Part shown: one piece after another, positions 1 to 64,000 of the stretch
Layout of the letters: each line of letters starts with the position of its first letter
Numbering within the stretch: position 1 is the stretch's first letter
DNA from: Chiloscyllium plagiosum
Lineage: Eukaryota
Direction: 5' to 3'
Length of the DNA: 64,000 nucleotides
NCBI RefSeq assembly: GCF_004010195.1
Contig: NC_057718.1
Location: forward strand, 60,922,073-60,986,072
The notes under the pieces: model-generated
What the model was told of the DNA's origin: nothing
Seen by the model: the letters and a program-made list of their open reading frames with translations, nothing else
Databases searched by the model: none
Made by a program: the position numbers and the translations under genes

Positions 1-454
1 TCAATGCATAACTGGTCAGCCAACTATTCTCCTGCCCAGGAATGTCGAAAGACAGACTCTGGAGTATGTTTAGTATTTCTCATATCTTGGCAGCTACCTC
101 TCTCAAAAAGCCACCATTACTGAGGAGATCCAACACACAGTTAGCTGCAGTGGTTCAGCTTACTATGAACCACAGAAATGAGTATTTGATAACAGATTCT
201 TCCACAAGTCAACAAAACACTGAGTGTAGGGAGAGTGGTCACCATGGTCCAATAGTATGGCCTATGGTACATGGCATATGGACGGACTGTAATGTTTAAA
301 TTCTAAATTTACTTCTTTATTTTCATACTTAAAGCAACTATGGTGATGAACGTATTTCTTTATTTTACTATTTTTGTTCCTAGATATCTTTGTACCTGAC
401 ATGGTGTTAGGAATGGTGACATTGTACTGTTTTCACGGTACTCTTGTACTTGTC

Positions 455-790
455 TGGAATCTTACAATCCCTACAGTATGGAAACAGGCCCTTCGGCCCA
501 ACAAGTCCACACCAACCCTCCAAAGGGTAACCCCCCAGACCCATTCCCCTCCCCTATTATCCTACATTTACCCCTGACTAATGCACCTAACCTACACATG
601 CCTGAGCATGGCAACATTTAGCATGGCCAATTCACCTGGACTATGGGAGGAAACCAGAGTACGCAGAGGAAACCCACACAGACACGGAGAGAATGTGCAA
701 ACTCCACACAGACAATTGCCCAAGGTTGGAATCGAACCCAGGTCCCTGGCACTGTGAGGCAGCAGTGCTAACACTGAGCCACCGTGCCGC
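455..790 (-). mobile_element. HE1-type tRNA-derived SINE, near full length
   Basis: Reverse strand reads gcggcacggtggctcagtgttagcactgctgcctcacag...GGTTCGATTCC, then the central tggccatgctaaat motif and the CR1-like tail gggccgaagggcctgtttcc; matches the copy at 30593-30915. Confidence 0.9.
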
Positions 791-1909
791 TGCCTACGCA
801 TGACAATAAAACTTAAAAGATCTATGACAGTGACACCTGGAATATATATCAGTGACAGATCAGATCATGAGCAAAATCCTACATCTATGACATTCTTCAA
901 ATTCAATGGAAGGACCCATTTAAGAGTGAAAAGGTGAAATACTCACGATCCCTCAAAGTTTCCATGCTGCCTCCATGCCTCATCATTTCCCCTTCCCCCT
1001 TCTGAATCCCCAAGAGCCATTTACCCAGTATTCGCTTTGAGAAGATCTCAGGAGCCATGTAAAGATTAAAGAAACTTGTAAGTGAATTTCAACTCAAACT
1101 TACTTGATACTGAAAAAATACTCTATTCAAGTCACCCATTCAAAAATGTAAAATTCCTTAAAGATATCAATCTGAAAAAACAAACATCTATTTCACTAAC
1201 CACATCAAAAACAGCTAATCTTTTAATATCTATTTAAAGCTGCTGATCAAAATGCCTATATAGCCCACTGCTAAGATAAGTGGTTCTAGACCTTTTGCAA
1301 CTCAACCAAGTATTCACAATGGGCTCAGTCAACGCAATTAATTTGGGGAAATCTAAACAACTGAGTTGTTTAAAACAGAAGGCTAATGGTTGTTTCTAAG
1401 CTGCATCAGACCTCCTGTCCGTAAATGTGCCCCAGCTGCCAGTGCCATTTTGTTTACAATAACTGAAAACTGCACACTGTTTTGTTTTCAATTTTAAATA
1501 GCTGGGGAATTAAATCACTTCAAATCATGACACTTAAATAGCCCATAAACCTTAAGATGGATTTATGCCATCCTTATAAAATGATAGTTCTGACACTGTG
1601 GAGTAAGGCCATTGAAGCAATGAAAGTCGCATGCCTTTGTACTCAAATCAGATGGCCCTGTTGCATTTGGGATTCCTGCATGTGTGATTCGTACGTCACA
1701 TTTTTTCCACAGCCTGTATAAATGGCATCTGCTAGGACCTCCACATCTGGGTCCTGCGTCCCATTATTAAAAGTCTCCAGACTCAGCAAAAATCCAGTCC
1801 AACATGTTTTTTTAATGGATTGCTTGTTTCAGGGCAAATGTATGTTAAATATTGGACAAATTTGCGCTGCACGAACATCCCAAATGCTTGGTTGAGGAGT
1901 GTAATCACG

Positions 1910-2566
1910 TCATAGAGTCATAGAGATGTCCAGCACAGTTGGAACTTTGGTCCAAGTGGACCTTTGCTCCAACTTGTTCATGCCGGCCAGGTATCCTAAA
2001 TTAATCTAATCCCATTTGCCAGCACTTAGTCCATATCCCTCTGAACTCTTCCTATTCATGTACCCATCCAGATGCTCTTTAAATATTGTTATTATACCAG
2101 CCTCCTCCACTTTCTCCAGCAGCTCATTCCATATAGGCACCACCTTCTCCATGAAAAAGTTGCTGCTTAAGTCTCTTTTAAATCTTTCCCCTCTCACTTT
2201 AAAGCTATGCCCTCTAGTTTTGGATTCCCCCATCCTTGGACAAAGACTTTGGTTATTCACCCTATCCATGCCTCTCATGATTTTATAAACCTCTATAAGG
2301 TCACTCATCACCCTCTGATGCTCCAGAGAAAATATTGCCAGCCTATTCAGCCTCTCGCTATAGCTGAAACCCTTCAACCCTTCAACCCTGGCAACATCTT
2401 TGTAAATCTTTTCTGAACACTTTCAAGTTTAACAACTTCTTTTCCAGGGAGACCAGATTGAAGACAGTGTTCCAAACATAGCTTAACCAACGTCCTGTGT
2501 AGCCATAACGTGACATCCCAACTCCTAAACTCAATGCACTGACCAATAAAGGCAAGTGTACCAAAT
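1910..2566 (-). mobile_element. CR1 (HER1-like) LINE 3' fragment
   Basis: ORFs 2006-2377 and 2374-2580 give CR1 ORF2 C-terminal motifs (KLESVQKRFTKMLPGL, SYSERLNRL, DLIEVYKIMRG, TRGHSFK); (ctctatga)n tail. Confidence 0.92.
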
Positions 2567-2714
2567 GGCACTGCAATCAAAATGTAAGCTCATATAACGA
2601 AGATCTGGAAGGACTGAGGATGCATACCTTTGAAAAATGAAGTGGTAAAAAGCTAATGAGTTTAACCATAGACTGCTTGGCTGGAGGTCCAACTCAATTT
2701 TTAAACTGGCTTCA

Positions 2715-3755
2715 AATTGACCGCCATGCGATCCTTATGGAGACAAAGTCCTGTCCTCACATCAAGGGTATAAGAAATTGTGTTTTGTGGCATAACCCAC
2801 CATGTTAAATGGAAAAGATTCTGAATGGATATATCAGCTCAAATTTGGGAAGTTTTGAGATGGTAGGAACTGTCAGCTGTATTCCACCACAATCTGATAC
2901 TGAAGCAGTCCATGTCTAAATCCAACAATATCTGGACAATATTCAGGCTTGGGGTGACAAGTGGCAAGTAACATTCATGGCATGCAACTGTCAGTTAATG
3001 ACTGTCTCCAATAAGAGATAATATAACCATTGTCCCTCAACATTTAGTGGTGTTATCATTACTGGTAACACTGGTAGTGTTACCCCACTATCCAATATCC
3101 TTGGGCTTACTATTGACCAAAAACTCAACTGGATTCACCACATAAACACAGTGGGTACAAGAGCAGGTAAGAAGCTGGGGTACAGCAGTGAGTAACTCAC
3201 CTCCTGATCCCCAAAGACTATCCACAATCTGCAAGACAAAAGACATGAGTGTAATGGAATATTCCTCACTTGCCTGGATGGGCGCAACTCCAACAACACT
3301 CAAGAAGCTTGGCACCATCTAGGACAAAGCAGCCTGCTTGATTGGCACTACATCCATAAATGTCCACTCCCTTCACGACCGATGCTCAATAGCCGCAGCA
3401 TGTACTATCTACAAGATGCAATACAGAAATTCATCAAAGATTCACAGACAGCACCTTCCAAACCGACACCCACTTCCATCTAAGGAAAAGGGCAGCAAAT
3501 ACATGGGAACGCCACCACCTACAAGTTTACCTCCAAGCCACTCACTATCCGGGATTGGAAATATATTGCAATCCCTTCACTGTCGCTGGGTCAAAACCCT
3601 GGAATTACCTCCCTAAGGGCATTGTGAGTCAACCTAAAGCAGGTGGGCTGCAGTGATTAAAGAAGGCAGCTCACCATTACCTTTTCAAGGGCAACTAGGG
3701 ACAAGCAATAACTGCTAGCCCAACCAGTGACACCTACATGCCACGAGTGAATTGT
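2715..3755 (+). mobile_element. Internally deleted copy of the second CR1-group LINE family (family B; see 51336-54403)
   Basis: 2715-2870 resembles 52320-52460; 2885-3755 is colinear with 53550-54400 and ends in gggcaactagggacaagcaataactgc. Confidence 0.85.
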
Positions 3756-4009
3756 TTAAAAATCCAGAAACGCATGGCCCAGCATATCCTTCACATCAAG
3801 TCAAAGGCCAACCCTAGTTCAAAAGAAGTGATGGAGCACATGCCAAGTACAGCACCAAATATAACGTAAACACTAGGTGCTATCCCAATGAAGCTAAAAC
3901 ACAGGGATACATGCTAAACAGTGGAAAAAGCATGCAGTGGACAGAGTTAAGTAATTGCCTAAAGAGTGAATCAAGTCAAAGCTCTGTGGTCCTGCCACCT
4001 CCAGTCATG

Positions 4010-4222
4010 AATATCAAAATTGCATGCAAGGACTGCCAGAAACACTACGTAGGACAAACAGGAAGAAAGTTAGCCACCAGGATACACGAACACCAGCTAG
4101 CCACAAAAAGACACGACCCTCTCTCCCTCGTAGCCCTACACACGGATGAAAAAATAACACCCGTTCGACTGGGACAACACATCTATCCTGGGACAGGCTA
4201 AGCAAAGACATGCCAGAGAATT
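4010..4222 (+). mobile_element. Penelope-like element GIY-YIG endonuclease fragment
   Basis: Translation KIACKDCQKHYVGQTGRKLATRIHEHQLATKRHD has the CxxC-YVG-R-EH pattern of PLE endonucleases. Confidence 0.88.
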
Positions 4223-4484
4223 ATAGATTCTGGTCTTTTATCAATTCAATTTGCACTATATGATATCAAGGAAATGCAATGGGGACAGCAAAACTCATGA
4301 CCATCACAACAGCGTGGTTGAGTACTGAAGATCAGTGCTTCAGATCTCGGTCTGCCCCTAACCGAGTTGTTCCACTACAGCTAGAACACATATCGACCTG
4401 GCTATATAGAAAATCCCCTGAGTATATTCTGTCTCAGAAAAAGCAGGTTAAATCCAATCTAGCAACTCACTGGCTGTTCTAAAG

Positions 4485-4577
4485 AAGGATCTTTGGACCT
4501 GAAATGTCATCTCAGCTTTCTCTCTACAGATGCTGCCAGACCTGCTGAGCTTCACCAACCATTTCTATTTTTAGTTC
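4485..4577 (+). mobile_element. Decayed PLE-derived terminal fragment (older family)
   Basis: Degenerate hammerhead-like ctaaagaagg...cctgaaatgtc followed by cagatgctgccagacctgctgag, a motif shared with other PLE termini in the window. Confidence 0.6.
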
Positions 4578-5325
4578 TTGCGTTTTTTTTTCCTGACAAA
4601 TCACTGCCCCATTAATCTATTCTCAATCATCAGCAAAATGATCGAAGGAATCATAGACAGTGCTATCAAATGGAACTTATTCACCAATAACCTGCTCACA
4701 ATTTATAGTTTGGGTTCTCCCAGAACAGCTGGACTCCACAGACATCATTATAGCCTAGCTCTAAACATGGACAAAGGAGTTGAATTCCAGAGATGATGTG
4801 AGAGTGGCTGCCCTTCACATTAAGACAGCATTTTAGTGAGTATGAAAATAAGCCTCATCACAATTTAGATCAATAGCAATCAAAGAAATCACTGCTGTTT
4901 GGAGTCATACAGAGCACAAAGGAAGGGTATGGTTGTAACAGGCCAAACATCCCAGCCCAAAGCATCACTGCAAGAGTTCCTCAGGATAGTCTGCTCGGAC
5001 CAACTATCTTCAGCTATTTTGTCAATTTCCTCCCTCCTTCACAAGGCCAGAAATGGGATGTTCACTAATGACTGCACAGGATTAGGCACCATTCACAATT
5101 CCTCAAATACTGAAATAGTTTGTGCTTGCATGCAGCAAGATTTGGGTAATATTCAGAGTTATGCTGAAGAGTAACAAGTAACATTTGTGTCACAAAAGTT
5201 CCAGTCAATGACAATCTCCAACAAGAGAGAATCTAACTATTGAGGCAAAAGTGAGGACTGCAGATGCTGGAGATTAGAGTCAAGGTTAGAGTGGTGCTGG
5301 TCAGGCAGCATCCGAGGAGCAGGAA

Positions 5326-5361
5326 AATCGATGTTTCGGGCAGGAGCCCTTCATCAGGAAT
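5326..5361 (-). ncRNA. Minimal type I hammerhead ribozyme motif (PLE), stem III altered by a CpG-type change
   Basis: Reverse strand reads attc CTGATGA a gggc tcct gccc GAAAC ATC gatt. Confidence 0.65.
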
Positions 5362-5873
5362 GAGGCTGGAAGCCTCTGGGTTGGAGAGATAAATGGGAGG
5401 GGGTGGGGCTCGGGAGAATTTAGTTGAGAGTGCAATAGGTGTATGGAGGAAGTGGTAGATGTGATAGGTCGGAGAGGAGTGTGGAGCTGGAAGGTGGGAA
5501 GGAAGATTGACAGGTGGGACAAGTCATGAGGATGGTGCTGAGCTGGAAGGTTGGAACTGGAGTAAGATGGGGGGAGGAGAAATGAGGAAACTAGTGAAGT
5601 CCACATTGATGCCCTGGGGTTGAAAAGTTCTGAGGTGGAAGATGAAGCGTTCTTTCTCCAGGGGTCGGGTCATGAGGGAGTGGTGGTGGAGGAGGCCCAG
5701 GACCTGCATGTCCTCAGCAGAATGGAGGGGGGGAGGGCGAAGTTGAAATGTTCGGTTACGGGACGGTGAGGTTGATTGGTACGGTGTCCCGGAGATATTC
5801 CCTGAAGTGCGAGAAGGTGTCCAGTCTCCCCAGTGTAAAGGAGACCACATTGGGAGCAACGGATGCAATAAAT

Positions 5874-6158
5874 TAGTACTGCTGCCTCACAGCACCAGGG
5901 TCCCAGGTTCGATTCCAGCCTTGGGCGACTGTCCGTGTGGAGTTTGCACATTCTCCCCGTGTCTGCGGGGGTTTCCTCTGGGTGCTCCGGTTTCCTCCCA
6001 CAGTACAAAGATGTGCAGGTCAGGTGAACTGGCCAGGTTAAATTGCTCGTAGTGTTAGGTGCATTAATCAGAGGGGGGTGGGTTACTCTTCGGAGGGTCA
6101 GTGTGGATTGGTTAGGCTGAAGAGCCTGTTTCTATGCTGTAGGGAATCTAATCTAATC
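5874..6158 (+). mobile_element. HE1-type SINE nested in the PLE endonuclease gene
   Basis: B box GGTTCGATTCC and (taatc)n tail; aaat duplicated at 5870-5873 and 6159-6162; splits the NVI/YCI codons. Confidence 0.9.
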
Positions 6159-9100
6159 AAATGACATTGGTGTAAGTGCAGGTGAAACTTTGATGGATGT
6201 GGAAGATTCCTTTGGGGCCTTGGATGGAGGTGAGGGGGAGGTGTGGACACAGGTTTTGCAATTCCTGCAGTGGCAGTGGAAGGTGCCAGGAGGGGAGAGT
6301 GAGTTGTTGGGGAGGTAGACCTGACCAGGTAGTCATGGAGGAAACGGTCTTTGTGGAAAACGGATAGGGATGGGAGGGAAATATATCCCTGGTGGTGGGG
6401 TCCATTTGAGGGTGTCCATTTGTAGAATCTAACTATTGCCTCTTGATGCTTAATGGTATTCTCATCACTGAAAACACTATAATCAATAACTTCGTATTAA
6501 TCAGACCAACCATGCGGACAGTGTGAGCAGCTCAAATACAAGGAGGACAGGTACCTCTTTTCTGGACTCATAAAAGTTGGTCTACCATGTACAAAGCACA
6601 AGTCAGGAATGTGGTGAAATACTCTTCACTTGCTATCTACAACCATGAACATTCACTCCTTCTAACACATTCCTGTGTACAATGGCAGCAGCGTGTATCT
6701 TCTACAAGATGCATCGCAGCAAGCGACTGAGGTGTTTTCAATAGCACCTTCCAAATCCATGCTTTCTGATAACTACAAGGTCAACGGCAGCAGATCGTTC
6801 TGCTAGAACACCATCTTCATGTCCCCCTTTAAGTCACACACCATCCTGACTTGGAAGTCTATCACTGTTTCCTCACTATTACTGAGTTGACATCCTGTAC
6901 CTTCTTTCAACAACACACCGTAGTTGTATTTAAACCGAAGGGCCTACCCAGTTCAAGAATGGGGCTCACCACCACCACTGAGCAAGCAGTGCTCAGTAAA
7001 TGCTGGCCTTGCCGCTGGCACACAGCCAATTAACAAATACAAAAGTGATGCCTTGCATTATCTCCTCTAACAGGATCGTGGGCATGGAAACGGTGATCAG
7101 GATAGAGTGAGACAATTGGAATGGGGCCAGTGATGGTCTGCTGTGGAACAGGGAGGAGCAATTGTCCACCCCCAGCTCCCCAGAAATGTTTATTAAAATA
7201 ATATATTCAAAGAATAAGCCTAAAATGGCCCCACAAATTTAGCAATGATTGCAAAGTTTTGGTATCCAGTATCATACTGTTAAATTAACTTGCCTTTTAC
7301 CTACAACATAGTTCAATGCATATCAATTTCTGGTACAAATTATTTACAATCACGAGCACTTGAATCAGAATGAAATAGCAATTCCATCTCTTTAGTTTGC
7401 TTCTTTTGTACTGCAGTGCATATTGCAGTGGCTAGCTGTCTTTGAACATAGAAAAGCTACTGTCATCTGTGACCCATCACATTCCTAGTCATGTTATGCA
7501 TGACACTATAGCACTGTGTTAATTACCCACTGAAGATAAGCCATCAGTTTGATCTGTCATAGGTTTACTGATTACAGACCTGACCTGTCTGGCTGAGTTA
7601 GCATGCAAAGGTTATGGTTCTCCAGACATGAGTTCAAGGGCACAATATGTTACAAGTTCCTGAACAGATTCTGGTCTATTTGGAACAAAAGGACATAGGT
7701 TATGATCAGGGCAAATGGAGCAACAATAAATCTGTGTCAGAAATTAATACGTTTTAACATAATAGGCATTGGATGTCCACTGATGGATCATTCACTTAAT
7801 GAGACTGCCTTGTATTTTGAGGTCATTTAATGACCATAAATTAGTCTTCCATATGCCCAGCTTTACAATGTGAGGTTGATCTACCTATTATCATTTTAAT
7901 AAACAAAATGATCTACAATAAATTACATTAATTACTGAATTATGAAATAATGTTTAGTTTTCAAACAATTTTAATTTGATATGTCTTTTTCATGTTTTAC
8001 TTGGTCTTAATTCAATATTCTCAAAAGATATTGTTTGGCAGCGGTTAAAAAAACCTGCAGAATTCAAAAAGATTTGGCATTCAAATAAACTTTGACTGCA
8101 AGTGGAGCTTAAATCATGAGGCAATGGGAGGAATGTTCCTCAGAGCTCCATTCTTTCTGCCATTCTATCTCACCAGATGTGCCAGGGAAATCCCATTTAT
8201 GACATACATCCATCAGCAAGGAAGCAGCTCTGAAGAATTTCCTGACAATATTTCCTTAAATAAACACTCAACCAAGGATGTACGTTGTTTAATTTTATGT
8301 TAGTAGCTCTGAGGTTATTTAACCATGTTGTCCTATTTATAGCTTATATTACAGTTCAATCAGTTAGTTCCCTTCTTCAGCCTGATTGAACAACCTTTCT
8401 ATGATCTTTACAATAACATTGCTTTGAGAGCTTAATAGAAGCCACAATATGATGGTGGGTGTTTCACACAGAATGACTTTTATATACAGTGGTTTTCTGT
8501 TAATGAGCAAGCCATAAACAATGTGTTAAGTAAGAAAGACTAACATGTCAAAGAATGTTGTAATACCAGTTAGTGTGATAAAGTTTTTCATGGTTGGTTA
8601 ACTTAAATGTGCTCAGAAATGTAAATAGTGCTTAAATATCAGATGTTAATATAAATAGAGCACCTGACCCATGAAAAACACAGTTTAATCCATGGTGATT
8701 TTCAATGGAGCCTTTGTAAGTCGATAAATTTCCTCATGAGACAATTTATTTTTCTTGCAAGTGTGGGCTCGTACCTTATCTGTCACTACTAACTGCTTCT
8801 GATGGCTCAGGATAGCACAATGCATGTGGCCAAAAACAGTTCCACTTCTCAATAACAATCTTTTCTGAACAACAATGAAGCATATCAGTGTCAGCCAAAC
8901 CCCTGGTCAGTAAGGTTGGGGTAGATGGAAAGGAATTTTGAAAAGAAAATAGAGAAGTTAAAAATATGGAGAAAGTTGCAGGTTGATTCCACTTTTCCAA
9001 TCCTTCGGCTGCGTTAGAACAACACTGGACCTTATCAGACTGCTGTAAATTGGCAGCCATGTTTTCACTGCTCAATTGCACTATTGTAAAGTTGACAAAG

Positions 9101-10654
9101 ATTGTAATTGTCACACAGTGCTGATGAACAATATTTTAGTGGCACTCACTGCCATCCCAAGCAGTACTCTCAAGCTCTGAGCTGCAGGAATTGGCGTCAT
9201 TGAAAACGGAAGAGGGAGGTATATGAATTGATATCACATTACCTTCATTGGTGAGATTCTGCATTCTGGTTGTTTCCATACTGGAAACCCTTTCCTGTTG
9301 CAGGACTCCCCTTTCCTATAATAATTTGCATTCGCATATCACCTGTAATTTTTAAAAAAGCCAAAACACTTTGCAGAAATGCTATCATACAAACTATCTG
9401 GTAGATTATGTGACACACGTGAAAGCTACCTCAGGTTGATTCAGAGGTGATTTACTATCCTGCATAACAATGTGAAAAACCAAAGCTCAACTTATACAGG
9501 AACAAGCTATTTGATAATTATTTAGTTTTTAAAAAAATAAATTTTACTCCTATTGGTTGCTTCAGAGTTATAAATGTGTTTTACCGAACATGGTCATGAA
9601 AAAATAAATTAGAAAATGCTATCAGAAAATATAAATGTGTAAATTATAAGCTTGAATCTTCCACTTGAACCTCATCCCAACAGACTTGTACAGGGAGACG
9701 ATTCTGATTGGTGTAACAAGGTATCCTGGATCCCGCATGATTTTCTAGCCTAGTTATTTTAACGTATTTTAAGTTGTTTCCCCAAGGAGGACAATGACTA
9801 CAGCAGGCCTTGGAAGGACAATATGGTAAATAGAAGTATTAACAATTTTTGATTGCATTTTAAAATATTTTTCATACCAATGGATTGCTTTATTATATAT
9901 TGTAAAGTATTCCACAACCTGAGGTTTTTAAATGCACTGTCTAGCATTCACAATAAAATTGTACACAAGGAACAGCAATGCATGCCATCAACTCCATCTG
10001 GAAATGCTGCAAAGTGAGGCAGGTAGGAGCAGAGCCATTAGCATGACTCAAAGAGGAATTCTGCCACTTTCTAGAATAAGTCCAGTGGAAGATCAAATCC
10101 CTAGAGTCTTTCATCCATTTATCCCTTCATCTTTTGAGGGCATCAATCAAGTTAGGAACCAGCTCATAACCTTCAGCGCGCCTTCAGACTTAACTGGATA
10201 TTTCTTACCCAACATTGTAGATGACTTTGGATGTTGCTTTGGATGTGGTTGTTGCTCAGCTAAGGCTGCTTATTTCCTGTTTTGATATTCATACATATCA
10301 ATGGTGGAATCTTCCCAGGCCCAGAACAAAATGAGCAATAGTGAGAGTTGGGAAAATAGAGTGAGACTGACAGAAATTAGATTCTTGATGTCAAGAATAC
10401 TAATCTGGTTCCTTAACTTACTGTTGAATGGCCAGACCAGAATCGCACCATGGTCTATTTGCATCCATTAATATCTAATGTGACCTATTTTTTTATTCAT
10501 TCATGGTATGTGACTATCATAAAATTAAACATTCTTGAAAATATTCAAGATAGGCAGAAGTGGGACCTCATTAATTTCGGACACATTTATAGCCATTGAA
10601 GGGAAAGATTTCATTATCAAGAATATCTAAATGTCCAGACAAGCTCTGGTTGGT

Positions 10655-12705
10655 AGGCATAGAGAATGCTGGATGACTAAAGAAATTGAGGGTTTGGTTA
10701 AGAAAAAGAAGGAAGCATATGTAAGATATGGACAGGATAGATCGAGTGAATCCTTAGAAGAGTATAAAGGCAGTAGGAGTGTACTTAAGAGGGAAATCAG
10801 GACGGCAAAAAGGGGACATGAAATAGCTTTGACAAATAGAGTTAAGGAGAATCCAAAGGGTTTTTACAAGTACATTAAGGGCAAAAGAATAACTAGGGAG
10901 AGGATAGGGCCCCTCAAAAGTCAGCAAGGCAGCCTTTGTGTGAAGCTGCAGAAAATGGGGGAGATACTAAACAAGTATTTTGCATCAGTATTTACTGGGG
11001 AAAAGGATATGGAAGATATAGAAAGTAGCGGAATAGATAGTGACATCTTGCAAAATGTCCATATTACAGAGGAGGAACTGCTTGATGTCTTACAACGCAT
11101 AAAGGTGGATAAATCCCCAGGACCTGATCAGGTGTGCCCTAGAACTCTGTGGGAAGCTAGAGAAGTGATTGTTGGGCCTCTTGCTGAGATACTTGTATCA
11201 TCGATAGTCACAGGTGAGGTGCCGGAAGACTGGAGGTTGGCTTATGTGGTGCCACTGTTTAAGAAGGGTAGTAAGGACAAGCCAGAGAACAGTGTAGCCT
11301 GACGTCGGTGGTGGGCAAGTTGTTGGAGGGAATCCTGAGGGACAGGATGTACATGTATTGGGAAAGGCAAGAACTGAGTAGGGATAGTCAACATGTCTTT
11401 GTGCATGGGAAATCATGTCTCACAAACTTGATTGAGTTTTTTGAAGATGTAACAAAGAGGATTGATGAGGGCAGAGTGGTAGATGTGATCTATGTGGACT
11501 TCAGTAGCGCGTTTGACAAGGTTCCCCATGGGAGACTGGTTAGCAAGGTTAGATCTCATGGAATACAGGGGGAACTAGCCATTTGGATACAGAACTGGCT
11601 CAAAGGTAGAAGACAGAGGGTGGTGGTTGAGGGTTGTTTTTCGGACTGGAGGCCTGTGACCAGTGGAGTGCCACAAGGATCGGTGTTGGGTCCTCTTTTT
11701 GTCATTTACATAAATGATTTGGATGCGAGCATAAGAGGTACAGTTAGTAAGTTTGTAGATGACACCAAAGTTGGAGGTGAAGTGGACAGCAAAGAGGGGT
11801 TACCTCAGATTACAACACGATCTTGACCAGATGGGCCAATGGGCTCAGAAGTGGCAGATGGAGTTTAATTCAGATAAATGAGAGGTGCTGCACTTTGGGA
11901 AAGCAAGTCTTAGCAGGACTAATATACTTAATGGTAAGATCCTAGGGAGTATTGCTGAACAAAGAGACCTTGGAGTGCAGGTTCATAGCTCCTTGAAAGT
12001 GGAATTGCAGGTAGGTAGGATAGTGAAGAAGGCGTTTGGTATACTTTCCTTTATTGGTCAGATTATTGAGTACAGGAGTTGGGAGGACATGTTGCAGCTG
12101 TACAGGACATTGGTTCGGCTACTGTTGGAATATTATGTGCAATTCTGGTCTCCTTCCTATCGGAAAGATGTTGTGAAACTTGAAAGGGTTCAGAAAAGAT
12201 TTACAAGGATGTTGCCAGGGTTGGAGAATTTGAGCTATAGGGAGAGGCTGAACAGGCTGGAACTGTTTTCCCTGCAGCGTCGGAGGCTGAGGGGTGACCT
12301 TATAAAGGTATACAAAATTATGAGGGGCATGGATAGGATAAATAGACAAAGTCTTTTCCTGGTTTGGGGGAGTCCAGAACTAGAGGGCATAGGTTTAGGG
12401 TGAGAGGGGAAAGAGTCCAGAACTAGAGGGCATAGGTTTAGGGTGAGAGGGGAAAGATATAAAACTTTTCACACAGAGGGTGGTATATATATGGAATGAG
12501 CTGCCAGAGGAAGTGGTGCAGGCTGGTACAACTGCAACATTTAAAAGGCACCTGGATAGGTATATGGATAGGAAGCGTGTGGAGGGATATGGACCGGGTG
12601 CTGGCAGGTGGGACTAGATCGGGTTGGGATATCTGGTCGGCATGGATAGGTTGGACCGAAGGATCTGTTTCCATGCTGTACATCTCTATGACTCTATGAC
12701 TCTAT
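10655..12705 (+). mobile_element. 5'-truncated CR1 LINE, frameshifted ORF2 (RT)
   Basis: Motifs [44 protein letters not shown]; (ctctatga)n tail; ~42 bp tandem duplication at 12371-12455. Confidence 0.95.
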
Positions 12706-13524
12706 ATTGGGTAGAATTAAGAAATAATAAAGGATCCGTTACCCTATTACAGCCATTTCCATAGTGTAAATCCCTTGACCCTGTACTTACTTTTGACATG
12801 CCTGCAGTGATCACTAATCATTCAATGCCCAAATAAAACTGTCAATTTCAACCCCCAATTCAAATTTGCAATCATATTTGATTTAATAAATTGGTGGTTG
12901 CCAAGTTCTATCACCCCATTTATTGTATTCAAAGCCAGTTAACGAACATAGAAATGCTTGTCTATGCTGTCATCCACATCTACCTATTTTTCTTATCCTA
13001 ATCCCTCTCTTCCTGCACTTTTGATGCTATTTCTCAGCACCAAAATTCAACATTTTTAAATGAGGTGCTTTTTTAAAATCTCTCTCTTTGTCCTCTTTCT
13101 GCTGTCATCTCTCTTCAAAGTCAATCATATGTCTTTTCTCATCAGTGTTGTGCAGGTATTATCACTCGGTGACTCTGTGTCGGTATTAGCTCTCTTTGAC
13201 CACCTGTTGCAATAACCCCAATCCTGCCTCTTTAGATCTGCTCAAATTTCTTAGATGTTAACAATTCTCTTCCAGTCACTTTAAAAATGTAAATAATTTT
13301 AATTAATGGCTGATTAGCATCCCACTAACATTTCTTTTCGAGACCCCTTCAGTTATTTACATTCAAACACCAAACTTTGAAACAATTTTATGGTAACTCT
13401 TTTTCCCTCTCCTTTTTATGGGAAAGATCACAAAGCCTGTATACTATCAAAGTCTAGTTTCCCTGTCAATTAAAACCAGCTTTCCAAATAACATTCTCTT
13501 CAGATCATTTTCACATGTACACGA

Positions 13525-13695
13525 ACTTGATGCTGGAAATCAGAAACAAAAGAAAGAGAAATTGTTAGAAAAACGCAGCAGGTTTGGCAGCATCTGTGGA
13601 GAGAAAGCAGAGTTAACATTTCAGGTCCAGTGACCTTTCTGAAGACGATTCAATCTGCTGAAATTTACCAGCTATTTTTATTTTTGTTTTGGATT
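13525..13695. mobile_element. Decayed PLE-derived fold-back fragment (older family)
   Basis: gcagcaggtttggcagcatctgtggagagaaagcagagttaac followed by a degenerate inverted arm; related to 24655-24777 and 58205-58800. Confidence 0.55.
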
Positions 13696-15719
13696 TGATA
13701 TCAGTTGTTAGATCGTATTTAAGTTCTAAGTAACCTGTAATCTGCGCCCAGCATTTCTTTCATGATTTAGTTTGTGTCAAGCTGTAAATTTGTTTTCATT
13801 TCATGGGAATACCTGATACACATGTGAAATAAATTACATTAACATATGCAAATAACTCAGGCTGCATTCCATGCCTCTCTAGTTTGATTGACATTTGTCC
13901 CTTTTCGTCCTTCTCAAGGTCTCTTGCATCCGTGGGTAGATAAATGGTTTGCAGCCTTCTCAGGATGTGGAAGAAATTGTAGAGCTGCAACAATGCGAAT
14001 ACACAACACAGCTAAAAGGAATGAGCTAATGCTGGAGATCTGAAATAGAAGTGCCACAAATGTATAATGCGTCCATCATCTGAAAGAAGCGTGTTTATGC
14101 TTTAAGTGTGGGACCCTTCCTAATGTAGTACCCATGGAGGCAGCACATCTGAACATTAGCCAGGCTCTTTCATGATACTTATAGACTTGCTGTGAATTTT
14201 AGACACTATTTTGTTGTGCTGTTTTTGTTGCAATTATATACTGCGCAGATTCTGGAAAGGTAACACATCTGTTGTGAAAATAAGCAGCCACTTCATCTGT
14301 TGTGTATCCCCACTTTGCTTAAATCTGAAAGTGTTTTCTAAACACAATGGAATAAAATCAATTTTAAAACCCATCAAAGTGTAGCATTTTTACTTCCTTT
14401 TTCTCCGATGTGGTTCTTGGAAAAGAATGCCATGTAGTGTTAAAGTGATTCTAATCTGTATGATCGCTCACACTAGAATCTCCAGTGAAGTTCCCATCAG
14501 GAGTATGTTGTAACTATTGATCCATGTGTCTATATTTCTACAGCAGAAAACGATGGTGTTATAGAAGCAGTGCAGAGGTGTAATAAAATGCCCTCAAGTA
14601 TACAAAGAAATAAAGATTAAAGCCACCCTTCTAATCTCCTTTAACCCTTGAAATATCCCATGTGCGGCATTCTCCAGACACACAAAAGTATAGTCACATG
14701 CTGTTGAAATCAATTGGAACTGAAATGAGAAATTGAACACTTCTGCTAAACTGTTTATTTCTCAATTAAATAAAATGTTTCAAGTTTACTCGAAACTGCA
14801 AGATTTTCAGTCGCTATAACTCACTAAAGAAGAGCTTTCCAGAGTCAGTAGGAAAGCTCTACCTATCCTAGTCATTCAGTAGTGCTATTATTTCTAATAG
14901 AATTTAGGATAGTGGCAAGAAGCCCACAAACTAAAGGATCTTTTCCACCGCTTTACTGTTACAGGCTTTCAAACTGTGGAACCCACATAGTTGCAGGCAC
15001 TTGAAAGTATATTGTTACAAAATAGCAGTGGAGATTCGCTTTTCATGCATCTCCAGATCTGTTGCTCAACCCTCTAAAACATTCCTGCACATTGGTGATA
15101 TTGCAATGTAAAATCGCTCAACAATACTTTGCACCACTGTGTCACTCACTTCTTGGATATAGAAAAGCATTTCAGAGAATTTTGGAGAGCAGAGCGCTAC
15201 ATGGAGATCGAATAGGAAACAACAGGAGGAATAAAGTCATAAAAATAAGAGTGGGCTTATGAAAATACGGGGAAAACATGACAGAACCGTGAAATTAAAG
15301 GGAGATCCTGGTTGGGGTAAAATAGCTATTTAAAAAACACAAATTGTAGGGTAAACCAAGTGGGAAAGAGGGTAAATCAATGTCAGAGAAAACATCGTGA
15401 GAAGAAGGATATGTAAATTGCAGATAATCACAATTCTACATCTTTGTGCTTCTATTTATTTGTGAACCGTGGAATTTAGGTAAAGGCAGAGATGGATCTA
15501 ATTTTAGATATTTAGGTCAAACCTGATTTTCGCATCTAAATTTTTGCCTTCAGTGTGTTTTATATGACAAATTGTATTGTTGCCTATTTTTAAGAATTTT
15601 CTATTTTGTCTAGCCTCAGAGAAATTTCCAAGTATTGCAACTGGATTCTTGAGTGAGGATACTGACCACTTACCCATTGCAGCTGAACAAAACACTGATT
15701 TTTTTTTTGTTTGAGTTAG

Positions 15720-15830
15720 ACAGAATCCTAGAATTCCTCCAGTGTGGAAACAGGATATTTGGCCCAATAAGTCCACACTGACCCTCCAAAGAGTAATCCA
15801 TCCAAACTCCTTCCCATACCCTATTAGTCT
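15720..15830 (-). mobile_element. HE1-type SINE 3' fragment
   Basis: cagtgtggaaacagg...ggcccaataagtccacactgaccctccaaagagtaa matches the HE1 tails. Confidence 0.75.
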
Positions 15831-15859
15831 AGATTTCTCAGGTACAGATAGCAGGTTAT

Positions 15860-16230
15860 TTTATTTTTAAATAGCTCAATGGGATGTGAGCATTGTTGGC
15901 TGGGTCAGCATTTTCTGCCCATTCCTTGGTGCCCTTGAGAAGGAGGTAATGAGCAGTTTTCTTTAACCGCTTCAGTGCATTTTGTATAGGTGGACACATA
16001 ACGCCTTTAAAGTGAGAGTTCCAGTAATTTGACACAAAGACAATGAAGGAACAACAATATATTTCCAAGTTCTGAGGGTGAGTGGCTTGGAGGGCAACTT
16101 GAATTTGGTATTCCCATGTAGCTATTGCCCTTGTCCTTCTGGATGGTAGTGATTGTGGGTTTACAAGGTGCTGCCTAAGGAGCTTAGGTAAATTTCTGCA
16201 GAGCATCTTGTAGGTTGTACAACTGCAGAT
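15860..16230 (-). mobile_element. Family B LINE 3' fragment
   Basis: Reverse complement is colinear with 54050-54400 (TYKMLCRNLPKLLRQHL). Confidence 0.8.
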
Positions 16231-17084
16231 ACTGTTTGCAGAACTGCTTAATGGATTAATGTGTAATAGATTTTTGATCATCTTAGGTATCAACAGATAG
16301 GGGGAGCAGGCAGGAAATTGAAGCTGAAGCCCAAAATCAGCCATATTGAATGATGGAGCAGGCTGAACAAGCTACAGAGTCTTCTTCTGTTCCTATTTCG
16401 CATGTTCTTAAGCAACATATGGATGACAGTAGTCGTAGATTTAATTCTAAATATGTGTTACAGTGTTTAGGAATTTGCATAGTGTTGGAGCAATATAACT
16501 TCACTCAACCACCTTTCCTGCGGATGGTCTATTGTAGGGAGAGTTTTTGCTTTCAATCTTGTAAAAGTTTGAGTGGGTGTCAACAGAAGACTGCATTGGA
16601 CTCTGCCTGTAACACATGCAGTCATCTGGGTAAGGGACTGACAGCTGACAGAACATACAGAAATATATTCCAGCATCAGTCTTTGGATTTATAACTAAAC
16701 TGGGGGAGAAAGATATTGGGCTGAATTTTATTATTTATTCATGTTTCAGCGCCCACACAAATGCATTGTCTATGTTTTGCTATTCAGTGGCAGAGAGCAA
16801 CATTTCACACATCTAAATAAATATTCATGAGGCCATTACGATCACTTTTTGAATCAGTGTGCAGAAATAACTTCAAAGTGTTATGGTGCAAATAGCCTTT
16901 TATGGTATATTTAAAATACTCTGTATAGATGGTGGAGCAGGAAATTAAATCCGAAAGAGAAAAAGGCATTATATCTACTATAACACCCAAGCCATTGGGG
17001 TCATCTGTAAGTATGTGAAAAAGAGATAGTTTGATGCCAAATGTACTGTTCCATAGGATACCTTTCCTCACAGTGGTTATACAT

Positions 17085-17205
17085 TATAAAAGTGTATGAC
17101 CATTATTAATGCATTTCTTCCACTTCAAAAGTTTCCATTGGTTGTAAAGTGCTTCGGGATGTCCTGAGGTCATGAAATGAGCTATATAAATGCAAGTCTT
17201 TCTTA
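17085..17205 (+). mobile_element. 3' tail of an ancient Deu/AmnSINE-type SINE or its partner LINE
   Basis: cacttcaaaag...ttggttgtaaagtgcttcgggatgtcctgaggtcatgaaa...ctatataaatgcaagtctttctt; recognised from memory of that tail type. Confidence 0.6.
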
Positions 17206-18284
17206 TTTTCTAGCTGTGCATTAAAAACAAAATTCTGTGGAATGAAATCCAAAAAGAAATCCTGGGTCTACTTCATTGGTAATGCATTAATGTCTTTTGC
17301 CCTATTAGTGGTACATCACGAGTGAAATGCGGAGCTTTAAACTCACGGTGATGAAGAAGGAATCGGTACTGTTTTAACTTATATGTAGGAGGACACTTTC
17401 TGCCATAATGCAAAATAAATTTAGTCTAACCTGTTAGTGACTTACTAAAGACCGAAGTCAACCTCATAGTGTTCTAATGATTACTAGTTCTGACTTCTTA
17501 TTGACGTCAGTTTTATTTTTGTTTCAGCTTCCTAGAATATTTCTTAATTATGCTGTTCTTTAGAATATAGGTGCTTTATTCTTATGGGCTTGAGCCTGCA
17601 ATCATTTTCATATTCCTGATATAGATCAGCCCATAAAGTAATTAATAGCACATCTTGGTGGTCTTTCTTTTTTAATGTCAACTGAGGATTCTTAAGACCC
17701 TGACCCATCTATTTTATTCAGCTGGCCTGGGCAACATTTTGCATCACTTAATATTCATGAGCCTATTACAATCACTTTCACCAGAATTACATCAGGATGG
17801 CAAGGTGAAGTAGCTTTGTATAGTGCATATATAAGTCAAGATAGTCAAAATTACATGTACAAAGGAGTGCTCTTCAATATCAATGTCATTGTTTATAAAT
17901 CATCAAAGATCATGTGGGCTTTAGCAAATGCTCTAGCATTATGAGTCACTCTAGAGCAGAATTGCAAATGAATTCACATTGTGAAGCAGAATCCCACTAA
18001 TCAAATATTAAGTCTAAATTGCTTGTCCCCAAAGAAAAAATCCCTAGGTGAAAGATCTTTACTTTCGGAATTTAGGTTGACAGACAAGAATCAAGGACTA
18101 ATTTGTAACCAATCACATTGAGTAAATTCTCTTCTCTTTTGTTCACTTCAGATATTCCATGCTTAGGTTTAATTATGTTTCTTAAGAAAATCAGTAAATC
18201 CAATTGAAAGAGAAATAAAGCACTTATTTCACAGAAATGTTTCATCACAACATCTATTGATCAATAGGTTTCCTTTCATCGTAT

Positions 18285-18865
18285 CATCATATAGATTCAG
18301 CGCAGAAAAAACCCTTTGGCCCATCAAGTCTACACTGACATAACTACCACTAAAATCTCAATTTCCTGCACCTGTCCCATATCCTTGAATGTTATGATAT
18401 TTGGAATAGTTATCCAAATACTTTTTAAAGGCTTAAGGTTTCCAACTTCCAATACTTTCCCAGGCAGTGCATTCTAGATTTCCACTATCTGCTGGGGAAG
18501 AAAAAAATGTTTTTTCCCCAAATTCCTTCTAAATCCCCTGCCCCTTACTCTAAAACTGTGACTCCTTGTGATTGACACTGTAACCGAGGGGAACAGCTGT
18601 TGTCGATTCACCCCATCCACAACCCCCCGATAATCTTACATACATCAATCATGTCCCCTTCAGTCTTTGCTGCTACAAAGAAAACAATCCATGCCTATCT
18701 AGTTTCTTCTTATAGCTCAATTTCTCCACCTCAAGCATATGCTGGTGAACCTCCTCTGTACCTCCTGTAGTGTTATCACATAATTCCTGTAGTGAGGTGA
18801 TCAGAAATACAAACAGTACTCCAGTTGTGGCCTGACCAACACTCTGTAGAACTCCAACATTACCT
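18285..18865 (-). mobile_element. Old CR1 3' fragment
   Basis: Translation LSYKKKLDRHGLFSL plus a CR1-type 3' UTR. Confidence 0.8.
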
Positions 18866-18870
18866 ATATA

Positions 18871-19446
18871 CAATGCTGACCCCGGAATCCGAACGCCCTA
18901 TTGTTCGATTGGAATCCGAACAATTATTTTGAGAAAATTTTGCCCTAAAATCTGAACAAATTTTCAGAATCCCGAACAACACGTACCGTTCAGGTCGCAC
19001 ATTGCTTGTTCAGTTCGTCCTGGGAAGTAGTCGTGAAAGCATCTCTCATGTGTCCATCACTAGCTTACCTCGTGTTTTCACCTTGATTTGTGCTTTTTTT
19101 TAAATTAATTAAGCAGTAAACCCTCTCCCTCCTTCCTCCTCTCCAGATTCCACATGCACCATTAGCACTCCTCACTAAGGTAAATGAAGTTATTTTCATG
19201 TTAGTACATTTATTTCTTGTTTTTATTATTATTACTTGATATTTAGGTCATTTACTCATCTTATTTTACCTTAACCATGTGTATTTGCAGTTAAAAGTGT
19301 CTTGAAAAATTTTTTGGGGGGGTCCAGAAATGGATTCATTCACTTTCCATTATTTCGTATGGGGAAATATAGTTTCGGAATCCGAACATTTCGCAATCGG
19401 AACAATCTCCTGGACCGAATTAAAGTCAGATTCTGAGGCACCACTG
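18871..19446. mobile_element. Tc1/mariner Tigger-like non-autonomous DNA transposon (MITE)
   Basis: TA on both flanks; imperfect TIRs CAATGCTGACCCCGGAATCCGA and (reverse complement) CAGTGGTGCCTCAGAATCTGA; repeated aatccgaac subterminal motifs; ccattatttcgtatgggga motif. Confidence 0.75.
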
Positions 19447-20043
19447 TAGTACAATAGATATGGTACTCAAATGTCAATTTCTATCCTGGTAACGAGGTTA
19501 GGGTATTGTTAGGGATGCAACGACAGTGGACCAAATGACCGTTGAATTATGACCTTGATATATAGTTTGTGGATTTATTTTAAAGGATCTTAAAATTCAG
19601 GATCACTGAAGTCCAATTCAAAGCCCATTTTCCAAACATTTCGATCACTCATAATTCATAATTGTAAATGAGAAACTATCACCATTCTTTGGTTGATAAC
19701 ATTTTCTGACCAGTTTTAGTCATGGAAAGTAGGTGAACTACTGCAAATCTCACACAAACATGAAATTAAAGTGAAAAAGAATGACATGAAGAAGAGTGAT
19801 TTGTACCTGTTCCAGCTAAACAATTGACTCCTGGAAACTTTCCTATGTAACACACTGTCAAATTAACTAGAAATCTTTGGAATTTTTTCTCAAAATTGCC
19901 TTTCTATAGCGATGCTTAATATTTTAATAAATATAAAATAATAGCACTTGACATTCACTCCAAAATATTTGCATTTATAAATAGGGATTCTAGTTTAATG
20001 GGAGAAATTGAGGCTAAAGTCTCTCCAACAAACTGTTGAAGTA

Positions 20044-20257
20044 GAAGCAAGTGAGGACTGCAGATGCTGGAGATCAGAGTCAAAAGGTGTGGTATTGGAA
20101 AAGCACAGCCGGTCAGGCAGCATCCAAGGAACAGGAGAGTCGATGCTTCGAGCACAAGCTCTTCATTCTTGATGAAGAGCTTATGCTTGGAACGTCAACT
20201 CTCCTGCTCCTCGGATGCTGCCTGACCGGCTGTGCTTTTCCAATACCACACCTTTTG
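20044..20257. mobile_element. PLE-derived fold-back insertion
   Basis: Inverted arms 20080-20166 and 20172-20258 meet at the hammerhead core; 14 bp TSD with 1 mismatch at 20030-20043 and 20258-20271. Confidence 0.88.
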
Positions 20258-23200
20258 AAACTGGTGAAGTAATCTATTAAAATAATTATAAACTAGAACA
20301 CAATATATTTTACATATGTTAAATACCCAATATATTTATTGATTATAAAAGCCCATTTTAAGTTAAATTTCAAATTATGCAGCATGTTCATGACAAGACT
20401 GGAGACAGGTGCTGACTGAAAAAAAAGATAAGATGATTCTGTAACTTACATTACCAACAAATTATGATGGTTTTGCATTGTAGCAGCATTATTTTGATGA
20501 TTTAAATTCAAGATTGAGGCAATAAATCTGCCTAATATAAGTTTACAATCTACTTCAAAGATAGTGTCATCAACAACACCTTCCAAAAATATAATTCATT
20601 TTAATGTCCTTTGTTATTGTGTATTCCTGTTGATTTTTGAGGCTTTTTGCACTAAAACTGTATGCACTTATGATACCTCTAGAGGTACAGAATTGAAGAA
20701 ATTATGAAGCTACATAGTTCAAATTAATATTGATAGAAGCAATAATTAACCTAAAGTGCTTCAGTGAACTGGGCATTTGATCTGTGCATGTTAATTCAAC
20801 CTCTGCTAGGCTGAGTAACTGCTTCAATCTAATTCCCTTATATTGCTTTTATATTATATACAGCCACTTCAGCTAGAAACAGCGCTCTTTGTCTTCACTG
20901 CCACTGTCTAAGATTTTGCATTTCAGGATGGATTTCAAAGTAATGCCAGCAATCCAGAAACTACTGCCATTTGGAACAATCGATTGTTTAAAAATCACAA
21001 TTATGACTTTCATTTTCTGACTGAGGTTCAAGCCTCGACATCTATGGAAAATCAATCGAGAATAAGAATGTGAAAACGGCATTCCTAGCCTGTACAGGTA
21101 GGCTGATTATCATAATAGATAGTGGTCCCCTGCCTCAAAGCTACGGGTATTGGTTGTTATGTTTACCACCATCAGTATGGTCCTTCCTGTGGTGTGAATG
21201 GAGTGGGTGTCTATTTTCTTTTCGTATATTTGGATATCCTAATGCTGCCTCATTCAGTTCACAAAGTCTGAATTGATAATTTCATCAGCACTAACTTAAC
21301 ATCAAACTGTTGGAATTAAGAAGGATGTTCAATTATATTTATTTAGCACTGATTATTTCTTTTAAATTCCATTTCTGGTAATCTCTTCACTATCAGAGCA
21401 ACATTCTTTTAATATTATTCAATGATGTTGTAAAAAATCAAAAACAAATGACAGTAAATGAACAATGTGCAGAAGAATGTGTTGTCAAGGATCATAGTGA
21501 GTCTATCTCCCAGCTAAGTTCTTCATGTTTCAAGCAAATCTACCTTATAACTGGAAGAAATTGAAAGTTGTTCACATAATTTCAGTTTGTTATTCTTTTT
21601 TAAATGGCTTTGTGCTCTTTTAGTATGAAAACCTCATCACCAATATAAATGCATGATATATATTGATCCATGAATGGCCTGTTCAACAATGTGCAAATAT
21701 TCATGTCCAATCCACAAGGCATTACTGAACCTTCAAGGCAACTGTAGCCAGCCAGCTACTGTGGAGCTTCTAGGAGTTAATGAGTGACCAGGGTCAAGAA
21801 TAATATACTGTCAAAGTTCATTCTGGTTTACTCCAACGTTATCAGTAGCTTTCATATTGCCCTTCCTCCCACCTTTGGCAAAGAAAACATATCAAGATGG
21901 TTGCCATGGAGCTGAAGAGATTTGCATGTATGTTATCTGTCTATTTAAATAAATTCTTATGGCTTATAACTACTACAATGCATCTTCTTCCAGGAGCCTC
22001 AGCTCATTGCTAATTTATGGTCAGCTTAGTGTGTCTGGGTTTGATGATACCATCTGAAGCACGTCGTCTAGACAATTTCAAAAGTACACTGAACAGGGAA
22101 CTTCAGTGAAAATGTATAATGCAAATAAATACCAAAATGCTATTGGAGACAGCATTCTTTACAAACCATTTTCATCTCATTCCAAACTGAAATCACACTT
22201 AATAAGTAATTATTTCAAGTGACAAAACAACATTATTAAAAACGGCTGTGAATTAGCATCAAAACCACCTTTGTTTTTCATGCCTTTTGTATTTTAGCAT
22301 CTGCGTTGCAGCCAAAACTACCATTGCCATTATTTAAGCCACTTTAACCAGGAAGTACATTAACCTTTCACCTCTTGGTATTAAGTGTTTAACTCTTTGA
22401 GCCCTGACTAAGAATGTCACCAAAAATATAATAGTCATGGAAAGATGGTGTTTTTGTTTATTTTACACATGAAATGTGAGTGAAGCTGTTCTCAATGCTT
22501 TGACTTAGTTCTCTATTTTTATAATGTACAGGATGAGATATTAGATTACTTGCACAATTATATCAAAACACAATAGTTTTCCTTATTTATTCTGGACTAT
22601 CAGTAGGAAATTTAGTGCATGTTTTCAGGAAGACCCTCCAAACCGTGAGCGACAAGGCTAGCAGCAGGGTTTTCAGCTCAATTAGGATCAGAGGTAGATA
22701 ATGTTAGAAAAGTTTTGTTGGGTTGGGGTCGCAGCCAAATGTGTAAATAGGAATCGGCAGCAAAGGTGCAGTGTTAGGCTCAGCAGGCACCCCCTTTTCC
22801 AATACTATGTCTCTCAATCAGGCACCAACACTTGGTAGTCAGTACCTGTGGCCCCAGAAGACAGTCACCTGGGCTTGTCTAAGGGTGTAAGCATTGTAAC
22901 TGCTGCCAGGACTGCTGTTGTTTGTGGTCTCATACAAGCTGGACATTAATCAAATTGTATCCCTTCCTTTGTCATCTTCCATTATCCATGAATTTATGTT
23001 GTTCTCTACTTCTATATGCACTCTCTGAGCGCATCTGGTTGCTCAGACCCACTTCCTTGACTATTCCAGCTTCCATTCTGCCATCGTACACAATCCTTAT
23101 CCTCTCACTGTTCTCGACAGAGTCCAGCAGGGCACCACCACCAATGTCAAATGTCCCAGCAGTCTTGTTTCACTGACCTTTTTCACTGAGTGCACTGAGA

Positions 23201-23471
23201 TTTAATATTGCCAGTGCCCTTCCTATATTTCTCAATACATCTCACATTTACAATCCCTCCTCTTAAAAACTCTACCCTCTGTCCTTAAAAAATTACATCA
23301 CATCCCAATCCTTCCTTTCTCCTCAAAATCACATTAAATACCCATAGCAATCTGTTCCTAACTCCATGTTTGAATCCTGCAACATTTTCCTGCCTAACTT
23401 AAACATACAAGCAGTGCTACAAATGACATTGATGGTAGTGATCATGTTATGTTTATCTTAATCTCCACTTT

Positions 23472-23848
23472 ATTCATTCATGGGATGAGGACATCACTGG
23501 CTAGGGCAGCATTTATTGCCCATCCCTAATTACTATGTTGCTGTGGCTCTACAGTCAGACCAGTAAAGATTAGAGGCAAAAAAACTGCAGATCTGAAGAA
23601 ACGTTGAATTCTCCAACTCCTGATGCTGCCTGGCTTGCTGCATTACATCAATAAAGATGGCAGTTTCCCTCCCTAAAGAACATGAGTGAACCAAATGATT
23701 TTCCATCAATTCATGGTCATCATTAGAATTTTAATTCCAGTGAATTTAAATTCCACTATCTGCTGTGGCAGCACTTGAGCTTATATCCCCCTGCACATTA
23801 CCTGGGATCACTGGATTAACAGTCCAGTGATAATACCATTAGGCCACC
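23472..23848 (-). mobile_element. tRNA-headed SINE sharing head and tail with the family B LINE
   Basis: Reverse strand reads ggtggcctaatggtattatcactggactgttaatccag...gaccatgaa...ggttcactcatg...gagccacagcaa, joined to aattagggatgggcaataaatgc...atgaatgaat. Confidence 0.85.
23571..23651. mobile_element. Small PLE-derived insertion nested in the SINE
   Basis: aaaactgcagat followed by inverted ctgaagaaacgttg...gatgctgcctggcttgctg; 7 bp TSD taaagat at 23564-23570 and 23652-23658. Confidence 0.65.
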
Positions 23849-24654
23849 AATTCTTTGTGGCTTTTGTCAGAGTTATTCACATCAGCTTTCTTCAGTCTGC
23901 CCTCCATAGTGTCAGTTTAGTGGAATTTAGCGCCACTATTAGCAATCCAAAAGTAGTCAGAAGATCTCCAACAATAGTTTCGTTCCCCTCCCCAACCTTG
24001 TTACCTCTGGAGTCCTATAAAGGCCTATCCTTAGCTTAATTTACATGCTATATATTGGCAATGTCATTTGAAGAGGTGAGATTCAATGTCCACAAACAAT
24101 CATTGTGAGATTAATAGCAGAGGTCAGACAACCATAGAGATCAATTAAGCAAGGGCTCAGGGGATTCCGTCTTCTAATGGCGACCTTGATTCTTAGCCAA
24201 GCCTCATCATATATTCTTGACTGACAGACGGACGAAGCACTCACCCGGTGAAACAGTTGTACAGCTGCTTGATTGACAGCTCTGGCTGATGATCACTGTC
24301 AGTTTCGCAATGTTCAAATGCTCCATCGTCCCCCTCCTTTTTAGTGAGTAAAGTGAGTGAGCACCAAAAGAGCAAGTGAACAGCTCTGAAATGTAACCTG
24401 GTCCAGTCTGTAAGCTGTATGCAAAGTATCCCTGCAGCAACATTGCAATGAGAGGTACACTCCAAAGTGCAACATGGCAGCCTGGAAGTGTTGTGTAAGT
24501 GGCTCAGAGATGGGGTGTGAGGGCATGGAGAGTCTGGCACCTGCCTGATGTGGAGACATGGAATGTGTGCAGCTGCTGTCCTGAGGCCCCTTCCAGGATG
24601 GCAGCCTGGAGGAAGAAGCGGCAAGCTGGAATCGCCGGGTTAATATAAACGAAA

Positions 24655-24777
24655 GTACTACAGATACAGGAGGTCTGAAACAAATACAGAGATTGCTGGT
24701 AAAACTCAGCAGATCAGACAGCATCTGTGGGAAGAAAGCAGAGTTAATGTTTCAAGTCTGGTGACTCTTCATCAGAA
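24655..24777 (-). mobile_element. PLE-derived terminal fragment (older family) with degenerate hammerhead
   Basis: Reverse strand starts ttCTGATGAagagtcaccagacttGAAACATTaac and continues into cagatgctg...ctgctgag. Confidence 0.65.
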
Positions 24778-25246
24778 TTGCTAGGTACCTGCTCTGAATT
24801 TCAGATTGGGAATGCATGACATTTAGTTTCAATCTGTTCGATGGTACAATGGGAAATTGCATATTAATGAGGCATAGTTTGGCGATAATGAAGGTGCTAA
24901 TGAGCAATGTTTCCTGTTAATAGGCCTCTCACTGTTCTCTACCAAAAACTCATATTGAAGAATTTGTTGGAAAATGCAATTAGTCGTTCTTGACGGTGAA
25001 AAGGCCTGACTATGACTTCTCACATAATTCTTCCAGATTTCTAAGCAGAGCATTCAAGGAGTGGCAAGCTTCTGTAGGTGAGCCAGGAAGGAAAAGAAGG
25101 GTCTATAAGTAAATAATCTCAATTACACCCAGTTTCCATGGAGGACTATTTGAATAATTCATTAACAAAGTATTGAAACCTGCTTCAATGTGACCACAGT
25201 CAACAGGTATTAGTACAAAGGTCAGCACATATTGCCTATGAAATTA

Positions 25247-25700
25247 GGGCAGCACAGTGGCTCAGTGGTTAGCACTGTTGCCTCACAGTGCCAGGGAACT
25301 AGGTTTGATTCCAGTCCCGGGGAACTGTCTGTGTGGAGCTTGCAAATTCTTCTTTGTATGCTTCCTCCTGGTACTCTGGTTTCCTCACACAGTCCTGAAG
25401 AAGGACTCATGCCCGAAACGTCGATTCTCCTGCTTCTTGGATGCTGCTTGACCTGCTGCGCTTTTCCAGCAACACATTTTCAGCTCTGATCTCCAGCATC
25501 TGCAGTCCTCACTTTCTCCTTCCTCACACAGTCCACAGGTTAGTTAGCAGAGTAGGTGAATTGGCCATGCTAAATTGCCATGTAGTGTCCAGCAATGTAT
25601 AGGCTGGGTGGGTTAACCACAGTAAGTATGCTCTTCAGAAGGTTGGTGCAGACTCAATGAGCCAAGTGGCTTCTATCTGCACTTTATGGGTCCTATGAGA
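25247..25700 (+). mobile_element. HE1-type SINE, interrupted by a PLE mini-insertion
   Basis: A box TGGCTCAGTGG, ttggccatgctaaattgcc core, decayed tail. Confidence 0.88.
25396..25519 (+). mobile_element. PLE mini-insertion beginning at a hammerhead core
   Basis: (c)TGAAGAaggactcatgcccGAAACGTCgatt...gtcctcactttctcc; perfect 15 bp TSD ttcctcacacagtcc at 25381-25395 and 25520-25534. Confidence 0.9.
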
Positions 25701-25711
25701 TAATGATAGTG

Positions 25712-25865
25712 AGTTACCATCTTGAATACAAATGAGTGGAGTGATATGCCAATTCAGAGGGCAACTGGCAGTCAACAGTATTGGTTGGGAGTTTAGAAAC
25801 AGTTAAGCACAGAAGAATGACTTCCCCAAAGATATCGGTAAACCTGATTGGAATTTGTAACAATT
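25712..25865 (-). mobile_element. Decayed derivative joining the family B 5' region to its 3' end
   Basis: Reverse strand gttgactgccagttgccctctgaattggc...ccactcatttg (compare 51580-51630) is followed by ttcaagatggtaactca (compare 54309-54325). Confidence 0.5.
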
Positions 25866-28116
25866 TAATAAGTACTTGATACTTATTATTTGTACTAACT
25901 TTTAAATCGTGTGGGCAGAATTTTCTACAGCTATGCGAGCAATGGCAAGGATGTTGTAAAAATAATAATGCAAATGAAAACAATTGCGATTTTGTAGAAA
26001 CAAATAATAGGAGCAGGTATAGGCCATTTGGCCCTTCGAGCCTGATCTGCCATTAAATATGACTATTGTACTCTGTTCCCGGTTTCTCCCCATGTTCATT
26101 GATTCCTTTAGCCCTTAGGAACTCCAACATTGAGAAAAAGTATCCTATTTCCCCTTAAGGTTTAAACAATGGCTTCAAAATCTCACTAGTATGTGGTAAC
26201 AGTATTTGCATTTTATCATGAAAGCAACTCACTTCATCTCCATGTTGCTTCCAATTCCCTTCTCCTTCCCCAAGAGTCTGGTTGGTGCAAATTCTCAATG
26301 TGGAAGTCAGAGCAATTACCTGCTGGCATCAGATTGCACTGGCTTCTCTGGGCTCATCCAATGCTCCTCATCAACATCCCTGTGTGCTACAGGGACACCG
26401 TCCTCCTCCAGCTTTCTTCACTGCAAATTGGTCTCGGCAACCATCGATCTCTGCTGTTGGACTACTCACACACCACTCCACTTCTTCAGTGCTCAGTTAC
26501 AGCTGTCAGCCTCTATGCTTGCATTGCTTTTCAGTGCAGAAGCAGAGGCAGGCAGGAGCACTGAACAGTCAAGGGGGTGGACTTAACTCGCTGTGGCATG
26601 GTGCTCCTGCATGTAAAACTGTATGGTACAGCAACAACACATGGCAGCAGCTTACTGGCAAACATTCTGAATGTGCTTCAACAAAATACCCATGTCTGAA
26701 AGTCAAAGGCAAGCAGTTCCCAATGGGGTCAAAGTTGTAATCAGGGAGAAAGCAGCAGGCAAGGAGAGGGTGAACTAAAATCACATGGCACTATGGTTAG
26801 GTAGCTCTTAACGATGTTGACAGGATATCATAAAGTGTGCAGCAAAGTCTCTCATGATAGGCATCAGGCCAAGAGGAATCGTGAGGCATATGTGACCTTG
26901 CACCATCAGTCAGACTTCAATGTTTCAAAGTGCCTATAAACTGTTGAAATGCTTCAACATCTTGTATGACAGCATTTAACTTTATGCAGCTTTACTTGGC
27001 AAACCACTGAGCTATGAGGGAGATTGGACGTGTGAATGTCCCAGCCATGAATAGCAATGCATTCCCTTGAAAAACCTAATACACAGAAAGAACCTTGCAA
27101 TGTATGGAATCATCATTGATCCCATACTCTCACTCAAACATGTGGAAGGTGTGTGCAGGCCAGGCCCTAGCACAAACCCGGTAGATTGCTTTTAGGCCTC
27201 AGTGTTGTCCCCATTCAAGTGCAATGTCTTGGCTGCTGTTTTCAATGTCACAGGTCAAGGATTCCTGACATCTGATGCTAACTGCAGTCAAGGAGTCAGT
27301 TACTTGTGAGTGATGAGCAATGCCTGGTCATTAAAACTTCCTTCATCTTTGCAATGTCTGAAAGAGGCAGCTCATCCCCCACATGGGTGTTACTTAACCA
27401 GATTCAATCATGACAAAGACACTGAAGCTGACATTTTAAGAATGCAATAGCACGATATTAACATCAGTGCAAAACAATGTCTTACCCATGACACCCTTGG
27501 CCCTCAGAAAGTGTTTTTTTAAATTCCTTTCCCTCCCACAATGACGAAGTGCAGTCCTGACTCCTGCAGCTATGGTGAAGTGAGCTGCTCTCGAGTTAAC
27601 TTTCAACTTGGAAGATGCGGGTGATCATTCCTGGGGACAGTTGGGCCTAGCGGGTCCAGCCCCACTGAGAGTTTCCTGCCCAGATGCAGGCTCATCCTCC
27701 TCAGCTGCAATCTCTGCAGGCTTTGGGGTTATAGACAAGGGAGAGATGGAGGGCTAGGCACCTCTGAAGTGACATGTGAAGAAAGCTCTGGGAGTGTGTG
27801 TCTCCTTCTCTGCCATAGGTGCCCACTGGCACCACACTATCTCCCTGAGAGGAAGGGGGATCCAGGTTCTTTGTTCTCCCTCTCACCCAGCAGACTCTGA
27901 CTGTACTGACCAGGGTCTCTATGGCACTAACAAACCTCTTCATGAAGCTAGCCAGTTGCACGCTTAATGAAGCCAGCAAAGCACTGATTACAATGGCAGA
28001 CTCCAGTATCCTTCAATCCAGCTTATTTACCTGCCTACTCTTCCTGTGTCTACTCGTGTGTCTGGGTTGAGAGCACACTGAGGTGAAAGTCTTGGAGATG
28101 GCGATGGGGGTTCAGG

Positions 28117-29012
28117 TCATAGAGTCATAGAGTCCTACAGCACAAAGACAGGCCCTTTGGCCCAATCAGGTCCATGTTGACCAAAATGTCCATCCATACT
28201 AATCCCATTTCCATGCACTTGGCCCATATCCTTCTAAACCTTTCCTATCCATGTATTTGTCCAAATGCCTTTTAAATTGTGTTAATTTACCTGCCTCAAC
28301 TACTTCTACCAGCAGCTCATTCCTTATGTGTAAAAACGTTGCCCCTCAGGTCCCCTTTTATTCTTTCCCATCCAACCTTAAACTGATGCCCTCTAGTCCT
28401 CGACTCCCCAACCCTGGGAAAAAGATTGAGTGCTTTCATTCTATCCATTTCTGTCATGATCTTATACACCTCTATAAGGTTTCCCCTCAGTCTCCTACAC
28501 TCTTAAAGAAAAAAAAGTCCTAGTTTGTTCAACCTCTCCCTATAACTTAGACCATTGAGTCCTGGCAACATCCTTGTAAATTTCTTTTGCACTATTTCCA
28601 GTTTAATAATATCCATTCTATAGCAAGATGACCAAAACTGAACACAATACTCCAATTGTAACCTCACCAACGTCCTGTACAACTGCAACATAACTTCCCA
28701 ACTTCTACACTCAATGCCCTGACTGATGAAGGCTAGTATACCAAAAGCCTTCTGCACTTCCCTGTCTACCTGTGACTCCGCTTTCAGAGAACTGTGAGTC
28801 TGAACTCCAAGGTCCCCATGTTCCACTACACTCCTTAAGGCCCTACCATTCACCATGAAACTCCTACCTTGATTCGACTTTCTAAAATGCAAGACCTCAC
28901 ATTTGTCTATATTAAACTCCATTTGCCATTTCTCAGTCCACTTCCCCAGCTGATCAAGGTCCTGCTGAAATTTCTGATAACCTTCCTCACTATCCACGAT
29001 TCCACCTATTTT
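28117..29012 (-). mobile_element. CR1 LINE 3' fragment
   Basis: ORF 28503-28997 has QQDLDQLGKWTEKWQMEFNIDKC and LEYCVQFWS; (ctctatga)n tail. Confidence 0.93.
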
Positions 29013-29399
29013 AATGAAAACATTGTCAATTAATCCTCTGAGGATTGAGTCACTCCTTCTTCAAAAGTGTGGGACTAGATTGGGTTGGGATATCTGGTTG
29101 GCATGAATGGGTTGGACCGAAGGGTCTGTTTCCATGCTGTACATCTCTATGACTCGAACACTTGCCTTATCAGGCTGAAGATTAGTTGGTGCTGTAAGGT
29201 TGGCATAAAAGAAAGAGAGAGGTCATTGTGCAAGAGGGACAGAAGCTGATGCACCTTAACAATATGTCAGCATTTGGAAGGAATAGGAGAGCAGCACAGC
29301 ACAATAAAGTTGACCAAGTTTGTTTCCATGGAATCCACTCCAACTCTCCCCATGAACGATGGTCCTCTTTCCAGCCAAATCCAGGGACTGTTTACATAA

Positions 29400-29606
29400 A
29401 ATCATAGAATCCCAACAGTGTGGAAGCAGGCCATTCAGCCCATCAAGTCCACACTGACCTTCTGAACAGCATCCCAACCGGACCCATCGCCCGACTCTAT
29501 CCCTGTAACCTTGCATTTCCCATGGCTAATCCACCTAATCTACACAGCCCTGGACACTATGGGCAATTTAGCATGGCCAATCCACCTTAACTGCACATCT
29601 TTGGAC
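29400..29606 (-). mobile_element. HE1-type SINE 3' half
   Basis: ggcaatttagcatggccaatccacc core and tail. Confidence 0.85.
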
Positions 29607-29822
29607 TCCCTGGTCATTAGGAACATCTTTCCTGGGTTTACCCTGCCTGACCTGTTAGATTTTTATAGGTTTTACAAGGTAGCCAAGTCGTTGAAGAATA
29701 ATCACTCCAAATGTAACTCTTCTGCTCTAAATGTAATGTTATTCCCCATGTTCAGATGTAAAAGTGTGGCCAGACAGGCCATCAAAATATTTGATTTATG
29801 ATGAACTTTGATAAAGTGGTCA

Positions 29823-30511
29823 TGTTAAAGCATGCTGGGAAATGGAAGCCAGCCTTGACCAAAGTGACTGTGCTAATTCACATGCTGCAGAATCCAGACA
29901 GGCAGCAGCTGACCACAGACGGCTTGCAAACAAGCCTGATAGCTGCAGACCCTGCAATACATACCTGAAGTTGGACTTGAATGGAACAATGGAATGTTGC
30001 CCTCGGGACAATCAGGAACATTGAGTCATTCACCAGATATGGAGGCACCCAGCAAACTTATTTGGAGGAGGCTACGTGCACCCAGCAACAACAATAAGGG
30101 CCACCCTGCCATCATTGTGCCAACACCTGATTGCACCTGATTGACCAGGGTAATCGAACCTGATCAATTCATTGGAAGATCCTCAAGATCCTCCCAAAAT
30201 GGCAGAAAGACTCAGAAGGATAAGAACCTCCGCAAAACCCTGCTCAAGGCGGTAACTCGAGAATAACCACCGAAAGCGAAGACATCTCCAAGATCATCTG
30301 AAGCAGAAGACATCACCATGTGGAGCCCAGCCAAGTTCTAGTGTGGTGATATACGATCACACAGAGGTAAGTATTAGAGTCGTACTGTGTATCATTAGTT
30401 CAAAATATTTTGCTGTTCTAATAGTAATTGTGTTCAATAAACAAAATTATTGTCTATATGAGTTGGCTCACAGTTCTTTGCTTGGAGTAAGAGCTTGTGG
30501 CAGGCGCAACA
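29823..30511 (+). mobile_element. Possible solo LTR
   Basis: TGTT...AACA ends, AATAAA near 30436, and a composition distinct from the flanks; no matching TSD found. Confidence 0.3.
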
Positions 30512-30592
30512 GGAGGACTGGAAAAAGCTGCTCCTTTCCTTTTGTGTTCAGTTCCAGAAATTGATTCTTACTCTGGTACAGGAGAAGTACCT

Positions 30593-30915
30593 TGGTGGGC
30601 GGCATGGTGGCACAGTGGTTAGCACTGCTGCCTCACAGCGTCTGAGACCCGGGTTCAATTCCCGCCTCAGGCGACTGACTGTGTGGAGTTTGCACGTTCT
30701 CCCCGTGTCTGCGTGGGTTTCCTCCGGGTGCTCCGGTTTCCTCCCACAGTCCAAAAAAGATGTGCAGGGTCAGGTGAATTGGCCATGCTAAATTGCCCGT
30801 AGTGTTAGGTAAGGGGTAAATGTAGGGGTATGGGTGGGTTTCGCTTCGGCGGGTCGGTGTGGACTTGTTGGGCCGAAGGGCCTGTTTCCACACTGTAATG
30901 TAATCTAATCTAATC
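30593..30915 (+). mobile_element. Young full-length HE1-type SINE
   Basis: A box TGGCACAGTGG at 30608-30618; B box GGTTCAATTCC at 30652-30662; CpGs retained; (taatc)n tail; TSD tacct at 30588-30592 and 30916-30920. Confidence 0.95.
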
Positions 30916-31084
30916 TACCTAGTCATTTGGTAAGTGCCTGGTATGTGATTAAGATTTATTCAATCCTAAGGGTTCAAAGTAGTATAGTAACTGATGGTAA
31001 GGTTAATAATATGCATAAAAGGTCAGTAATTATATAATTAAATAAAATAATTCTGTAGCTAACTGAGACACATTAAGGATGACT

Positions 31085-31285
31085 GTGATGGCTGAGGAGT
31101 CACTGTTGTAACTGAGGTCCATTGGCTGATCTGCAGTGCAGCATGGGTTCAATTCCCACACCGGCTGAGTTTACCATGAAGGATTCTCTTTCTCAACATA
31201 TCCCCTCACAGGAGGCATGGTGACCCTCAGATTAAAACCAGTTATCTCTCTCTGTTGAGAGAGCAGCTCATAGTCTAGTAAAAGA
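31085..31285 (+). mobile_element. tRNA-derived SINE of another family, decayed
   Basis: B box GGTTCAATTCC near 31146, followed by caccggctgag...ccatgaagg...ggtgaccctcag. Confidence 0.55.
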
Positions 31286-34200
31286 TACAAATAAGTAATG
31301 AGCTCATTGTGAAAGTGCCCCAAGGTAGCAGTAACCATAATACAAATTAATTTTACGTTCAATTTGAGGGAGGCAGGAGTAAGTTTGATATTATGTTTAA
31401 AACATTAAATCAAAGCAGTTATGAGGGCATGAAAGCAAAGGAGGCCAACGTTAAAAGATAGTTAAATTAAGGTAAAGGATCAATCAATAGAGATGTCGTG
31501 GCAGAAATTTATGGGGCTACTTCAAAATACACAAATTAAATCCATTCTAACATGAAACATTCCAAGAGACAGCTCTACCATCCACGATTAACTAGAATCA
31601 CTATAGTATCAAACTAAAAGAAAACACATAAAATTATGCAAAAACAGATTGAAAGATTGGGTACATTATTTTAAAAAGCAGCAAAAATGATTAAAAATAA
31701 GGCGGAAAATTAGTGTAAAGAGAAGGCTTACCAGAAATATAAAAACAGAGAGAAAGAATTTTCACAAATACTTTCTAAAAATAATTAATGATGTTAGTTT
31801 GTTCTATAGAAAATAAGGGCAGAATTTCCCAACCCTAGAGCTGCATGGGCAATGATGACAAATGTGAGAGGGTATGATGAGAATGAAAAAATCTGATTCT
31901 CGATATCAAGAAAAGTAATTCTGATTTCTCCTTTATGGTTTCAATGCCTTTGTGGGCAATGTCTTTTGTGAGTGGTGAGCATCTTTTCCATGTATTGGTA
32001 ACTCATTATTAGCTAATTTATAAGCCTAATTTTATATGCAGTTTGCAATTCTCCCACACACTGGTGAGAAACTAGATGTCTAGTGGTTAACTGGCAGATG
32101 GAGCTTATCACTTGTCTCTCTGGGCTTATATCTTCAGGTCCATCCATTAACATCTCATCGCAGGCCATAGCATACAAGGCCATGGACCAAGTGCTGAGAA
32201 ATGGGATTAAAATAACTGGATGTTTGATGAACAGTCTGCAAAGGATGGACTAAATGGCTTCTTTGCATGCTATAAAAATTCTATGACTCTTAATTATTCT
32301 ATATTAAGTCAAGGGCGTCATCGAATTTCAATCCAGAGTGTTGGCCATGGGCATTCAGGGCACTTGGAACAATCTTGGAAGGATCTGTGCCCTGCCAGAC
32401 AAGGTATTGGGCCACATTCAGTAGTTCAGTGAGCTGGAGGGACAACAGTCGAGGGCTGGACTATGCTGCATCAGGGCTGTCCTCACAACTCAGTCCAGCG
32501 GGTTGGCCATGGTTAGTCCTGGAGGTTTGGGCAGTAAACATCAAAGGAGGAATTATCAGGGGAAAGTCCAATATTTGTTAGGGGAAGTTAGAAATTCAAG
32601 TGTAGGGTTGGTATGCACTATGCTGGGTCACAGAGTGGTTAATGATATTAAAAGGGGACAACTCCAGATACTAGGATGGGTTATGATATAGCATGGGAGG
32701 GCACAAAATCTGCAGGAAGGTGTTTATTTTTCACACGTCACCATCACCCTGGCTTCAATGAATAGACAGTGGATAGCAATATGGTAAGTCAAAGAGCTGA
32801 GGGGGAAAAGTAGGGATATGATCTACGGGATGTGGGCATTGTTGGTTGTGTCAGTATTTATTGCCCATCCCCAGTTCCCTTTGAGAAGGCCATGGTGAGC
32901 TGCCTTCTTGAATTGCTGCACTCCAGCTCCATTTTCAGCAGCAGCGTGAGCAGTGACACTAATGTCTCTGACTCCTTCATGTGCCAGAAGTGTGTCCAAC
33001 TGCAGCTCTTGTTAGATCGCTTGATGGCTCTGGAGCTGCGGATGGACTCACTTTGGAGCATCTGCAATGCTGAGGAGGTCGTGGCTAGCATGTTTAGCGA
33101 ATTGGTCACACAGCAAATTAGGATTGCTGAGGGAGAAAGGGACTGGGTGACCAAAAGGCAGAGAAAGAGCAGGAAGGCAGTGCAGGTGTCCCCTGCAGTC
33201 ATCTCCCTCCAAAACAGGTATATCATTTTGGATACTGTTGGGGGAGATGGCTCACCAGGGGAAGGCAGCAGGTGCCAGGTTCATGGCACTGTGGCTGGCT
33301 CTGTTGTACAGAAGGGCAAGAAAAAGAGTACAAGGGTTTATAGTAATTGGTGATTCAATTGTAAGGGGAGTAGATAGGTGGTTCTGTGGCTGAAAATAAG
33401 ACTCCCAAGTGGTATGTTGCCTCCCAGGTGCACAGATCTGGGTTGACTCAGATTGGCTGCAGGACATTCTGAAGGGGAAGGGTGAACAGCCAGCTGTCGT
33501 GGTGCCTATAGGCACCAATGATATCGAAAATAGACAGGATGAGGTCCTACAAGCAGAATTTAGGGAATCAAGAATCATGTTAAAAAGTAGAACCTCAGAG
33601 GTAGTAATCTCAGGATTGCTACCAGTGCTATGTGCTAGTCAGAGTAGAAATGAAAGTATAGGCAGGATTAACGCAGGGCTGGAGAGATGGTGCAGGAGGG
33701 AGGCATTTCAGATTTTTGGAACATTGGGACCAATTCTGGGGGAGGTGGGATGACTACAAATTTGACAGGATAATTGGAGCTCTCTCTGGGGTAGGTGGGA
33801 CCTCTACAAGCAGGATGGTCTTCATCTAAACCAGAGGGGTACCAATATCCTGGGTGGGAAATTCGTGAAAGCTATTAAGGTGGATTTAAACTAATACAGA
33901 AGGGGGATGGGAACCAAAATTGTAGGACAGGTACAGAAGAGGATGAGAATAGGGAGTTCCCAAGAGGAAGTGTTGGATGTCTCATAACGCACAGAGGTGG
34001 ATAAAGCCCCCGACCTGATCAGGTCCCTCGAACTCTGTGGGAAGATAGGAAAGTGATTGCTACTCACACAGAAAAGTATAAGTCACCATGCTGGGAGTTT
34101 TCTGTCGACCTCCGAATAGTCGTAGAGATGTAGAGGAAAGGAAAGTAAAGATTATTCTCGACATGAGTGAGAGAGGCAGGGTAGTTCAACTATCCAAATA

Positions 34201-35310
34201 TTGACTGGGAACACTACAGTACGAGTTCTATAGATGGGTGAGTTTTTGTCCAGTGTGTGCAGGAGGGCTTCCTGACACAGTATGTAGACAGGCCTACAAG
34301 GGGCGAAGCAACATTAGATTTAAGATTGGGTAACGAGCCAGGCCCAGGTGTTAGATTTGGAAGTAGGTGAGCACTTTGGAGACAGCGATCACAATTCTGT
34401 CAGGTTTACTTTAGTGATGGAAAGGGATAGGTGTACTCCACCGAGCAAGAGTTACAGCTGGGGGAAGGGAAATTACGAAGCAATTAGAAAAGATTTAGGA
34501 AGCGTAGAATGGGGAAGGAAACTGCAAGGGATGAGCACATCTAAAATGTGGAGCTTAATCAAGGAAAAGCTCCTGTGTGTCCTAGATAAGTATGTGCCTG
34601 TCAGGCAGGGAAGAAGATATAGAATGTGTGAGCTGTGGTTTAAGAAGGAAGTGGAATCCCTGGTCAAGAAGAAGAAGGCTTATGTTTGGACAAAATGTGA
34701 AAACTCAGTTAGGGCGCTTGAGGGTTACAAGGAAGTCAGGAAAGACCTAAAAAGAGAGCTCAGAAGTGCCAGAAGGAGACATGAGAAGTTGTTGGCGGAT
34801 AGGATCAGGGTTAATCCTAAGGCTTTTCATAGTTATGTCAGGAATAAAAGAATGACGAGAGTTAAATTAGGGCCAAACAAGGATAATAATAGGAAGTTGT
34901 GTGTGGAGTCAGAGGAGATAGGGGAAGCACTTAATTAATATTTTTCGACAGTGTTCACTATAGAAAATGAAAATGTTAGCAAGGAAGATACAGAGATACT
35001 TGCATCTAGACTAGAAGAGATTGAGGTTCAAAAGGAAGAGGTATTAGAAATACTGCAGAGTATGAAAATAGACAAGTCTCCTGGGTCGGATGGGATCTAT
35101 TCTAGGATCCTCTGGGAAGCAAGAGAAGAGATTGCCAAGCCTTTGGCATTGATCTTCAAATCATCATTGTCTACAGGAATAGTGCCTAAGGACTGCAGGA
35201 TAGCAAATGTGGTTCCCTTGTTCAAAAAGGGCAGTAGAAACAACTCTGGTAATTACAGACCAGTGAGTCTCACTTCAGTTGTTGGTAAAGTGGCGGAAAA
35301 GGGTATAAGA

Positions 35311-35589
35311 TCAAAGTTTGTGAGAAGATTTGTAGCTTGGATACTCGTTGTTGTAGTTCTGTTCGTCGAGCTGGGAATTTGTGTTGCAGACATTTCGTCC
35401 CCTGTCTAGGTGATATCCTCAGTGTTTGGGAGCCTCTTGTGAAGCGCTTCTGTGATGTTTCCTCCGGAGGAGCAAATGCCAGAGGAAACACCACAGAATC
35501 GCTTCACAGGAGGCTCCCAAGGATGTCACCTAGACAGGGGACGAAACGTCTGCAACACAAATTCCCAGCTCGGCGAACAGAACCACAAC
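35311..35589. mobile_element. PLE-derived fold-back insertion inside CR1 ORF2, with hammerhead motif
   Basis: Inverted arms around 35470; reverse-strand motif CTGAGGAtatcacctagacaggggacGAAATGTC at ~35385-35425; 12 bp TSD with 1 mismatch at 35299-35310 and 35590-35601. Confidence 0.85.
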
Positions 35590-35951
35590 AAGGTTATAAG
35601 AGATAGGATTTATAACCATCTAGAAAAGAATAATCTGATCAGGGACAGTCAGCATGATTTTGCGAAGGATAGGTCGTGCCTAACAAATCTTATTGAGTTT
35701 TTTGACAAAGTGACCAAACAGGTAGATGAGAGTAAACCGGTTGATGTGGTGTATATGGATTTCAGCAAGGTGTTCGATAAGGTTCCCCATAGTAGGCTAT
35801 CACACAAAATGCGGAGGAATGGGATTGTGGGAGACATAGCAGTTTGGATCAGTAATTGGCTTGCTGAAAGAAAACAGAGGGTTGTAGTTGATGGAACATG
35901 TTCATCTTGGTGTCCAGTTACTAGTGGCGTACCGCAATGGTCAGTGTTGGG

Positions 35952-36050
35952 NNNNNNNNNNNNNNNNNNNNNNNNNNNNNNNNNNNNNNNNNNNNNNNNN
36001 NNNNNNNNNNNNNNNNNNNNNNNNNNNNNNNNNNNNNNNNNNNNNNNNNN
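35952..36050. other. Assembly gap (N run)
   Basis: Run of N inside the CR1 RT region. Confidence 1.
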
Positions 36051-39000
36051 CTTTATTAATAGAGGGATTGAGTTCCGGAACCAGGAGGTTTTGCTGCAGC
36101 TGTACAAAGCTCTGGTCCGGCCACACTTGGAGTATTGTGTACAGTTCTGGTCACCGCATTATAAGAAGGATGTAGAAGCTTTGGAAAGGGTGCAGAGGAG
36201 ATTTACTAGGATGGAGGGAATGTCTTACGAGGAAAGGCTGAGGGCCTTGAGACTGTTCTCGTTAGAGAGAAGAAGGTTGAGAGGTGACTTAATAGAGACA
36301 TACAAAATAATCAGAGGGTTAGATAGAGTGGACGGGAGACTCTTTTTCCAAGAATGGGAACGGCAAACATGAGGGGACACAACTTTAAAGTGAGGGGAGA
36401 TAGGTATAAGACGTCAGAGGTAGTTTCTTTACTCAGAGAGTAGTAAGGGTATGGTCTGCTTTGTCTGCATCGGTGAGATTTGCCAAGTTTAAGCGCATTT
36501 AAGTCATCATTGGACAGGCAAATGGATGTACATGGAATAGTGTCAGTGGGATGGGCTTCAGATTAGGATGACAGGGCGGCACAACATCGAGGGCTGAAGG
36601 GCCTGTACTGCATTGTAATGTTCTATGTTCTATGTACACCTGAGCTGGACTGGAACCAATGTCCTTGTGGGTGCTTTTGCTAATCCTGTTGGGGAGGATT
36701 TAAACTAATGTGGCAGGGGGATGGGAATCAAATGAGGAGGTTAGGGGATAGTAAGGAGGTAGTAACTAAAGCCATAATGAAGTCAGCGTGACCAAGGGGA
36801 AGAGTAGGCAGGGAGCAGATGATGAGCGCAAAGGGACTGGCAGTCTGAGATGCATTTGTTTTAATGCAAGAAGTGTAATACCTAAGGCATATGAACTTAG
36901 GGCTTGGATTAGTATCTGGGAGAATGATGTTATTGCCATTACTGAAACTTCGTTGAGGGAAGGGCGTGATGGCCAATTAAATATCCCAGGATATCGATGT
37001 TTCAGGTGGGATAAAGAGGGAGATAAAAGGGATGGAGGAGTGTAATTACTGGTCAGAGAGGGTATCAGAGCTGTGCTGAAGGAGGGCACTATGGAGGACT
37101 AGAGCAGTGAGGCAATATGGGCAGAGCTCAGAAATAGGAAGGGTGTGGTAACAATGTTGGAGCTGTACTACAGGCCTCCCAACAGCAAGCGTGAGATAGA
37201 GGTACACGTATGTAAACAGATTATGGAAAGATGTAGGAGCAAGAGTGATGATAGGAGATTGTAATTTTCCCAACATTGACTGGGGTTCATTTCGTGTTAG
37301 AGGTTTAGATGAAGCAGAATTTGTAAGGAGCATCCAGGAGGGCTTTCTAGAGCAATATGTAAATAGTCAAATAGGACCTGGTGTTGGGGAATGATCCCGG
37401 CCAGGTGGTTGAAGTTTCAGTCGGGGATTACTTTGGGAAGAGTGATAAAAATTCCGTAAGTTTTAGAATACTCATGGACAAAGGTGAGAGTGGTCCTAAA
37501 GGAAGAGTGCTAAACTGGGGGAAGGCCAACTATAGAAAAATTTGGCAGGAGCTGAGGAATGTGGATTGGGAGCTGCTTTTTGAAGGTAAATCCATGTTTG
37601 ATACGTGGGAGGCTTTTAAAGACAAGTTGATTAGAGTGCAGGACAGACATGACCCTGCAGGATCGTAATGGCAAGATTAGTGAACCATGGACGACGGGTG
37701 AAATTGTGAGATTAGCTAGGAGGAAAATAAGGCTTGGGCGACTGCAGACAGATGAAGCTTTGGGAGAATATCGGGAATGTAGGACCAATCTGAAATGAGA
37801 AATTAAGAGGGCTAAAAGGGGTCATGAAATATGTTTAGCAAAAACAGGGTTAAGAAAAATCCCAAAGCCTTTTATTCCTATATAAGGAGCAAGAGGGTAA
37901 TGAGAGAAAGGGTTGGCTCATTCAAGGACAGAGGAGGAAAGTTATGCATGGAATCAGAGAAAATGGGTGAGATTCTTCATGAGTACCTCACATCGGTATT
38001 CACTGAGGAGAGGGACATGATGGATGTTGAGGTTAGGGATAGATATTTGATTACTCGAGGTTAAGTCGATATAAGGAGGGAAGAAATGTTAGGTATTCTA
38101 AAAGACATTAAGGTGGACAAGTCCCCAGGCCAAGATGGGATCTATCCCAGGTGACTGAGTGAAGCTAGAGAGGAAATAGCTGTGGCCTTACCAGATATCT
38201 TTATAGCATCCTTGATAACAAGTGAGGTGCCAGAGGACTGAAGAATTGCTAATGTTGCCCCTTTGTTTAAGAAGAGTAGCAGGGATAATCCAGGTAATTT
38301 TAGACTGGTCATCGTGATGTCAGTGGTAGGGAAACTGCTGGAGAAGATACTGAGGGTTAGGATCTATTCCCATTTAGAAGAAAATGGGCTTATCAGTGAG
38401 AGACAGCATGGGTTTGGTGCAGGGAAGGTCATGGCTTACCAACTTAATAAAATTATTTGATGAAGTAACAAAGTTGATTGATGAGGGAAGGACTGTAGAT
38501 GTCACATACATGGACTTCAGTAAGGCATTTGATAAGTTTCCCATGGTAGGCCAATGGACAAGGTGGAGTCACATGGGGACCAGGGTGTACTATTTAGATG
38601 GATAAATAAGTGGCTGGGCAGCAGGAGACAGAGAGTAGTAGAGGAAGGGAGTTACTCAAAATGGAGAACTATGGCCAGTGGTGTTCCACAGGGATCCGTG
38701 TTATGACCACTGTCATTTTTTCCTATACATAAGTGATCTGGAGGAAGGTATTGGTGGTCTGATTAACAAGTTCACAGATTACCCTAAAATTGGTAGAGTA
38801 GCAGACAGTGAAGTCAGAGAATACAGCAGAATATAGATAGATTGGAGACTTCAGTGGAGAAATGGCAGACAGAGTTCAATCTGGGCAAATGTAAGGTGTT
38901 GCATTTTGGAAGATCCAATTCAAGAGTGAACTATACGGTAATGGAAAAGCCCTGGGGAAAATTGAGGTACAAAGAGATCTATAATCCATTGTTCCCTGAA

Positions 39001-41087
39001 GGTGGTAACGCAGGTTGATAGAGTGGTCAAGAAGGCATCCGGCATGTTTTCCTTCATCAGGCGGTGTATTGAGTACAAAAGTTGGCAGGTCATGTTACAG
39101 TTGTATAGGACTTTGGTTTGGCCACATTTGGAATACTGCATACGTTTCTGGTCACCACATTACCAAAAGGATGTGGATGCTTTGGAAAGGATGCAGAGGC
39201 GGTTCACCAGAATGTTGCCTGGTATGGAGGGTGCTAGCTATGAAGAGAGGTTGAGTGGATTAGGATTATTTTCATTAGAAAGACGGAGGTTGAGGGGGCA
39301 CCTGATTGAGATCTACAAAATAATGAAAGGTATAGACAGGATGGATAGCAAGAAGCTTTTTCCCAGAGTGGGGGACTCAATTAATAAGGGTCACGAGTTC
39401 AAGGTACGAGGGGAAAAGTTTAAGGGAGATATGCGTGGACAGTTTTTCACACAGAGAGTGGAGGGTGCCTGGAATGCGTTACAAATGGAGGTGTAGAGGA
39501 GGGCACAATAGCATCATTTAAGATGTATCTAGACGGATACATGAATGGGCAGGGAGCAGAGGAATACAGATCCTTACAACATAGGCGACAGTTTTAGGTA
39601 CAGGATCTGGATCGGCACAGGCTTGGAGGGCCAAAAGACGTGTTCCTGTATTGTAATTTCTTTGTTCTTTATTCTTTGAGGACTAGGGGCTGCTGGGTAT
39701 GTACATTTCCCTCTAAAAGGACTGCCTCGAGAATCTATGCTCCATGTTCTATGCCAAACTGACCTATAATGCCATCAGGGAGGGGATTCTATAATATTGA
39801 CCCAACGTCTCTGAAGTGAAGGGAAACGTGCACTCACCAATGATCACCTAATGACACACGTAAATGTGGAACATGAGTGAAGGCAAAGACCTCTTACAAG
39901 GCATTCACATTACCTTTAGACTCATTGATTTCCATGATAAAGTGCAAATTCTTGGCTACATCCATAAATGTAAGCATCGTTTGATGCCTAAGTCTGCTGC
40001 CATCCAGGAATCTTTTCAGAGATGAGAAAGCCTTGCCAATGTAACTTCAGTCCTTGAGATATATAACTAGGCTGCCTAACTCTAACATGATAGCCACTTA
40101 ACCAGGTCCTACAGTGAGAAAAACAGTCTATCATACATGTGATAATTAAAATCCTTATATATAAATATATAGACAGATGTGAATATGTCACCCCTGCTAC
40201 GTACCTACCTGCAGAATGTTCACTTTAACTTTACCCTCCCACTACATGGAGGTGCATTCCTTCGGTCTGAGGCTGGGGTGAAGGGTGCCTCTCTAGAGTG
40301 AAAGCCATTGGTCTGAAATTTGACCAGAAGACCCTGTGGAGTATGTGGCAAAAGAGCCCTGGCATGCTGAGGTTGTGCTGCCCAGAAGAAGGGTGCAACC
40401 TGGATGCAATTTTAGGCTGGGTGGAGGGGCCAGACATCTTTGGATACCCCTGACAAGAGACTTGGAGGAGACCTGTGTGTGTGATTTCTCTTCTTGCTGC
40501 AAACTACTGCTACCATTCAGTCCCTTTATGAAGAGTGAGGTCAAGATCACTTGATCATCTCTTCTCTTGCTGTTGGTGCTGAGCACAATGGGGTAAAACA
40601 GCGGAGCTGAGGTCTGCAGGCATTTCCAGCAGCACCCATTTTGCCAGACCTAGCTTTCGGTGGTAGCCATCAGCCTGTGCCTGGAGACTACCAAATAGAT
40701 ATATGATGAAGGCAGCACAGCATTGGTGCTCTCCTTCAACATTCAATCCAGTCTCTCTGACAAACCTGCCTACTGCTCCTGTGACTGTCTGTGCACTTGT
40801 AGCAATCTATTAATGGCTGAGACCGTGAGGACATCTGTAACTCTGCATGCACCTGGTCTCCAGCAATCTCCTGACTGCTGATAACCTGGGATATTACTTG
40901 CTTGATCACCTGTGAAGATATGTAAGTGGTATGCTCACCAGAATATGCTATTGTGTCTAATCTAGAAAGAGAACTCACTGAATTGCAAGTGTCCAAGCAG
41001 AGGAAAGCCTTGCTGATGAATTCCTGAGGCATCTGTAGCTTCTTTGTCAGAGGTGGAGGATGAGCTGATGGGGTTGACCTCTTTGAC

Positions 41088-41297
41088 CTAGGTTTCCTCC
41101 CACAATCCAAAGATGTGCACGTTAAGCAAATTGGCTATGCTAAATTGTCCATAGTGTTTAGGAATGTGTTGGTTAGTTGCATTAGTCAGGAGTAAATGTA
41201 GTGTAATAGAGAAGGGGAATGGGTTTGGGTGGGGTACTCTTTAGAGAGTCAGTGTGGACCGAAAGGCCTTTTTCCACACTGTAGGGATTCTATGATT
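41088..41297 (+). mobile_element. HE1-type SINE 3' part
   Basis: ggtttcctcccacaatccaaagatgtgc...tccacactgtagggattctatgattc. Confidence 0.85.
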
Positions 41298-42005
41298 CAC
41301 GCTGTAGTTCTGTGGTTCTAAATAACCTCACTGGTGCAGCCACTGTTAGTGCAGCAGGCCCCTGCACTGGGACCAAACCAACCATCGTCATCACCTCCTA
41401 AGTCAGGTGCCCAAACATAGCTGTGGGCCTGGAGCCTCAGCTCAGCCTGGGGATGTGGCCTGGGCCCTGTTTCTTTCTCGCTGGGAGACCTTGGGCTAAG
41501 GTGGAGCCGCGTGTGCATCGTCCTGGGGATTGCTGCCGTCACCACTGGACACTCAGAGTTGTTGAGTGCATTCTGCAGATCTGCAGAAGGTGAGTTCAAT
41601 GGCAGAGTTCGAGTGAGGAGATAGAATAAAGCACTTACCCATTCAGAGATTAAAAAAGAACAACAAAATCCCTTGTGGTGCTGCTGTTATTCCTCTTGGT
41701 TTGTGAAACAGCACTGATCTGGGCCCTGTCTGGGTCCAGGCTGCCTGGTATGGTACAGCAGCCTTCTTTCTCAGTCCACAGCAAAGAGAGCAGCACTCCT
41801 CCCCAATATCCCATCCACCAAATACTCCAGGTTCACTACTCCAAAGCAGGGGCCAGGTTCTCTTTTCCCTGACATCTTATGAACAAAGATGTTGGAGCAG
41901 GCAACATGAAAGGCAACTCCTGGCTTCCAATGATTGAACTTGTACTCAGCTGGGGTTTAAATATGAGATCTGTGTCGTGATCAGCACACATTGTTCACAC
42001 ACATT

Positions 42006-42131
42006 CCTGATGAAGAGCTTATGCTCAAAACGTCAACTCTCCTGCTCCTCGGATGCTGCCTGACCGGCTGTGCTTTTCCAGCACCACACTTTTTGACTCT
42101 GATCTCCAGCATCTGGAGTCCTCACTTTCTC
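42006..42131 (+). mobile_element. PLE mini-insertion beginning at a hammerhead core
   Basis: cCTGATGAagagcttatgctcAAAACGTC (GAAA mutated)...gtcctcactttctc; TSD cacacatt at 41998-42005 and 42132-42139. Confidence 0.85.
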
Positions 42132-42500
42132 CACACATTGCCTCTGAAGCTGCACAGTTATACAAGAAGAGTACCATAGAGCCCAGAAACATAAGCAACA
42201 AGGTGAGCAGTGGAAGATTGCATGAGACAAGTCATCTTGGGTCAATGTGGGAAATCATGAAAATAACATTTGGCCAAAAAGTCGGAGAATTCAGCCCTAA
42301 GTCTGAAGAACTGACAATGGGAAATAAAAGTACAGTAGAAGAATTTAATATGTATTTTGCATCAGTCTTCACCGTGGAGTATACATTCAAGAAATGGAAG
42401 GGATAGAGGAGTTCAGGAAATTTATAATCACTCGAAGAGTATAGTCATTAGGCAGAGTCAGCATGGTTTCTGAAAGGGAAATCATTTTTAGCCAAACTAC

Positions 42501-42589
42501 ATTAGATTAGATTACATTACAGTGTGGAAACAGGCCCTTTGGCCCAACAAGTCCACATCGACCCGCCGAAGCGTAACCCACCCATACCC
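42501..42589 (-). mobile_element. Young HE1 3' fragment inside an old CR1 relic (~42310-42895)
   Basis: Nearly identical to the 3' end of 30593-30915; ctac duplicated on both sides. Confidence 0.85.
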
Positions 42590-42899
42590 CTACTGGAGTT
42601 TATTTTCAGAAGTAACATGTGCTGCAGAGAAAGGGGAACCAGTGGATGTACTATACTCCAATTTCTAGAAGACATTTGATATTAAATAATCTCATCAAAT
42701 ATTATTGTAGAAATTAAAAGTTCATGGTGTGTGACAGATTGTCTTATGAGAAAACGTTGGACAGGCTAAACACGTATCCACTGGACTTTAGAAAAGTAAG
42801 GGGATTTGACTGTGTGGTTCTGAAGGGACTCAACAGAGTAGATTTGGAAAGATGTTTTGTCTTTTGGGGAATTTAAAATGAGGAGTTAATGTTAAAAAT

Positions 42900-44692
42900 A
42901 ATGCTTTTATACATATACAAAAAGCCAGAGGATAGCCAGAGAAAGGGTTGGCCCACTCAAGGACAAAGGAGGGAATCTATTTGTGGAGCAGAATAGGTAG
43001 TTAAGGTCTTAAACGAATACTGTGTCTCAGTATTCACCAAAGAGAAGGAATTGGTGGAGGATGTTCTCAGGGAAGGGAATGTTGAATTTCTAAGCCAAGT
43101 TGCAATTAAAAAGGAAGAGGTGTTATGCGTCTTAAAAAAGTATTAAAATAGATAAGACCCCAAGTCCTGCTGGGATCTATCCCAGAATATTGAGGGAGAT
43201 AAGAGAACAAATTGTTGGAGCATTGACAGACATCTTTGTGTCCTCTTTGGCCACAGAGGACTGGAGAATAGCAAATGTCATTCCATTGTTTAAGAAGGGT
43301 AGCATGGTTAATCAAGGAAATTGCGGGCCTGTGAGCTTCATAGTGATGGGAGGGAAATTATTGGAAAAGATTCTCAGGGACAAGATCTATACGCATCAGA
43401 AGCAAATGGATTTATTAACGATAGTATGGTTTTGTGAGGGGGAAGTTATGCCTCACTAATTTGATCGAGTTTTTTGAGGAGGTGATGAAGATGATTGATG
43501 AGGGATAGCAGTTGATGCTGTCTATGTGGACTTCAGTAAAGCCTTTGGTAAGGCCCCTTATGGAGCACTGGTACAAAAGATGCAGCCACGTGGTATCGGG
43601 GTGAGCTGGCAAGATGGATACAGAACTGGCTTCGTCATATGAGATAGGAGGTAATGGTGGAAGGATGCTTTTCAGAATGGAGAGTTGTGACTAGTGGTGT
43701 TCCACAGGCATCAGTGCTGGGAGCTCTGCAGTTTGTGATTGACATAAATGATTTAGAGGAAAACGTAGATGGTCTAATCAGTAAGTTTGCAGATGATACA
43801 AAGATTGAGGGATTGCAGAAAGTGAGGAGGATTGTTAGTGGATACAGCAGGATATAAATCAGTTAGAGGCATGGCCAGAAAAATGGCAGGTGGAGTTTAA
43901 TCCAGACAAATGTGAGGTGCTGCATTTTGGAAGGTCAAGGACAGTTGGAAAATATACAATAAGTGGCAGAGCCCTTAGGAGTACTGATATGCAGAGGGAT
44001 CTGGGTGTGCAGATCCATAGATCACTGAAGGTGACAGCACAAGCAGATATGGTAGTAAGAAAGGCCAATGGCATGCTTGCCTTCATTGGAAGGGGCACTG
44101 AGCATAAGGATAGACAATTTACGCTGACGTTTTATAGAACTTTAGTGAGACCGCACTTGGAATATTGTGTACAGTTCTGGTCACCACACAACCAGAAGGA
44201 TGTGGATGCTTTGGCAAGGGTACAGAAAAGGTTTACGTGGATGTTACCTGGTATAGGGGATTTTAGCTATGAAGAAAGGTTGCATTTATTTTCACTGGAA
44301 CGCAGGAGTTTGAAGGGCGACCTAAAGGAAGCTTATAAGATTGTGAATGGCATGGATAGTGTGGCAAGTATGAGGCTTTTTCCTGGGGTGATGGGGTCAA
44401 TTACTAGGGGACACAGGTTCAAGGTGCAAGGGGGGGATGTTTAAGGGGGGGATGTTTAAAAGTGATGTGCGAGGCAGCTTTTTCACACAAAGGGTGGTGA
44501 GTGCCTGGAACAGACTACCAGAGGGGGATGGTGGAAGCAGACACAATAGCAGCATTCAAGAGGCACCTGGATGAATGGATGAATAGGAAGGGGAATAGAA
44601 GGATATGGATCCTGTAAATGAAGACAGTTTTAGTATGGAAGACGCAGACTTGAAGGGCCTGTTCCTGTCCTGTACTTTGTTTTTGTTCTTTG
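42900..44692 (+). mobile_element. 5'-truncated CR1 LINE
   Basis: Motifs [38 protein letters not shown]; ttcttt tail. Confidence 0.93.
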
Positions 44693-44754
44693 AAAGCTCA
44701 ACCTTGTTAAAACTGAAGTGAGGTGATATTCTTTCTGTCAAAGTCATGAGTCTG

Positions 44755-45076
44755 GGTAGCACTGCTGCGTCACAGCACCAGGTACCTAGGTTAGATTCTA
44801 GCCTCAGGTGACTTCTGTGTGGAGTTTGCACATTCACCCCGTATCTGGCTGGGTTTCCTCTGGGTGCTCTGGTTTCTTCCTACAGTCCAAAGATGAGCAG
44901 GTTAGGGTGGATTGGCCATGCTAAATTGCCCATTGTGTCCAGGGATGCGCAGGCCAGATGGGTTAGCCACGGGAAATGTAGGGTTACAGGGGTGGGGTGG
45001 GTTTGGGTGGGATGTTCTTTGGAGGGTTGGTGTGGGCTGAATGGCCTGCTTCCACACTGCAGGAACTCTGTGATTC
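44755..45076 (+). mobile_element. HE1-type SINE
   Basis: tagcactgctgc...ttggccatgctaaattgccc...gcctgcttccacactg. Confidence 0.88.
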
Positions 45077-46757
45077 TTTGGAACACTTTTCCTAAAAAAA
45101 GCAGTCTTTCAATATTTGTAGACAGAGGTGGATAGATTCTTGGTAAGCAAGGGGGTGAAAGATTATCAGTTGTAAGTGGGAATGTGGATTTTAGTTTACA
45201 GTCAGATCAGCCGTGATCTTATTAAATGGCAGAGCAGGCTTGAGGGGCTGAACGGCCTACTTCTGCTCTTTGTTGGCATAGTCAGACGTACGCATATTGT
45301 GAAGGAAGACGTGAGACAAAACTAAAATGATGACTAAATAAGACATCTTTGGCTAGGCAGAAAATTGATGGCTCTGCCATTTCACTTTTAAAGCAGTGAC
45401 AAATGTTGCCATTTCTAATGAAATTGAAAGAAAAATGTTATAGCAGGCTGAGATACTTTGCCTTCTGTCCAGCAAAAAAAAATTTGATGTTTGAAATTTG
45501 GTTAATTTTCTGGGTTTGGATGCCTAGGCAATTATATTTTTCTCTCCAGGCATTCTGCATAACCATCTTCAGCCTCCACAGCAACTCCAATGAATTAATC
45601 TGCACTGTTACATAAAAAATGAAAGACCTTTTAAATTAAGTTAATTTTAAAAGTGTTTCTAGACATGTATTTCTTACTGCCATGCACACTTTGATTGTCC
45701 ACTGACATATTAATTCAGTCCGTCAACCTCTCAGCTATTTATTCCATTTCCCATTTTCAACTGATTGTATTTGCTTTGATGTGTCCCCATTATAACCAGG
45801 TTTAAAAGCTGTTGCTCGAGGCTTCAAAATCTGGTACCTAAAGATTGAATGTAATTATTCAATTTGAGAATGTAGGATCTTCCTCCACTTAAATTCAAAA
45901 AACATTGGCTCAATGCTATAAAGCTGACCAGATATAAGCACAGAAGCGTTTCTTATTTGCATTTTATACTGGTTAAATATATTTTCTAAAAATGAGTAGA
46001 ATATAATAAGAAAGCTATTTATCAAATACACCCTCATTTTATCATGGAACATAATTGCTTAGCCAAAATTTAGGTTATTGTATTTTGTTTTAAATTTAAA
46101 ATCTTGTCCATCGAACTAATGATGTTGAATTTTCTGTCCTGCAAAGGTGAACAAAAGACAAACCAAATTAACATTTAATACACTTTCCCAGTGTTTCACC
46201 GAAAGAGTAAACAAGTCCTGAAATACTTCCTGAGAAGACCCCATAGTATAAAAGTTCAAAACACTGGTGGCCTTGCTGACAGCGCAGGGCAGATCAGTTG
46301 GTACACTGATCTTGCAGGTCTTTCTAGTTCACTTCATTTCTGCATGCTTTCGAGGATTATGCCATTGATGGCAAAATACAACTATTTTGGAGAAGATGAT
46401 GGTGAGGCACCTTCTGAAACTATTGCAATCCATCTGGTGCAGACGTCTGTTAGGGAGGGAGTTCCAGGATTTTGACTTCATGACATGAAGCAACAACAAT
46501 ATTGTTACTTGTCAGGATGGTGTGTGGCTTGGAGGAGAAGTTGCAGGCAGTGGTTTGCCCATGCAACTGCTACCGTTGCGCTTCTGCATCTGTCCCAACC
46601 TCCCTGTAGTTTTACCAATGAGCCAGGGTGACTGATACCATTGCAGTAGATGCTCTACCTGGAGTGATTTGTTTTTAGAACATAAATGTCCTGTGCCTTT
46701 GCACTTACAAAATGATCACAATGCAGGTGCCTTGCCCCAGACTGCACTTCTCATTTC

Positions 46758-47046
46758 CAGAAATCACATAACACCAGGTTAGAGTCCAACAGGTTAATTT
46801 GGAAGCACTAGCTTTTGGAGCACTGCTCCTTCATCAGTGGTTGTGGAGAGTAAGATTGTAAGACACAGAATTATAACTTACTCTCTTGAATCTTGTAACT
46901 TGAATTTACTCTCCACAACCACCTGATGAAGGAGCATCGCTCCGAAAGCTAGTGTGCTTCCAAATAAACCTATTGGACTATAACCTGGTGTTGCATGATT
47001 TCTAACTTTGTACATCCCAGTCCAACACCGGCACCTCCAAATCATG
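46758..47046. mobile_element. PLE-derived fold-back insertion (AGCT-hammerhead family)
   Basis: Inverted arms ~46761-46853 and ~46905-47001; 12 bp TSD with 1 mismatch at 46746-46757 and 47047-47058. Confidence 0.85.
46920..46954 (+). ncRNA. Minimal type I hammerhead ribozyme, intact core
   Basis: cac CTGATGA a ggagc atc gctcc GAA AGCT A gtg: stem I cac/gtg, stem II ggagc/gctcc, palindromic loopless stem III, CUA cleavage triplet. Confidence 0.8.
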
Positions 47047-48759
47047 ACTTTTCATTTCTGTCAATATTGTAATACTTTGAAATATTGTTGCCAGGCTTAA
47101 ATGTAGGTTCATAATCAGTCTTTGTATACATTCTCTCATGTGTAATCCACATGACTGACCTTTAACAAGGTCTAAATGAATATACAACTTTTCTTTCTCA
47201 CCATGTCTTTGTACTTTTATTTCAACCAGTGAAATTTCCCAGGATGGATAAATATTTCTTTGAGATTTTCTAACATGATTTTCCTTTCTTGGTAAAATTA
47301 GTAAACAAAAAAAGAGATGTGTCCCTTTGTTGATCAGTTGCTGTGCAGATTATTTTTAAAGAACATGCCAAGGTAGATTTGTTTATTGGTTTCATTTTGA
47401 AAATCATAAAAGGCTATTTCAGGAGTTGTGATCCTGCTTTAACTGTCGATAATGCAACAAAACCTTTTGCAGTTTCATGTCAAAAGGTTGAAGCTAACAT
47501 AAAACTACTTTTCAGCAATTTTTATCTAATCCTGTAACCTTTTATTACCTTCAAATATTTCCATTATTTTGACAAGTTTCCAAAGGCCATAGCATTTTGT
47601 TATGTTCTTTTTGTGTGGAAATATAAGCAAAATAATGACTAAGCGTGACTTACAGCTATATCATGTTGGTTTTGAGTATGGATGGGAGGGGAGGTGACAT
47701 GATGGTGTTAAGATATAGAGACAATCTGAAACTATTACACTATGATATGATACTTTTGTTAGCTTCCATACATTAAATATGTGTGTCACATGGCACTAAA
47801 GAATTCAATGCAAGTTTTTACTTAATATCTACATATGTACACTACACTTACAGGCACTTATGTGTGTGAGATCAAGTTTAGCAATTCAAACATAGTGCAA
47901 CATGCTTTCCTTAGCATGTCATGCCACACCAGGAGAGAGAGCAGCAAAAGGGGGAATTTCATGTCATGTCTCACAGGATAGGTGCAATCTACCTTTAAGG
48001 GACAGACTTAGGTGTTTTCACCATGTCTTAGCATGTGGCTGAATGGCATAAAGTTCAGTCTGCACCATTAGGTCATGCACGACATTACAAATATGTCCTT
48101 AAAGGTACATCATACATTTGCTGCAAGACACTGAACAACATCACCCTTTTCTTCAAAGGTAAGAAATACCGATCCCTGTGTATAGGTACATGTTGTCAAT
48201 TCAACAGGCATGTTGACAATATTAATAATTGAAACTTGGAACCCATCCTGAGCCCCAAGCCCAGCTGGAACAGTACATGCTATTTGCAATTGCTCTTGGC
48301 TGACAAAATGGTTATCTTGCCCTGGTTGCTGTCATTCAGTATCATCACACACTCATTATCACCAGAATTTTCTTACTCGCTCCCTGTATGCAAGATTGGC
48401 AGGTCATACATTGATCTGAGCTGGCCTCAGTAACTCAATAATGTAGCATCATGATCAGTAATAACTTCATGCAACCTGGGCTAATTATATTTCTTAGAAA
48501 ACATTCCTTGTATCTAGGTATTTGTGCCTGAATTTCTGACTCACATTCTGGCTGTGGTAATTTTCTACCTGCTCATTGGTGCAGGGTTGGTTTCATTTCC
48601 CTCTCTCTTTAGAAGAGAAAGGTTACAGGCTCTTTTATTTTCACCACCCTGGGCATTGTTTGAATCTTCTGAAGGGTTACAATGCTGAGATCTGGTACTG
48701 TTAGTCCTGCCACTGCTGGATCATTACTTTCCACCAGGTAGAAGATTTATAAGGTCTGT

Positions 48760-49570
48760 ATGTTCTACTGCATGAGTCACAAACATTAGTGGGGAGGTAC
48801 AGCACTTGATTACGAAGGCCAAAGTTACCTTTTATTATGAAAGGAATTGAACATTTATATGGGGTATTGGTGAGACCACATCTCCAAACTGTATGCACTT
48901 TTGGGGGAAAGTGAGGACTGCAGATGCTGGAGATCAGAGCTGAAAATGTGCTGCTGGAAAAGCTCAGCAGGTCAGGCAGCATCCAAGGAGCAGGGCATGA
49001 GCCCTTCTTCAGCGTGTATGCACTTTTGGTCATCTTATTTAAGAAAATATCTCTATGACTCTATAAAATATGTGAAAGTATCAGAGGTGGTTCAAAGGAG
49101 GTTTACTAGATTGATATGTGGAATGGGTGGGTTGTCTTGCGAGAAAAGATTGGAAAGGTAGTCTCGTTTTCCCTCGAGTTTAAAAGAGCAAGAGGGGATT
49201 TGATTAGAGATTGCAAGATCGCAAGTGGCCTTGACAAGGCGGATTATCGAGAGGATAGTTATTATTGTGGCTTAATCTAAAATAGGGAATGCTGTTTCCC
49301 TGGAGGTTGCCAGTTTAGGACAGAGATGACAGGATTTTATTTCCTCTCTTGGAGGATTATGTGACTTTAGAAATTCCTGCCTCTTAAAGCAATGGAGGTG
49401 GTGTTATTGAATAGTTTTATGCTACAGGTAGATAATCTCTCAGTAGATGAGGGAATGAAAGAGTATTGGGAATAGATGGGAATGCAGAATTTTGGACACA
49501 ACCAAATCAGTCATGGTTTTATTGAATATGGAGTAGACCATTCAGTCAAGGATTCCTGATTTAAATGTTT
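48760..49570 (+). mobile_element. Old CR1 3' fragment, interrupted
   Basis: Translation EVVQRRFTRLICGMGGLSCEKRLER and a CR1-type 3' UTR. Confidence 0.8.
48905..49014 (-). mobile_element. PLE mini-insertion beginning at a hammerhead core (internal deletion)
   Basis: Reverse strand cgCTGAAGAagggctcatgccc...gtcctcactttccc; perfect 15 bp TSD tgtatgcacttttgg at 48890-48904 and 49015-49029. Confidence 0.88.
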
Positions 49571-50292
49571 GTATGTGAGCGAGAAAACACACTAGGGATG
49601 TGAATTCTTGAAGAGTTCCAGCATTTAAACTAGGTGGCTGCCTCTGGGTTATAGATTCCCAGCCCCACTTTCCAAAAGTGGGAATCTCAATAAGGCATTG
49701 AGTGCCTTTAAGTGAGTTATCTCCATTTCTCCTTGTGAGCCTGCTAATGAATCCACTTGGGTTAGCTTGTCATCCTCCCTCATGCCAAGTTAATACACAC
49801 ACTTAAAGGCACCAGGAAGACTGTCCATGTAATTGCAATGGCAAGAAAATGGTGGAGTCACCACCTATAGCAATTCCATCTGATTAATTACCCTCTCACC
49901 AGCAAATTCACCGTTTGGGATGGCATTGTATTCTGCTGCTGGAGTCCAGTCAGATTCCAAGAAAGAAATAAAGAAATGGAGAGAAAGTTTGGGTGAAGAG
50001 AGAGAGTAAAGATGAAGAAAGAGAAATTATAATATTTAAATAAACTCTTGGAACAACTTACTACCTGCAGGAATGGGACTCCACTACTTGAACTGTTTCC
50101 CTTTCTCAGCCTCTGAGGTTGCATAACAATGCGTGAACATAAAAGCTAACATTAAAAGTGTCCTTGCATTGCAAAATACTAGACCTACTTTTCTGTAGCA
50201 CATTCAATTCATATTTAAGGCGAAGATTGAGCATTTCTTTGAAATTTTGGGAGATTGACAGAGATCTATAGTTTTTGCAAAGTTGGTATTAG

Positions 50293-50381
50293 AGTTAAAA
50301 ATAACACAACACCAGGTTATAGTCCTACAGGTTTATTTGGAAGCACTAGCTTTCGGAGCAGTGCTCCTTTATCAGGTGGTT
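50293..50381 (-). mobile_element. Single-arm PLE terminal fragment (AGCT-hammerhead family)
   Basis: Reverse strand cacCTGATAAaggagcactgctccGAAAGCTAgtg (core G mutated). Confidence 0.8.
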
Positions 50382-50384
50382 ATA

Positions 50385-50770
50385 ATACAATACAACACAG
50401 GCCTTCAAGCCCACCAAACCTGCACTGATTCCTATCCTTATTCTGATCCCTACTTATTGCCCATACACAGTTTCTATCAATCAGTTTGCCTCCCATTCAT
50501 CCATCTATCTAGATACACCTTAAACATTGCTAATGTGCCTCTTCCACCCTCTCCACTGACAGTGCATTCCAGACACCTACCACCCTTTGTGTAAAATATT
50601 TTTAATGCACTTTTTTCCTGAACTTTCTGCCTCTCACCTTGAATCAATGGCCTTTTGCAGTTGACCTTTCTACCCTAGGAAAAAGTCTTTGACTATCCAC
50701 CCTATCTATGCCTCATAATTTAGTGGACCTCTTTCAGGTCTCTCATTCAGCCCCTGTCTTTCCATAAAAA
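50385..50770 (-). mobile_element. CR1 3' fragment
   Basis: CR1-type 3' UTR and the end of ORF2 on the reverse strand. Confidence 0.75.
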
Positions 50771-51335
50771 TTGACCGGCAATTTCTGGCGGTTTGCAACT
50801 CAAATATTTCTTCCTAACCACACAGTGTTGGGTTTTCGCATGCCATCGTGACTTGCAAACATTATTGTTCTCACTGTTATTTTAACAGCAAATGTTCAAT
50901 GTTTCTTTTTTATTTGTACTTTCAGTATTGATCACATAATGGGCTGCACCGTACATGCGGGTGTATTGGTCCAGTGAAATAGTCAATTGCAAACCAACCA
51001 ATGTTTAACTAGCAACCTGCCCTGTTGCCCTGAGCACGATACTACACTGGAACAGCCTTAACAAGGTGAACACAGGAACCTGCCATTCAAGAAAAAGGTC
51101 TGCCCCTGAAAGCAGCTGAGTGATCCTAGCAGTGTATGAAATAAGTAGTGTCTATTGGCAGGAAATAGTCAAGAATCCCCAGAAAGAAATGTCATGTGTG
51201 CTGGACTCAGTTAAGTCAGGCAATCATTCGGCAGAGAGGCTTAAGTTACTGCAATAGCTCCCAGTGCAATCAACTTCATGCTTCAATCGGCCTCTGTTTT
51301 CCCTGTCTGTACATTCTTCCTTACTGGAAGTCGAA

Positions 51336-54300
51336 GTCCTAGTGGTATTAACACTGGACTATTAATCCAGAGATCTGGGTAATCTTCTGGAGACCTGGGT
51401 TCGAATCCCACCATGGCAGATGGTGCAATTGAAAATCTGCAATCACAAATCTACTGATGACCATGAAATCATTGTTGATTATCGGGAAAACCCATCTGGC
51501 TCACTAATGCCTTCAAGGAAGGAAATCTCCAATCCTCACCTGGTCTGGCCTATATGTGACTCCAGACTCACAGTAATGTGGTTGACTCTTAATTGCCATC
51601 TGAAATAGCTGAGCAAGCCATTCAGTTGCACTGATTGCTACAAAGTCTCAAGCAAATGAAACCAGCCAGATCACCTGGTATCAACTTAGGCACCAGGAAA
51701 GATCACCGCAGAAACAGCCTGTCGACCCTGCAAAGTCCTCCTTTCTAACAGTTGAGGGCTAGTGCCAAAATTAGGAGAGCTATCTCACAGACTAGTCAAG
51801 CACAGTCTGACATGCTGACAGAATCATACCTTACAATATTCCGGAAACCACCATCACCATCCCTGGATATGTCCAGTCCCACTGGCAGGACAGACCTGGC
51901 AGACGTGGCAGCACAGTGGTATACAGTGGTGGAAGCGTTGCACTGGGAGTCCTCAACATTTGACTCCAGGCAACATGAAGTCTCATGGCTTCAGGTTAAA
52001 CATGGGCAGGGAAACTTCCTGCTGATATCACAGGCCATCCTCCCTTAGCTGATGAATCAATACTCCTCCATATTGAACAACGCTTGGAGGAAGCACTGAG
52101 GATGGCAAGGGTACAAAATGTACTCTGGGTGGGGAATTTCAATATCCACCAAGTGTGGCTCAGCAGCAGTTCTACTGATCAAGCTATTTGGTCTTAAAGG
52201 ACGTATCTGCTTGGCTGGGTCTGTGGCAGGTGATGAGGCAACCAAAAAGAGGGAAAAATATGCTTGACCTCACCCGTACCAATCTGCTGATGCAGCTGTC
52301 CATGACAGTATGAGTGAGAGTGACCACCACACAGTCCTTTTGGAGACAAAGTCTCACCTTCACATTGAGAATAACCTCCATTGTGTTGTGTGGCATTATC
52401 ACTGTCCTAATGGAACATACTGCGAACCGATTTAGCAACTCAAGACTGGGCATCCGTGAGGTTTTGTGGGCCATCAACAGCAGCTGAACTGTACTTCAGT
52501 GCAATCTGTAACCTCATGGCCCTGCATTCCTCCACTCAACCATTACCATCAAGCCAGGAGATCAACCCTGGTTCAATGGAGAATTCAGGAGGGCATGTCA
52601 GGAGCAGTACCTAAAGGAGACATACCTGAAGATGAGGTGTCAACCTGGTGAAGTCACCAGACAGGACTACCTCCATGCCAAACAACCAAGAGCATCAAGT
52701 GATAGAGATCCCACAATCAATGGATTCGATCTAAGCTCTGCAGTCCATCCACATCTAGTTGTGAATAGTGGCAAATGATTAAACAACTCACTGGAGGAGT
52801 GAGTACCCAGTGGTCCCCAGCATTATAGACACCAGTCTTCAGTCAATTTGATTCACTCGACATGATATCAAGCATCAATTATAGACACTAGTCACTGTAA
52901 AGACTATGGGCCCTAACAACATTCTGGCAATCGTACTGAAGACTTGTGCCCCAGAACTTGCCACTCACCTAGGCAAACTGTTCCAGTACAGTTACAACAC
53001 TGCATCTGCCTGACAATGTGGAAAAATGCCCAGGTATGTCTTGTACATAAAAAACAGAACAAACCCAACCTGGCCAATTATTGTTCCATCAGTCTACTCT
53101 CGATCATCAGGAAAGTGATGGAAGGTGTCATCGATAGTGCTATCAAGCAGCACCTGCTCAGCAATAACCTGCTCAGTGATGCCCAGTTTGGGTTCTGCCA
53201 GGGCCATTCAGCTCCTGATATCATTCCAGCCTTGGTTCAAACAGGGACAGAAGAGCAAAATTCAAGAGGTGAGGTGACATCAAGGCTGCATTCAACCAAG
53301 TGTGGCATCAAGGAGCCCTAGCAAGACTGGAATCAGTAGGTATCGGGGGCATTCGCCGGTGGTTGGAATCATACCTGCCATATAGGCAGTGGTTGTTGGA
53401 GGTCAGTCATCTCAGCTCCAGGACATCTCTACAGGAGTTCTTCAGTGTCGTGTCCTAGGCCCAACCATCTTCAGCTGCTTCATCAATGACCTTCCCTCCA
53501 TTATCATATCACAAATGAGGTTGTTAGCTGATGGCTGCACCATGTTCAGCACCATTCGTGACTCCTCAGATACTGAAGCAGTCCATGTCCAAATGCAACA
53601 AGATATGGACAATACCCAAGCTTGAGCTGACAAGTGGCAAGTAACATGTATGCCACACAAATGCCAGACTATGATCATCACCAATAAGAGACAATCTAAT
53701 CACCGCTCCTTGACATTCAATCGTGTTACCATTTCTGAATCCCCCACTATCAACATCCTGGGGGTTATCATTGATCATAAACTCAACTGGACTCACCACG
53801 TAAACATGGTGTCTACAAGAGCAGGTCAGAAGTAGGAATACTGTGGTAACTCACTTCCTGACTCCTCAACGTCTGTCCACCACCTACAAGGCACAAGTCA
53901 GGAGTGTGAGGGAGTACTCCCCACTCGCCTGGATGAGTGCAGCCCCAACAAAACTCAAGAAGCTTGACACCAAGACAAAGCAGCCCGCTTGATTGGCACC
54001 ACATTCACAAGCATCTACTCCTTCCACCACCAATGCTCAGTAGCAGCAGTGTATACATTCTACAAGATACACTGCAGAAATTCACCAAAGATCCTCAGGC
54101 AGCCCCTTCCAAACCCACAACCACTTCCATCTAGAAGTACAAGAGCAGCAGCTTTACAAGAACACTACTACTTTAAATTTCCCCTCCAAGACACTCATCA
54201 ACCTCACTTGGAAATATATGTCCATTCCTTCACTGACGCTGGATCAAAACCCTGGAATTCCCTCCCTAAGGCCATTGTAGGTCAACCCACAATAGTGGAC

Positions 54301-54403
54301 TGCAGCAATTCAAGATGTCAGCTCAGCATCACCTTCTCAAGAGCAATTAGGGATGGGCAATAAATGCTGACTCAGCAAGGATGCCCACAAACAATGAAAA
54401 ATA
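51336..54403 (+). mobile_element. tRNA-headed CR1-group LINE (family B), single decayed EN-RT ORF, no ORF1
   Basis: A-box-like gtcctagtgg at 51336-51345; B box GGTTCGAATCC at 51398-51408; APE motifs from ~51733 (KVLLSN, LTESYL, IPGY, GNFN, SDH); RT motifs NYCSISLLSII, QFGFCQG, VLGPTIFSCFINDL, LADG. Confidence 0.85.
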
Positions 54404-54549
54404 ATTTTTTAAATATTGTACCCCTTTCTCTGACAGTGATAACCCATGAATAGTTCATTTTCATCTCTCAGAACCATTCCAACGACCTCAACATAGCAGA
54501 AAGGTTCAATAGCAACTTATGAACTTTCTACAAGACCTGTAAGTCCTAA

Positions 54550-56050
54550 CTGTCTACAGCACAGAAAAAGGCCCCTTGGCCCCGAGTCTATGTCTTGGAA
54601 TCACAAATGTATATCTAAGTAAATGTTATGAGTGTTACTTCCCCTACCACCCTTCCATGCAGTGAGTTATAGATTCACACCACCCTCGAGGTGAAAAAAA
54701 AAACAAATTTCCCACATCTCTTTCAACCTCCTGCCCATCCCTTCAATCTATGTCCCAGGTCACTGGTCCTTCTACCAAGGGGAAAGGATTTTTCCCATCT
54801 ATGCCACTCATAATTTTATACCTCTCAATCATGTCCCCCTCAGACTCCTCTGCTTCAAGGAAAACAACTCCAATCTGTCCAATCTTTCTTCAAAACTAAA
54901 ACTCCAATAAAGCAACATTCTGGTAAATCTCCCGTGGACTCTCTTCAGTGCAGTTACATCCATTCTATAATGTGGAGTCCAGAACTGCTCACAATTCTTA
55001 GCTGTAGCCTACCAAGCACTTTACATTGTTCTAGCATCACTGCACTTGTCTTAAACTCTATGCTTCGGCAAGCATCCTCTATGCGTTCTTATTTACCTAT
55101 CTGTCTGTGTACCTTAAAGGACCTGTGCAAGTGCACACCAAGGTCCCTCTGATCTTCAGTGCTTTCCAGGCATGAGAATCCAACAGTTCATCATGGAATC
55201 TCATGCCTTGTTTGTCCTGCTCAATTGTGTCACCTCATATTTATGCGGATTGAATTTTATTTGTCACTGAATATCTGATCTGACCAGCCCATCAATATCC
55301 TTCTGTAACCTAAGGTTATCTTCCTCACTATTTACCACCCCACCAACTTTTATATCATCTGCGAACTTATAAACCAACCTGCCTACATTCAAATCTAACT
55401 TGTTTATACATACCACAAACAGCTAGGGGCCATAACACTGATCCCTGTAGAACTCCATTGCACACAGGTTTCCAAACATATAAACATAACTTTGACCATC
55501 ATCCCTTACTACCTCTTATTCAGCCAATTCTTACTTCAATTTGCCAAATGTGTTTGGATCCCATGGGATCTTACTTTCATAACCAGTCTCCCATTCAGGA
55601 CCTCACCGACAGCCTTGCAGAAGTTTTAGGAGACCTCATCCAAAGCATTTCCCTCATCTACACACCTGGTTACCTCTTTGAAAACTTCAATCAAGTTTGT
55701 CAGATAGGACCTCTCCTTAACAAAACCATGTAGACCAGTCTTGATCAATCCCTGCCTTTCCAAGTGCAGATTAATTCTGCCCCTTGGAATTGTAACAATA
55801 ATTTCCCCATCACAGAGTTGAGATACTGACCTGTACTTTCTTGGTTAATCTCTTGCTCCCTTCTTGAAAAACAGTATCACATTGGCTGCCCCCCCCTGTC
55901 CTCTGGCACCTCTCCTGTGGCCAGAGAGGAATTGAAAACTATTGTCAGTGACACTGCTAGTTCCTCCTTTGCCTCACTCAATGGGATACATTTCATCTGG
56001 CCCTGGAAATTTATCTACTCTTTAAGTCTTCCAGACTACTCTGAACCTCC
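54550..56050 (-). mobile_element. Decayed CR1 RT/3' fragment
   Basis: Reverse complement is colinear with the CR1 copies at 11100-12600 and 43150-44650. Confidence 0.85.
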
Positions 56051-58204
56051 TCTCTGTTTATGCTAATTTCTTTAAGTATATCACAATCCATTGCCATGAT
56101 TTCTACGTGCAGGTTCTGATCCTCTTTCTCTATCTGGTCCGTTGAGAGTGAGGGGAGGTTCCTGATTCTAGTCATCTGCCTCTAGTTTCACAAAACAACT
56201 GTTACACAGGAGTGACTGCAAAAGTTGCAGTAGCATTCTGGACATTATAATCAGTTTTGAACAGAATAACATTAAACTGCAAGAAGGAAACCTTAACTGT
56301 CACTTGGCTTTTGTTTATACAGCTGTGTAACATGAGCAATATGTCTGGACAAAACATCAACATTTGTCTCTAACATATTTGTAAAAGGTAGCCTATATTG
56401 TGATAAATATTTACAGTTGAGGTCATTGGTTCACCCTAAATGCATAGTTCTAATGTGAGCACATAGTAATTTTAGGTCAAGCCTCCATGGGCTCCCTGCC
56501 TTTAGCTATGTTAGCTATATAAATGTAATCTAACAATTCTACTCTCTTAACCTTAGCTAAGGGTGAATGTAATTCTAGCTAATAGCAACTGTGAGCCTAG
56601 TTTCTCTCTTTATTCAAAAAAAGAAGGTTTTCTCTATGATCTGTTTATTATACTTGAAATGTAGCAGTTGTCATAAAGTTATACCCACTTTCTTTTGACA
56701 AAGGTATGCTGCATGTAAAGGTTCAGTTCCTGAGGAAGGTTACTAAAGGAGAGTACTTTGCATGAATGTTATATATTAAGATCGGAAGCTTCTTTACAGT
56801 CTATGGTTCTTTTGTGAGCATGAAATCAGAATATGTCACTCTTTAAAGGGCACTGGTTGAAACCCAGAATACTCAACATCAGAATTCTCAATATTTTTTG
56901 ACTTGAAGTGCACATATGTTACATATTTAAGATACATTTAAAGCTCTTAGACTTCATGATAGTGTGGGGACAATTTGGATGCTGCATGCTTATGGGGCTA
57001 CCTAGACACACAACATGAGGGCGAACATTTCCCAGGATGCCTCCAGTCATATTTGTAAGCTCCAGCACACTTGCCTACAATTGATCTTAGTTTTAAAAGC
57101 TCCCAGTCAATAGACAGTCATTATAAAGTGGTGCCATCTGCTGCAGAAAAAGACTGGCAGCCAACATGCACCATTGGGTGTTACAATTAGTGATAGAAAT
57201 AGCAAGCTATGTCCTCCAAACTATTTGCACCATCTTGCAGACATGCTGCCATGTTCACCTATAACCTTGGACTAATAAACAGAGCCACCCTCCATACAAC
57301 TACATTGTATAGCAGCAAGCAGCTGCTCAGCGCTAGATTAATCCGGCACATGCTTACACATTGAGTTCCTTTACGTTCATTTTTGTTTGCTGTAGTTTAG
57401 CTTCACCTCTGGCAAAAAAGTTTCCATGGGTTACTTTTTGTCCCATACACTGTCTCCTTTTAAATGGTTTTCTTCACTTTACACGCACATATAACTTTTT
57501 CATTTCCCCCACTCATCAGACCCTTTTTTATCAAAATCTGCCTTTGGCACTGCGAATACTCATGTAGATGAACTGAATCATAAAACAAAAGACTTGTTAT
57601 TAACATAGTGCACCAGTTCTTAGACCCAGAGGCTGACTTTCCAAAACGAATTTTCCTTGTGGTCCATTACAACTTTAAAAGGAAGATGTACCATGAAATT
57701 CTTGGGGAAAAGAGGTTGAATTGTCACTGACCCCATTTTCCTGAACAATTTGTCATAGGTCTTCTTCAGGTGAACAGGGAAATCAAGGAAATTTATTCCA
57801 TCATATCGAACTAAAACATAATACACAGTCTCTACTGGATAGCTTTATGCTTGTTTCAAACCATTTGGGACTGAACTACAATGAGATCAAATAATCTAGG
57901 CTCATATTGTCTATCTTGTCAATATTGCAGTGTACAAATGGATTAAATTTGCTAACTTACAGCTTCTCTCACACGCAGATGTGAATGATGCAGATGGCTG
58001 ATGCTTGTCATGGACATCCAGGAATTCCAGATGGGCCTTTGCAAAACTGGGTGGAATCAAAGCAATCTCTGACTCCAGAATCTAAAACACAACAGAACAG
58101 AGCAAGGAAAGGAGAAGCGGTTAAAATTTAACACGAGAATTTGTGTCCAGAAAAATCCCACATTTCCAGACTCTTTTTACTCAGTCCAAAAAAAAGAAAG
58201 GGCG

Positions 58205-58800
58205 GGCACTGGAAATTAGAAATTGCTGGGAAAATCTCCACAGGTACGGCAGCATCTGTGGAGACAAGGTAGGTAAAAACAACGACTGCAGATGCTGGAA
58301 ACCAGATTCTGGATTAGTGGTGCTGGAAGAGCACAGCAGTTCAGGCAGCACTGCTCCTCGGATGCTGCCTGAACTGCTGTGTTCTTCCAGCACCACTAAT
58401 CCAGAATCTGTGGAGAGAAGGCAGACTTAACGTTTCATGCCCAGAGCACTTTCTTCCATGTCCTTACCCCAAACCCCACACACCAGGCCTTGTCATCACA
58501 TGGTTTCCTATCCCAAACAGCCCATTATCAGCCACTAACCATCCCCATTAGCAGCTATTCATTATCCCAAGGTGGCCTTTACCCACTCAGTTGTCTGCTT
58601 AATTGTTTTTCTCTCTCTCTGGACTCCATTTCTACCTATTGTTTACTTATTCCCCCTTTCCCCTTCCCCACTCCCATCTTCAACATACATTTTCCTAGCT
58701 ACAATCAGTTTGATGGATCACTGGACCCAAAACACTAACTCTGCTTTCTATCTGCAGATGCTGCCTGACCTGCTGAGTTTTACCAGCAATTTCTGATCTT
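58205..58800. mobile_element. Older PLE-derived fold-back element
   Basis: Left arm gaaattgctggg...gcagcatctg and right arm cagatgctgcctgacctgctgagttttaccagcaatttc flank a pyrimidine-rich PLE 3' region. Confidence 0.7.
58270..58405. mobile_element. Younger PLE-derived hairpin insertion nested in the older one
   Basis: 48 bp inverted arms 58303-58350 and 58363-58410 with 1 mismatch; 16 bp TSD with 1 mismatch at 58254-58269 and 58406-58421. Confidence 0.85.
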
Positions 58801-59289
58801 GTTCCTTTTACTCGGTGGGTATAATTTAAGCCTGTTTTCTTGCTGAATTGATGATTTACTGAATGCAGGAAAACAAGAATTCCTCTTGCATCACCAGCTT
58901 TCTTTTTCTTTCCAATCAGATTGTACTTCGTCAAGAAAAAGGTTGTATCACTGGAAGGAAGATTGGCATCACTGCTACAGCTCCTTCTTGTAAACCAGTG
59001 GCAGTTATAATGCGAGGAGGTCAGTTGTGGTTTATCATTCCATTTATCCATGATCTTGGCAGAGGTTTTGCTTCCATGTACCTAGGCATTCATTATGGCC
59101 TGCCCAACTGAGCTGTGATTACTGGTTCTTTTCTTCTTTCTTGAGAAAAAGAAAGTTTGGGAAAACAATTATGTGTGGATTGAAGTGTAATCATACATGA
59201 ATGTCTGTTCTAGTTTGCCATCATCATGTAACCTCTACCATGAGGCAAATATTGTATGCTGCAGTCAGAAAAGGAAAAGCATGGGGGGA

Positions 59290-59995
59290 GTCCCTGTGGT
59301 TTAAAGCAAAAAGAAATGAATAGACCCCAAGATGGCATATTGCTCAAAGAAAATAGATTGATTATTCCAAAAGAGTTACAAGTAGAGATGCTAACATGCA
59401 TCCATATAGGCTACTAGGAATTGAGTTGAGTCTAAGGAAGGCAAGAGATTGGCTCTTTGGCCAAATGTGCACTCTTCAGCCATTATAGCATTCCCAAAAT
59501 TGTCATGAGCAACAATGACCCTCAGGTCAGCAGTGAGGAAATCAGCTGCTTCTGGAAAGATTGGGAGATTCAACACCACACGTCTCCACACTGTTCCCAA
59601 TCAAATGGAAAGGCTGAGGCAACAGTGAAAATCCCCAAAAGAATTATAACAAAATTGAGCAATGCCCACAAATATCCACAATCGGAAAAACATATCTACT
59701 GAAGACATGGAAAGTGACTCAGCAAAAAGATCACTGTCATACTGCACATTAACTACTCTTCCAATAGCAAAAAAGCTCCTGAAGACAAAAGTTGTAACAG
59801 ATGTGAATGAAAAAGAAACATATGAGTGAAATGGCAGAAAGCCGAATTTAATTTTTGATATGACTGCTAAACAATTGTCAGAGTTAAGTATTGGAGAGTC
59901 AGTCAGGGTATAAACATTCAACAATCTCAGCAAAGGTTAGAGTGTGCACTAGTAGAGAGAAGATAGGGCACATACTCATGTGGAACACAGAAGAT
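59290..59995 (+). mobile_element. Ty3/Gypsy LTR retrotransposon integrase relic
   Basis: Motifs NRLIIPKELQ, IPKIVMSNNDPQ, FWKDWEIQHHTSPH and QSNGKAEATVK. Confidence 0.85.
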
Positions 59996-60119
59996 TATTA
60001 ACTTTTGTCTTGCACTTTCATGCATTGTGTTTCACCATCCCAGTTCATTATTTCCGTCCAGGTTGGTGTCTGGTGGCAAGGCCTCCTTTGGTTAAAGTAC
60101 CACACATTAGGCTACTGAA

Positions 60120-61340
60120 TGAAACAAGAGCTCTTGTTGTTGGAGGTAATATATCATAGAATCATAGAATCCCTACAGTGAGGGAACAGGCTATTCAGTC
60201 TATCAAATCCACACTGACCCTCTGAAGAGCATTTCATCCAGATCCAACCCTACCCTCTCCCTGTATCCCTGAATTCCCTATGGTCAATCTACCTAGCCCA
60301 CACATCCCTGGACACTATGGGGAATTTACCATGGCCAATCCAGCTAACATGAACAGAGATTACTGAATAAATAGAAGCCAGAGAATTGGGATAAGAAGGA
60401 CATTTTCAAGATGGTAAACTCTAACTAGAATAGTGCCACATGGATCAGTGCTGTGTACAGAATTATTTACAATGTGCATTAACAAATTTATAAAAAAACT
60501 GTGCTATGTACAAGCTTGCAGATGACACAAAAATAGTTAGGAAGGCAATGGTGAAGATGACACAAAGAGCCTGCAGAGGGATATAGATATGTTAAGGGAA
60601 TAGGTAAAATTTTACAGATGGAATATTATATGGGAAAATGTGAGGTTATGCACTTTGGCAGGAAGAATAGAGGAGTTACATATTATTTAAATGGAGAAAG
60701 ACTGCATAAAGCACAGAGTAATTTGGGAGTCCTTGTGCATTAATCACATACAGCTAGCATCAAAGATTGATAGGTAGACAAATGGAAAGCTGATATTTAT
60801 TTCAATGAGGCTGGAGTATAAAAATAGGGATGCCTTGCTAAAGCTACACAATCCACTAGTTAGACCACACTTGGAATGCCATGAACAGTTTTAGTCTCCT
60901 TATCTATGGAAAGATATACTGACAGTGGAGGCAATCCAGAGGAGGTTCAGTAGGTTGCTCCCAGGCATGGAGGAACAGTCTTATGAGGAAAGGCTGTGTA
61001 AATTGTAGATTTTTTTGTGCTCCTGACAGGATAGATGCAAAAAGGTTGTTTCACCTTATGGCATAATCTCAGAGTTAAGTGTTGCCCATTTAAGACAGAG
61101 ATGAGGAGAAATTTCTTCCCTCAGAGGGTGGTGAATCTGTGAAAGTGTTTACTGTAGAGGTTGTAGATCATTAAGAATTTTCAAGGCTGAGATACATGGA
61201 CTTTTACTTCAGTAAAGGAATCAAGATTATGAGGAAAAATCAGGAAAGTTGAGTTCAGGATTATTAAGTGAGCTATCATTTCATTGAGTGGTGGAGGAGA
61301 TTCGATGAGCTGAATGGCCTCCCTCTGCTTCTATGTCTGA
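60120..61340 (+). mobile_element. Old CR1 RT/3' fragment containing an HE1 3' fragment (60155-60352, minus strand)
   Basis: gtgccacatggatcagtgctg (VPxGSVL), gcagatgacacaaaa (ADDTK) and KCEVMHFG; HE1 tail with (catagaat)n. Confidence 0.85.
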
Positions 61341-62744
61341 TAAACCTTTTGAACTTCTGGATCATTTCCTTTTGGGGTAATGGTACAAGACCACAATGAG
61401 AAGGGCAGTTCCTGTCTTGTAGTGCTGTGGAGCCGATGTTAATAGCATCAGCCTCGTAAAGTCCCAGCAGCAATGAGTCTCCCCCTTCCCTGCTATGTGG
61501 TTCTAAGATATAGTCCCCACAGTGGCTGGTGACATATATAATGAGGTGAAGAGTGGAAGACTGGTATGAAAAAAGTAGCTATGTGCCCAGCCAAGCTGGA
61601 CGCTATGAATCTTATTACAGAAAATATGTAGTGAAAACATGGAAGATTCAGCCTTTAATAAATGATTGGCCCAATATTTTGAATTATTTCCACTAAGGAC
61701 ATTCCTTGACAATTGATAGTCACAGGTGTAAAAGCCCAGCCTTGTATGTGGCAGGATTCCAAACAGTGACCCGAGAGACAAACATTGGGTACATGGCTTC
61801 AACATTAGCTAGCAAAAAACATTGTTGTCAATAAATATTAAAACCATTTTCAAACACTTGCACTCTGATATCCTGTCAGTTATTTTCATTGAATTTACTC
61901 TAAAACCACAATGACCATTTTAAATGCTTATGCAAGCACTGCAACTTATAGTACATTAGAAAAATATATTGCTCATAAACTGAGCATCAATGTTTGATAC
62001 ATAAGTATCGGATCAGCAGTGATTAAATGAAGAAACACAATGAGATAAATTGCCATGATATCTGCTATCTCTGAAGAGTGTGCTTAATTTCTTTCTTCAC
62101 AACAGCTACCAATGTCAGTGACATTGTGTGTGCATACTCATGGTGCTGACCTTCATTCCTTGCCTCTGAATTCTGCTTCAAGTGATTGCCAGGAATCCAG
62201 GGGCAAAGGTCAGAGTTCAGAATCTGAAGTTCACAGACAGTGTGTTACTGACATTGATCTCAACTACAACAACTGTTAGATCCTGATCTTTCTGAATAGC
62301 ACAAAAAACATTTTTAACAAGTGCAACCATGTACAGGTACAAGTGATGGCACATCCATAATTTTGGGGTACAGTAGTTTTAAGGTAAAATGAGAGAAAAA
62401 TTGTTGCTTTTGATGTCAGCTTTTGGAGGTAGGTCTCCAAGCAGTTGATTTGTGAGTACATTCTTTGGATAAGAGCCACATGGGAATATTGTGAACAGCC
62501 TTGGAGTGGTGCACCAGTTGGCAATTTATCGAATTTAAAGCAGTATTGAACAGGAACCATACAACCAGTGACTGATAAAGCTGACTCTTAAATGATGTAA
62601 ACATTATGGTCAGAATGCATAGGTTTTGTATCAAGTATACAAATGACAATGTTGGTGTCATAAAATAAAAAAATGCCACAAGACTAATAGGAATTTACAC
62701 AAAAGAAACAAGGTTCACATTGTTTTGCCAATTAAAATTACATC

Positions 62745-63034
62745 TTGATTTGGAGGTGCCAGTGTTGGACTGGGGTGTACAAAGTTAAAAACCACACAAC
62801 ACCAGTCTCTAGTCCAACAGGTTTATTTGGAAGCACTAACTTTCGTAGTGCTGCTCCTTCATCAGGTGGTTGTGGATTATAAGATCATAAGTCACAGAAT
62901 TTATAGTAAACGTTTGCATCATACTGTAAACCTCTACTATAAATTCTGTGTCTTATACTCCACCTGATGAAGGAGCAGCATTCCGAAAGCTAGTACTTCC
63001 AAATAAACCTGTTGGACTATAACCTGGTGTTATG
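62745..63034. mobile_element. PLE-derived fold-back insertion (AGCT-hammerhead family)
   Basis: Inverted arms; hammerhead cacCTGATGAaggagcagcattccGAAAGCTAgt at 62961-62995; perfect 12 bp TSD taaaattacatc at 62733-62744 and 63035-63046. Confidence 0.9.
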
Positions 63035-63466
63035 TAAAATTACATCAGTAGTTACAATTGCTACATACTGTGTCACAATAAATTAATGTTTTGTATGGAA
63101 TATTTAGTTGCATATTGTATGTTAAATTAATGTATATTGTATAATAAGTACAATTGCTTATTGTACATTAAGGTATTGTTATCTTGCAAGTTAGGTCCAG
63201 TTATTATAACACAGAGTAATAACATTTCAGTCTCACAGACTAGTGTGTGGTCAAATATGGTGAGTGATACTGTCACATGGAAATCATGTTCAGAGCATTG
63301 CTTCACATTATCTGGCGATCCGGCATGGCACCCTCTCCACTTGGTATGGCACTGTCTCAGCCTGGTGTGGTAATCTCTTGAGGAGAAAGTGAGGTCTGCA
63401 GATGCTGGAGATCAGAGATGGAAATGTGTTGCTGGAAAAGCGCAGCAGGTCAGGCAGCATCTAGGA

Positions 63467-63503
63467 GAATCGACGTTTCGGGCATTAGCCCTTCTTCAGG
63501 AAT
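63467..63503 (-). ncRNA. Minimal type I hammerhead ribozyme, intact core
   Basis: Reverse strand attc CTGAAGA a gggc taat gccc GAA ACGT C gatt: palindromic loopless stem III, GUC cleavage triplet. Confidence 0.8.
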
Positions 63504-63641
63504 GAGGAAAGTTGGTCCAGCAGGCTAAGATAAAAGATAGGGAGGAGGGACTTGGGGGAGGGGCGTCGGAAATGTGATAGGTGGAAAGAGGTCAAGGTGA
63601 GGGTGATAGGTCAGACGGGGGTGGGGGCGGAGAGGTCGGGA

Positions 63642-63747
63642 NNNNNNNNNNNNNNNNNNNNNNNNNNNNNNNNNNNNNNNNNNNNNNNNNNNNNNNNNNN
63701 NNNNNNNNNNNNNNNNNNNNNNNNNNNNNNNNNNNNNNNNNNNNNNN
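63642..63747. other. Assembly gap (N run)
   Basis: Run of N inside the PLE. Confidence 1.
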
Positions 63748-64000
63748 GCAGGTTAGGAAGGCGGTGCTGGATTTGATGGATTTGACTGAGACAGGCTGTG
63801 GGGAGGGGAAATGAGGAAACTGGTGGAATCCGAGTTCATCCCTTGTGGTTGGAGGGTTCCTAGCCGGAAGATGAGGCGTTCTTGCGGAGCGTTTCAGGGA
63901 ACACCTCTGGGACACCCGGACCAACCAACCCAACCACCCTGTAGCTCAACATTTCAATTCCCCCTCCCACTCCACCAAGGATATGCAGGTCTTTGGACTC

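Follow-up and report, generated by a model that had tools for sequence, protein, structure and literature searches.

A multicopy short element sharing a tRNA-like head and a 3' tail with an elasmobranch Zenon LINE, and its likely origin by internal deletion

The two elements in the window

The window is a 64,000-nt stretch of the Chiloscyllium plagiosum genome (NC_057718.1, positions 60,922,073 to 60,986,072 of the forward strand). It contains a decayed short element on the minus strand and a full-length, broken LINE on the plus strand. Overall, the short copy combines counterparts of the 5' ~257 nt and of the final 60 nt of the LINE, which spans 3.08 kb at 51326-54404. The features of the two elements are as follows.

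23469..23855, minus strand: short element, decayed copy of a tRNA-headed, probably Zenon-derived SINE; family length likely ~340 nt
23765..23855, minus strand: short-copy head, tRNA-like, with an A box at 23846-23836, an anticodon-like stem-loop at 23827-23811 and, at 23780-23772, a decayed B box
23652..23764, minus strand: body of the short copy, homologous to the Zenon 5' UTR at ~51419-51539
23571..23651, minus strand: secondary insertion of 81 nt, another shark repeat, with a 7-nt direct repeat on both sides (23658-23652 and 23570-23564)
23532..23563, minus strand: final 5' UTR-homologous piece, aligned with 51540-51582 with an 11-nt gap; junction to the tail at 23532/23531
23469..23531, minus strand: Zenon-derived 3' tail, with stem-loop and A-rich end
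51326..54404, plus strand: full-length, broken Zenon LINE; CR1 group, no ORF1; 5' end matches published consensuses by eye
51326..51418, plus strand: LINE head, tRNA-like, with an A box at ~51335-51345, a stem-loop at 51354-51370 and, at 51398-51408, an intact B box
51419..51655, plus strand: remaining LINE 5' UTR, with the short-form family breakpoint (~51602) inside it
51656..54340, plus strand: single coding region for APE endonuclease and reverse transcriptase, with many stops and frameshifts
54342..54404, plus strand: LINE 3' tail, common to the short form; stem-loop, then A-rich end

Judged by its closest relatives, the long element is an elasmobranch Zenon LINE, a type that is already known. 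It was compared with the first 400 nt of each published consensus, by eye and with motif searches, and over that length the nearest one by eye is RhiTyp_Zenon-1. We take the prefixes CarCar, HypSab, RhiTyp, ScyCan and SquAca to denote white shark, Atlantic stingray, whale shark, catshark and spiny dogfish. The supplement of Stuart et al. 2026 holds ten Zenon consensuses, seven of them elasmobranch and drawn from five species (PMC13343379). With these elasmobranch Zenons the long element shares the head, the UTR and the ATG region (first 400 nt, by eye) as well as the lack of an ORF1; at 3.08 kb, the window copy is shorter than most of their consensuses (2.9-3.3 kb; PMC13343379).

The reverse transcriptase piece of the LINE is 66-72% identical to whale shark proteins (top two hits), versus 24-46% to the CR1 pieces in the window. 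Four close protein hits (P0003, P0004, P0008 and P0011; 10 of 150 hits examined) show 54-72% identity; these and P0034 come from sharks (Rhincodon, Cetorhinus, Pristiophorus, Heterodontus). Full-length protein relatives cover the LINE from the endonuclease to near the tail, and the RVT_1 pieces are spread over three frames. A word-indexed protein search returned two distant reverse transcriptases only. The first endonuclease motif lies at ~51735, ~410 nt from the 5' end (weak, z 2.6), followed by a second at 51844 (z 8.1); the position of the first leaves no room for an ORF1. At the 3' end there is a short, decayed A-rich stretch (54393-54404) without a long poly-A.

The ATG at 51656 lies 79 nt upstream of the first endonuclease motif and is out of frame in the window copy. 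The same ATG is out of frame in the HypSab consensus (80 nt, by eye) and appears in frame in the shorter SquAca-2. It is kept in the consensuses of all five species, and in the window copy and HypSab it opens a short overlapping uORF (51656-51760 in the window).

Older Zenon material is also present, in the form of a Zenon inside a Zenon at 2718-5236 (plus strand). The older copy (2718-2849 and 3761-5236) is collinear with the middle of the LINE and is interrupted by a 5'-truncated, better conserved copy at 2893-3740 in the same orientation. In the Heterodontus FERM-domain protein model P0034 the first ~130 residues are Zenon reverse transcriptase, which probably reflects either an error of gene prediction or exonisation of Zenon sequence.

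The short copy aligns with both ends of this LINE. By blastn, 23843-23656 (minus strand) matches 51338-51534 at 70% over 202 columns (E 2e-22), and in a global alignment of head plus body 151 of 198 paired bases are identical. Two post-head segments, 23770-23661 and 23730-23646, score 92 and 65, whereas 200 shuffles of each reach at most 35 and 33, so the match to the LINE is more than tRNA-generic; identity runs more than 150 nt beyond the tRNA-like head. The piece next to the junction (23571-23532 versus 51533-51582) has 28 of 39 paired bases identical, with the 11-nt gap, and is weak on its own, its score being reached by 37 of 2000 shuffles. In the tail, 50 of 60 bases are identical between 23531-23470 and 54345-54404, and blastn gives 80% for 23534-23470 versus 54342-54404; the tail also resembles those at 3679-3738, 15943-15885 and 32889-32831.

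The initial annotation had described the short element as the first ~240 bp of the LINE followed by a jump straight to its last ~60 bp. The first extent holds, at ~257 nt, while both elements begin ~10 nt further upstream than it had placed them: the true starts are ~23855 and ~51326 for the short and the long element (loose-end consensus, run X16). The LINE tail is likewise shared, but the jump is not straight, since the 81-nt insertion intervenes and 23 nt of the family junction are missing.

Relatives of the 81-nt insertion lie at 25415-25459, 63442-63479, 48965-48990 and 58757-58775. Its source is the family of a palindromic repeat at 58303-58410, which has 48-nt arms that are 98% complementary and related pieces at 25415-25459, 48965-48990, 58757-58788 and 63442-63479. 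The A box of the short copy is intact and its B box decayed (letters read directly), and the anticodon-like hairpin of its head appears in the fold. With its decayed B box, later insertion and small deletions, the copy at 23855-23469 is, to judge from its letters, dead. There is no convincing target-site duplication around this old copy or around the long one.

The head as a family trait and the short form as a family

The LINE head comprises an A box, a hairpin (5-bp stem, 7-nt loop), a ~21-nt insertion and an intact B box. The Rfam tRNA model aligns over its whole length (positions 1-71) with 51336-51418, although the score is weak (20.4 bits, E 0.079; gathering score 29); the same model gave no match to the short copy, and ARAGORN called no tRNAs in the window. 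Loose ends in X16 put the common 5' end ~10 nt upstream of the A box, with A/T-rich sequence preceding it. Stem-loops are predicted in the tails of the short copy (z -0.95, not significant against shuffles) and the LINE (z -1.64), and the heads and tails fold no better than shuffles (z -0.8 to -1.6).

All seven elasmobranch Zenon consensuses open with the same tRNA-like head, 5' UTR and ATG region (first 400 nt, by eye). Searched in the first 400 nt of each row of the supplement, two UTR motifs occur in exactly seven rows, all elasmobranch Zenons, and two B-box 10-mers in six rows, all within those seven. The B-box 10-mer and both UTR motifs are absent from the first 400 nt of the three remaining consensuses, from hagfish and coelacanth. 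The presence of the head in seven consensuses indicates that its link to the ORF is a family trait and not a local accident, and this agrees with the family-level differences found at 51633-51653, between breakpoint and ORF, in 52-71 contigs of X1. Butterfly Persaeus carries a Zenon 5' end with no Pol III promoter (PMC6740152); together with the headless hagfish and coelacanth Zenons, this suggests that the LINE gained its head. The donor was probably a tRNA or a SINE, and the gain probably predates the split between sharks and rays. The main text of Stuart et al. contains the word 'tRNA' 0 times and 'SINE' once, and no mention of the head or of a short derivative was found there (PMC13343379).

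To characterize the junction we compared four of 24 sequencing runs with 51200-54550 at 80% likeness; the organisms (n=3) had been picked for containing near-identical sequence. The best 15 of 18,051 joints all link 51567-51602 to 54341-54347. Summed over these 15, the joint is found in at least 217, 134 and 303 contigs of X1, X9 and X16 (organisms A, B and C), which are counts of contigs and not of copies. Letters between the two sides of the best 15 joints are mostly variants of 51593-51602, which for these 15 points to a single breakpoint at ~51602/54342 and gives the family a length of close to 340 nt; further junction types may occur among the other joints. The short form makes up a multicopy family. 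The junction of the window copy itself runs from 51582 to 54345, 23 nt of the family junction being gone. The initial annotation had proposed mapping the junction, with any microhomology, across many copies; in the runs the microhomology amounts to an overlap of 0-2 letters, with none extended (best 15 of 18,051 joints). In RNA run X21, 11 reads cover the best 15 joints; this is a poly-A single-cell library, in which read-through or priming at the A-rich tail is equally possible.

A further piece at 25813-25729 (minus strand) matches 86 nt of the Zenon UTR at 65% and spans the breakpoint (51544-51628). It may be a copy of great age that extends beyond 51602.

Several other candidates were considered. 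An HDV-like ribozyme in the UTR was rejected, the loop of the candidate stem being too short and no Rfam ribozyme matching. Head and tail patterns gave no matches in viral contigs, and no loci of the relative P0039 were confirmed there. The one match of the head pattern to a metagenome contig (L001) has flanks unlike the element and is a chance match. A long inverted repeat at 35350-35589, with 70-nt and 42-nt arms that are 90-94% complementary, lies in a region of changing CR1 orientation and gives a spurious match to a miRNA family.

Order of events and promoter use

The evidence on direction consists of six diagnostic sites, read by eye, in one decayed short copy. These sites set RhiTyp_Zenon-1 apart from the other species where the published consensuses can be aligned (by eye). 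Three lie in the head (near 51339, 51350 and 51363) and three downstream (near 51454, 51515 and 51537). At every one of the six, the long copy agrees with RhiTyp. The short copy agrees with RhiTyp at 3 of 3 head sites and with the other species at 3 of 3 downstream sites. One older downstream state recurs in the loose-end consensus of all four runs, at 51532. The six sites would nest the short copy inside the whale-shark-type Zenon lineage, which favours deletion, and the simplest reading of its mosaic of states is that it branched midway from the RhiTyp-type lineage by deletion.

We infer that derivation from the LINE by deletion is the likelier direction. The initial annotation had left a choice between deletion of the ORF and fusion of the LINE to a SINE, with a direction that could not be read from the window; the two-ended sharing on which it built stands, and the data from outside the window favour deletion. 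Two events probably occurred in turn, an old capture of a tRNA head by the LINE and a later deletion giving the short form. Counting against deletion are the lack of extended microhomology and of a target-site duplication, and a tRNA match below the Rfam threshold. In addition, the derived sites are all in the head and the older ones all downstream, so that an exchange of heads by template switching would look alike.

According to the proposed mechanism, the LINE 5' end would be a tRNA-derived head with A and B boxes that was acquired before the divergence of sharks and rays. One internal deletion in the whale-shark-type Zenon lineage, removing 51603-54341 and leaving ~340 nt, would have produced the short family. 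The short form would be transcribed by RNA polymerase III from the inherited internal boxes, the Zenon endonuclease/reverse transcriptase would recognise the shared 3' stem-loop in trans, and insertion would proceed by target-primed reverse transcription. The short element probably works as a SINE, with Pol III use and mobilisation by Zenon; the SINE-LINE biology underlying such mobilisation has been described (PMC5786205, PMC10886601).

The opposite order is rather unlikely in our estimate. Here a tRNA-SINE that already combined this body with a Zenon tail would have come first, and by template switching Zenon would have acquired the 5' part of that SINE to serve as a 5' UTR. The continuation, to which we give the same low credence, is that heads have since been swapped between SINE and LINE and that the present short form descends from the donor and is no deletion product. 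Since the head is missing from non-elasmobranch Zenons (PMC6740152), a tRNA or a SINE must have supplied it to the LINE at some point; the derived sites are concentrated in the head, the joint is free of microhomology, and module exchange among SINEs is well documented (PMC5499810, PMC7245038). On the other hand, the lineage-specific head states common to the short copy and the local Zenon would need repeated exchange, and conservation of 51603 to ~51630 in all seven consensuses means that the breakpoint is no visible module border in the LINE.

The short form could also be a Pol II-transcribed, internally deleted element like Persaeus, in which the tRNA-like head has no function left and the conserved body of the UTR contains the promoter. 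LINE 5' UTRs do carry Pol II promoters (PMC5786205, PMC6740152), and across species the UTR body is more conserved than the head (by eye). We nevertheless consider this reading improbable, given that the A-box core and the B box are kept in six of seven consensuses while the sequence between the boxes varies, and that the 5' end is located at the tRNA-like +1. That the short form is no family at all, but just one LINE copy that suffered a local deletion, or a SINE and a LINE that lie side by side by chance, is refuted for the family and extremely improbable as a whole: the window has one headed short copy and its exact junction (51582 to 54345) is absent from the best 15 of 18,051 joints, but the head-to-tail joint occurs in hundreds of contigs from three organisms and the head-to-ORF link in seven independent consensuses, so a local deletion could still hold only for the extra 23-nt loss of the window copy.

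Pol III use, proposed above for the short form, might extend to its parent. We put forward tentatively, and with more doubt than conviction, that Zenon in sharks and rays is an autonomous LINE which Pol III transcribes from a tRNA-derived promoter within the element, and whose translation dispenses with a cap and with an in-frame AUG close by. Hints in this direction are the B box in six of the seven consensuses (five species) and the 5' end at the tRNA-like +1. Runs of at least four T on the sense strand number two in 3075 nt of the full LINE copy, with none of five or more, and one of the two (52464) is private to the window copy. For comparison, there are 25 such runs in 4953 nt of six CR1 stretches taken from the ORF list, and 8 in 2733 nt of four older Zenon fragments. 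The observed number is low against base shuffles (7.1 ± 2.5 expected) and not significantly so against dinucleotide shuffles (3.4 expected, P 0.30); depletion of T runs in the LINE is equivocal.

Relation to known elements and meaning

Lepidopteran Zenons repeatedly produce deletion derivatives (Wang et al. 2019, PMC6740152). The Persaeus SIDE among them likewise is short (263-386 bp) and multicopy and combines the 5' and 3' ends of a Zenon LINE (PMC6740152). It differs from the shark element in three respects: it is described as having no tRNA homology or Pol III promoter, whereas the shark element has A and B boxes; it keeps the start and end of the ORF with a variable middle, whereas the shark element has a clean joint without ORF remnant; and it has a 5-bp direct repeat at its breakpoints, whereas the shark joints overlap by 0-2 nt (best 15 of 18,051) (PMC6740152).

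The bipartite RTE/Vingi SINEs Bov-tA, AfroSINE and CoeSINE4 are built alike, from a tRNA head, a LINE 5' UTR and a LINE 3' end (Kojima 2018, PMC5786205). In these, however, the head joins an already deleted LINE, while the shark head is part of an autonomous LINE, and the contributing clades are RTE and Vingi only, while the shark LINE belongs to the CR1 group (PMC5786205). The same source notes tRNA-like sequence in a LINE once, for RTE-1_DAn and relatives (PMC5786205). ZenoSINE (PMC6685494) and the bivalve CR1-Zenon-tail SINEs (PMC11481361) are also mobilised via a Zenon-derived tail, but are described as having the tail alone in common with Zenon.

Two shark SINEs have been described: SacSINE1, a Deu-SINE that shares only its tail with an L2 (PMC5499810), and HE1, a V-SINE; both are tRNA-headed and of similar size to the short element (PMC5499810, PMC10468316, PMC4824008). 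Identity with SacSINE1 or another Deu-SINE was dropped, the body being unlike the published Deu and Meta domains by eye (5 Deu rows); SacSINE1 itself was set apart by its descriptions. A 14-nt Deu motif with up to three mismatches has nine matches in the window (10.9 expected), none of them in 23469-23855 or 51326-51655. A second SINE family served as a control within the window.

5873-6160, plus strand: second SINE family
462-771, minus strand: second SINE family
30619-30937, plus strand: second SINE family
44757-45069, plus strand: second SINE family

This family, which we take to be HE1 or HE1-like, matches a CR1 copy only in a 46-nt tail piece, and none of its 14 non-self blastn hits falls in the short or the long element. 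The contrast drawn at the outset by the initial annotation, that HE1 shares only a tail with CR1, is thereby borne out.

LINEs generally use Pol II, and SINEs consist of a small-RNA head joined to a LINE tail; a tRNA-like promoter is as a rule confined to such short parasitic elements. Where SINE bodies come from is an open question (PMC5786205). In the open literature we found no description of the tRNA-like head of Zenon or of the two-ended SINE, which may be catalogued in Repbase, Dfam or subscription papers, all outside the search. In practice, shark repeat annotation will confuse the short SINE with 5' and 3' fragments of Zenon. With head, body and tail all in one autonomous LINE, a complete SINE may arise by one deletion, and the clade concerned, the CR1 group, is not among the contributors of SINE bodies in Kojima's survey (PMC5786205). 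Zenon offers a clean test of Pol III as the polymerase of a protein-coding retrotransposon 3 kb long. If it does, Zenon would in effect be an enzyme-carrying SINE that sheds ordinary SINEs by simple deletion.

Follow-up and report, generated by a model that had tools for sequence, protein, structure and literature searches.

The ends of Penelope-like elements (PLEs) have been described from several sides. The available text of earlier reports already documents minimal hammerhead ribozymes in the pseudo-LTRs (pLTRs; PMC4209133), a tail together with an inverted copy (PMC8557442), a start site within the pLTR (PMC2377424), TATA- and initiator-like pLTR motifs as well as solo pLTRs (PMC3846280), and PLE-derived retrozymes (bioRxiv 10.64898/2026.07.22.740005). 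Internal start sites of the reverse transcriptase (RT) are also known, from in vitro work in which two such starts bound the tail, both target strands are cut and extended, uncut RNA is the substrate and a dimer is predicted (PMC11167929). The origin of the head-to-head repeats, one-sided tails and pseudo-LTRs of PLEs is debated, and antisense self-priming, endonuclease resolution and ribozyme-made circles have each been invoked. In a literature search that took in few subscription papers and only part of the supplements, we found no statement of run-off at a capped start or of a strict pairing of start sites.

Here we analyze short, duplicated-target insertions ("minis") in a 64,000-nucleotide stretch of the Chiloscyllium plagiosum genome (the window; NC_057718.1, positions 60,922,073 to 60,986,072) together with a genome-wide sample. 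Judged by their sequence, the minis are the hammerhead-plus-tail end of an abundant Neptune-type PLE; they are junk fragments of a known class, a by-product and not a mobile ribozyme. We consider it probable that they are dead-end run-off cDNAs of uncut, capped PLE RNA, reaching from an internal start to A(-4).

Insertions in the window

Numbering starts from the C of CTGA (+1), which puts the predicted hammerhead cut after +28. The three minis reported in the initial annotation were all recovered, with target-site duplications (TSDs) of 15, 8 and 15 bp. Mini A (25396-25519, 124 bp, plus strand) lies between exact 15-bp TSD copies at 25381-25395 and 25520-25534. Its CTGA begins at 25395, the final 3 nt of the left TSD being common to the element (-2 to +1). 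Mini A is nested in a different dispersed repeat (25247-25395 and from 25535 onward), which has many copies in the window and which we take to resemble a shark tRNA-derived SINE. The predicted minimal type-I hammerhead core of a PLE terminus occupies 25395-25422 on the plus strand and consists of CUGAAGA, a bulged A, stem II (with one mismatch) and GAAAC-GUC, with the predicted cut after 25422; the layout is as in the available text of PMC4209133. The PLE 5′ leader or tail follows (25423-25519, plus strand) up to the long RT start site at +125, while the short start site is at about 25483-25490 (about +90). An Rfam scan of the window returned no RNA family and no match at gathering score, the hammerhead included. 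In mini A (25409-25501) and in L112, the stem II loop contains an ATG from which a frame of 30 codons runs; the TGA that closes it is present in all copies listed, a second short frame comes next, and the long ORF begins near +163.

Mini B (42006-42131, plus strand) belongs to an older subfamily and has an 8-bp TSD (41998-42005 and 42132-42139), with CTGA at 42007. Since its TSD end also matches element positions -5 to -2 and a 9-bp duplication further left was called as an alternative, its 5′ end may lie anywhere from -1 to about -6. Mini C (48905-49014, minus strand) has an exact 15-bp TSD and begins 2 nt ahead of CTGA. The chance of an exact repeat within 10 nt on either side of both ends is about 1e-6 for 15 bp and about 1e-2 for 8 bp. 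It should be noted that an internal deletion takes GAAAC-GUC out of mini C, so that this copy does not span the cut site; the copies otherwise span GUC and have their 5′ ends upstream of the cut.

The same family has a fold-back at 20044-20258, in which a long arm (+123) and a short arm meet head to head at the core, and a related subfamily has a small one at 23571-23648, with stem II deleted and a 10-bp TSD containing one mismatch. The strand switch at the core motif that had been noted for both is confirmed, lying at CTGA in the smaller one. There is also a long, read-through copy (63381-63640, minus strand) that comprises upstream 3′ UTR, a TATA-like motif about 30 nt ahead of A(-4), the hammerhead and the tail, and an older long copy with the same terminus (5248-5430, minus strand). 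An older-subfamily fold-back at 58303-58410 is without the hammerhead, its arms meeting at +35/+48; this junction recurs in several sample copies and forms a second hotspot, with GCTGC/GCAGC-type microhomology.

A second hammerhead PLE family is represented by two fold-backs, each combining a long with a short arm, and by a solo (46759-47047, 62743-63035 and 50293-50389). A third is present as a fold-back at 35348-35591, with ends at +112 and about +75; its long copies elsewhere have TATAAA about 53 nt ahead of CTGA.

The parent element

Long copies bear 3′ UTR upstream of the mini sequence, and other copies run on from +125 into the start of a long ORF. The mini sequence is therefore the 5′ leader of the element as well as the end of its pseudo-LTR. 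The ORF directly upstream of the terminus in L036 contains a C-x4-C-x2-C linker and, at its end, a GIY-YIG-like stretch (Pfam E-value 0.005, under the curated cut-off), and a DKG-type RT motif is visible in broken copies. According to the available text of PMC8557442, a CX2-5CxxC linker ahead of GIY-YIG marks the Neptune/Nematis type, and the L036 linker has this form. The terminus has the composition of an EN+ PLE, namely a pLTR with a minimal hammerhead, a tail, an inverted copy and a TSD, as seen from two ends about 35 bp apart, 50 fold-backs and TSDs of mostly 13-17 bp. Across subfamilies the core of the predicted ribozyme is kept, while stem II is variable.

Abundance and 5′ boundary of the copies

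We sampled the 3.56-Gb genome through 140 stretches of 10 kb, picked irrespective of what they contain (1,343,163 non-N bases), using as query only the part downstream of the cut so that the 5′ ends stay unbiased. From 235 modules, 190 were kept, for which we required 85% identity to the closest long copy, extension as far as +60 and a junction free of N, and 45 were dropped. With a few rows reclassified by hand, the 190 comprise 95 fold-back arms from 50 insertions, 58 solos, 34 long copies and 3 others; 25 of the solos have a TSD of 8 bp or more. This amounts to about 43 solos, 37 fold-backs and 25 long copies per Mb, each on the order of 1e5 genome-wide.

The 5′ ends pile up at one place. 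At the level of insertions (n=145), the per-nucleotide hazard of ending is 0.097 at +1 to -8, as against 0.018 at +2 to +10, 0.003-0.005 at +11 to +59 and 0.008-0.011 upstream of -8. Among the 123 insertions with ends between +59 and -100, 61 end within the nine positions from +1 to -8, with the mode at -4/-3, and only 2 within 2 nt of the GUC cut; for the TSD-flanked solos alone, 18 of 25 end at +1 to -8. In a minority of arms (55 of 190, 28%) the end falls downstream of the core start by over 1 nt, and a second cluster of ends occupies +32 to +59. The second family has a peak at -1 to -12 (19 of 49 at risk), with a hazard of 0.040 versus 0.005-0.021 elsewhere.

The initial annotation had placed the start within about 2 nt of the core. 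This is true of the three minis, but the genome-wide mode is at -4/-3 and not at 0-2 nt, and the closer apparent start arises in part because TSD ends share letters with the element. The annotation had also asked for a histogram of 5′ boundaries, setting an even spread or a peak at the cleavage site against its main branch. The ends are neither evenly spread nor gathered at GUC, which excludes both outcomes and favors that branch.

We propose the following course of events. A(-4), which lies in an initiator-like TCATTCC about 30 nt past a TATA-like motif, would be a Pol II start. RT would begin within the leader of the uncut, capped RNA, at a fixed site some 90 or 125 bases in, and run off the RNA 5′ end four bases before the hammerhead core, copying the cap and so giving rise to an extra G. 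Staggered nicks in the target would each prime a cDNA. Joined to the target, a run-off cDNA would yield a solo mini; joined head to head with a second cDNA, begun at the opposite nick and at the alternative start site, it would yield a fold-back; and by landing again on an RNA it would yield short tandem repeats or ORF-start chimeras. For long copies, the most likely start would be the tail copy that a read-through transcript carries at its 3′ end.

Probable reverse transcription start sites and proposed fate of the cDNA

The common 3′ end given earlier for the minis, CTTTCTCC, does not hold throughout, as 8 of the 25 TSD-flanked solos stop at a second site near +90. Ends at +125 and near +90 number 17:8 among TSD solos and 17:17 among long copies. 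Fold-backs join one short and one long end in 46 of 50 cases, where 50% is expected (p about 2e-10 versus independent choice; the short class takes in a few eroded arms), and in 37 of 37 of those bearing TSDs. Such strict pairing points to priming from both nicks, with one start site each. Most simply, a single RNA would be the template for priming at both nicks, and both cDNAs would run off its end and then be joined. The arms also match at two informative columns (17/17 and 20/20 pairs), an agreement that later homogenization could also yield. For the second family, short/long pairing was seen in 15 of the 19 candidate pairs listed, some of which are not true pairs. The earlier suggestion of an internal priming site some 100 nt beyond the ribozyme is supported, and the lizard PLE study that it invoked is PMC11167929.

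In many insertions an arbitrary piece of ORF start or leader is joined to a module beginning at about -4, which indicates that run-off cDNA can re-land on RNA. In the 22 loci listed of 30, the restarted piece stops again at -4 to +1, and none of the 22 runs into the 3′ UTR. In five of the 30 ORF-start loci (L091, L098, L099, L109 and L114), the jump to the hammerhead module is made from the same place, about 73 nt beyond the tail. This spot adjoins a short sequence like the module 5′ end, as in a microhomology-guided landing, and since the query ended there a selection bias is possible. There are also 215 short leader duplications, with restarts favoring +31, which is 3 nt beyond the predicted cut, and +39/40, which is about 12 nt beyond it. 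Among the 100 listed of these 215, the left partner ends, scored by eye, at +31 in 23 and at +28 in 3, with a cluster at +39/40. A footprint of RNA 3′ ends at the GUC cut was therefore rejected.

In principle the mini might instead be an obligatory first intermediate. A telomerase-related RT dimer would use two fixed sites on a single capped RNA to prime both nicks and make strong-stop cDNAs, one of which would move to the 3′ RNA repeat, between the start and the ribozyme cut, in a retrovirus-like first jump that regenerates the pseudo-LTRs. We regard this extension as doubtful. The cap-G footprint of a strand transfer was sought in the long copies and is absent from them, and together with the 0 of 22 listed restarts that run into the 3′ UTR this leaves retrovirus-like transfer to the 3′ repeat unsupported, although a precise transfer would leave no trace. 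The term "first-step products", used of the minis in the initial annotation, hence suits them as run-off products; of an onward jump to the 3′ repeat there is no sign.

For the fold-backs only, a single cDNA could snap back, or the RNA could prime itself on an antisense template as set out in the available text of PMC3846280, with the short end produced by endonuclease resolution (PMC8557442, available text). Overlaps of 1-4 nt are indeed frequent at the junctions, and the arms share diagnostic alleles. However, the short end is equally a normal 3′ end of solos (8/25) and long copies (17/34), where it is necessarily an RT start; -4 is reached by either arm; and use of both start sites with extension of both strands has been observed in vitro (PMC11167929). 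We thus consider the snap-back route unlikely, and prefer priming from both nicks.

An extra G and the probable transcription start

Directly before A(-4) the template has C, yet exact genome-wide counts, requiring a non-G at the preceding base, give G 3749, A 1249 and T 926 (window GC content 41%). Among the first 30 G loci the G is explained by an inverted arm in 6, by the TSD in 2 and by a long copy in 1; the remainder are unexplained by these, and two of the 30 are clean TSD-G-ATTCC junctions. Scored by eye, the untemplated base is G in 20 and A in 3 of 59 junctions with a known left partner, and G in 26, A in 4-5 and T in 2 of the first 100 of the 215 duplication rows, which overlap the former set. 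Read-through copies served as a control and show no such excess (by eye, C(-5) to G 18 and to A 24; C(-7) to G 20 and to A 19). One base downstream, the first 100 of 1652 rows read G in 31 and T in 69 (by eye; slippage may inflate T). TSD-flanked solos in the unselected sample seldom show a clean single G, many having microhomology or templated filler.

Upstream of the boundary, all but one of 26 long references, which cover several subfamilies, have TTAT(C/T)T at a distance of 26-34 nt from A(-4); as a TATA-like motif it is non-canonical. The TCATTCC around A(-4) fits the initiator consensus, and conservation of ATTC is also accounted for by hammerhead helix I. In the second family, ten references (long copies) have a canonical TATAAA at -36 to -40, and the short copies begin near -8, after an extra G and about 32 nt past TATAAA. 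At the position preceding A(-8), the first 100 rows, out of 945, have G in 54, A in 15 and T in 31 (by eye). CT accounts for 24 of the T rows, and the 8 such loci that we looked at are long copies; about 10 of 15 inspected G loci are not accounted for by a neighbor (by eye). Untemplated 5′ G in L1 and SVA insertions is ascribed to cap copying in the available text of PMC3287187.

Taken together, the absence of the G excess from read-through copies, the TATA-like motif and the second family indicate, on the genomic evidence, that the boundary is most likely a capped transcription start. The idea that a fixed boundary marks the RNA 5′ end is thereby supported, and of the two forms in which it had been offered, the evidence favors a capped start over an RT stop. 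This geometry is not universal, since D. virilis Penelope is transcribed from an internal promoter that lacks a TATA box, and its start lies far upstream of the hammerhead (PMC2377424 and PMC4209133, available text). We also searched RNA reads from a poly(A) single-cell run of a related organism for a start peak and found none. These reads lie on both strands and 94-96% of them run into unrelated sequence; they mostly represent host transcripts carrying genomic copies and are silent on the element's own RNA ends. Over -5 they show G in 6 of 11, a number too small for use.

The boundary would also fall at A(-4) if RT paused, or if repair trimmed the product, at hammerhead helix I of a longer RNA, A(-4) being the outer base of the predicted 4-bp helix. 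Pairing further upstream is predicted in single subfamilies, and the junctions abound in microhomology and templated filler. On the other hand, RT gets to -4 only once the ribozyme is unwound, and the three subfamilies that we folded have no common hairpin ending at -5. In addition, the G excess is confined to -5 and missing in read-through copies, the boundary of the second family shifts to about -8, about 32 nt past its TATAAA, and restarted segments halt at -4 to +1 a second time (in the 22 loci listed of 30). A pause or trimming is consequently quite unlikely.

The RNA 5′ end at -4 could also be an uncapped product of processing by a nuclease or by splicing; the extra C on the cDNA could then stem from C-biased terminal transferase activity at such an end. 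The run-off evidence fits this equally well, and the available text of PMC4209133 describes a D. virilis intron that ends at helix I. We nevertheless judge it very unlikely, as there is no conserved AG acceptor before -4 and no common first exon on the minis, no NUH triplet is kept at -5 across subfamilies, and the TATA/initiator spacing is found in two families. Two specific candidates were rejected: a splice acceptor at the boundary (AG at -33 in one subfamily only) and a type III hammerhead cutting at -5 (stem I of just 4 nt, no conserved NUH). A capped start at A(-4) thus remains our preferred reading of the boundary.

Relationship of the minis to other copies

As a second branch, the initial annotation had suggested a ribozyme-bearing, SINE-like family, i.e. 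minis that propagate themselves from their own uncleaved or religated circular RNA. Their very high copy number, near-fixed length and TSDs would suit a SINE or retrozyme, and PLE-derived retrozymes occur in vertebrates, one cartilaginous fish included (bioRxiv 10.64898/2026.07.22.740005, available text). The sample also holds one 286-bp tandem hammerhead array (L027:142-1085), in which each pLTR unit has a hammerhead in a retrozyme-like layout. Separately, a 40-bp five-fold tandem is present at G000:C7:77281153.

In a tree of 88 rows and 78 columns, in which many forks are open, the solos interleave with fold-back and long copies, and to the question raised earlier, whether minis form their own subfamilies, it gives a negative answer in that no separate mini clade is seen. 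Placing the 20 solos takes 16 label changes, compared to a shuffled mean of 17.7, with 88 of 500 shuffles as low; the starred branches alone force at least 8 changes, and identical rows and haplotypes are common to solo, long and fold-back copies. All three labels together are mildly clustered (31 versus 37.9 changes; 2 of 200 shuffles), probably owing to near-copies and one long-rich subfamily. Neither the tree nor the shared haplotypes reveal a lineage of the minis' own. The minis are single, span GUC and end at -4 instead of forming tandem, cut-to-cut monomers, a circle predicts no stop at -4, and they lack the upstream TATA-like region, all of which makes self-propagation highly improbable.

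Implications and comparison with known systems

Minis are a likely fossil record of the way in which PLEs, a poorly understood class, are copied, and they provide constraints on a genome scale. The template would be sense, uncut and probably capped, with run-off at the transcription start, and RT would start at two fixed sites, each used once per insertion. The extra G, in turn, offers a route to PLE start sites from DNA alone.

Priming from both nicks, as proposed here, is a feature of L1 twin priming, and retroviral minus-strand strong-stop DNA is a short cDNA that extends from an internal start to the RNA 5′ end, much as we propose for the minis. Unlike in L1, SVA and retroviruses, priming would here be internal and fixed, with no poly(A) or tRNA primer, and the arms overlap in sequence; in contrast to retroviral strong-stop DNA, no obligatory transfer to a 3′ repeat is shown here. 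Full-length L1/SVA insertions are similar in having a cap-derived G at the run-off end (PMC3287187, available text).

The non-LTR retrozymes in the available text of bioRxiv 10.64898/2026.07.22.740005 are likewise short, non-coding, hammerhead-bearing pLTR derivatives with many dispersed monomers, but they are defined by tandem units and circular RNA, whereas minis are single run-off pieces with no lineage of their own. The self-priming proposal of PMC3846280, in its available text, is antisense, whereas in our reading a single RNA is the template for priming at both nicks. The motif is the same as in the minimal type-I hammerheads that Cervera and de la Pena (2014, PMC4209133) described from metazoan PLEs; the available text reports mostly dispersed single copies, ascribed to truncated PLEs, with some close opposite-strand pairs. 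Cleavage, ligation and circular templates are proposed there, whereas the cut lies inside the present copies, whose ends are upstream of it.

The closest experimental system is PAc, a Poseidon element of Anolis carolinensis (Frangieh et al. 2024, PMC11167929), in which two internal RT starts, some 100 nt past the hammerhead, likewise flank the tail, both strands are cut and extended, and uncut RNA is used. It belongs to a different clade, and its ORF begins at stem II, where the present element has a 30-codon upstream frame and a long ORF near +163; the PAc study does not include mapping of the RNA 5′ end, run-off inserts or start-site pairing. Finally, the Neptune/Nematis EN+ PLEs (Craig et al. 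2021, PMC8557442, available text) share the CX2-5CxxC linker, the pLTR with hammerhead, the inverted 5′-truncated copy, a one-sided 30-40-bp tail and frequent truncation, and their C-terminal GIY-YIG has a candidate counterpart in the GIY-YIG-like stretch seen here. In the present element, by contrast with that account, truncation is non-random, in that most copies halt at a single site and have an extra G there. The asymmetry of the tail, for which PMC8557442 invokes endonuclease resolution, follows a strict short-plus-long rule.

What the first reader, a model, noticed from the sequence alone, without database searches (positions are those of the whole stretch)
51336..54403. A LINE with a tRNA-like (Pol III type 2) head and no ORF1
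Seen: an A-box-like motif and a perfect B box (GGTTCGAATCC) open the element. About 400 bp later an APE endonuclease begins (~51733), followed by RT and a 3' tail. No SINE tail, tandem-repeat tail or TSD separates head from ORF, and there is no room for ORF1. Established: CR1-group LINEs normally have ORF1 and a Pol II internal promoter (as in the CR1 at 32935), while tRNA heads define SINEs. Inference: this is an autonomous-type retrotransposon that captured a SINE or tRNA head as its 5' end, effectively a protein-coding SINE. I cannot tell whether it is already catalogued.
Basis: partly seen in the sequence, partly recalled or inferred. Interest (0 to 1): 0.82.

Follow-up and report, generated by a model that had tools for sequence, protein, structure and literature searches.

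The report
Shark LINE with SINE-type promoter
This is a dead copy of an abundant shark jumping gene that encodes its own copying enzymes yet begins with a tRNA-like promoter normally found only on small non-coding SINEs, and its 3.3-kb sense strand is stripped of the T-runs that stop RNA polymerase III, so it was likely a protein-coding element transcribed by that polymerase.

Summary
Observation confirmed, and it is a family trait. Head and endonuclease are collinear in 39 of 39 other loci fetched. Of 29 copies found by endonuclease alone, all continue into the same 5' region, 21 reach the tRNA head, and none shows another 5' end or ORF1. The 3,284-nt family consensus has a tRNA-like head, one 977-codon APE+RT frame with no AUG before the endonuclease, and an A-tail. 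It matches the elasmobranch Zenon-1 sequences in a 2026 supplement (by eye, first 400 nt). That paper already reports that Zenon lacks ORF1, but never mentions tRNA, promoter or Pol III. New here: the sense strand has no TTTT, TCTTT or TATTT and 5 TTT runs (22.6 expected). Two CR1 families and 70 other LINE ORFs show no such loss. This is the footprint expected of full-length Pol III transcription; transcription itself is untested. A ~350-nt SINE in the genome equals this LINE minus its ORF. This copy is dead (21 frameshifts). The scan noted the family three times before.

The parts
51325..54401 (+). Whole element: one decayed full-length copy of the tRNA-headed Zenon-type LINE family (consensus 3,284 nt)
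   Evidence: 88.8% identity to the 71-copy consensus over 3,068 aligned nt, 10.1% non-CpG divergence
51325..51418 (+). tRNA-derived head: D, anticodon and T arms collinear with host tRNAs, plus an extra ~19-nt stretch (a hairpin) in the variable region; parent tRNA unresolved (Thr, Leu, Ser score alike)
   Evidence: Alignments to host tRNAs of 13 ARAGORN anticodon labels, z 5.5-8.2 for the best hits; ARAGORN calls the consensus heads
51335..51345 (+). A box, decayed in this copy (family TGGCCTAGTGG)
51398..51408 (+). B box GGTTCGAATCC, 52 nt after the A box
51419..51602 (+). Body of unknown origin, shared with the ~350-nt SINE; the SINE breakpoint is at ~51602
   Evidence: no Rfam match
51604..54350 (+). 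Remnant of the single ORF: 977 stop-free codons in the consensus, first in-frame AUG only at codon 171; broken in this copy
51604..51731 (+). 43-codon basic N-terminal extension without AUG, collinear with the N-termini of distant unnamed relatives P0016 and P0046
   Evidence: 0 and 28 of 5000 shuffles score as high
51656..51762 (+). 35-codon AUG uORF overlapping the EN start in another frame; role unknown
   Evidence: the AUG is visible by eye in six of seven shark and ray Zenon 5' ends
51732..52337 (+). APE endonuclease domain (decayed)
   Evidence: consensus aligns from the EN start with P0001 (precomputed PF03372/PF14529). The window fragments alone hit no Pfam family
53019..53773 (+). Reverse transcriptase domain (decayed)
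   Evidence: sister copy L039 hits RVT_1 at E 1.7e-17
54342..54401 (+). Last two codons, stop, 3' UTR with AATAAA and hairpin, then an A/T-rich tail; this is the part the SINE shares
23469..23856 (-). Copy of the companion SINE (head + body + tail, no ORF), interrupted by ~80 nt of unrelated sequence

Best explanation
This is a dead copy of an elasmobranch Zenon-type LINE whose full-length form carries a tRNA-derived A/B-box head, and that head likely drove RNA polymerase III transcription of the whole 3.3-kb element. Shown: the head is the family's fixed 5' end; one APE+RT frame follows with no ORF1 and no AUG before the endonuclease; the sense strand avoids T-runs along its whole length; and a ~350-nt SINE consists of the LINE's first 293 nt joined to its last two codons, stop and 3' UTR. 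Inferred: (1) an ancestral single-ORF Zenon captured a tRNA or tRNA-SINE head by template switching before sharks and rays split; (2) selection then removed Pol III terminators from the ORF through synonymous choices; (3) the probably uncapped RNA was translated from a non-AUG start near the top of the 43-codon extension, or entered through the uORF; (4) target-primed reverse transcription copied the head along, so each full-length copy carried its own promoter; (5) the present SINE arose from an older form of this LINE by internal deletion (about 60:40 over the SINE being the head donor).
For: Junction collinear in 39 of 39 fetched loci, 18 of which reach the tail within the stretch fetched. 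EN-only search: 29 of 29 run into the same 5' region, 21 into the head, with no common alternative upstream sequence. The same head opens all seven shark and ray Zenon consensuses from five species, with A/B-box positions kept while neighbouring bases differ. The three hagfish and coelacanth Zenon 5' ends look unrelated and contain T-runs (by eye, first 400 nt). Sense strand: TTTT, TCTTT and TATTT 0/0/0 against 21/5/2 on the antisense strand. TTT runs 5 vs 22.6 expected (0 of 1000 shuffles) and 5 vs 14.2 with dinucleotides kept (0 of 400). In the ORF 4 vs 11.5 when the element's own codons are reshuffled (P 0.0007), while A, C and G runs sit at expectation. Controls: two CR1 consensuses from the same genome have 14 and 11 T4 runs; all 70 non-shark LINE ORFs have T4 runs; codon-shuffle ratio 0.77-1.20 in 72 controls vs 0.35 here. 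TCTTT, TATTT and TTTT are the shortest Pol III terminators (PMC8466645 abstract). For SINE-from-LINE: the SINE tail starts inside the ORF, whose C-terminus is homologous to relatives; L092 has LINE-type diagnostic bases and a different deletion junction; a few LINE copies carry SINE-like head states; Zenon gave deletion derivatives in moths (PMC6740152).
Against: No transcription start, strand or polymerase was shown. RNA reads of run X10 cover both directions, 98% run on into unlike sequence, and no pile-up of molecule ends was seen. T4 absence alone is not significant once dinucleotides are kept (P 0.15); the signal rests on TTT. The nearest relatives' DNA (P0016, P0046) could not be read, so T-run avoidance may predate the head. 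The closest readable relative, L279, is mildly depleted (T4 1 vs 3.6), and L332 has T4 1 vs 10.1. Pol III RNAs are normally uncapped and untranslated (general knowledge), and no IRES or ribozyme was identified. No intact copy was seen; the longest stop-free homologous stretch among the fetched copies is about 205 codons. Protein homology to relatives begins almost exactly at the SINE breakpoint, which also fits an ORF joined onto a pre-existing SINE. No TSDs in 11 full-length LINE or 40 SINE copies.
Confidence: 0.62

Rival explanations
1. The tRNA-SINE head is a fixed 5' UTR, but the element is made by Pol II (a promoter in the body, or host read-through). The T-poor sense strand reflects another constraint, such as RNA stability, export or an inherited Zenon codon habit.
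For: LINEs are taken to be Pol II transcribed (PMC5786205 passage). A capped RNA solves translation. The uORF AUG is conserved. RNA reads look like host read-through. L279 and L332 show some T4 depletion.
Against: The depletion is strand-specific, T-specific and outside the range of all 72 controls. The element starts at the tRNA's first base, where Pol III would start. A and B boxes are kept across five species.
Confidence: 0.2
2. Split labour: Pol III makes the uncapped template RNA that is reverse-transcribed, while ORF2 protein comes from capped Pol II read-through transcripts of the same or other copies.
For: It explains the T-run avoidance and removes the need to translate an uncapped RNA. 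The SINE shows the protein can act in trans.
Against: With protein supplied in trans the ORF should decay or be deleted from the template, yet the consensus keeps 977 open codons and full-length families persist in five species. There is still no AUG before EN.
Confidence: 0.15
3. Chance adjacency of a SINE and a 5'-truncated LINE at this locus, or a 5'-truncated copy of an ORF1-bearing family.
For: The SINE is abundant: 22 of 29 head-only hits are SINE-type.
Against: The same junction occurs in 39 of 39 and 29 of 29 loci. LINE and SINE heads differ at 13 diagnostic columns. The head lacks the SINE tail.
Confidence: 0.01

Closest known systems
Elasmobranch Zenon LINEs (RhiTyp/CarCar/ScyCan/HypSab_Zenon-1, SquAca_Zenon-1/2/3; Stuart et al. 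2026, PMC13343379)
   Same: Near-identical first 400 nt to RhiTyp_Zenon-1 by eye; length 3,284 vs 3,293 nt; single APE+RT ORF, no ORF1, A-tail. Almost certainly the same family.
   Different: The main text has 0 hits for tRNA, promoter or Pol III and one for SINE, in a reference. The head, the T-run avoidance, the missing AUG and the companion SINE are not described in the parts I read.
Lepidopteran Zenon and its SIDE Persaeus (PMC6740152)
   Same: Single-ORF Zenon with a high-copy internal-deletion derivative keeping both ends.
   Different: Persaeus has no tRNA homology and no Pol III promoter; here both LINE and derivative have one.
Bipartite SINEs from RTE and Vingi LINEs (Kojima 2018, PMC5786205)
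   Same: A SINE made of a tRNA head plus LINE 5' and 3' parts.
   Different: In that model the head is added after the LINE has lost its ORF, and the autonomous LINE is Pol II type. Here the ORF-bearing element itself has the head.
SacSINE1 / Deu-SINEs of sharks (PMC5499810)
   Same: tRNA-headed SINE family of cartilaginous fishes.
   Different: SacSINE1 copies reach 463 bp and have an L2-type tail; this SINE is ~350 nt with a Zenon tail. I could not obtain its sequence, so non-identity is not shown directly.
Canonical vertebrate CR1 (the window's 32.9-36.4 kb and 10.6-12.7 kb families)
   Same: CR1-group APE+RT ORF2.
   Different: RT only 31-34% identical and on a distant branch; an upstream ORF in one of them and microsatellite tails; normal T-runs.
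Polyadenylated T+ SINEs B2, Dip, Ves (PMC8466645, abstract)
   Same: Pol III head, AATAAA near the 3' end (kept in 49 of 63 tails) and an A-tail, sometimes preceded by a T-run.
   Different: Those are short and non-coding. The T-run before the tail here is at least partly mutational, since it also appears at an internal A-run.

Membership tests
Zenon (CR1 group) | Single APE+RT ORF, no ORF1 | tested here: met
Zenon (CR1 group) | Poly-A tail rather than microsatellite | tested here: met
   A4+ after the tail anchor in 47 of 63 LINE and SINE tails
Zenon (CR1 group) | RT falls in the Zenon clade | tested here: inconclusive
   The tree separates it from canonical CR1 and groups it with unnamed relatives, but no named Zenon RT could be included
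Zenon (CR1 group) | Sequence identity to published elasmobranch Zenon-1 | tested here: met
   First 400 nt compared by eye and total length; the rest of each cell was cut
tRNA SINE (SINE2) | tRNA-derived head with A and B boxes at the 5' end | tested here: met
tRNA SINE (SINE2) | Short, non-coding, non-autonomous | tested here: not met
   3.3 kb with a 977-codon ORF; met only by the ~350-nt derivative
tRNA SINE (SINE2) | Transcribed by Pol III | not testable with these tools
   Indirect support only; the RNA lay was uninformative on starts
Non-LTR retrotransposon insertion | Target-site duplication | tested here: inconclusive
   No excess over mismatched flank pairs in 11 LINE and 40 SINE copies; copies are 13-15% diverged
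Canonical vertebrate CR1 | Esterase ORF1, microsatellite tail, CR1 RT clade | tested here: not met
SacSINE1 / Deu-SINE (for the companion SINE) | Deu central domain | not testable with these tools
   No reference sequence was obtainable; short body motifs were absent from two SINE supplements apart from one 9-mer in a different context
SacSINE1 / Deu-SINE (for the companion SINE) | L2-derived 3' tail | tested here: not met
   The tail is the end of this Zenon ORF and UTR vs L2-2_CM in PMC5499810

The most novel reading that the evidence does not exclude
An autonomous retrotransposon transcribed end to end by RNA polymerase III. Its 3.3-kb RNA was purged of Pol III terminators and translated without an AUG (and probably without a cap) into a 977-aa endonuclease-RT. 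It persisted across sharks and rays and gave birth to a SINE in one step, by deleting its ORF: a protein-coding SINE that breaks the LINE=Pol II / SINE=Pol III rule.
Probability: 0.55. Interest if true: 0.9.

Novelty: new variant of a known kind. Interest (0 to 1): 0.74.

Why it matters
Textbooks separate LINEs (Pol II, coding) from SINEs (Pol III, non-coding), and Pol III RNAs are not thought to serve as mRNAs in vertebrates (general knowledge). A long-lived, high-copy vertebrate LINE with a Pol III head and a terminator-free ORF would be a natural Pol III mRNA. It makes cap-independent, non-AUG translation of such an RNA directly testable. It also shows a route to SINE birth opposite to the usual model: head first, ORF loss second. 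A compact single-ORF element with a self-copying promoter may also interest retrotransposon tool builders. In practice, repeat annotation of shark genomes will confuse this LINE with its SINE.

Tried and rejected
ARAGORN and Rfam on the window copy: no tRNA call. Rfam on four SINE loci: nothing over head or body above a family cut-off. I first read the head as tRNA-Ser and the SINE as SacSINE1 (both from recall). The parent tRNA is unresolved among Thr, Leu and Ser, and the SacSINE1 reading was dropped because length and tail disagree. UCON3 body rejected: only a 9-mer is shared. Motif scan of metagenome contigs: 20 hits, all chance. Viral contigs: no relative. No A/B-box head or 5' similarity in 80 LINE-bearing MAG contigs; many are too short to hold a 5' end. 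The fragment at 4592-5236 was hoped to be a second Zenon family for use as a control, but its hits were the same family. TSD search: negative. T-run before the A-tail as a built-in terminator: inconclusive, 21 of 63 tails vs 9 of 86 at the internal A-run, with unequal windows. Sequencing runs: no RNA holder listed; the lay gave no start site. Pfam on three window fragments and two sister-copy EN stretches: no hit.

Full report
OBSERVATION. The window is G000:C9:60922073-60986072 in a 3.56-Gb genome, inferred to be a shark from its repeats. The element runs from ~51325 to ~54401 on +. The B box is exact at 51398-51408, the A box is decayed at 51335-51345, EN starts at 51732, RT spans ~53019-53773 and the stop is 54348-54350. 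The copy is dead: 88.8% identical to the family consensus, 21 frameshifting indels, ~121 nt deleted near 52800, and 10 of 50 consensus CpGs kept. No tandem repeat or SINE tail lies between head and EN.

IT IS A FAMILY. A head+EN query gave 13,372 first-look candidates, 40 scored. I fetched the 39 non-self loci. All 39 are collinear from the 5' region into EN, and 18 reach the tail inside the stretch fetched. That query favours junction-bearing copies, so I repeated it with EN alone (29 non-self loci of 40 matches were delivered and analysed). All 29 continue into the same 5' region, 21 reach the tRNA head (four through interrupted pieces), and 8 stop inside the UTR. Their upstream flanks give only five pairwise hits and no common alternative 5' end. 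The 5' boundary is sharp, at GGG(A/T)AGG.

ANATOMY. A consensus of 71 copies is 3,284 nt with one stop-free frame of 977 codons (nt 295-3228). EN starts at codon 44 and the first in-frame AUG is at codon 171, inside EN. The 43-codon basic extension is collinear with the N-termini of unnamed relatives P0016 and P0046 (41% and 39% identical overall; 0 and 28 of 5000 shuffles as high), but not P0036 or P0012. It is therefore likely real protein, begun without AUG. A 35-codon AUG uORF overlaps the EN start in another frame. The head follows host tRNAs through the D, anticodon and T arms with a ~19-nt extra stretch. ARAGORN calls the SINE consensus head a tRNA at default threshold and the LINE head at 90%. 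Thr, Leu and Ser score alike among the 13 anticodon labels sampled. No TSDs were found in 11 LINE and 40 SINE copies with both ends.

COMPANION SINE. With the head alone as query, 22 of 29 non-self loci stop at consensus ~290 and 7 are LINE-type. With the window's SINE copy as query, none of 29 is LINE-type. The SINE consensus (52 copies, ~350 nt) is the LINE's first 293 nt joined to its last two codons, stop and 3' UTR. The same joint appears in all four runs laid (two coded organisms, A and B, besides D, the holder of this locus). LINE and SINE heads differ at 13 columns in 60 vs 46 copies (11 unclassified left aside), so they are separate lineages of similar age (14.5% and 12.9% mean divergence). 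Three LINE copies are intermediate or SINE-like, and L092 has LINE-type bases with a different deletion junction. The tail came from the LINE, because it begins inside an ORF end that is homologous to relatives. For the head I put deletion from an older headed LINE at about 60% and capture of this very SINE at 40%, since protein homology starts at the breakpoint.

TEST FOR POL III. Pol III stops at short T-runs; TCTTT, TATTT and TTTT are given as the shortest terminators (PMC8466645, abstract only). A 3.3-kb Pol III transcript must avoid them. The sense strand has 0 TTTT, 0 TCTTT and 0 TATTT, against 21, 5 and 2 on the antisense strand. TTT runs number 5 vs 22.6 under base shuffles (0 of 1000) and 5 vs 14.2 under dinucleotide shuffles (0 of 400). 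In the ORF they number 4 vs 11.5 when the element's own codons are reshuffled within amino acids (P 0.0007), while A, C and G runs match expectation. Phe is TTC 15, TTT 2. Controls: two CR1 consensuses from this genome (10 copies each, same kind of build) have 14 and 11 T4 runs. Of 80 LINE-bearing MAG contigs (presumed host contamination), the 70 with an ORF of at least 450 codons all have T4 runs, with TTT ratio 0.69-1.89 vs about 0.2 here. The codon-shuffle ratio is 0.77-1.20 in all 72 controls vs 0.35. RNA evidence is uninformative. No RNA holder was listed. Raw reads of X10 fall in both directions, 98% run on into unlike sequence, and there is no pile-up of ends.

PLACEMENT. In an RT tree of 42 rows (28 of the 70 MAG ORFs offered, 27 kept; 12 database proteins; 3 consensuses) the element lies far from the two canonical CR1s. 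It groups with L279, P0016 and P0046 at 94/90 support, inside a 100/98 clade of unnamed elements. The tree is midpoint-rooted and holds no named Zenon.

LITERATURE. Stuart et al. 2026 (PMC13343379; parts 1-3 of 8, term searches of the whole text, supplement part 1 and two searches) report Zenon in five elasmobranchs, always without ORF1 and with a poly-A tail. Table S2 shows the first 400 nt of each consensus. All seven shark and ray entries begin with this head (one, SquAca-3, is degraded). RhiTyp_Zenon-1 is near-identical to my consensus by eye, and none of the seven shows TTTT in that stretch. The hagfish and coelacanth entries differ and contain T-runs. The text never uses tRNA, promoter or Pol III. 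Passages read: Luchetti 2017 (supplement unavailable), Kojima 2018 (27), Martelossi 2024 (32), Nishihara 2016 (37; supplement searches), Ohshima 2013 (38), the Persaeus paper (77), Ray 2019 (78), the tobacco 5'-switching preprint (79), Kojima 2020 (87-89) and the whale shark preprint (94). None describes an ORF-bearing LINE with a tRNA head in the passages seen. Nine searches listed no such paper by title or abstract start. Repbase, Dfam and subscription papers were not searchable, and Nishihara 2006 is not held, so prior notice is not excluded. Supplements I could not see (Luchetti 2017; bioRxiv files; the cut cells of Table S2) may bear on the identity of the SINE.

EARLIER SCAN NOTES. Three unchecked notes describe the same family, two in other genomes and one in this genome. 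I saw them after reaching my reading (stated); they are not counted as evidence.

VERDICT. The feature is real and family-wide. The family is known as sequence and its lack of ORF1 is known. The tRNA head, the terminator-free sense strand, the AUG-less start and the LINE-minus-ORF SINE were not found in print. Best reading: a Pol III-transcribed autonomous LINE (0.62), pending direct transcription tests. New variant of a known kind; interest 0.74.

Noticed in passing
window 2893-3716(+), 4592-5236(+), 15885-16234(-), 32831-32925(-), 46450-46591(-): Further 3' or internal fragments of the same Zenon-type family in this 64-kb window.
   Followed up: partly
window ~32935-36372(+) and ~10600-12700(+): Two canonical CR1 families. 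The first has an upstream ORF with an esterase-like motif (recalled; no family scan hit it) before a 961-codon ORF2; used as controls.
   Followed up: yes
window 51590-51602 and 54340-54350: A 7-9 bp inverted repeat brackets the ORF. In the SINE the two arms close into a hairpin with a 3-nt loop at the junction; it may have guided the deletion.
   Followed up: partly
P0016, P0046 (unnamed ENA proteins, contigs 3.2-3.9 kb): Nearest relatives share the basic N-terminal extension and sit on short contigs that leave little room for ORF1. Their 5' DNA could show whether the head is older than sharks.
   Followed up: no
family A-runs (consensus 117-125 and 3' tail): T-runs often replace the start of A-runs in old copies: 9 of 86 internal, 21 of 63 tails. 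Likely a general mutational habit of this genome.
   Followed up: partly
L332 (MAG contig): A LINE ORF with 1 T4 run vs 10.1 expected, the most T4-depleted control; no B-box motif in its first 1.5 kb.
   Followed up: partly
L270-L349: Prokaryote MAGs hold many intact-looking CR1-group LINE ORFs (419 confirmed stretches), presumably host contamination.
   Followed up: no
L130, L190, L191: Host tRNA-like genes with Ser/Leu-type bodies, one with an anticodon read as Val(TAC) on a Ser-like body, probably a pseudogene.
   Followed up: no
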